From Gammaproteobacteria bacterium (GTDB lineage Bacteria > Pseudomonadota > Gammaproteobacteria > JAHELT01): DNA of 33,034 nt. Both the position numbers and the translations under genes were made by a program. The notes beneath the pieces were generated by a model. That model did not search any database. It saw only the letters and a list, made by a program, of their open reading frames with translations, and was not told the DNA's origin. Shown one piece after another: positions 1 to 33,034 of the stretch. The stretch is taken from NCBI GenBank assembly GCA_041623575.1, contig JBFJWO010000003.1, positions 1 through 33,034 on the forward strand, in the 5' to 3' direction. Numbering within the stretch: the first letter of the stretch is position 1; each line of letters starts with the position of its first letter.

Positions 1-349
1 CGCGGTCGTAGACCGAGCCGCGCGCCGCGACCAGCGCGATCGCATCGTCCGGCTCGAGCGCACCGATGCTCGCCAGGTGCGTGTACTCGCCGAGGCTCAG
101 GCCGGCCGATGCCAGCGGTTCGAGGCCCGCCTCGCGCGCCATCGACAGCCAGCCGAGGCTCGCCGAACAGACCGCGAGCTGCACGTCGCGGTTGGAGGCG
201 AAGCCGAGGTCGAGCGGGCGCCCGAGCTGTTTCTGGGTCGCGCCGAGCGCCGTGGCCGCAGCCTGCGGCGAGACCTCGGCCAGGCGCGCGAACATGCGCT
301 CGTCGCGCGAGCTCTGCCCCGGGAAGAGAAAGATCAGCGGGCGACTCAT
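1..349 (-). CDS. fabD: Malonyl-CoA:ACP transacylase (FabD-like acyltransferase), 5' part only; runs off the left edge
   Basis: Not in the ORF track. Manual minus-strand translation from ATG at 349: MSRPLIFLFPGQSSRD...RDVQLAV...SAGLSLGEYTHLASIGAL...IALVAARG. Contains the FPGQ and GxSxGEY (catalytic Ser) motifs and the downstream RG. The ATG overlaps the upstream stop (ATGA). Confidence 0.85.
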   Translation of the reverse strand, partial: MSRPLIFLFPGQSSRDERMFARLAEVSPQAAATALGATQKQLGRPLDLGFASNRDVQLAVCSASLGWLSMAREAGLEPLASAGLSLGEYTHLASIGALEPDDAIALVAARGSVYDR

Positions 350-876
350 GCGCCCTGCCCCGCTTTCCAGGGCCCCGCGTCGTACGGGCGGCTCGCCTCG
401 GCCGGTCGGTCGCCGCAGCCGAGGGCCTCGCCGATCGAGCCGGCGTGATCGCTGTCGAGGTCGAGCAGCGCGGCCTGCGCATCGATCCAGTCCGGTTCCT
501 CGTCGAGAAACACACGGTGGTTGTCGAGCAGGTAACGTTCGTTCCGGTGCTGTACGCCGACCAGCACCGCCACGGCGTGTAGCCAGGCCTGCAACGCGCT
601 CGACAGCGACAGGCGTGCCGAGAAAGGCGCACTGCGGAAGAGCTTTCGGCAGAGCGCACAGACCGCCTCGGGCAGTCGCGGCCCGATGCCCGCGAGCCGC
701 GCAGGGGCGTCGTAATCGCTGAGGCCGCCGCCGATCTCGGCGTAGACGCCCGGGTCGTCGATGAAGCGCCACTGCGTGATCGCCGAGCGCCCGGCGAGCG
801 GCGCTTCGTAGCAGGTGTCGAGGTCGTCGCCGAGCGGCGCGTTCACGCTCATCCCGGTTGGTGCGACTCGGCGCAT
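346..876 (-). pseudogene. Truncated, internally deleted beta-ketoacyl-ACP synthase (FabF/KS-like) remnant, 176 aa
   Basis: ATG at 876 with a strong RBS (AAGGGGGA). MRRVAPTGMSVNAPLGDD...LAGRSAI matches a KS N-terminus. The sequence then jumps from ...GSIGEALGC to DRPAEASRPYD (KS 'SRPFD' motif) and stops. The catalytic-Cys (ACAS) segment and the C-terminal His-containing half are absent. Confidence 0.65.
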
Positions 877-1192
877 GGCGTCCCCCTTTTGTTCTTCGCG
901 TGTCGCGGTGCGACGGGCAGCGCGCGCCGCGACCGGCGCTCCGTCCCGGGGTGAAGCAAGTTCAGGGCCACCGCAACGAAGACCGGCCCGGGTACGCCGT
1001 TGGGCGAGCAGCCAGGAGGGTGGGCGCGGGGCTTGCGTCGCGGGGCACGCGCGGCTAATGTCCGGCGGCTGATGCCGTCGCGACGACGGCAGCTGAATCG
1101 TCAACGGACGACGGGATGCGATCGCAGCGATCGCAATCAGTGTGACCAACCGGCCGGCGGGCGCCGGCCACCGCGCGCAAGGAGACTCCGCC

Positions 1193-1852
1193 ATGACACT
1201 GCAACTGGGCGACGACGCACCGGACTTCACCGCCGAGACCACCCACGGCACGATCAGCTTCCACGAGTGGATCGGTGACGGCTGGGCGGTGCTGTTCTCC
1301 CACCCCAAGGACTTCACGCCGGTGTGCACCACCGAACTCGGGTACCTGGCGGGCCTCGAGCCCGAGTTCGCCAGGCGCAACTGCAAGATCATCGGGCTGA
1401 GCATCGACTCGGTCGAGGACCACGGGCGCTGGCTCGACGACATCCGCGAGACCCAGGGCCACGCCGTCAACTACCCCCTGATCGGCGACAGCGACCTGAA
1501 GGTCGCCAAGCTCTACGGCATGATCCATCCCAAGGCCAGCGGCGATGCGGGCGAGCGTAGCGCTGCCGACAACGCCACGGCACGCTCGGTGTTCATCATC
1601 GGCCCGGACAAGAAGATCAAGCTGATGATCACCTACCCGATGAGCACCGGGCGCGATTTCGACGAGGTGTTGCGGGTGCTCGATTCCTGCCAGCTGACCG
1701 CCAGGCACAAGGTGGCGACGCCGGTGAACTGGCGCCAGGGCGACGACGTGATCATCGTGCCGGCGGTGTCCGACGACGACGCGCGCAAGGCGTTTCCGAG
1801 CGGCTGGGAATCGCCGCGCCCTTACATCCGGATCGTCCCGCAACCGCGCTGA
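1193..1852 (+). CDS. 1-Cys peroxiredoxin (Prx6 family)
   Basis: Motifs FSHPKDFTPVCTTE, ARSVFIIGPDKKIKL, YPMSTGRDFDEVLR and VATPVNW. GGAG RBS precedes ATG 1193; the ORF-track start at 1142 is probably too long. Confidence 0.95.
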   Translation: MTLQLGDDAPDFTAETTHGTISFHEWIGDGWAVLFSHPKDFTPVCTTELGYLAGLEPEFARRNCKIIGLSIDSVEDHGRWLDDIRETQGHAVNYPLIGDSDLKVAKLYGMIHPKASGDAGERSAADNATARSVFIIGPDKKIKLMITYPMSTGRDFDEVLRVLDSCQLTARHKVATPVNWRQGDDVIIVPAVSDDDARKAFPSGWESPRPYIRIVPQPR

Positions 1853-2053
1853 TCCGCACATCCGCCGCCGTTCGCGCCGGTGGGCCCGGCCGGCGCGCGA
1901 CGCGCAGGGGCAGGTACGTCGCGCGGCCACTTGCCGCGCCGGGGCTGATAAACTGCGCGTCCGGCAAGATCCCGGCGGCACCCCGCAGCAGCGGGCGAGC
2001 CGCCACACTCGAGGGCTGCATCTTCTCGTGAACGCTACCCGGGCGAGCGCTCG

Positions 2054-4114
2054 ATGACGGTGGCCGTCGAACTGTCGAGCCTCGCGCTCGCCCTGCTCTG
2101 CGGGCTCCTTGCCTTCGCTCATCGGCGCACCTTTCACGGCCGACCCTTCGCGCGCTCGGTACCCGCGGCGCTGGTCGCCGGGATGGCGCTGGCCGCGCCC
2201 GCCGTCGCAGGCCTGTCCGGGGCAGCGCAACCGCCGGCGTGGCTGGTGCCGCTCCTGTTGCCCGTGCAGAGCGCGATCGCGGCAGCAGTCTGGGGACTGG
2301 CCCGCCCCTGCGAACCGGGGGCCGCTGAGGCTCCGCCCCACTCGCCGATAGCGGGCAGTGAGTTGCTCCGCTCGGCCTTCGAGCAACTGCCCATCGAGTT
2401 CTGGCTGTGTGACCGCGACGGGCGTTACGTCATGCAGAACGCCGAGGCACAGCGGCTGTGGGGCAACTGGATCGGCAAGCGCACGCGCGACCTGGACCTG
2501 CCGCCCGACGTGCGCCGGATCTGGGACGAGCAGGACCGTCGCGCCTTCGGCGGCGAGACGGTGGCCGAGGAAGTGAGCTACAAGCACGGGGACGAGCGCC
2601 TGCACTACCTCGAGACCATCGTGCCGCTGCGCGACGCGGACGGGGAGATCACCGGGCTGCTGGGTGTCGCACTCGACGTCACCGAGCGCAAGCTCGCGCA
2701 GCAGCGACTCGAGCAGGCCGAAGCGCGCATGCGCACCGCGATCGAGCACCTGCCGGTAGAGTTGTGGGCGAGCGACGCCGAGGGGCGGGTGGTACTGCAG
2801 AACCCGATTTCCGTGACGCTGTGGGGGCCGTTGATCGGAAAACGGGTCGAGGAAATGGAGCACCTGCCCGAGCGCATTCGCGAAGCGTGGCTGGAGAACG
2901 AACGACAGGTGCTGGCCGGCGAAGTGAGGCGCCACGAAGTGCGCTACCCGGTCGGTGGCGAGATGCGCGATTTCCAACAGACCGTCGCACCGATGCGCGT
3001 GGACGGTGAAGTCGTCGGCTACGTCGGCATCAACAGCGACATCACCGACATCAAGCGCGTGCAGGACGCACACCGCGAGGCCGAGGACCGGTTTCGCGAT
3101 TTCGCCGCGATCGCCGCGGACTGGTTCTGGGAACTCGACGCGCAGTTGCGCTTCGCCTACGTCTCGGGCGGCTATGCCGGGGCCGGGCGCGCCTCGCCCG
3201 ACCTCATCGGCCGCCGTTACCAGGACGTGTACGCCGAACGCGCGGCCGCGGACCCGGCATGGCGCGCGCACCTGACCGACCTCGAGGAACACCTCACGTA
3301 CGTGTTCGAGTACACCTCCGAGGCGGCCGACGGCGGCCTGCGTCACACGCGCAGCGTCGGGCGCGCGTTATTTGACGCGGCCGGGACGTTCCTCGGCTAC
3401 CGGGGCGCCGGCCACGACGTCACGCAGCGACGGCGTTACGAGCAGGCGCAGCAACGGCTGCTCGACGAGAACCGGCGCCTGGCGCAGACCCTGATCAACA
3501 GCCAGGAAGCCGAACGCCGGCGTCTCGCCCGTGAGTTGCACGACGAACTCGGCCAGGCGCTCACCGCGATCCAGGTCGACGCGGAGAGCATCAACCTGCT
3601 CGCCGACGACCGACCCGGTATCCGCGCCAGCGCGCTCGCCATCCGCGATGCTTCCTCGCAGGTCTACGAAGTGGTGCACTCGATGATGGGGCGGCTGCGC
3701 CCACCGGCGCTCGACGACCTCGGGTTGAACGACGCGCTGCTGGGACTGGTCAACGAATGGCGTGCGCGCCACGCCGGCATCGGCGTCACTTTCACGCTGG
3801 ACGAAGGCCTGCAAGGGCTCGCCGACGACATCGCGCTGGCGGTCTATCGCATCGTGCAGGAGTGCCTGACAAACATCAGCAAGCACGCCGGTGCCACCGA
3901 GGTCACGGTCGAGGTCAGGCGCGACGACGAGGGGCGCGAGTTGCGCGTAAGGGTAAGCGACGACGGGCGCGGCATCCGACTGGGGAGCGGACCCGGCGGG
4001 CTCGGGCTGATCGGCATGCGCGAGCGCGTGCAGGCGCTGCGCGGGGAACTCGACATCGACACCGTCGAGCCCCGCGGCACGCTCATCGAGGCGCGGCTGC
4101 CGTTGCGCGGCTGA
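2054..4114 (+). CDS. Membrane-anchored PAS-domain sensor histidine kinase (HisKA_3, NarX/UhpB class)
   Basis: Hydrophobic N-terminus; three PAS/PAC-like repeats ending DVTE, DITD and DVTQ; H-box ERRRLARELHDELGQALT; N-box QECLTNISKHA; G-boxes DDGRG and GLGLIGMRERV. Confidence 0.93.
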   Translation: MTVAVELSSLALALLCGLLAFAHRRTFHGRPFARSVPAALVAGMALAAPAVAGLSGAAQPPAWLVPLLLPVQSAIAAAVWGLARPCEPGAAEAPPHSPIAGSELLRSAFEQLPIEFWLCDRDGRYVMQNAEAQRLWGNWIGKRTRDLDLPPDVRRIWDEQDRRAFGGETVAEEVSYKHGDERLHYLETIVPLRDADGEITGLLGVALDVTERKLAQQRLEQAEARMRTAIEHLPVELWASDAEGRVVLQNPISVTLWGPLIGKRVEEMEHLPERIREAWLENERQVLAGEVRRHEVRYPVGGEMRDFQQTVAPMRVDGEVVGYVGINSDITDIKRVQDAHREAEDRFRDFAAIAADWFWELDAQLRFAYVSGGYAGAGRASPDLIGRRYQDVYAERAAADPAWRAHLTDLEEHLTYVFEYTSEAADGGLRHTRSVGRALFDAAGTFLGYRGAGHDVTQRRRYEQAQQRLLDENRRLAQTLINSQEAERRRLARELHDELGQALTAIQVDAESINLLADDRPGIRASALAIRDASSQVYEVVHSMMGRLRPPALDDLGLNDALLGLVNEWRARHAGIGVTFTLDEGLQGLADDIALAVYRIVQECLTNISKHAGATEVTVEVRRDDEGRELRVRVSDDGRGIRLGSGPGGLGLIGMRERVQALRGELDIDTVEPRGTLIEARLPLRG

Positions 4115-4181
4115 ACCGCCGCCGCGCTTGACTGGCTCACCATTGCCACTCAGGATACGGCGAGCCAACCCCCGAGGCGGC

Positions 4182-4832
4182 ATGGAAGCAAACCCGACAG
4201 TTCGCGTCATCCTCGTCGACGATCACCAGGTGGTCCGCGAAGGCTACCGGCGGCTGTTCGAGAACACCTCCGACATCGCCGTCATCGCCGAAGCCGACAG
4301 CGGCGAGGCGGCCGTCGAGCGCTACCTCGAGTTGCGCCCCGACGTGCTGGTGATGGACCTGTCCATGCCGGGGATAGGCGGCCTCGAAGCCTGTCGTCAG
4401 ATCATCGCCCGCGACGCTCGCGCGCAGATTCTCATCTTTTCCATGTTCGAGAACGCGCAGCACTTCGAGCGGGCGCTCAACACCGGCGTCAAGGGCTACA
4501 TCTCCAAACACAGCGCTTCACAGGAGATGCTCGACGCGGTGCGCGCGGTTGCCGCCGGGCGCACCTACATCGGCCAGGAACTCACCCAGGCACTGCTGGC
4601 ACGCAGCACCCGCGCGGGCAAGCAGGGCATGCAGTTGCTCTCGCCGCGCGAATACGAGGTCTTCCGCCAGCTGGCCGAAGGTCACACGGTCAACGAGGTC
4701 GCGAGCATGTTGTCGCTGAGCCCCAAGACCGTGGGTCACCACTACGCCAACATCCGCAAGAAACTCGCCATCAACACCCCCACCGAACTGGTGCGCCTGG
4801 CCATCGAGAACGGCGTCATACCGCTGCGCTGA
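4182..4832 (+). CDS. NarL/FixJ (LuxR-HTH) family response regulator 1
   Basis: REC domain (VDDH, MDLSMPG, GYISK) plus LuxR HTH (LSPREYEVFRQLAEG...LSLSPKTV). GAGG RBS precedes ATG 4182. Confidence 0.95.
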   Translation: MEANPTVRVILVDDHQVVREGYRRLFENTSDIAVIAEADSGEAAVERYLELRPDVLVMDLSMPGIGGLEACRQIIARDARAQILIFSMFENAQHFERALNTGVKGYISKHSASQEMLDAVRAVAAGRTYIGQELTQALLARSTRAGKQGMQLLSPREYEVFRQLAEGHTVNEVASMLSLSPKTVGHHYANIRKKLAINTPTELVRLAIENGVIPLR

Positions 4833-4845
4833 GGGCGCCGGGTTT

Positions 4846-4889
4846 GAGGATAATCCCTATAACCCGTCGTCGGGGCGCTCACCTATGAT
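4846..4889 (+). promoter_or_regulatory. Putative promoter of response regulator 2: dyad GGAT-A-ATCC box plus -10 TATGAT, probably giving a leaderless transcript
   Basis: GAGGATAATCCCTA at 4846-4859 (core palindrome GGAT-A-ATCC). TATGAT at 4884-4889 is separated by 7 nt from ATG 4897. No Shine-Dalgarno sequence. Confidence 0.4.
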
Positions 4890-4896
4890 GCGCGGC

Positions 4897-5547
4897 ATGA
4901 CATTAAATAATAATGAAAAACTCGGTGTCTTGATCGTCGATGATCACGAAGTCGTCCGGGCGGGCTACCGGCGATTGTTCGAAGCCGGCGGCGACCTCGA
5001 AGTGGCGGCCGAAGCGGCCAGCGGCGAAGAGGCCGTAGAACTCTACAAGCGCGTGCAGCCCCGGGCGGTGGTCATGGACATCGCCATGCCCGGTATCGGT
5101 GGCCTGCAGGCCTGCCGGCACATGCTGGCCTTCGACGAAAACGCCCGGATCCTGGTCGTCAGCGTGCACGAGAGCGCCGAGTACGTGAACCGCGCGCTGG
5201 ACGCGGGCGTGCTCGGCTATATCTCCAAGCGCAGCGCCGCGCGCAACATCGTCAACGCCATCAAGCAGGTCGCCGAAGGGCGCATGTTCATCGGCGAGGA
5301 ACTGCGCGAGGCGGTCGCCAACGTCGACACCGACGAGCAGGAGCGCCTGACGCGCCTCAGCGCCCGCGAATTCGACGTGCTGCGCTACGTGGCGGAGGGG
5401 CATTCGGTCAACGAGACGGCCGAGTTGCTCAAGCTGAGCCCCAAGACCACCGGCCACCACTACACCAGCCTGCGCAAGAAACTCGGCGTCACCAACCTCG
5501 CGCAACTCATTCGACTGGCGATCCGCAACGGCATCGTCAGCATGTAG
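4897..5547 (+). CDS. NarL/FixJ (LuxR-HTH) family response regulator 2, paralog of regulator 1
   Basis: IVDDHEVVRAGYRRLFE, MDIAMPG, GYISK and LSAREFDVLRYVAEG...SPKTTGHHY. The start could be 4885, 4888 or 4897. Confidence 0.95.
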   Translation: MTLNNNEKLGVLIVDDHEVVRAGYRRLFEAGGDLEVAAEAASGEEAVELYKRVQPRAVVMDIAMPGIGGLQACRHMLAFDENARILVVSVHESAEYVNRALDAGVLGYISKRSAARNIVNAIKQVAEGRMFIGEELREAVANVDTDEQERLTRLSAREFDVLRYVAEGHSVNETAELLKLSPKTTGHHYTSLRKKLGVTNLAQLIRLAIRNGIVSM

Positions 5548-5566
5548 CCTGCCCCGCGCGCGCTGG

Positions 5567-7126
5567 TCACTGGCCCGTCGGCCCGAGCGTGAAGTAGAAC
5601 GTCGCGCCCGTACCGGGCGCGCCGCTGGCCCACACCCGCCCCGCGTGACGCTGTACGATCCGCGCCACGGTGGCCAGGCCGATGCCGGTGCCGGGAAAGT
5701 CGTTGTGCAAGCGTTCGAAGGCAAGGAACAGCTTGTCGGCGTAGGCCATTTCGAAGCCCACGCCGTTGTCGCGCACGTAGAAGACCGTCTCGTCGTCACG
5801 GCGTTCGGTCCCCACCTCGATGCGCGCCTCGGCCTCGTTGCGGGTGAACTTCCACGCGTTGTCGAGCAGGTTACCGATCACCACGCGCAGCAGCCCCGGG
5901 TCGGCATCGGCACTCAGCCCGGCGCGGATGGCGAATGTCACGCGCCGCGACGCGTCGGCTGCCGACAGTTCGTCGGCGATGGCGGTGGCGATCGCGCTGA
6001 GGTCGTTCGGTACGCGTTCGAGTTCGCCGTTGGCGCACCGCGACAGTTGCAGCACGTCCTCGATGGTGCGGTCCATGCGCGCGCTCGCCCGACAGATGCG
6101 CTCGATGTGCTCGCGCTGGCCGGGGCCGAGGTCGGGGCCGAGATCCTCCCTGAGGATATTGCAGAACCCGCTCACGGCGCGCAGCGGCGAGCGCAGGTCG
6201 TGCGCCACCGAGTAGCCGAAACTCTGCAGCTCGCGATTGGCCTCGCGCAGGCTTTCGACCTCGGTCACGTCGACAAGGGCAAGCTGGGTCGCCGCGCCGC
6301 CGCGCCAGCGCACGGTGCTTTGCTGCGAACGCGCCGCGACCGAGCGCCCGTCGGCGCGCACCAGGCGCACCAGGCCGCCCTCCTTGCCGCCGCGCGTTTC
6401 CAGCACGCGCTCGAGCGCCAGACCGTGCATCGCCAACGCCGAGTCGTAACCGCACATCGCGGCCAGCGCAGCGTTGGCGAACACGATCTCACCGTCACGG
6501 TGCACCAGCACACCCTGCAGCGAACCCCCCAGCACTTCGCGCAGCCTCTGCTCGCCGTCGCTCAGGGCGAACGACGCCACCAGGGCGTCACGTGCGAACA
6601 GCGCTGCGCACGGCAGTGCCACGAGACAGACGAGCATCATGGCGCCGAGGGCGACGGAGGTCTCCGCGCCAGGTGCCGGCAACGCGAGCAGGAAACAGAG
6701 GGTCGCGGGCAGCAACAAAGGAATGGCGAACGCCAGGTAGGCCGCCAGCACCGCGCAGAGCAGCGGGACGGCGACGGCGGCCATGATCACCAGGGCGGCG
6801 GCGACGTAGCCCGGGTGCAGGAGAGTGGCGTGCAACGCCAGGTGGGCGCCCATCAGCCCCCAGGCAGTCCCGTTCACCGCGCTGCCGAGTACGAACAGGC
6901 GCCGCCAGCGCGGCAAGCTGTCGAGCGGCGCGTGCACCCGTCGGAACCGCGCGGCGAGGCGGTAGCGCAGGACCGCGATCACCAGCATGGCCAGCATCCA
7001 GCCAACCGCGAGGCCTGCTGCGCCGCCGTGCCACACGAGCGCGCTGGTCAGCACCGACATCGACAACGACAACAGCAATGTGGTGTTGGCGTTGCGGAAC
7101 AAGGCCCGGGTCTGGCGGCCGTCCAC
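5567..7126 (-). CDS. Multi-TM sensor histidine kinase with a short PAS-like domain (HisKA/HATPase, Cph1-like kinase core)
   Basis: Several TM helices; H-box ELQSFGYSVAHDLRSPLR; N-box NLLDNAWKF; G-boxes DNGVGF and GTGIGLA. Start is uncertain: GTG 7126 chosen, but the ORF is open to 7312. Confidence 0.88.
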   Translation of the reverse strand: MDGRQTRALFRNANTTLLLSLSMSVLTSALVWHGGAAGLAVGWMLAMLVIAVLRYRLAARFRRVHAPLDSLPRWRRLFVLGSAVNGTAWGLMGAHLALHATLLHPGYVAAALVIMAAVAVPLLCAVLAAYLAFAIPLLLPATLCFLLALPAPGAETSVALGAMMLVCLVALPCAALFARDALVASFALSDGEQRLREVLGGSLQGVLVHRDGEIVFANAALAAMCGYDSALAMHGLALERVLETRGGKEGGLVRLVRADGRSVAARSQQSTVRWRGGAATQLALVDVTEVESLREANRELQSFGYSVAHDLRSPLRAVSGFCNILREDLGPDLGPGQREHIERICRASARMDRTIEDVLQLSRCANGELERVPNDLSAIATAIADELSAADASRRVTFAIRAGLSADADPGLLRVVIGNLLDNAWKFTRNEAEARIEVGTERRDDETVFYVRDNGVGFEMAYADKLFLAFERLHNDFPGTGIGLATVARIVQRHAGRVWASGAPGTGATFYFTLGPTGQ

Positions 7127-7495
7127 GGTGCCGGGCGACGTCGGCGCAACGTCGTGCGGGCCGCCGCGGCGGCGGTCGCCACGCCGGCGTTCCGCCCACA
7201 GCCGCGACGGGCGGGCGCGGCGCGTTGCGCCGGCCAGGTTGATGAATTGACCGTAGTTCACAGGCTGAGCCAAGAAACCCCTCAGCGGCAGCGCGCGGCA
7301 TCGCCGGCGCACGCCCGTCTCGAAACGGTCTCAAGCTTAGGTGCACGGCGCCCCGCGGCGATACGCCTCAAACGTGCCGTTTTGTGAATTTTTGCCGGGC
7401 GGGTGCCACACCGGCAGTGCGCGCCGATCGCACGAGAGCGGCGAGTTCAGGGGGTGGCGCACCTTCCGGGTCCCGGCGGGGCGCCCGGCGGCAGG

Positions 7496-7783
7496 CTATT
7501 CGTGGGTGATGGGTTTGTCGGTGAACAGGTACTCGCGCAACTCCTTGTCGAGCACCGGGTCGCGGCGACGGATCCACTCCAGCACCATCGCCGCGTGTTC
7601 TTTTTCCTCGTCCCGGTTGTGCGCGAGGATCGCCTTGAGTTCGGCGTCGCGGCAGGCGTCGACGCGTTGGTTGTACCAGTCCACCGCCTCGAGCTCTTCC
7701 ATCAACGAGGTGACGGCGCGATGCATGTCGCGGGTCGCGTCGCTGAGCTCCTCGGTCGGCTCGTGATAGCCTTCGTTTGCCAT
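7496..7783 (-). CDS. Encapsulin-associated ferritin-like protein (EncFtn family), 95 aa
   Basis: MANEGYHEP...DMHRAVTSLMEELEAVDWYNQR...HNRDEEKEHAAMVLEWIRR carries the EncFtn ferroxidase-centre residues (EELEA, EEKEH). GGAG RBS precedes ATG 7783. Confidence 0.92.
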   Translation of the reverse strand: MANEGYHEPTEELSDATRDMHRAVTSLMEELEAVDWYNQRVDACRDAELKAILAHNRDEEKEHAAMVLEWIRRRDPVLDKELREYLFTDKPITHE

Positions 7784-7834
7784 GTCCGTGTTCTCCGTTG
7801 CAGTCACCGCCCTCGCGCGGCGAGGTCGGCGCGC

Positions 7835-7843
7835 ATGATACCA
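7835..7843 (-). promoter_or_regulatory. Possible extended -10 promoter element (TGGTATCAT) for the ferritin gene
   Basis: Reverse complement reads TG-G-TATCAT, about 50 nt upstream of ATG 7783. Confidence 0.3.
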
Positions 7844-7997
7844 CCGGTGCACCGCGCGTTCGCACGCTTGACCGGGTCCGCCGGAATACCGATAGTCGAC
7901 CCTGTCCCCTGCAACCCCGACCGGCCGCCCGGCCCGAGGCAACCCTCATGATGGCTATCGCCCGACGGCACCTGCGTGGGCTCGAGAGCGGGCGGGC

Positions 7998-8534
7998 ATG
8001 AGCGATCCCGCAGCGCGGGGAAACCCGTACGCGCCGCCCCGCGCCGACGTCGCGCCTGCGCACGACGTCTCGGCGCGCGACGAGACCGGCCCGTTCTCGC
8101 CGGCGGGCCGATTCGGGCGCCTGAGCTACGTCGCCTGGAGCTGGTGCCTGATGATGGTGGCCGGCCTCGCGCTCGGCGCGGTAGGTGCGGTCGTGACCAG
8201 CCTGTTCGCGGTGAACGCGGCCGCCGTCCCGGTCCTGGCCGGCCTGTGGAACCTGGCATTGCTGGTGCCGGCGGCGATCTTCATGATCCGGCGCCTGCAC
8301 GACCTCAACCAGTCCGGCTGGTTGTGGCTGCTGGTGCTGGTGCCGCTGATCAACGTGATCCTGATCCTGGTGCTGTTGTTCGCGCCCGGAACCGCGGGCG
8401 CCAACAAGCACGGGCCGCCCCGCGAGACACCGACGTGGGAGAAGGTCGTGGCCGTCGCGGGCATCGCCCTGTGGGCGCTCGGGCTGCTGGCGGCCCTGGT
8501 GCTGCCGGTGCTGGTCGGGCTCGAGCGAACGTGA
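7998..8534 (+). CDS. DUF805 family inner-membrane protein
   Basis: N-terminal NPYAPP, GRFGRLSY, IRRLHDLNQSGW and PGTAGANKHGPP motifs. The stop overlaps the next start (GTGA). Confidence 0.88.
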   Translation: MSDPAARGNPYAPPRADVAPAHDVSARDETGPFSPAGRFGRLSYVAWSWCLMMVAGLALGAVGAVVTSLFAVNAAAVPVLAGLWNLALLVPAAIFMIRRLHDLNQSGWLWLLVLVPLINVILILVLLFAPGTAGANKHGPPRETPTWEKVVAVAGIALWALGLLAALVLPVLVGLERT

Positions 8535-9217
8535 GCGTGCTGCTCGACACCGCCCGACGCTTCGAGACCCCGGAAGGCATCGACCTCACGCTGCGCATCG
8601 CCGGACCGGTGCCACGCGCCGTCGCCTGGTGTATCGACCTGGCCATCCGCGCCGTGGCCTACCTGGTACTCGGCTTCGTGCTCGGCCTGCTCGGCGGCCT
8701 CGGCGTCGGGCTGTCGCTGCTGTTGCTGTTCCTCGCCGAATGGTTCTATCCGGTCGTGTTCGAAGCCCGTCGCGGCGCCACGCCCGGCAAGCAGGCCCTC
8801 GGGCTGGCCGTCGTGCACGATGACGGCGCGCCCCTGACCTGGTCGTCGTCGATGGTTCGCAACCTCCTGCGCGCGGTCGATTTCCTGCCCGTGGGGTACG
8901 GCCTGGGCCTCGCCTGCATGCTGGTGAACCGGGACTTCAAGCGCCTCGGCGACCTCGCCGCCGGCACGCTCGTGGTGTATCGCGAGGGCGCGCCCACCGA
9001 CAGCGGCGATTTCGAGGGCGACTTGCTCGCACCCCCCGGCTCGCTGACGGTGGCCGAGCAGAGCACGCTGCTCGCGTTCGCGGAGCGCGCGGGCGCGTTG
9101 ACGCCCGAGCGGCGCGTCGAGCTGGCCGAGGTACTGTCGCCGCTCACCGGCAAGCGCGGCGACGCGGCGGTCTCGACGCTGCTCGGCTATGCCAACTGGG
9201 TGGCCCGCGGGCGCTGA
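8531..9217 (+). CDS. RDD family membrane protein
   Basis: ETPEGIDL...AGPVPRAVAWCID, GATPGKQALGL, RNLLRAVD and KRLGDLAAGTLVV. GTG start at 8531. Confidence 0.92.
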   Translation: MSVLLDTARRFETPEGIDLTLRIAGPVPRAVAWCIDLAIRAVAYLVLGFVLGLLGGLGVGLSLLLLFLAEWFYPVVFEARRGATPGKQALGLAVVHDDGAPLTWSSSMVRNLLRAVDFLPVGYGLGLACMLVNRDFKRLGDLAAGTLVVYREGAPTDSGDFEGDLLAPPGSLTVAEQSTLLAFAERAGALTPERRVELAEVLSPLTGKRGDAAVSTLLGYANWVARGR

Positions 9218-9229
9218 GCGACCCGAGCG

Positions 9230-10210
9230 GTGCGACAGGAGCAGTTCGAGCGCGCCCACGAAACCGCCTGGCAGGCGCTGGAGCGGCTCCTCGCGGTGCG
9301 CCGCGGCGAAGCCGTCACGGACGACACGGACCCGCATCGGCTGCCGGAGCTCTACCGGGGCCTGTGCAACGACTACGCGCTGGCCCTGAGTCGCGGTTAC
9401 AGCCCCCTGCTGGTCGAGCGCCTGCACGGCCTGGCGCTGCGCGCCCACCAGGTGCTGTACCGTCGCGACGGCGCATGGCTGTGGCGCTCGCTGCAGTTCG
9501 TGGCCGCTGTATTTCCGCGAACCCTGCGCCGCCACGCGCGCTTGCTGTGGCTCGCGTGCGCCCTGTTCCTGCTTCCCGGCGTGCTGCTGGGAACCTGGTG
9601 CGCGAACGATCCCGAGGCGATCTTCAGCGTGCTCGGCGACGCCCAGGTGGCGGAGATCGAAGCGATGTACGATCCGCTGAACCGCGTTCCGGGCCGCGAG
9701 CCCGAGCGCAGCGCCGATTCCGATTTCGCCATGTTCGGGTTCTATATCTTCAACAACATCGGGATCGGCTTTCGCACCTTCGCCGGCGGCATCCTGCTCG
9801 GTATCGGGACGGTGTTCACGCTGCTCTACAACGGCGTCGTCATCGGCGGGATCGCCGGGCACCTCACCGGCACCGGTTTCGGCGAGACCTTCTGGCCGTT
9901 CGTGAGCGGGCACGGGGCGTTCGAGCTGACCGGTATCGTGGTGTGCGGCTGCGCCGGGCTGCTGCTGGCCCGTGCGGTGCTGGCGCCCGGTCGCATGCCC
10001 CGGGCGCGCGCGCTCAGGGAGGCCGCGCTCGAGGCGGTCAAGCTCGTTTCGGGCGCGGCGCTGCTGCTGGTGCTCGCGGCCTTCGTCGAGGCGTTCTGGT
10101 CGTCGAGCGCATCGGTATCCGCCACGGTCAAGTACGCGGTCGCCGCGGCCGCCTGGCTTGCCGTGCTCCTCTACCTGGCGTTCGCCGGGCGCGAGCATGG
10201 ACCTCGATAA
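9230..10210 (+). CDS. SpoIIM (DUF95) family membrane protein
   Basis: YIFNNIGIGF, YNGVVIG, HGAFELTGI and AAFVEAF motifs in a multi-TM protein, in the typical RDD-SpoIIM-MoxR context. Confidence 0.9.
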   Translation: MRQEQFERAHETAWQALERLLAVRRGEAVTDDTDPHRLPELYRGLCNDYALALSRGYSPLLVERLHGLALRAHQVLYRRDGAWLWRSLQFVAAVFPRTLRRHARLLWLACALFLLPGVLLGTWCANDPEAIFSVLGDAQVAEIEAMYDPLNRVPGREPERSADSDFAMFGFYIFNNIGIGFRTFAGGILLGIGTVFTLLYNGVVIGGIAGHLTGTGFGETFWPFVSGHGAFELTGIVVCGCAGLLLARAVLAPGRMPRARALREAALEAVKLVSGAALLLVLAAFVEAFWSSSASVSATVKYAVAAAAWLAVLLYLAFAGREHGPR

Positions 10211-11657
10211 GCTGTGCGTGGCGGTGCGACCGCGCAACGGCTGGGAAGCCGTCGACCTGGGCTTCGCCATGGCGCGCCACTGGTTCCGGCCGCTGTGGCT
10301 GCTGTGGCTGGCGCTGGCCTTCCCGGTGGCGGTGCTCGCTCACCTGCTGTTGCTGTCCCATCCCTGGTTCGCCCTGCTGCTCGTGTGGTGGCTCAAGCCG
10401 CTCTACGAATCGCTGTTGCTGCACTGGCTGAGCCACGCGCTGTTCGGGGAGCACCCACCGGTCACGGAGGTGTTGCGGCGCACACGCGCGATCGCTACGC
10501 CGCAACTCGTCCCCGCACTGCTCTGGCGCCGGCTGGCCCTCGGCCGCTCGTTCAACATGCCGGTCGCGGCGCTCGAAGGCCTGCGGGGCACACAACGCGC
10601 CGAGCGCCTGCGGGTCCTGCACCGGGGGCAATCGGTGTCGGGCTGGTTGACGGTCGTCGCCGTGCACCTGGAAGCGGTGCTGTACCTGGCGTTGTTGACC
10701 GTCGCGGTGCTGGCGGTGCCGGAAGAACTGCGCTGGATCGACGTGGGTAGCGCATTGACCGGCGCCGACAGGCTCACGCAACTGCTGCAGAACCTGTGCT
10801 ACTTCGCCGCCATGTCACTGATCGCGCCGTTCTATGTCGCAGGCGGCTTCGCCTTGTACCTGACCCGGCGCGCGGGGCTCGAAGCCTGGGATCTCGAGCT
10901 GCGGCTGCGCCAGTTGCTGGCGCGGGCACGCCCGCGCCGCGCGCCGGCACGCGTTGCAGCGACGCTTCTCGCCGTGGGCATCGGCACGGCGCTGCTCGCC
11001 GGTTCGCCCACCGCCCGGGCGCAGCCGCTCAGCGCCGAGCAGGCCCGGGCCGGCATCGAGCGCGTGCTCGCCGATCCCGCGTTCGGTCGTGTCGAGACCG
11101 TTCACCGTTGGGTGTACACCGGCGAGGACGACGCACCCGGCCCGATCCGCTGGCAGCTGTTGTCGGCGCAATTGCTGCGCACGATCGCCGGCGCGGCCGA
11201 GGTCGTCCTGTGGCTGGCGCTCGCGACCGCCGTGGTGTGGCTCGCCCTGCGGCTGCGCAGGGACGCGCCGTGGTGGCGCCGCCGCCGGGCGCCGGTCCCG
11301 CGCGGCTCTGCGCCACCGCGGTTGTTCGGCCTGCCGGTGAGCGCGCAGAGCCTGCCCGACGACCCGGTCGCCGGCGCGCGCGCAGCGCTCGAACGCGGCG
11401 ATGCCCGCGCGGCGTTGAGCCTGCTCTACCGAGCGGCGCTCGCCGTCCTGCTGCATCGCTACCAGGTCGACATCCCGGGCAGCGCCACGGAAGGGGAAGC
11501 CGTGCGGCTCGTGGCGAGCGCGCGCCCGCGCGGGCAAGCGGCCTATTTCGCCCGTCTCACCGGGGACTGGCTTGCGCTCGCGTACGCCGGGCGCAGGCCG
11601 GGCGCTGCCCGGCTGCAGGCGCTGTGCGACGACTGGCCACGGTTCTTCGCGGAGTGA
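10197..11657 (+). CDS. Membrane protein with a C-terminal DUF4129-like domain
   Basis: ATG 10197 overlaps the previous gene. RPRNGWEAVDLG, YLTRRAGLEAWDLEL, and C-terminal RAALSLLYRA...SATEGE...LAYAGRRP. Confidence 0.82.
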   Translation: MDLDKLCVAVRPRNGWEAVDLGFAMARHWFRPLWLLWLALAFPVAVLAHLLLLSHPWFALLLVWWLKPLYESLLLHWLSHALFGEHPPVTEVLRRTRAIATPQLVPALLWRRLALGRSFNMPVAALEGLRGTQRAERLRVLHRGQSVSGWLTVVAVHLEAVLYLALLTVAVLAVPEELRWIDVGSALTGADRLTQLLQNLCYFAAMSLIAPFYVAGGFALYLTRRAGLEAWDLELRLRQLLARARPRRAPARVAATLLAVGIGTALLAGSPTARAQPLSAEQARAGIERVLADPAFGRVETVHRWVYTGEDDAPGPIRWQLLSAQLLRTIAGAAEVVLWLALATAVVWLALRLRRDAPWWRRRRAPVPRGSAPPRLFGLPVSAQSLPDDPVAGARAALERGDARAALSLLYRAALAVLLHRYQVDIPGSATEGEAVRLVASARPRGQAAYFARLTGDWLALAYAGRRPGAARLQALCDDWPRFFAE

Positions 11658-12844
11658 ACGCCCCGTCCCGACGCTGGCGCGCGGCGGCCATCGCCCTGGC
11701 CGGGCTCCTGGTGGCCACCGCGTTGGGCACCTGGTTCGTGCACAACTTCGAGCTGCGCGAAGTCCGCACGCGCACCGCCGTATCGCCGCAGGCACGGCGC
11801 AACCCGTTTCTCGCCGCCGAACGGTTCCTCCAGGACCTCGGCGTGGACGCCCGCAGCGTTCAGGGACGCGAGCGGCTGCGCGACCTGCCGCCGAGCACCG
11901 ACACGCTGCTCGTCAACAACACGACCGTCGCCCTCAACCCGGAGCGACGCGAGCAGTTGCTGGCGTGGCTGCACGACGGCGGTCACCTGCTGGTCACGGC
12001 CTCGCGCGAGTGGAACGCTGCGGCGGGGGCCGCGGACCCGTTCCTCGACCCCTTCGGGGTGCGCCTGCATCGCCTCGAGGAGCACCCGGGGTCGACGCCT
12101 TCCGAGCCGATCGGTATCGAGTTCGACGGCTACCCGCGGGCCGTGCACGTGGCGTTCGATCCGCGGCGGTTCCTGGAAGACGCCGGGGAACAAGCGGTTG
12201 CCGGTGCCGCCGGCGTGCACGGCTACCACCTGTTGCAATACGCGGCCGGCGAAGGATTGCTGACCGTGATGAGCGACAATGCGTTCCTGCGCAACGGGCA
12301 GATCGCAGAGCACGACCACGCCCTCTACCTGGCGCTGCTCAGCGGTGCCGAGCAGGGTGACACCGTATGGCTGCTCTACGACACGGGGATGCCTTCGCTG
12401 GGTGCGCTGCTGTGGCAGCACGCGAGCCTCGCTTTGGCGAGCGCGGCGCTGCTGCTGCTCGCCTGGGCCTGGTCTCGCGCGCGGCGTTTCGGGCCGGCCT
12501 GCGACGAGCCGCGCGGAGCCAGGCGCAGCCTCCTCGAGCACCTGGATGCGGTAGGGCACTACGCGTGGCGTAACGACCGGGCCGTGCATTTGGGTGCCGA
12601 CTCGCGTGCACGCGTGCTGAACAACTGGCGCCGGCGCCACCCGGGGCTGGCCAGCGCCGGCGCCGAGCGACAGCCGGCGTGGATTGCCGAGCACGCTCGC
12701 CTGCCGGCCGGGGCGGTGCGCGCGGCGCTGCTCGACGAAGACGCGGGCAGCGAGCGCGAGTTCATCGCCCGCTGCGCGACGCTGCAACGCCTGGCGGTGA
12801 GCGCCCAGGCCCCGAGATCAACCGGGAGCTACCCCGATGGATGA
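11654..12844 (+). CDS. DUF4350 domain membrane-anchored protein
   Basis: GTG 11654 (GTGA overlap). N-terminal TM, ARRNPFLAAERFL, LLAWLHDGGHLL, second TM followed by RRFGP and RRSLLEHL. Located directly before MoxR. Confidence 0.78.
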   Translation: MNAPSRRWRAAAIALAGLLVATALGTWFVHNFELREVRTRTAVSPQARRNPFLAAERFLQDLGVDARSVQGRERLRDLPPSTDTLLVNNTTVALNPERREQLLAWLHDGGHLLVTASREWNAAAGAADPFLDPFGVRLHRLEEHPGSTPSEPIGIEFDGYPRAVHVAFDPRRFLEDAGEQAVAGAAGVHGYHLLQYAAGEGLLTVMSDNAFLRNGQIAEHDHALYLALLSGAEQGDTVWLLYDTGMPSLGALLWQHASLALASAALLLLAWAWSRARRFGPACDEPRGARRSLLEHLDAVGHYAWRNDRAVHLGADSRARVLNNWRRRHPGLASAGAERQPAWIAEHARLPAGAVRAALLDEDAGSEREFIARCATLQRLAVSAQAPRSTGSYPDG

Positions 12845-13811
12845 GAACCGAGCGCCCGGTGCGCCCGCCGCCGCCTCGTTACAGGCTCTGCAGGCCGAGA
12901 TCGGCCGGGCCGTGGTCGGCCAGTCGCAGGTGATTCGCGAAGTGCTGACGACCCTGGTGGCGGCCGGGCACGTGCTGGTGGAAGGTGTACCCGGACTGGG
13001 CAAGACCTTGCTCGTAAGGGCCGTCGCCAACGCCGTCGGCGGGCGTTTCGGGCGCATCCAGTTCACCCCGGACCTGATGCCGAGCGACATCAGCGGGCAC
13101 GTGATGTTCGACATGAAGACACAGGCCTTTCGCGTGCGCCGCGGCCCCGTGTTCTGCAACTACCTGCTCGCCGACGAGATCAACCGCGCGCCGGCCAAGA
13201 CCCAGTCGGCCTTGCTCGAGGTGATGCAGGAGCAGCAGGTCACCATCGAGGGGCGCGCTTTCGTCGTGGAGCAACCGTTCCTGGTGATGGCCACGCAGAA
13301 CCCGATCGAGCAGGAAGGCACCTACCCGCTGCCGCAGGCGCAACTGGACCGCTTCCTGATGAACGTGCACATCGCCTACCCGCAGGCCGACCACGAGAGC
13401 GAGATGGTGCGCCAGGTCACCGCCGGCGGGCCGGGCGACAGCCTGGACGTCTCGGCGGTACGCCAGGTGCTCGCGCAGGAAGGCATCGTCGCCGCCCAGC
13501 GCGAGGCCGCGGCCCTGCGCGTCGACCCGAAGATCGTCGACTACGCCGTGCGCATCGTGCGCGCGACCCGCACGTGGAACGGCGTCGAAGTGGGTGCCGG
13601 GCCGCGCGGCGGCATCGCGCTGATCAGGGCGGCACGGGCCGGCGCGCTGCTCGACGGGCGCGATTTCGTGACCCCCGACGACGTCAAGGGCGTGTCCCTG
13701 GCCGTGCTGCGCCACCGCCTGAAGCTGACGGCCGACCTCGAGATCGAGGGCTACCGCCCCGACGACGTGCTGGGCGACATCCTCGCCAACACCGACGCGC
13801 CACGCACGTGA
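12837..13811 (+). CDS. moxR: MoxR family AAA+ ATPase
   Basis: Walker A EGVPGLGKT, RIQFTPDLMPSD, Walker B LLADEINRAPAKTQSALLE, and ATQNPIEQEGTYPLP...LDRF. Confidence 0.96.
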   Translation: MDENRAPGAPAAASLQALQAEIGRAVVGQSQVIREVLTTLVAAGHVLVEGVPGLGKTLLVRAVANAVGGRFGRIQFTPDLMPSDISGHVMFDMKTQAFRVRRGPVFCNYLLADEINRAPAKTQSALLEVMQEQQVTIEGRAFVVEQPFLVMATQNPIEQEGTYPLPQAQLDRFLMNVHIAYPQADHESEMVRQVTAGGPGDSLDVSAVRQVLAQEGIVAAQREAAALRVDPKIVDYAVRIVRATRTWNGVEVGAGPRGGIALIRAARAGALLDGRDFVTPDDVKGVSLAVLRHRLKLTADLEIEGYRPDDVLGDILANTDAPRT

Positions 13812-15127
13812 GCGCCTGGTTGCCGGTCCCCGGCCCGCGGCTGCTGGCCGCGCTCGCGTTGCTGCTGGCGCTAAGCCTGGCCGCTACCGCCGTGCCGGCG
13901 CTGACGCTCTGGTGGCAGGCGGCCGCGGCTCTGCTCGCCGGTGCTGCCCTGCTCGACGCCTGGTGGCTGCGTGGCGGCGCGCCGTTCGAGGCCTCGCGCC
14001 TGGCCAAGCGCAGCGTGCCGGTCGGCATGCGCACGGGCGTCACCTTGCGGATCCGCAACGTCGGCGCGCGACCCGTCAGCGCGCGGGTGTTCGATCACCA
14101 CCCGGCGTACTGCGACGTCTCCGGACAACCTCGAGACGTGCATCTGGGCATCGGCGAAGCCGTGCAGGTCGACTACGAGTTGCGCCCGCGCCGGCGCGGC
14201 AGCGCAGACTTCGCCGGCACCGAGGTGTTGCTCGCGGGACCGCTGGGGCTGTGGTGGCGGCGCCACTTCCTGGCACTCGGCGGCGAGTTGCGGGTCTATC
14301 CCAACTTCTCCCAGATCGCGCGCTTCACCCTGCTCGCGAGCGAGCAGCGACTCGCCCGCATGGGCGTGCACCGGCGCCAGCGGCGCGGCGAGGGCAACGA
14401 TTTTCACCAGTTGCGCGAGTACCGCGCCGGCGACGCCCTGCGGCAGATCGAATGGAAAGCGAGCGCGCGCCACCGGCGCCTGATCACGCGCGAGTACCAG
14501 GACGAGCGCGATCAGCAACTGGTGTTCCTGCTCGACAGCGGCCGGCGCATGCGCCACGAGGAGGCGCAACGCGTGCACCTCGACGAAGCACTGAACGCCG
14601 TGCTGCTGCTCGCCTACGTCGCCACCCGTCAGGGCGACGGGGTCGGCCTGATGGCTTTCGGTGGCGAACCCCGCTGGTGCGCCCCGCGCACGGGGGCAGG
14701 CAGCGTACGCCGCCTGCTGCAGCTGACCTACGACCTGCACGCCGGCGCCGACGCGGCGGACTACCTGCTCGCGGCGCGCAACCTGCTGGCGGTGCAGCCC
14801 AAACGCGCGCTGGTCGTGCTGGTCACCAATACCCGCCACGAAGACCAGCGCGAACTGGGCGCCGCGCTTGCGCTGTTGCGCCGCCGCCACCTGGTGGTGC
14901 TGGCCGACCTGCGTGAGCAGGCGCTGGACGAAACCGTGCACCGCCCGGTGCGGGACCTCGACGGCGCATTGCGGCTGCACGCGGTCAACGCCTACCTGCA
15001 GGCGCGCCGCAAAGCGCACGAAACGCTTGCCCACCACGGGGCGCTGGTGCTGGACGTCACGGCCCCGCAACTGCCGGCGGCGCTGGTCAACCAGTACCTG
15101 TCCATCAAACGGGCCGGGCGATTGTGA
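13808..15127 (+). CDS. DUF58 / VWA-like domain protein (MoxR partner)
   Basis: GTG 13808 (GTGA overlap). N-terminal TM pair; DUF58 core FHQLREYRAGD..RQIEWKASAR...REYQDER; degenerate MIDAS LLDSGRRM. Confidence 0.92.
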   Translation: MSAWLPVPGPRLLAALALLLALSLAATAVPALTLWWQAAAALLAGAALLDAWWLRGGAPFEASRLAKRSVPVGMRTGVTLRIRNVGARPVSARVFDHHPAYCDVSGQPRDVHLGIGEAVQVDYELRPRRRGSADFAGTEVLLAGPLGLWWRRHFLALGGELRVYPNFSQIARFTLLASEQRLARMGVHRRQRRGEGNDFHQLREYRAGDALRQIEWKASARHRRLITREYQDERDQQLVFLLDSGRRMRHEEAQRVHLDEALNAVLLLAYVATRQGDGVGLMAFGGEPRWCAPRTGAGSVRRLLQLTYDLHAGADAADYLLAARNLLAVQPKRALVVLVTNTRHEDQRELGAALALLRRRHLVVLADLREQALDETVHRPVRDLDGALRLHAVNAYLQARRKAHETLAHHGALVLDVTAPQLPAALVNQYLSIKRAGRL

Positions 15128-15203
15128 CGGCCGCGCCCGGCGCGCGCCGGCCCCGGGGCGGGTGTTTGCTATGCTCCCCGTCGGGCGGTCAGCGGAGCGG
15201 GAA

Positions 15204-16316
<1,113 letters not shown>

Positions 16317-16337
16317 CGGGACCGACCGGCGCGCCCC

Positions 16338-17762
16338 TCAGGTCGCCGCCGGCGACCTCGCCAGCGCCCGCCATTTCTCCCGGTAGTCCCGGAGCCCGGG
16401 CAGAACCGCCGGGGCGACCGGCGCGGTCTCGACCGGCAGGCGCGGCAGCTCGCCGTCCGCGCCCGCCAGCGCGAGCAGCGCGGCGCCCACGGCGGTCCCC
16501 TCACCGGCGCGCGCGGCATGCACGGTCTGTTCCGGTCGCAACGCCGCCAGGCACGCCAGGTACGGGCCGTTGCGCGCGAACGGACCGTCCACGATCAGGT
16601 CGCCGGCACTGCCGATCGCAGCGAGCGACTCGCCGGTCATGAGCGCGCAGTAGAGCGAAGCGAGAGCCACTTGCCCGTCCGGGTCCGGCACCTGCCCGAC
16701 GATCCGTCCACGGCCTCCGCTGCCGGGCATTGGACCGCCGGAGTCGGTAAACGAAGGCAACGCGAACACGTCGGCGTCCAGCAGCGCCGCGATCCGCCGC
16801 AGGGTCGCGCCGGTATCGGCCGGTGCGCGATCGCCGGCGACGGCCGCGTACTCGGCACCGCCCCTGAAGCGGCAGGAGGCGACCGGCCGCCCGTACACCG
16901 TCGTGTTGGAGACCACGTCGAGGCGCGGGTCGAGCCCGTCGAGCGCGGCGCCGCTGTCGAAGCCGATGATCCAGGTGCCGCTCGAGAGCAGGGTGAAACG
17001 CGTTTCGCGCGCCGCGAGGTAGCGCAGCAGGTTGGCGTTGGAGTCGTGCACGCCGGCCAGCACCACGCCCCGCCCGCGCCAGCGCTGGCCGCGAAATCGC
17101 GGTAAGAGACCACCGAGCGCCTGCCAGGCAGGCGCGAGCGGCGCGAACAGCTCGTCCCACCCGCGCGCGCGGGCCAGCGAGGAAAACCGGTTCGCGCGCA
17201 CGTCCCAGAGGTGGGTCTGGGCGCCGAGCGCCGAGACCTCGCTGACGGCGACCCCGCACAGCCGGTAGGCGAAGTACTGCCCCCAGGGCAGCACCGTGCG
17301 CACGCGGGAGAAGTCCTGCTCCGGGTCGCTTTCCTGCCAGTAGAGCTGGCGGGCCAGGGTGAGCCCGCCCGGATTGACGGGTGCGAAGACCTCCTCGAAG
17401 GGCGGCGCCAGCGCGGCGTAGGCGGCACCGATCGACGGCGGCGGCTCCGCGGCGTAATCCATGACCGGCAATGCGCTCGAGCCGTGCTCGTCGAGCGCTG
17501 CCAGCGCCGAGCCGTGTGCACAGGGCACGACGACGTCTACCGGGCAGCGCCGGTCTAGCGCCGGCAACTCACGCGCGGCGAAGGCGAGCGCCGGTTCGGG
17601 GTCCAGCGAGCGATAGGGCAGACCCTCGCGATGCACGGCGGCGGTGCGCGCCTCGGCGATCAGGGAGAGGGTTGCGTCGAACAACATCAGCTTGGTGCTG
17701 GTGTAACCGGCGTCCAGCACGGCGATGCCGCGCGGCGGGTGGTCTGCGAGGCGTTCGCTCAA
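16338..17762 (-). CDS. FGGY-family carbohydrate kinase (RhaK/rhamnulokinase-like)
   Basis: IAVLDAGYTSTK (phosphate-1), AHGSA, LPVMDY, GVHDSNANL, SSGTWII, VDGPFARN and GTAVGAALL. The TTG start at 17762 is inferred. Confidence 0.85.
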   Translation of the reverse strand: MSERLADHPPRGIAVLDAGYTSTKLMLFDATLSLIAEARTAAVHREGLPYRSLDPEPALAFAARELPALDRRCPVDVVVPCAHGSALAALDEHGSSALPVMDYAAEPPPSIGAAYAALAPPFEEVFAPVNPGGLTLARQLYWQESDPEQDFSRVRTVLPWGQYFAYRLCGVAVSEVSALGAQTHLWDVRANRFSSLARARGWDELFAPLAPAWQALGGLLPRFRGQRWRGRGVVLAGVHDSNANLLRYLAARETRFTLLSSGTWIIGFDSGAALDGLDPRLDVVSNTTVYGRPVASCRFRGGAEYAAVAGDRAPADTGATLRRIAALLDADVFALPSFTDSGGPMPGSGGRGRIVGQVPDPDGQVALASLYCALMTGESLAAIGSAGDLIVDGPFARNGPYLACLAALRPEQTVHAARAGEGTAVGAALLALAGADGELPRLPVETAPVAPAVLPGLRDYREKWRALARSPAAT

Positions 17763-17832
17763 GGGCGACCCTGTCGTGCGCCGCCCGTTACGCGGTGCCA
17801 GGCCCCCCTGCCGGCCCGCGGCGCCGCGGCGT

Positions 17833-19038
17833 TCACAACACGGCGTCGAGATCGGCGCAGAGGTCCGCGGCGTCCTCGATGCCGACCGACAGCCGGAACA
17901 CACCCTCGCCGGCGAACTCGCGGTAGCGACGCTCGGCCTCGCCGCTCAGGCGAAACGTCGACGCCATGACCATGGCAGTGGGAATCCAGTAGACGAGCGA
18001 GCGGTGGTGGCCGAGAGAGACGGCGTAGTGGATCAGGCGCAACCGCTCGATCATGCGTGCGGCGATGCGCTCTCCGGGCTCGTGGGTCTGGAACGTCAGC
18101 ATCCCGGAGAAGTTGCGCATCTGGCGCCGCGCCAGCGCGTGCTGCGGGTGCGAGGGCAGACCCGGGTAGAGAACGCGGCGCACGGCCCGGTGGCCCTCGA
18201 GATGGCGGGCCAGCGCCAGCGCCGTCTCCTCGTGAGCGCGCATCCGCAACGGAAAGGTCGCCGCCCCGCGCAGGATCAGCCAGGCGTTGAACGGCGACAG
18301 CACGCCGCCGTAGTGGACCATGGCCTCGAGGTTCAAGGCCTCGAGGTCCTCGGCGCGGCCGAGCACCGCGCCGCCCATGGCATCGCCATGGCCGCCGAGG
18401 TACTTGGTCAGCGAGTGCACCACGAAGTCGGCGCCCAGCTCGAGCGGCCGGGTGGCGGCCGGCGAGGCGAACGTCGAGTCGACCACGACGTCGCGCACGC
18501 CCCGCGCGTGGGCCAGCTCGGCCAGCGCCGCGATGTCGCTGAGGCGCATGATCGGGTTGGCCGGCGTCTCGAGCCACAGCATGCGCGTGCGAGCGTCGAT
18601 GGCGTCCGCCACCTGCGCGAGCTCGGAGGTGTCGACCGCCACCACCTCGATGCCCCAGCGCGGCAGGCTGTCGCGGACCAGTTCCGCGGTGCCGACGTAG
18701 TTGGTGTCGCTGATCAGCAGCCGATCGCCCTGCCCGAGACGCCCCGCCAGCAGCGCGTGCGAGGCAGCCATGCCGGAGGCAAAACACAACGCCGCCGGCG
18801 CCCGCTCCAGCGCGGCCAGCTTGTCGGCCAGCTGCGCGACCGTGGGGTTGCCTACCCGCGCGTAGGTGTAGCCCTCGTAGTCGGAGCGGTTGTGCGCCGA
18901 GAACCCGGCCACGCGGTCGGGCGCGAAGGTCGAGGACATCACCAGGTTCGGCGAGGAGGCACGGGTCACCGGGTCGACACCTTCGCCCGCGTGCACGGCA
19001 CGCGTGCGCTCGCCCCAGTCTTTCAGATCGTCGTGCAT
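17833..19038 (-). CDS. PLP-dependent Cys/Met metabolism enzyme (cystathionine gamma-synthase/gamma-lyase/Met gamma-lyase family)
   Basis: YARVGNPT, FASGMAA, LETPANP, VDSTFASP, PLP-lysine motif HSLTKYLGGHGD, AVSLG and FRLSVGIED. ATG 19038. Confidence 0.92.
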   Translation of the reverse strand: MHDDLKDWGERTRAVHAGEGVDPVTRASSPNLVMSSTFAPDRVAGFSAHNRSDYEGYTYARVGNPTVAQLADKLAALERAPAALCFASGMAASHALLAGRLGQGDRLLISDTNYVGTAELVRDSLPRWGIEVVAVDTSELAQVADAIDARTRMLWLETPANPIMRLSDIAALAELAHARGVRDVVVDSTFASPAATRPLELGADFVVHSLTKYLGGHGDAMGGAVLGRAEDLEALNLEAMVHYGGVLSPFNAWLILRGAATFPLRMRAHEETALALARHLEGHRAVRRVLYPGLPSHPQHALARRQMRNFSGMLTFQTHEPGERIAARMIERLRLIHYAVSLGHHRSLVYWIPTAMVMASTFRLSGEAERRYREFAGEGVFRLSVGIEDAADLCADLDAVL

Positions 19039-19231
19039 GGCGGGTGCGCCGGCGCGCTCGGGTCGTGCTCGTGCATGGTGGTCCTGTCTGTCTGCCGTGC
19101 GGCCTTGCCGGTGTTGCGGCCGCGCTATTGTAGCGACACCGGTAACCTTCTTCGCGAAGTGCTGCGTATCATGCATCCCGCGCGCCCCGGCACCGACGCC
19201 GCGGCGACGTTCGCGCGAACGGGACAACGCA

Positions 19232-19987
19232 ATGACCAATCGTGCCGTGCGCCACGCACTGCTGGCAACGACGACGCTGGGCGCACTCGCCGCCGTCTAC
19301 TTCGTGCTGGGCTGGTCCCCCGAGCCCTGGGGGCGCAGCGGGATGCTCAAGGCCGAGGACGACGTCTGGCGCCTCAGCGTCAGCTTCGCCTACACCGCGG
19401 CGTTGCTGATCGGCGTCGCCCTGGCAATCGGACCCGTGCGGGTGTTGCGAGGCCTCCCCACTCCGGTCAGCTTCGGGTGGCGCCGCGACGTCGGCATCTG
19501 GGCCGGCGTTTGCGGGCTGGCCCATGCCGCGGTCGCGCTGTTGCCCCACGCGCGCATGCCGAAGGTTTCGCTCGGGCAGTTGTGGGCAGCGTTGTGGGAC
19601 ACGCCGGAGGTGGCGTTCACGCTGGAATTCTGGCCACTGTTCCTCGCTCACCCGCCGAGCCTCGCGCACGGCTGGCACGCCCTGCATCCGGTGCTCGACG
19701 CCTTTCACCTCGCGATCTACCTGGGCCTGCTGCAGGTTGCCATCCTGGGCGCCTTGCTGGCGACGTCGAACGACCGTTCCCTGCGCTGGCTGGGCGCCTC
19801 GCGCTGGAAGAACCTGCATCGCCTGGTCTACGTCCTGTGGCTGTCGATCGCGGTGCACGCAAGCCTGTTCGAGATGCTGGAATCGCGGCTCGCCGTCAAC
19901 CGGGCGCTGTTTGCGACCCTGCTGGCCGCGGTCTTCGCGCTGCAACTGGCCGGCGTCCTGGCAAGGCGGCGCCGGCGCGCCGCCTGA
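19232..19987 (+). CDS. Ferric-reductase-like transmembrane heme b protein (MsrQ/YedZ-like)
   Basis: WRRDVGIWAG...LAH and LLATSND.SLRWLG.SRWKNLHRLVY......VH, with three conserved His in TM helices. ATG 19232. Confidence 0.8.
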   Translation: MTNRAVRHALLATTTLGALAAVYFVLGWSPEPWGRSGMLKAEDDVWRLSVSFAYTAALLIGVALAIGPVRVLRGLPTPVSFGWRRDVGIWAGVCGLAHAAVALLPHARMPKVSLGQLWAALWDTPEVAFTLEFWPLFLAHPPSLAHGWHALHPVLDAFHLAIYLGLLQVAILGALLATSNDRSLRWLGASRWKNLHRLVYVLWLSIAVHASLFEMLESRLAVNRALFATLLAAVFALQLAGVLARRRRRAA

Positions 19988-20102
19988 ACGCTCATTGCGG
20001 TCGGGAGAAATGCGGGCGGGGCACGGCGTCGATACCCGTGCACCCCGGGCCGCGGATGCCGGCTACGGGCCGGCAATTGACTTCTCGAGGCCCGGCCGGG
20101 CC

Positions 20103-20852
20103 TCAGGTCGCGTAGTCGGGTTGCTCGCGATCGAGCCAGCGTCGCAGCGCCGTCCATTCGAGTGCACCGCCGAGGCCGCGCTCTGCGGCCCGGGCGGTGC
20201 GCTCCAGCGCCGCCTCCGCGGGCAGCACGGGTTCCTGGCCCGAGCCGAGCACGTCGACCTGGACCTTGCAGGCGGTCTCGAGGTTGTAGAGTTCGACGAA
20301 TGCCTCCCCCGGCCCGGGGCCGCAGGCGAGCAACCCGTGGTTGTGCATGATCATGGCGTTGCTGTCGCCGAGGTCGCGGGCCAGCGCCTCGCACTCCTGG
20401 TCCGAGGTCTGCACGTCCCAGGCGTGGTAGGCCACGCGCCGGCACACGAACATGGCCTGCTGGGTGAGAGGCAACAGGCCGCACTTCATGCACGACACCG
20501 CCATCCCGGCACGGGTGTGGGTGTGGAGCACGAAGCTCACGTCGGGACGCGCGCCCAGCACGGCGCTGTGGATGGCGTGGCCCGCCTCGTTGTAAGGCCG
20601 CTCGCCGCGCACCACGTTGCCGCCGAAATCGACGACCAGCAGCGAGGAGGCGGTGATCTCCTCGAACAGGCTGCCGAAGGGGTTGATCAGGTAGCGGCCG
20701 GGCTCGTCGGGATGGCGCGCCGAGATGTGCGTGTAGATCAGGTCCGTCCAGCCGTAGCGAACGAACACGCGATAGAGCGCGGCGAGGTCGCAGCGCACCT
20801 GCCATTCGCGCTCGCCGGTAACGTCGGGGCGCAGTGTCGTGGGAGTGGTCAT
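20103..20852 (-). CDS. Class II aldolase/adducin family protein
   Basis: RCDLAALYR...WTDLIYTHISAR, LINPFGSLFEEITASSL, IHSAV, and metal-binding HTH and NHG. ATG 20852. Confidence 0.92.
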   Translation of the reverse strand: MTTPTTLRPDVTGEREWQVRCDLAALYRVFVRYGWTDLIYTHISARHPDEPGRYLINPFGSLFEEITASSLLVVDFGGNVVRGERPYNEAGHAIHSAVLGARPDVSFVLHTHTRAGMAVSCMKCGLLPLTQQAMFVCRRVAYHAWDVQTSDQECEALARDLGDSNAMIMHNHGLLACGPGPGEAFVELYNLETACKVQVDVLGSGQEPVLPAEAALERTARAAERGLGGALEWTALRRWLDREQPDYAT

Positions 20853-20977
20853 GGTCGGGCCTGCGGCGGGCAATGGGCACGCGCCGCAGCATAACAGGGC
20901 CGCGCCAGCGCGGCACGGCCCGGTGGCCGCGGCCACCCGCCCGCCGGCGCAGCACCCGCGGCCACCTCGCCGCACGC

Positions 20978-21670
20978 TCATCGCATCGCGCGTTCCCGGG
21001 CACGCTCCAGGTGCACGCCGAGCGCCTCTATCGCGCGCGGCACGTCACCGGCGCGCAGCGCGTCCAGGATGCGCAGGTGTTCGTGCATCGCCGGCAGCAG
21101 CAGGTCGGGTGTCAGGCGCACGCGTTCCTGGCGGATCAGGCGGATCTTGATGCTGTTGACGCGATACACGTTGGTCACGATCTCGTTGTCCAGCGAGTCG
21201 ATGAGCGTGTCGTGCAGGTTCCAGTCGACGGCCTGGGCGTCGTCGAGCAGCGTGTCGCCGACCTCGCCGGCCTGCGCCGCGTCGATGATGCGCCGGTGGG
21301 CCGCGATCAGCGCCTCGACGGCAGTGGCCGGCGCCGTGGCCGCGAAATGCACGAGCGCCTCTTTCTCCAGGATCGCCCTCAGCTGGAAGGCGTTGCGCAC
21401 CAGCTTGAGGTCGATGTGCGCCACCTGCATGCCGCGCTGTGGCACCGTGGTGATCAGGCCGTCGGCTTCCAGTCGCGGGACCAGTTCCCGGATCGCCCCG
21501 AGCGGCAGGCCCGTCAACTCCACCAGCTCGCGCTGCGACACGAACTGGCCCGGCCGGATGGAACGTGCCAGCAGGTGCCGGGTGAAGCTCTCGTAAGCCT
21601 GCTCGCGCAGCTTGCGCCCGCCGGGCGGACGACGCCGTGGAACGCTCACGCCGGTGGCGCGCCGGGTCAC
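20978..21670 (-). CDS. GntR-family (FadR/FCD) transcriptional regulator
   Basis: wHTH LREQAYESF...PGQFVSQRELVE...IRELVPRLEADGLITTVPQRG, followed by an FCD with DWNLH and EHLRILDAL...HLE. GTG 21670 overlaps the upstream stop. Confidence 0.9.
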   Translation of the reverse strand: MTRRATGVSVPRRRPPGGRKLREQAYESFTRHLLARSIRPGQFVSQRELVELTGLPLGAIRELVPRLEADGLITTVPQRGMQVAHIDLKLVRNAFQLRAILEKEALVHFAATAPATAVEALIAAHRRIIDAAQAGEVGDTLLDDAQAVDWNLHDTLIDSLDNEIVTNVYRVNSIKIRLIRQERVRLTPDLLLPAMHEHLRILDALRAGDVPRAIEALGVHLERARERAMR

Positions 21671-22563
21671 GAGCCGGCTTCCCCGAGTCGCGCCGTCGAG
21701 CGCAGCGTCGCCAGCGCCTGCGCATCCAGGGCCAGCAACGGCAACCGGGTGTGGAGCCAGCCGGGATCGTCGTGCACCGCCGCCACCAGCGCCTTGATGG
21801 CGGGCACCAGCGGGTGAGCCGCAACCGCGGCGAGCAGTGCGTGGATGGCGGGCAACGCGCCCTGGTCGGCGGCGAGCAGCCGCCCGACCAGCGCCGGCAC
21901 GACATTGGCAAGCCCGCTGATGGTGCCCGTCGCACCGTTGGCAACGGCGCGCGGGAGGTGCGGCTCGCTGCCGACGTAGGTCTCGAGGTCGGGAAAACGT
22001 CGCAACAGCGCCGCGGTGTAGTCCCAGTCGCCGCCGCTGTCCTTCACGCCCGCCAGGATGTCCGGGTACGCGCCCGCGAGGCGGTCGATCAGGTCCGGGT
22101 CGAGCGCCACGCCGCTCACCGCCGGAATGTGGTAGACGAGGAGGCGCGTGTCGCCGGCGGCCGCGAGCATCTCGAGCACGTTCGCGAACACCTTTTCCAG
22201 GCCCGCCGCCGTCGCCTGCCGGTAGAAGTACGGCGGCAGCATCAGGCAGGCGGCGCAGCCGTGCGCCGCGGCGTGGCGGCTCAGGGAGAGCGCGTCGCTC
22301 GGCGCCGGGCAACCGGTCCCGACGATGAGTCGCCGCGGGTCGGCGCCGAGCGCCACCACCGCGTCGAGCGCCGCTTGCCGCTCCGCCACCGGGAACGAAG
22401 TCCCCTCGCCGGTGGTGCCGAACAGCGCGAAGCGGCGCACGCCCCGGGCATCCAGCCATTGCATGTGCGCGTACAGGCGCGCGGGATCTATTTCGCCGTG
22501 CCGATCGACGGGCGTGGCCACCGCGCAGTCGAGGGCGGCGGCGCGCTGGGCGAATTCTGTCAT
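21667..22563 (-). CDS. Dihydrodipicolinate synthase (DapA/NAL)-family class I aldolase/dehydratase
   Basis: ATP, FGTTGEG, LPPYFYR, catalytic Tyr in VYHIPAVSG, and Schiff-base Lys in GVKDSGG. ATG 22563. Confidence 0.92.
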   Translation of the reverse strand: MTEFAQRAAALDCAVATPVDRHGEIDPARLYAHMQWLDARGVRRFALFGTTGEGTSFPVAERQAALDAVVALGADPRRLIVGTGCPAPSDALSLSRHAAAHGCAACLMLPPYFYRQATAAGLEKVFANVLEMLAAAGDTRLLVYHIPAVSGVALDPDLIDRLAGAYPDILAGVKDSGGDWDYTAALLRRFPDLETYVGSEPHLPRAVANGATGTISGLANVVPALVGRLLAADQGALPAIHALLAAVAAHPLVPAIKALVAAVHDDPGWLHTRLPLLALDAQALATLRSTARLGEAGS

Positions 22564-22631
22564 CGGGGCGGTCTCAGCGGGTGCGAAGGGCGAACCGCTC
22601 CCGGCCGGCATCCGGCCCGGCCGGGGAGCCG

Positions 22632-22658
22632 TAACATGTTAGTTATCGGCCAATAACT
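22632..22658. promoter_or_regulatory. Two abutting inverted repeats, putative GntR operator
   Basis: Perfect palindrome TAACATGTTA (22632-22641) and AGTTAT-N6-ATAACT (22641-22658), in the only AT-rich patch of the divergent intergenic region and touching the -35 box. Confidence 0.6.
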
Positions 22659-22687
22659 TGTCAAAATCCGCGAGCGCGTTTTACACT
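22658..22687 (+). promoter_or_regulatory. Sigma70-type promoter of the TRAP operon
   Basis: TTGTCA (22658-22663), 18-nt spacer, TACACT (22682-22687). GGAGG RBS precedes ATG 22738. Confidence 0.65.
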
Positions 22688-22737
22688 GCCCGCGCGGCGC
22701 CGTCACGAGTTGCCGCAACGCCAACGGAGGACAAACC

Positions 22738-23739
22738 ATGACCACCCTGATTCGCGGCCGCCTCGCGGGTGCCGCGCTGATCGCGACGTTGTTCGTTTTC
22801 GCCGCCGCGCCGGCCGCCGCCGAGGCCGTCAAGCTGCGCATCTCCACGCCGGCGGTGGACAAGGACTGGCATGCGCAGATGCTCTACGTGTTCAAGGACT
22901 GGCTGGAGCGCTCGGCGCCCGGCGAGTTCGACGTCGAGGTCCACCTCAACGCGACCCTGTTCAAGCAGGGCACCGAGCCCGCCGCGATGCAGCGCGGCAA
23001 CCTCGACATGGCGCTGATCTCCGCCCAGGACATCGCCAAGCAGGTTCCCGACTGGTCGATATTCACCGCCGGCTACCTGATCCGCGACCCGGCCCATCAG
23101 CAGGCCGTGTTCAACGGCGACATCGGCCGCGAGATGTACGCGCGGGTCCGCGAGGAGATGGGCATCGAGATCCTGACCGTCGCCTATCTCGGCACGCGCC
23201 AGCTCAACCTGCGCACCGACAAGCGGATCTCCACGCCCGCCGATCTGCAGGGTGCGAAGCTGCGCATGCCGGGCTCCAAGTCCTGGCAGTTCCTCGGCAA
23301 GGCGCTCGGCGCCAATCCGACCCCGATGGCGTTCACCGAGGTCTACACCGCGTTGCAGACCGGCACCGTCGACGGGCAGGACAACCCGCTGCCGACCGAC
23401 AAGGCGGCCAAGTTCTACGAGGTGACCAAGCAGATCGTGCTCACCTCGCACCTCGTCGACGGCGTGTTCCTGTCGATCTCGGGCAAGACCTGGGCGAAGC
23501 TCGACGCCGAGCAACAGGCCCTGGTGCGCAACGCCGCTCACGCCGCGGCCCGGTTCAACAACGAGAACCGCGTGCGCGACGAGGCCAACCTGGTCGCGTT
23601 CTTCCGTGACCAGGGCCTGCAGGTCTACGAGCCCGACGTCGCGGCGTTTCGCGAGCGCGTGCAGAAGATGTACCTCGAGAGCGAGTTCTCCAAGGACTGG
23701 CCGCCCGGCCTGCTGCAACGGATCAACGCGGTGCAGTAG
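22738..23739 (+). CDS. dctP: TRAP transporter substrate-binding protein
   Basis: Signal peptide (AEA cleavage site), DLQGAKLRMP with the conserved carboxylate-binding Arg, PTPMAFTEVYTALQTGTVDGQDNP and KFYEV. Confidence 0.95.
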   Translation: MTTLIRGRLAGAALIATLFVFAAAPAAAEAVKLRISTPAVDKDWHAQMLYVFKDWLERSAPGEFDVEVHLNATLFKQGTEPAAMQRGNLDMALISAQDIAKQVPDWSIFTAGYLIRDPAHQQAVFNGDIGREMYARVREEMGIEILTVAYLGTRQLNLRTDKRISTPADLQGAKLRMPGSKSWQFLGKALGANPTPMAFTEVYTALQTGTVDGQDNPLPTDKAAKFYEVTKQIVLTSHLVDGVFLSISGKTWAKLDAEQQALVRNAAHAAARFNNENRVRDEANLVAFFRDQGLQVYEPDVAAFRERVQKMYLESEFSKDWPPGLLQRINAVQ

Positions 23740-23757
23740 TCCGGCGGCGCTGCGCGC

Positions 23758-24237
23758 GTGCGCAAGCTCGCCGCGACCCTGCAGCGCGGTGCCGAACTGG
23801 CGGCGGCTGCGATGTTCGCCGCCATGTTCGGCGCTTTCGTGCTGCAGGTGTTCATGCGCTACGTGGTCAACCGTCCGCTCGAGTGGACGCTGGAGGCCTG
23901 CCTCATCGCCTACCTGTGGATCGTGTTCTGGGGGGCGGCGTTCCTGGTGCGCGAGCGCGATCACGTCGCCTTCAACCTCGTCTATGCCGGGGTCGCACCG
24001 CCGCTGCGCCGCGTGCTCGCCATCGTCGGCAGCGCACTGATCGGCGCCGCCTTCGTGGCGGCCTTCCCGGCCACCTGGGATTTCGTGCGTTTCATGCGCA
24101 TCGACTCGACCTGGGTGCTGGAACTGCGCTTCGACCTGGTGTTCTCGGTGTTCCTGGTGTTCATGCTGGCGGTGATCGTGCGTGCCGTCGTGCGGGTGTT
24201 CGCGTTGCTGGGCCCGCGATGGCGCGCGCACCTCTGA
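23758..24237 (+). CDS. dctQ: TRAP transporter small permease
   Basis: Four TM helices with QVFMRYV...W..E...W..F.GA...HV; lies between dctP and dctM. Confidence 0.92.
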   Translation: MRKLAATLQRGAELAAAAMFAAMFGAFVLQVFMRYVVNRPLEWTLEACLIAYLWIVFWGAAFLVRERDHVAFNLVYAGVAPPLRRVLAIVGSALIGAAFVAAFPATWDFVRFMRIDSTWVLELRFDLVFSVFLVFMLAVIVRAVVRVFALLGPRWRAHL

Positions 24238-24265
24238 GGCGCGCCCGGCGCCGGGGTGCGGCGCG

Positions 24266-25561
24266 GTGAGCCCCGCGCTGCTGCTGATGATCGGGTTGTT
24301 CCTGGCGGCCGGCGCCATCGGCATGCCCGTGGCGTTCGCCATGATCGCGGCCGGCATCGCCTACCTGTTCGCGAGCGGCCAGGACGTCGGCCTCGCCGGC
24401 GAGCAGATCCTGAACGGGCTGTTCAACAGCTTCGTGCTGCTGGCGGTGCCGTTGTTCATTTTCGCCGCCAACGTGATGAACGCCGGCACCGTCAGCGACC
24501 GGCTGCTGGGGTTCTGCCTGGCGATGGTCGGGCGCCTGCGCGGCGGCCTTGCGCACGTGAACATCGTCGCCAGCCTGATCTTCTCGGGCATGAGCGGCAG
24601 CGCGATCGCCGACGCCGCCGGCATCGGGCGCATCCTCATCTCCATGATGACGCGCGACGGGCGCTATGCGCCCGGCTTCGCCGCCGCCATCACCGCCGCC
24701 TCGGCCACCATCGGCCCGATCATCCCGCCGTCCATCCCGATGGTGCTCTACGCGCTGGTGTCGGGAACGTCGGTCGGTTACCTGTTTCTCGGCGGCATCG
24801 TGCCCGGGTTGATCATGGCCGCGTTCCTGATGGCGGCGGTGTGGGTCATCGCCCGGCGCCGGGGGTTCGTCGTCGACGAGAAAGTGCCGCTCGCGCAGCT
24901 GCCGCGAATCACGCTGCGCGCGCTGCCGCCGTTGATGCTGCCCGTGATCCTGCTCGGCGGCATCTACGGCGGCGCCACCACCCCCACCGAAGCCGCGTCG
25001 GTGGCCGCGGCCTACGCGCTGCTGCTGACGCTGGTGGTCTACCGCAGCCTGCGCCTGCGCCACCTGCTCGACCTGCTGGTCGATTCGGCCCGTTCCACGG
25101 CGATCGTCGCCCTGATCATCGGCGGTGCGTTCGTGTTCAACTACGTGATCGCCGCCGAGCGCATCCCGGACCTCATCGCGGGCTGGCTGGCCGGCACCGA
25201 CGTCGACCCGCTGGTGTTCCTGCTGCTGGTCAACCTGCTGTTCCTGCTGTTCGGCTGCCTGCTGGACGCGACCACCATGCTGCTGGTCCTGGTCCCGCTG
25301 CTGCTGCCGACCTGCGAGGCGCTGGGGATAGACCTGGTGCACTTCGGGGTGATCATCGTGGTCAACATCATGATCGGGCTCATCACCCCGCCCTACGGTG
25401 TGCTGCTGTTCGTGATCAACGGCCTGACCGGAATCGAGCTGCGGGACATGATCCGCGAGGTGCTGCCCTTCCTCGGCATCCTGATCCTCGCGCTGCTGAC
25501 GATGGTGTTGTTTCCCGACACCGTGCTGTGGCTGCCGCGCCGGTTCGGCTACACGGGTTGA
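24266..25561 (+). CDS. dctM: TRAP transporter large permease
   Basis: LLAVPLFI, GGLAHVNI..S.IFSGMSGSAIAD, GPIIPPSIP, TPTEAA and IGLITPPYG. GTG 24266. Confidence 0.95.
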   Translation: MSPALLLMIGLFLAAGAIGMPVAFAMIAAGIAYLFASGQDVGLAGEQILNGLFNSFVLLAVPLFIFAANVMNAGTVSDRLLGFCLAMVGRLRGGLAHVNIVASLIFSGMSGSAIADAAGIGRILISMMTRDGRYAPGFAAAITAASATIGPIIPPSIPMVLYALVSGTSVGYLFLGGIVPGLIMAAFLMAAVWVIARRRGFVVDEKVPLAQLPRITLRALPPLMLPVILLGGIYGGATTPTEAASVAAAYALLLTLVVYRSLRLRHLLDLLVDSARSTAIVALIIGGAFVFNYVIAAERIPDLIAGWLAGTDVDPLVFLLLVNLLFLLFGCLLDATTMLLVLVPLLLPTCEALGIDLVHFGVIIVVNIMIGLITPPYGVLLFVINGLTGIELRDMIREVLPFLGILILALLTMVLFPDTVLWLPRRFGYTG

Positions 25562-25564
25562 CGC

Positions 25565-26629
25565 GTGGACACGACGCCTGCACTGCGGCCGCTGCTCGAC
25601 TCCTCCGCTGCGCTGCGCGAGCCCGAAACGCTGCGCGCGCGCATGGCCCGCGACGGCTACCTGCTGCTGCGCGGCCTGGTGCCGCGCAGCGACGTGTCCC
25701 GCGTGTTCGCGGCCATCGCGGCGATCGCCCGCGACGCCGGCTGGCTGCGCGCCGACGCCCCGCCGCAGGCGGCGCTCGCCGAGCCCCGCGGGTTCTGCGT
25801 CGACCCCGAGCCGGCCTACCTGGCGGTCATCGACGAGGTCAACCGCCTGTACGCGTTCAACGCGCTCAGTCACCATCCCGCGCTGCTGGCGCTGCTGCGG
25901 GACCTGCTCGACGCGCCGGTGCTGGTGCACCCCAAGCCGCTGATCCGGGTGATCTTTCCCGACCACGACGACTACACCACGCCGGCGCACCAGGACTTCC
26001 CCAACATCCAGGGAACCACCGAGGTCTACACCGCCTGGCTGGCGCTGGCCGATTACCCGGCCGGGGCCGGGGGTCTTGCGATCGCGCGTGGCTCGCACAC
26101 CGCCGGCGTCTACGACTTCGAGATCGCCAACGGCGCGGGCGCCATGCGCGTGTGCGACCCGCTCGACGGGCGCTGGATGGGAGGCGGCAGGTTCGCCGCC
26201 GGCGACGTCCTGCTGTTCCACAGCCTCACCGTGCACCGCGGCCTGCCCAACCGCAGCGCTCACCTGCGCCTCTCGGTCGACGCCCGCTACCAGCGCGTGG
26301 CGGACCCCGTGAACCCGGAAAACCTGGCCGGGCCGAACGGGGCACCGGCCACCTGGGAAGCGGTCTACGAACGCTGGACGCCGGCCGAGCGAGCCCACCT
26401 CGCCTGGTACTGGCGTCGCTTCGCATTGCGCGAACGCCCGCCCGAGCGGACCTGGGTGGAACGACGTGACGCGCTGGGCTTTGCGCTGGGCGAACAACGC
26501 GACCCGCGGGCCCGCTCGGTGCTGCTGCGCATCCTGATGCGCGATCCGGACCCGCGCAAACGCGCCCGCGCGCAACGACTGCTGCAAGGGTTGGCGAACG
26601 CCAGCGCCTCCCCGGGCACGACGCTATAA
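25565..26629 (+). CDS. Phytanoyl-CoA dioxygenase (PhyH)-family Fe(II)/2-oxoglutarate oxygenase with a C-terminal helical extension
   Basis: RDGYLLLRGL, facial triad TPAHQD ... GDVLLFHSLTVH, and 2OG-binding R.S.D.R (LRLSVDARYQ). Starts 3 nt after the dctM stop. Confidence 0.9.
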   Translation: MDTTPALRPLLDSSAALREPETLRARMARDGYLLLRGLVPRSDVSRVFAAIAAIARDAGWLRADAPPQAALAEPRGFCVDPEPAYLAVIDEVNRLYAFNALSHHPALLALLRDLLDAPVLVHPKPLIRVIFPDHDDYTTPAHQDFPNIQGTTEVYTAWLALADYPAGAGGLAIARGSHTAGVYDFEIANGAGAMRVCDPLDGRWMGGGRFAAGDVLLFHSLTVHRGLPNRSAHLRLSVDARYQRVADPVNPENLAGPNGAPATWEAVYERWTPAERAHLAWYWRRFALRERPPERTWVERRDALGFALGEQRDPRARSVLLRILMRDPDPRKRARAQRLLQGLANASASPGTTL

Positions 26630-26630
26630 T
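26625..26630 (+). promoter_or_regulatory. Consensus -10 box TATAAT, putative leaderless promoter of idi-eboA-eboB
   Basis: Perfect TATAAT overlapping the PhyH stop codon, 7 nt before ATG 26638. No Shine-Dalgarno sequence. Confidence 0.55.
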
Positions 26631-26637
26631 CGCCACA

Positions 26638-27225
26638 ATGGCGAACGCACACACCCCGGCGACGGGCTATCCGCCGGTCTCCTCCCCGAACGACGAACTC
26701 ATCCTGGTCGATGCCGCGGACAACCCGATCGGGCACCTGCGCAAGCACGACTGTCACCAGGGTGACGGGGTGCTGCACCGGGCCTTCTCGCTGTTCGTCT
26801 TCAACCCGGCCGGCGAGCTGCTGCTGCAGCAGCGCAGCACGGAGAAGCCGCTGTGGCCGCTGTACTGGGCTAACACCTGCTGCAGCCACCCGCGCCGCGG
26901 CGAGACCATGAGCCAGGCGACCGGGCGGCGCCTGCACGAGGAGCTCGGGGTCGCCTGCGACTTGCAGTACCTGTTCAAGTTCACCTACCAGGCGCGCTAC
27001 GAGGACCTCGGCAGCGAGCACGAAACGTGCTGGGTCTACGCCGGGGTCGGCGAGGTCGAGGTCCAGGCCAACCCGCACGAGGTCGCCGACTGGGCCTACC
27101 TCGCGCCGGCCCGGGTCGATGCGGAACTCGCCACGAACCCCGCGCGCTACACGCCCTGGCTCAAGCTGGAATGGCCGCGCGTGCGCGCCTGGGCGCAGCG
27201 CCACCTGCCGGAGTCGCCGCCGTGA
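26638..27225 (+). CDS. idi: Isopentenyl-diphosphate delta-isomerase, type 1
   Basis: LILVD, H..G.LHRAFSLFVFN, LLQQRS..K, WANTCCSHP, SEHE, NPHEV and YTPW. Confidence 0.95.
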   Translation: MANAHTPATGYPPVSSPNDELILVDAADNPIGHLRKHDCHQGDGVLHRAFSLFVFNPAGELLLQQRSTEKPLWPLYWANTCCSHPRRGETMSQATGRRLHEELGVACDLQYLFKFTYQARYEDLGSEHETCWVYAGVGEVEVQANPHEVADWAYLAPARVDAELATNPARYTPWLKLEWPRVRAWAQRHLPESPP

Positions 27226-28112
27226 GCGAAGCAGTCCCCGGCCTGCTGCGCGAGTGGCTGCAGCGCCAACTGCCCGCGCCGGCGCGCGACTGGCTGGCGG
27301 AGCGCCTGCAGATGCAGGCGACCCAGCCCTCCGAGCGCGCGTTGCACATCACGCTCGGCATGATCCCGCGCCGCCTCGGCAAGGCGGACCTCGAGCTGTC
27401 ACCGTCCGATCTCGCCGCGGCGGACGCGGCGCGCGCGGGCTGGGACCCGGCCGCGTGGAGCGTCGACGTCGCCGCCAGGGTGCTGGTGCTGCTCCTCGAC
27501 GGCGGCGCCAACCGCGGCTTCGCGGCCCGCTTCGAAGACTTGTGTCGCACGGCCGACCTCGGCGAGTCCATCGCGCTCTACAGCGGCCTGCCGCTGTACC
27601 CCGAGCCGCGGGCGCTGGCCTTTCAGGTCGGCGAGGGTCTGCGCACCAACGTGCGGGCGGCGTTCGAGGCCATCGCCCACCGCAACCCCTACCCGTGCGA
27701 GCAGTTCGACGAGCACCGCTGGAACCACATGGTGTTGAAGGCCCTGTTCATCGGCAGCGCGCTGGCGCCGATCCAGGGGCTCGATCGGCGCGCCAACCCG
27801 GAGCTGGCCCGCATCCTGTGCGACTACGCGCACGAACGCTGGGCCGCCTCGCGCCCGGTGAGCGCAGAGCTGTGGCGCTGCGTCGGCCCGTTCGCGGGCG
27901 CCGAGGCACTGGCCGATCTGGAGCGCGTGCTGGCGAGCGAGGACCCGCGCGAGCGACGCGCCGCCATCCTGGCCCTGGCCGCCGCGCCGGGCAGCGACGC
28001 GCGGGCCTTGCTGGACCGCGCCGACGCCGACAGTCGCGCAGCCCTCGCGAGTGGCCGCCTCTCCTGGGCTACACTCACCCCTCACCAGCCAGCCGACGGT
28101 AACCCATCATGA
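27222..28112 (+). CDS. eboA: EboA family protein
   Basis: GTG 27222 overlaps the idi stop. PRRLGKADL, WSVD.AAR, ALYSGLPL, EGLRTN...FEAIAHRNPYP...WNHMVLKALF, R.N.ELARIL.DYAHERWAA.R.V..ELWRCV. Immediately upstream of the TatD-like eboB. Confidence 0.88.
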   Translation: MSEAVPGLLREWLQRQLPAPARDWLAERLQMQATQPSERALHITLGMIPRRLGKADLELSPSDLAAADAARAGWDPAAWSVDVAARVLVLLLDGGANRGFAARFEDLCRTADLGESIALYSGLPLYPEPRALAFQVGEGLRTNVRAAFEAIAHRNPYPCEQFDEHRWNHMVLKALFIGSALAPIQGLDRRANPELARILCDYAHERWAASRPVSAELWRCVGPFAGAEALADLERVLASEDPRERRAAILALAAAPGSDARALLDRADADSRAALASGRLSWATLTPHQPADGNPS

Positions 28113-29035
28113 TGTTCATCGATCCACACACACACATGATCTCGCGTACCACCGACGACTACGAGGCCATGGCCGCGGCGGGCATAGTGGCGCTGATCGA
28201 GCCGGCTTTCTGGATCGGCCAGCCGCGCACCAACGTGGGGTCCTACAGCGACTACCTGTCACACATCATCGGCTTCGAGCGGTTCCGCGCCGGGCAGTTC
28301 GGCATCCGCCACTACTGCACCATCGGGCTCAATTCCAAGGAAGCCAACAACGAGGAGCTGGCCGAGGCGGTCATGGAGATCCTGCCGCGCTTCGCGCTCA
28401 AGGACGGGGTGGTGGCGATCGGCGAGATCGGCTACGACGAGCAGACCGACCTCGAAGACCGCTATTTCCGTCAGCAGATCGACCTGGCGATGGAACTGGA
28501 CCTGCCGGTGATGATCCACACGCCGCACCGCGACAAGCAACGCGGCACGTCGCGTTCGATGGACGTGTGCGAGGAACACGGTATCGCGCCCTCCCGGGTG
28601 GTGATCGACCACAACAACGAGAACACCGTGCGCGAAGTGCTCGACCGCGGTTTCTGGGCGGCCTTCTCGATCTACCCCAGCACCAAGATGGGCAACGCGC
28701 GGATGGTGGAGATCCTGCAGCAGTACGGGGCCGAGCGAGTCATCGTGGACTCCGCCTGCGACTGGGGGATATCGGAGCCGCTCGGCGTGCCGAAGACCGC
28801 CAAGCTCGCCCTCGAGCGCGGGATACCCGAGGAACAGGTGGAGCTTGCCTGTTACCGCAACGCGCTGGAGGCCTACGGTCAGAGCGGGCAGATCCGCGAG
28901 GAGGACTGGCTGGACCCGCCACCCATCGACCAGCGCACGGTCTACGAGGGCAACTCGATCCTGCGCGGGCAGCGCGAGCCGCGGGTCGAGGAGCCGAAGA
29001 TCAAACGCTCCATGGACGAACTGATCATCGAGTAG
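28109..29035 (+). CDS. eboB: TatD-family metallohydrolase, EboB type
   Basis: DPHTHMISRTTDDYEAM, EPAFWIGQPRT, ERFRAGQFGI.HYCTIGLNSKEANN, GEIGYD, IHTPHRDK, DHNNE and DSACDWG. ATGA overlap with eboA. Confidence 0.9.
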   Translation: MMFIDPHTHMISRTTDDYEAMAAAGIVALIEPAFWIGQPRTNVGSYSDYLSHIIGFERFRAGQFGIRHYCTIGLNSKEANNEELAEAVMEILPRFALKDGVVAIGEIGYDEQTDLEDRYFRQQIDLAMELDLPVMIHTPHRDKQRGTSRSMDVCEEHGIAPSRVVIDHNNENTVREVLDRGFWAAFSIYPSTKMGNARMVEILQQYGAERVIVDSACDWGISEPLGVPKTAKLALERGIPEEQVELACYRNALEAYGQSGQIREEDWLDPPPIDQRTVYEGNSILRGQREPRVEEPKIKRSMDELIIE

Positions 29036-29288
29036 GCGTTCGACACGGTCCCGCCGCGCTGCGCGGTGCGGGTACTCGGCCCCGAGGAAACTGCGGCGGA
29101 TCGAGCCCGCCTCACCGCTTGTATACCACCGCTGCGTGGTTTAGCCTCTGCTCATCGGCCGACACACCGCTTCGTGGGGTGCGACCGATATTCTCCCGGC
29201 CCCGATGGCGCGTGTGTTTGGTGTTACGCGCTGCCGACGATCAATAACACGAGCGGGCCGAAACTCACCTCGACCGGAGGAGTACTTT

Positions 29289-30530
29289 ATGAAACGACTG
29301 CTTCTCGCCTCGGCACTGGCCACCGTGGGGTTAGGCAACACAGCCAATGCCGATAATCTCGACAAGCTGAGCAAGTTCCAGCAGACCGGGGTCAAGGACT
29401 TCACCTATGTCGAGCAGGGCGGCTCGAAAGCCGACGCGATCCGCAGGAATCTGCAGCGGATCGAGATGCCCGATGGTTTCCGGATAGACCTCTATGCGCT
29501 CGTGCCGGACGCCAGACATATCGCCGTCGGCACCCAGGGGATCGTCACGTTCGTCGGCACGCGCAAGACCAAGGTCTGGTCGGTGACCGATCGCGACAAG
29601 GACCGCGTAGCCGACGAGGTGAAAGATTTCGCCCCGTCGATCGATTTCGCGATCCCCAACGGCCCGTGCTTCTCATCCGATGGATTCCTGTTCATCGCCG
29701 AGCAAAACCGGGTTCTGCAGTTCCCGGCAGCCGAGTTCTTCTACGAGAGCCCCGATGTCGCCGCGTTCAACGTCGTGCCACAGGGTGAGCTGATCCCGGC
29801 GACCGAGGAGAGCTATAACCACACCGCGCGGGTATGCCGGGTCGGTCCCGACAACAAGCTCTACATCTCGCTCGGCCAGCCTTACAACGTCCCGCCGCCC
29901 GAGAAGATGGATCTGTACGACGAATGGGGTATCGGCGGCGTCGTGCGCCTCAATCGCGACGGCACCGGCCGCGAGGTCTACACCTACGGGATTCGTAACT
30001 CGGTCGGCCACGACTTCAATCCGGCCAACGGCGAGCTGTGGTTCACCGACAACCAGGTCGACGGCATGGGCGACGATATTCCTCCGGGGGAGCTGAACCG
30101 CCAGACCGCCATGGGCCAGCACTTCGGCTTTCCGTGGTACGGCGGCGGCTCGGTGCGCACCAACGAATACAAAGACGATCAGCCGCCCGCCGACGTCGTG
30201 TTCCCGGTGGTGGAGATGGTGGCGCACGCGGCCGACCTCGGCATGACCTTCTATACCGGCAAAATGTTCCCGGAGAAGTACCGTGGCGGCATCTTCTCCG
30301 CGCAACACGGTTCCTGGAACCGCACCACGCCGGTCGGTGCCCGGGTCATGTTCACGGCCGTAAACGCCGACGGCAGCGTTGGCGAGAGCGCTCCGTTCGC
30401 CGAAGGTTGGCTCGACGAGAACGGCGAGTATCTCGGTCGCCCGGTCGACGTGGCACAGCTTCGCGACGGCTCGCTGCTGGTTTCCGATGACCTCGCAGGC
30501 GCGCTCTACCGGATCTCCTACGCGAAATGA
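29289..30530 (+). CDS. Secreted glucose/sorbosone dehydrogenase-family (PQQ-type six-bladed beta-propeller) protein
   Basis: GGAGGAG RBS and Sec signal peptide (..TANA|D). MPDGFRIDLYA...AR, GPDNKLYISLGQPYN, GIRNSVG.DF, WFTDN..D.MGDDIPPGELN, FGFP, HGSWNR and GRPVDV....DGSLLVSDD.AGALYRI. Confidence 0.9.
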   Translation: MKRLLLASALATVGLGNTANADNLDKLSKFQQTGVKDFTYVEQGGSKADAIRRNLQRIEMPDGFRIDLYALVPDARHIAVGTQGIVTFVGTRKTKVWSVTDRDKDRVADEVKDFAPSIDFAIPNGPCFSSDGFLFIAEQNRVLQFPAAEFFYESPDVAAFNVVPQGELIPATEESYNHTARVCRVGPDNKLYISLGQPYNVPPPEKMDLYDEWGIGGVVRLNRDGTGREVYTYGIRNSVGHDFNPANGELWFTDNQVDGMGDDIPPGELNRQTAMGQHFGFPWYGGGSVRTNEYKDDQPPADVVFPVVEMVAHAADLGMTFYTGKMFPEKYRGGIFSAQHGSWNRTTPVGARVMFTAVNADGSVGESAPFAEGWLDENGEYLGRPVDVAQLRDGSLLVSDDLAGALYRISYAK

Positions 30531-30595
30531 CCGAGACAGGCGCGGCGGCGGCTGGGGTCGTCGCCGCGCACACATGATGCATCGAAGCCTCTAGA

Positions 30596-30931
30596 GTGCC
30601 TACATCACCTCACCACATCCTGTGCGCGATGGTCGCCTGCCTGCTCGTCGGCACCGCCCCCGCCGCGGACCTGGCGAAAGGCAAGGCGGCGGCGCGCCAG
30701 TGCAACGTGTGCCACGGCAAGGACGGTATCGCCACCAATCCCGAGGCACCCAACCTGGCCGGCGAGTCGGCCATCTACGTGGAGAAGCAGTTGGTGGCAT
30801 TCAAGACCGGCGAGCGCCAACATCGGCAGATGTCGATCATCGCGCAGGGCCTGGACATGACCACGATCAAAGACCTCGCCGCCTGGTACGCGGCTATGCA
30901 GGTAACCGTCGTGCTGCCGAAAGTCGACTGA
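30596..30931 (+). CDS. Periplasmic monoheme class I cytochrome c (c553/c4-like)
   Basis: Signal peptide, CNVCHG heme motif, PNLAGE...Y..KQL..FK.GER, and axial Met (QMS). Confidence 0.93.
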   Translation: MPTSPHHILCAMVACLLVGTAPAADLAKGKAAARQCNVCHGKDGIATNPEAPNLAGESAIYVEKQLVAFKTGERQHRQMSIIAQGLDMTTIKDLAAWYAAMQVTVVLPKVD

Positions 30932-31001
30932 CTACGACGCGTTGCGGTCGTACCCGAGCGCTGTCGCTCCGCTGTACAGCCCGGTAGCGAAGCTGTACAG
31001 A

Positions 31002-31388
31002 TCAGCGTCGGTGACCATGGCCGCGCACCCGGCGGTCGTTGTGCCGCTCCCACAGCGCAGTGACTGCCGCGACGCCGAGCACCAGTACGACGATCATCAG
31101 GCCCATGCTCTCGCGGACGGTCTCGCTGGTCCACCAGATTTCGCGACGCCAGAACCCGGGAATGCGGGGCCAGAAGTAGACGGCGCCGGCCAGTGCGCTC
31201 GCCACACTCACGCCCAACAGGCCGCCGAACAGTCGATTCGTCATCAGCCGAGGGCGCAACGCCACCGTGGCGCACAACAGCGCCGGAACCGTGTAAACCG
31301 CGCCCCACACCAACCCGTCGGGATCGTTATACTGCACCGCGGCAAAGGTGAGCATCAGCGCACTCGAGCACAGGTTGACGTACTTGAT
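31002..31388 (-). CDS. TMEM220-family small membrane protein
   Basis: FAAVQYNDPD...W...Y and E..RE..GL motifs. Start is uncertain: ATC at 31388 follows a GAGG RBS, while the first ATG is at 31355. Confidence 0.8.
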   Translation of the reverse strand: MKYVNLCSSALMLTFAAVQYNDPDGLVWGAVYTVPALLCATVALRPRLMTNRLFGGLLGVSVASALAGAVYFWPRIPGFWRREIWWTSETVRESMGLMIVVLVLGVAAVTALWERHNDRRVRGHGHRR

Positions 31389-31406
31389 AACCAGAACCTC
31401 GCCGGT

Positions 31407-31423
31407 TTGGCACGCGTTTTGTA
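31407..31423 (+). promoter_or_regulatory. Sigma54 (RpoN)-like -24/-12 promoter upstream of eboD
   Basis: TTGGCACG-CGTT-TTGTA versus consensus YTGGCACG-N4-TTGCW: exact spacing, one mismatch at -12, about 65 nt before ATG 31489. Confidence 0.5.
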
Positions 31424-31488
31424 AGACTACGAGTCGGAGCAGGGAGTATAGCCGGCATGTCTCGCCGAGGGACGACAAAGAGATCGCC

Positions 31489-32685
31489 ATGACGCCGACC
31501 AAGACCCGCATCGCCGCAGACTCGACCTGCCTGTGGCAGCGTTTCGCGGTGCCCTACGAGTACCCCGTGCATTTCACGCGCGACCTGTTCGCGCCGGCTA
31601 ACCCCGTGCTGAAAGACACCGTGAGCCGGCTCGAGCCCGAGCGGCGTCACCGCTGCATCGTATTCGTCGACGACGGCGTGCTGCACGCCTGTCCGGGGCT
31701 GGCGGCCGGGATCGAGGCCTACGCCGAACGCCATCGCGCGCACATCGACCTGGTGAGCGAGCCGATCGCGGTACCGGGCGGCGAGAAGATCAAGTCGGAG
31801 CTGCATTTCGTCGAACAGATGCAGCAGGCCCTGTTCGACCACCACATCGACCGCCACTCCTACGTGATCGCGATCGGCGGCGGCGCCGTGCTCGACGCGG
31901 CGGGCCTGGTGTCCGCCACGGCCCACCGCGGCATTCGCCACGTGCGGGTCCCGACCACCGTGCTGGCACAGAACGACTCGGGCGTGGGCGTGAAGAACGG
32001 CGTCAACCTGTTCGGCGCCAAGAACTACGTCGGCACCTTCGCGCCGCCGTTCGCGGTGCTCAACGACATCGCCTTCGTCGAACGCCTGGGCCTGCGCGAC
32101 AAGATCGCCGGGATGGCCGAGGCGGTGAAGGTCGCCCTGATCCGCGACGCCGATTTCTTCACCTGGCTCGAACGTCACGCCGACGACCTGGCGACGGTGG
32201 ACCTCGACGCCCTCGCGACCCTCATCCGGCGCTGCGCGCAGTTGCACATGCGCCAGATCGCCCACGGCGGCGACCCCTTCGAGAGTGGCAGCGTGCGCCC
32301 GCTGGACTACGGGCACTGGTCGGCGCACAAGCTCGAGGGCATGACGCGCTATCACCTGCGCCACGGCGAGGCGGTGGCCATCGGCATCGCGCTCGACGCC
32401 CGCTACTCGGTGTTGAGCGGGTTGTTGCCGCCCGGCGAGGAGGAACGCATCTGCTTCCTGCTCGAGCACCTCGGCTTCCGGCTCTGGCACCCGGCGCTCG
32501 ACAACCGCAACGCCGCCGGGCGGCGTGAAGTACTCACCGGGCTCAGCGACTTTCGCGAGCACCTCGGCGGCGAGCTCACCATCACTTTGCTCGAGCGCGT
32601 AGGCACCGGTATCGAGGTGCACGAGATGGACGAGGAGCGGGTCGAGCAGGCGATCGACTGGCTGCGGGACCGGCACGGTCGCTGA
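31489..32685 (+). CDS. eboD: 3-dehydroquinate synthase-like sugar-phosphate cyclase, EboD type
   Basis: PGGEKIK, IDRHSYVIAIGGGAVLD, HRGIRHVRVPTTVLAQNDSGVGVKNG, GMAEAVKVALI, GGDPFESGS.RPLDYGHWSAHKLE and LRHGEAVAIG. Coupled to eboE. Confidence 0.9.
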   Translation: MTPTKTRIAADSTCLWQRFAVPYEYPVHFTRDLFAPANPVLKDTVSRLEPERRHRCIVFVDDGVLHACPGLAAGIEAYAERHRAHIDLVSEPIAVPGGEKIKSELHFVEQMQQALFDHHIDRHSYVIAIGGGAVLDAAGLVSATAHRGIRHVRVPTTVLAQNDSGVGVKNGVNLFGAKNYVGTFAPPFAVLNDIAFVERLGLRDKIAGMAEAVKVALIRDADFFTWLERHADDLATVDLDALATLIRRCAQLHMRQIAHGGDPFESGSVRPLDYGHWSAHKLEGMTRYHLRHGEAVAIGIALDARYSVLSGLLPPGEEERICFLLEHLGFRLWHPALDNRNAAGRREVLTGLSDFREHLGGELTITLLERVGTGIEVHEMDEERVEQAIDWLRDRHGR

Positions 32686-33034
32686 TGGAACTCAGCGGCG
32701 GACCCGGTCTGGGGCACCTCACCTACTGCACCAACATCCACCCCGGCGAAGACTGGCCGGCCGTGCTCGCCGCGCTCCGTCGCTACCTGCCGGCGGTCAA
32801 GGCCCACCTGGCGCCGGAGCGGCCGCTGGGGGTCGGGCTGCGCCTCGCTGCGTCCGCCGCGCGCGCCCTGCGCGAGCCCGCGGCACTCGACGAGTTGCGC
32901 GGCCTGCTGCGCGACGGCGACTTCTACGTGTTCACCCTCAACGGCTTCCCCTACGGCGCGTTTCACGGCCAGCGGGTCAAGGAAGGCGCCTACCGCCCCG
33001 ACTGGACGCAGCCGGAACGCCTCGCCTACACCAA
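32685..33034 (+). CDS. eboE: EboE (TIM-barrel, xylose-isomerase-like), 5' part only; runs off the right edge
   Basis: Not in the ORF track. Manual translation from ATG 32685 (TGATG overlap): MELSGGPGLGHLTYCTNIHPGEDW...GVGLRL...YVFTLNGFPYGAFHGQRVKEGAYRPDW...RLAYT, which matches EboE signature segments. Confidence 0.9.
   Translation, partial: MELSGGPGLGHLTYCTNIHPGEDWPAVLAALRRYLPAVKAHLAPERPLGVGLRLAASAARALREPAALDELRGLLRDGDFYVFTLNGFPYGAFHGQRVKEGAYRPDWTQPERLAYT

Follow-up and report, generated by a model that had tools for sequence, protein, structure and literature searches.

Probable like-for-like replacement of a propeller dehydrogenase/cytochrome c pair in a proteobacterial ebo gene cluster

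The stretch of DNA analysed here (the window) is a whole contig of 33,034 nucleotides from a gammaproteobacterial metagenome-assembled genome (MAG) that is 76% complete, and to judge by its genes it carries most of a genuine, proteobacterial-type ebo cluster, to which a second contig adds enough to bring together all six ebo families, eboC as a candidate. Between eboB and eboD lie a secreted propeller dehydrogenase and a cytochrome c. The account we favour is that this slot is a regular part of this type of ebo cluster, and that the usual HHIP-like propeller and its cytochrome have here given way, both genes at once, to an AA12-like PQQ dehydrogenase and the cytochrome c that belongs with it, a two-gene module that is widespread and elsewhere occurs independently of ebo. 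The new element is the replacement of the pair by an unrelated one. An exchange of like for like speaks for a step in which the ebo product is oxidised in the periplasm, and suggests that the ebo pathway needs such a step.

Layout and gene content of the cluster

All of the genes described in the original prediction were found where it placed them, in the order idi-eboA-eboB-dehydrogenase-cytochrome c-TMEM220-eboD-eboE with only TMEM220 on the minus strand, and the stop/start overlaps it listed are likewise present (Table 1). The final 354 bases of the window are overlapped, with 98% identity, by a second contig of the same MAG (C524), on which eboE is complete and is accompanied by a UbiA-like eboC and, convergent with the latter, an eboF-like gene. 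The downstream flank supplies candidates for both of the genes that the original prediction proposed to look for there, including the prenyltransferase whose absence from this genome would have told against it. From the assembled sequence the full order is idi-eboA-eboB-[propeller dehydrogenase-cytochrome c]-TMEM220(-)-eboD-eboE-eboC-eboF(-), with eboC and eboF joined via the 354-base contig overlap only. The order of ebo and dehydrogenase genes is not an assembly chimera, because Logan unitigs bridge both the eboB/dehydrogenase and the cytochrome/TMEM220/eboD junctions with 0-1 differences, in three runs of one study that possibly include the window's source sample. Immediately ahead of idi, and co-oriented with it, are genes for a PhyH-family dioxygenase and a TRAP transporter.

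Table 1. Features of the ebo region, in positions of the window
Feature	Position	Strand	Remarks
idi, type 1 isopentenyl-diphosphate isomerase (Nudix)	26638..27225	+	NF002995, TIGR02150
eboA	27222..28112	+	GTG start within GTGA overlap with idi stop
eboB, TatD-like metal hydrolase	28109..29035	+	ATGA overlap at start; Pfam TatD_DNase
Spacer upstream of dehydrogenase	29036..29288		253 bases; GGAGGA 6 bases ahead of ATG
Secreted six-bladed propeller dehydrogenase, predicted AA12-like PQQ type (W type)	29289..30530	+	Pfam GSDH 2.2e-13
Monohaem class I cytochrome c, dehydrogenase partner	30596..30931	+	CNVCH motif; Pfam Cytochrom_C
TMEM220-family small membrane protein	31002..31490	-	Start uncertain: 31355, 31490 or 31511
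eboD, DHQS-like sugar-phosphate cyclase (predicted activity)	31489..32685	+	NF004852 581.6 bits; adjoins eboE
eboE, first 116 codons	32685..33034	+	TGATG overlap with eboD; runs off contig end

The individual assignments are supported to differing degrees. The idi product scores above both equivalog models (NF002995, 163.8 bits, cut-off 127; TIGR02150, 149.5 bits, cut-off 105.8), and the predicted association of idi with ebo recurs, idi being a neighbour of ebo genes in 4 of the 80 metagenome loci whose eboD is most similar. EboA matches the EboA_domain model (NF035938, 163.4 bits, cut-off 50) and reaches 234 bits with the full EboA_family model NF035937, under its cut-off of 320. EboB matches TatD_DNase at 1e-16 (61.6 bits, cut-off 27) and is 81-83% identical to EboB from related ebo loci, while eboD is 66-76% identical to 80 metagenome homologues that lie beside eboE and eboC. 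The part of EboE within the window scores 147.9 bits over positions 1-105 of the 379 in NF035939 (TIM_EboE), and the full protein on C524 475.5 bits (cut-off 250). The eboC candidate matches Pfam UbiA (43.9 bits, cut-off 34.2), scores 117.4 bits with NF035940 (cut-off 250), near its SCO3242 family score of 103.4 bits, and is 63% identical to a congener's gene in the corresponding position. The eboF-like gene, cut at the contig end, matches Pfam Phosphodiest (1.3e-33) and no NCBIfam model; eboF has the same convergent placement in related loci. The TMEM220 gene scores 55.8 bits with PF15071 (cut-off 27), and since the conserved KYVN precedes M53, translation probably begins at M8 or M1, which would make the gene overlap the start of eboD on the opposite strand.

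The propeller dehydrogenase and its cytochrome c

The dehydrogenase starts not at 29205 but at the ATG behind GGAGGA, and has a Sec-type signal peptide; the 111-residue cytochrome c (Pfam Cytochrom_C, 23.3 bits, cut-off 21.3) also has a hydrophobic N-terminus or signal peptide. Neither a sigma-70-like promoter nor a plus-strand terminator was found in the 253-base spacer, which contains no remnant of the usual ebo-linked propeller and cytochrome genes (GSDH2 and cytc2). The GC3 of the dehydrogenase gene is 0.83, compared with 0.91-0.94.

The propeller fold envisaged in the original prediction is recovered, with six blades, in an AlphaFold2 model (pLDDT 91.5, pTM 0.88), whose top PDB folds are all AA12, Asd or sGDH; the closest by Foldseek are Trichoderma reesei AA12 and Coprinopsis cinerea PDH (E 4e-20 to 2e-19, TM 0.66-0.72). 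By profile the enzyme matches AA12 at 1.5e-17. By sequence it has no PDB match at E 1e-3, and this includes sGDH 1C9U, Asd 2G8S and HHIP; the usual GSDH2 does match HHIP and sGDH. Of 41 family members, 32-40 retain residues R76, H178, R236-N237, H313, H340, W343-N344 and R384. The counterparts of these in the C. cinerea enzyme, matched by motif order and a TrAA12 profile alignment rather than by superposition, are Arg273, His363, Arg430-Asn431, His539, His560, Trp563-Asn564 and Arg621, which form its PQQ-binding set (PMC6881789). On the model and these motifs the window enzyme is an AA12-like PQQ dehydrogenase with predicted PQQ binding.

The H-x-x-W-N, R-N, catalytic His and Arg motifs are thus common to the window enzyme and the AA12 enzymes of C. 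cinerea and T. reesei, and a haem protein is the electron partner in both cases. The identity is 18-19%, however, and the AA12 enzymes have a fused cytochrome b domain whereas here there is a separate cytochrome c gene; two of eight longer dehydrogenase homologues are fused to cytochrome c domains. The 2-keto-D-glucose dehydrogenase of Pseudomonas aureofaciens, a bacterial AA12 homologue, may be a further relative.

A conserved slot filled by different pairs

The evidence for replacement comes from a census of 80 metagenome loci, those whose eboD most resembles the window's (66-76% identity, GC 0.44-0.72). They were selected for similarity in eboD, they are not independent of one another, and L102 is the very contig of congener G002. 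In 24 of the 25 loci with an informative eboB, that gene is followed by a GSDH-family gene. Upstream of eboD there is a cytochrome c gene in 41 of 56 loci, and TMEM220 is directly upstream in 68 of 70. The pair stays with the ebo genes even where their order is rearranged (L134 and L171). The tie of ebo genes to a secreted propeller dehydrogenase and cytochrome c, as originally proposed, is thereby upheld in related loci and in G002; what must be given up is the description of the cluster as atypical, since a filled slot is the usual architecture and only the subfamily of the window's pair is unusual.

In G002 the order is eboB-GSDH2-cytc2-TMEM220(-)-eboD-E-C-F(-), and its propeller has only 24% local identity to that of the window (BLASTP E 0.002), while the two cytochromes share no similarity beyond CxxCH. 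GSDH2 itself matches the HHIP propeller best (7e-45; sGDH 1e-16), and its catalytic His and RN motif are kept in all 28 aligned orthologues. The window and usual propellers therefore belong to different families, AA12-like and HHIP-like. No orthologue of GSDH2 or cytc2 was found elsewhere in the window's MAG, where the best match is 36% identical. A further ebo locus, G248, has a third, weak GSDH-like gene with a cytochrome c directly upstream of eboC.

The window's pair is at home outside ebo clusters. Homologues of this W-type dehydrogenase that are 73-82% identical to it were collected from 80 ebo-free genome loci, 56 of them with both full flanks, and a cytochrome gene (40-73% identical) is directly downstream in 76. 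Only these two genes are conserved and the neighbours vary; within 10 kb there is no eboA, B, C, E, F, idi or TMEM220 in any of the 80, and three Thalassospira loci have eboD-like matches of only 31-32%, probably aroB. The bacterial AA12-like pair is a very widespread free-standing module, and because ebo genes are absent nearby its native substrate is other than an ebo product. Conservation of this particular subfamily beside ebo, on which the original prediction had been staked, is accordingly not seen.

These same observations lend weight to a different account, in which a mobile sugar/osone dehydrogenase and cytochrome c module landed between two ebo sub-operons as a passenger with no ebo role, the original pair having been displaced or previously lost and the oxidation step being absent or supplied from elsewhere. 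The pair has its own ribosome-binding site, spacer and lower GC3, which would fit neutral insertion as well; the remnant of a similar pair beside eboA in L109, in a different position and orientation, indicates that such modules do land near ebo genes; and several related loci have no pair. The pair is indeed not universal, being absent upstream of eboD, as far as a GSDH gene is concerned, in 13 of 44 informative loci (present in 31), while none occurs within 10 kb in seven of nine other ebo clusters of the same class, and L199 has TMEM220 without a pair. Nonetheless we regard insertion of a passenger as rather unlikely: the incoming pair is of the same kind as the one it replaces and keeps its slot and orientation; 24 of the 25 related loci with an informative eboB have this slot filled, and in G248 a third subfamily lies beside eboC; and with only six GSDH-family matches in the 4.7 Mb of the source MAG, a random insert would rarely be a propeller dehydrogenase with a cytochrome c. 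Replacement remains our preferred reading, tempered by the ebo-free neighbourhoods of the W-type genes, by the incomplete MAG and by the manner in which the census loci were chosen.

The proposal that the dehydrogenase works not with PQQ but with a prenylated ebo product as its cofactor, or with one that ebo exports, now appears very improbable. It draws on the clustering itself, together with the undefined roles of EboA and TMEM220, and is disfavoured by the retained AA12 PQQ motifs, by the occurrence of the enzyme with no ebo genes nearby in 80 of 80 loci and by the like-for-like exchange of the pair. A possible lack of pqqABCDE in such genomes had been put forward as a check, and here the picture is mixed. 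Two observations count against the idea: congener G001 has full pqqC and pqqE, beside a fragment of a similar propeller gene, and in the window's own MAG contig C2 ends in the C-terminal part of a PqqE (117.6 bits). On the other side, no pqqC was found in the 76% of that genome represented, and neither gene was found in G002 (90% complete).

A periplasmic oxidation and the ebo product

Thallusin is a seaweed morphogen. The view that the end product of ebo is unresolved has been overtaken by a 2026 preprint, the main text of which links ebo genes to thallusin and saccharoquinoline, both farnesylated hydroxyquinoline meroterpenoids (bioRxiv 10.64898/2026.05.21.724671), and the core genes of that pathway are shared with the window's cluster. 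As presented there, EboD supplies the cyclitol, EboC farnesylates hydroxyquinaldates in vitro (three homologues), the product has a lipid-anchored catechol or pyrogallol-type head group, and no enzyme is assigned to the oxidative conversion of saccharoquinoline; dehydrogenase, cytochrome, PQQ, isopentenyl and periplasm are not mentioned in its main text.

In the mechanism that we propose, idi would keep IPP and DMAPP in balance for the supply of farnesyl diphosphate; the hydroxylated head group would be built with aspartate by EboA, B, E and F, following the preprint's model, and EboC would farnesylate it in the membrane. On the periplasmic side, consistent with the signal peptides of both window proteins, the propeller enzyme would take two electrons from the lipid-anchored product and pass them through its cytochrome c to the respiratory chain, with TMEM220, at a guess, presenting or holding the substrate. 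This could be the reaction that turns saccharoquinoline into thallusin, or else a tailoring reaction peculiar to the lineage. Against this stand the thallusin-making Bacteroidota, which according to the preprint carry eboABCDEF only, and the characterised AA12 enzymes, which oxidise sugars and D-glucosone, no aromatic substrate being mentioned in the sections drawn on from the AA12 papers cited.

The lipid-anchored head group would also suit a membrane quinol-like electron carrier, a farnesylated polyhydroxyquinoline that the pair couples to periplasmic oxidation or to the respiratory chain, cycling the ebo product rather than tailoring it once; a dedicated cytochrome c accompanies each of the three propeller subfamilies, which also speaks for this reading. 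However, quinone-type methyltransferase or reductase genes are missing from the cluster, and thallusin is described in the preprint as a secreted signal found in culture medium, so that we think a carrier improbable. A bolder form of the oxidation proposal is in our view rather unlikely: that a two-electron oxidation in the periplasm is a requirement of this type of ebo cluster, filled at least three times by different propeller/cytochrome c modules (HHIP-like, AA12-like and the third, weak GSDH-like), the module being the missing oxidase that takes saccharoquinoline towards thallusin with the respiratory chain as electron sink.

A comparable arrangement may exist in the EDB cluster of Pseudomonas fluorescens NZI7, which is described as six ebo homologues with three extra genes of undefined function (PMC12904256), some of the non-ebo reading frames having signal peptides (PMC6282210). 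All six ebo families are clustered in both, the cluster studied here differing in the idi that heads its operon, in its convergent eboF and in a pair whose subfamily is not that of 24 of the 25 related loci. A dehydrogenase, a cytochrome and a small membrane protein would fit the description of the extra genes.

Among bacterial natural-product genes, those of ebo belong to the most widespread. The present analysis corrects the cofactor idea and shows the AA12-like bacterial pair to be a very widespread free-standing module. A slot that persists when the gene order changes, and that an unrelated pair of the same kind has come to occupy here, provides concrete candidates for the unassigned oxidative step, and the natural swap is one in which either module is testable as a substitute for the other.

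The ebo cluster of the window and its flanks

The ORFs listed, their Pfam and NCBIfam matches and inspection of the sequence itself bear out the predicted order idi-eboA-eboB-propeller-cytochrome c-TMEM220-eboD-eboE (see table). All junctions within 28700-31700 are bridged by unitigs of three runs from one study with 0-1 differences; runs X5-X14 contain only a little of this stretch, X5 matching conserved parts only. A scan of 26300-31700 turned up neither a promoter-like site nor a terminator on the plus strand, a result that is uninformative on transcription units.

Features of the ebo cluster in the window
Feature	Position	Strand	Remarks
idi	26638-27225	+	NF002995
eboA	27222-28112	+	GTGA overlap with idi stop
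eboB	28109-29035	+	ATGA overlap
Spacer eboB/propeller	29036-29288		253 bases
GSDH-family propeller	29289-30530	+	Signal peptide; GGAGGA ahead of ATG
Cytochrome c	30596-30931	+	CNVCH, signal peptide
TMEM220	31002 to 31355/31490/31511	-	Pfam PF15071
eboD	31489-32685	+	NF004852
eboE (5' part)	32685-33034	+	TGATG overlap; cut by contig end

The window spans the whole of C3, one of the 571 contigs of a metagenome-assembled genome (G000; 76% complete). A second contig of this assembly, C524, shares the final 354 bases of the window at 98% identity, and beyond the overlap carries the full eboE together with a UbiA-like eboC; a gene of the Phosphodiest family, eboF-like and convergent, is also present. 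At 98% identity C524 may be a co-assembled strain variant, and we therefore regard the join of the two contigs as likely rather than proven. A second eboF-like fragment lies at a contig end (G000:C368:1-318, minus strand), with 60% identity to the C524 gene over 106 residues.

TMEM220 probably starts at M8 (31490) or M1 (31511), in overlap with the eboD start codon on the opposite strand (window 31488-31511); the divergent genes would thus share their 5' ends with zero spacer in the window, and a 69-base gap separates them in the congener G002. Upstream of idi, the TRAP genes dctP, dctQ and dctM and then a PhyH-family Fe(II)/2-oxoglutarate dioxygenase gene occupy 22657-26629 (plus strand), ending 9 bases before idi. 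As no homologue of the PhyH and TRAP transporter genes was found in the 89 other ebo loci compared, we dropped them as members of the system. The PhyH-family oxygenase at the operon head could be a strain-specific tailoring enzyme. A MoxR-type AAA ATPase gene (12801-13811, plus strand) lies about 13 kb upstream, and its link to the ebo cluster is doubtful given this distance and the intervening genes.

Dehydrogenase/cytochrome pairs inside and outside ebo loci

The tie between ebo genes and a secreted propeller dehydrogenase with a cytochrome c, as originally predicted, is upheld by related loci. In G002 (90% complete), one 6.7-kb contig carries eboB, a secreted GSDH-family gene, cytochrome c, TMEM220 (minus strand), eboD, eboE, eboC and eboF (minus strand). 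This propeller, GSDH2, has only 24% local identity (E 0.002) to that of the window, and the likeness of the two cytochromes is limited to the haem motif. We compared the 80 metagenome loci whose eboD genes are nearest to that of the window (66-76% identity, GC 0.44-0.72), scanning stop-to-stop frames with phmmer and applying an overlap filter against spurious long frames in GC-rich DNA; these loci, being chosen by eboD likeness, are non-independent, and one (L102) is the G002 contig itself. Among informative loci, TMEM220 on the minus strand lies directly upstream of eboD in 68 of 70, a cytochrome c gene is upstream of eboD in 41 of 56, a GSDH-family gene in 31 of 44, and a GSDH-family gene follows eboB within 4.2 kb in 24 of 25. 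The sole exception after eboB, L107, has its GSDH2 gene on the opposite strand, and L134 and L171 have rearranged orders with the pair after eboB-idi. All propellers in this set are of the GSDH2 kind. In pair-less loci the eboA-eboB block is off the contig, and the eboD-E-C block adjoins unrelated genes (Asp/Glu racemase, Usp, MaoC, molybdenum hydroxylase, amine oxidase).

Individual loci vary further. In L109 (2400-9320) only the last ~100 residues of the usual propeller are left, and the slot is occupied by a VTT/TVP38-domain gene; divergent from eboA, a window-type propeller survives as a 59-residue remnant (59% identity) together with a window-type cytochrome c, followed by an eight-bladed PQQ alcohol/glucose dehydrogenase and a further cytochrome c. 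The low-GC locus L113 has two GSDH2-type propellers (3058-4602, minus strand; 7517-8836, plus strand), of which one occupies the slot and the other diverges from eboA. In L103, TMEM220 is followed by an Asp/Glu racemase-family gene (2203-2916, minus strand), and frames of similar size and placement occur in L099 and L105.

Close homologues of the window dehydrogenase itself (73-82% identity) are very numerous, and most of them come from Alphaproteobacteria. Among the 80 best genome loci for this enzyme, the 10-kb flanks are complete on both sides in 56, and the flanks add up to 5 kb or more in 71. A homologous cytochrome c gene lies directly 3' of the dehydrogenase in 76 of the 80; of the other four, two break off at a contig end and two lack a CxxCH frame. 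None of the 80 has eboA, B, C, E, F, idi or TMEM220 within the 10-kb flanks (complete in 56), and the eboD-like genes of three Thalassospira loci (31-32% identity) are probably aroB. Taken literally, this contradicts the expectation that the dehydrogenase subfamily is kept beside ebo genes in other genomes. With nothing conserved around it except the pair itself, the window-type subfamily is a free-standing two-gene module.

In a class-wide sample EboE was present in 12 of 401 genomes, of which nine were examined, leaving aside G000, G002 and the unpublished G297. Seven of the nine have no propeller or cytochrome gene within 10 kb of the ebo cluster, and one has an unrelated PKD-bearing GSDH gene ~5 kb away. 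In the ninth, G248 (locus L196), a third propeller and a cytochrome c domain (G248:C1 13820-15675, minus strand) lie directly upstream of eboC-D-E-F, with no eboA or eboB within 10 kb; the propeller is weakly GSDH-like (Pfam, 26.3 bits) and 26% identical to that of the window. The propeller/cytochrome module belongs to a particular ebo cluster lineage and not to every ebo cluster.

The propellers and PQQ

The sequence of GSDH2 is nearest to the Hedgehog-interacting-protein propeller, HHIP (7e-45), followed by Asd and sGDH; in the same alignment it keeps an RN motif that HHIP does not, and its catalytic-position His is invariant across 28 orthologues. The window propeller, whose family numbers 6335 representatives at E 1e-3 or better, gave zero matches to PDB sequences, and its AlphaFold2 model (pLDDT 91.5) is nearest in fold to fungal AA12 PQQ pyranose dehydrogenases, with Asd and sGDH next. 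The family profile matches Trichoderma reesei AA12 at 1.5e-17. The PQQ ligands of Coprinopsis cinerea PDH, as listed in PMC6881789, have motif-order equivalents at R76, H178, R236-N237, H313, H340, W343-N344 and R384, kept in 32-40 of 41 family members. Two out of the eight longer homologues carry cytochrome c domains as fusions. Together, fold, profile match, kept motifs and fusions suggest that the window protein is an intact PQQ enzyme partnered by a haem protein. For the fungal enzyme, PMC5960967 describes a bacterial homologue that oxidises D-glucosone.

The question whether such genomes lack PQQ genes has a mixed answer: pqqC was not found in G000 (76% complete), a C-terminal PqqE fragment is present at one of its contig ends, and in the congener G001, which is without ebo genes, pqqE and pqqC (within G001:C191:2835-6640) adjoin a propeller fragment that is N-terminal, cut by the contig end and 43-46% identical to that of the window. 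Since the subfamily is free-standing without ebo genes, and the enzyme looks like an intact PQQ enzyme, the proposal that ebo makes or exports the dehydrogenase cofactor is disfavoured.

A probable replacement of the pair, and the ebo pathway

No GSDH2 remnant, nor one of its cytochrome (cytc2), was found in window 28900-31600, and no orthologue of either elsewhere in G000. The GC3 of the window pair is 0.83-0.86, against 0.91-0.94 for the ebo genes. In the simplest history, the ancestor of the genus would have had the usual GSDH2-cytc2 pair, and the window lineage would have exchanged it, as one unit, for an imported AA12-like pair. The window pair might instead be a neutral passenger insertion, which we consider less likely; with just six GSDH-family matches in G000, chance would rarely put both kinds of gene back into the same slot and orientation.

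A recent preprint (bioRxiv 10.64898/2026.05.21.724671) connects two meroterpenoids, saccharoquinoline and thallusin, with the ebo genes; it reports that hydroxyquinaldates are farnesylated in vitro by EboC homologues, that thallusin is lost in Stieleria on deletion of eboB, C, E or F, that aspartate is the precursor of the thallusin nitrogen ring, and that no enzyme is assigned to the oxidation turning saccharoquinoline into thallusin. The words dehydrogenase, cytochrome, PQQ, isopentenyl and periplasm are absent from its main text. For EDB, the ebo-containing cluster variant of Pseudomonas fluorescens NZI7, PMC12904256 mentions 'three additional genes of unknown function', and PMC6282210 signal peptides on some non-ebo frames. 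Our literature search found no paper interpreting these extra genes, or linking ebo genes with PQQ, sorbosone dehydrogenase or cytochrome c. What this analysis adds is the non-orthologous replacement of the dehydrogenase/cytochrome pair and the third propeller subfamily. A like-for-like replacement is unlikely to arise by chance, and thus lends support to the view that the ebo pathway needs a periplasmic oxidation step, the chemistry of which we infer.
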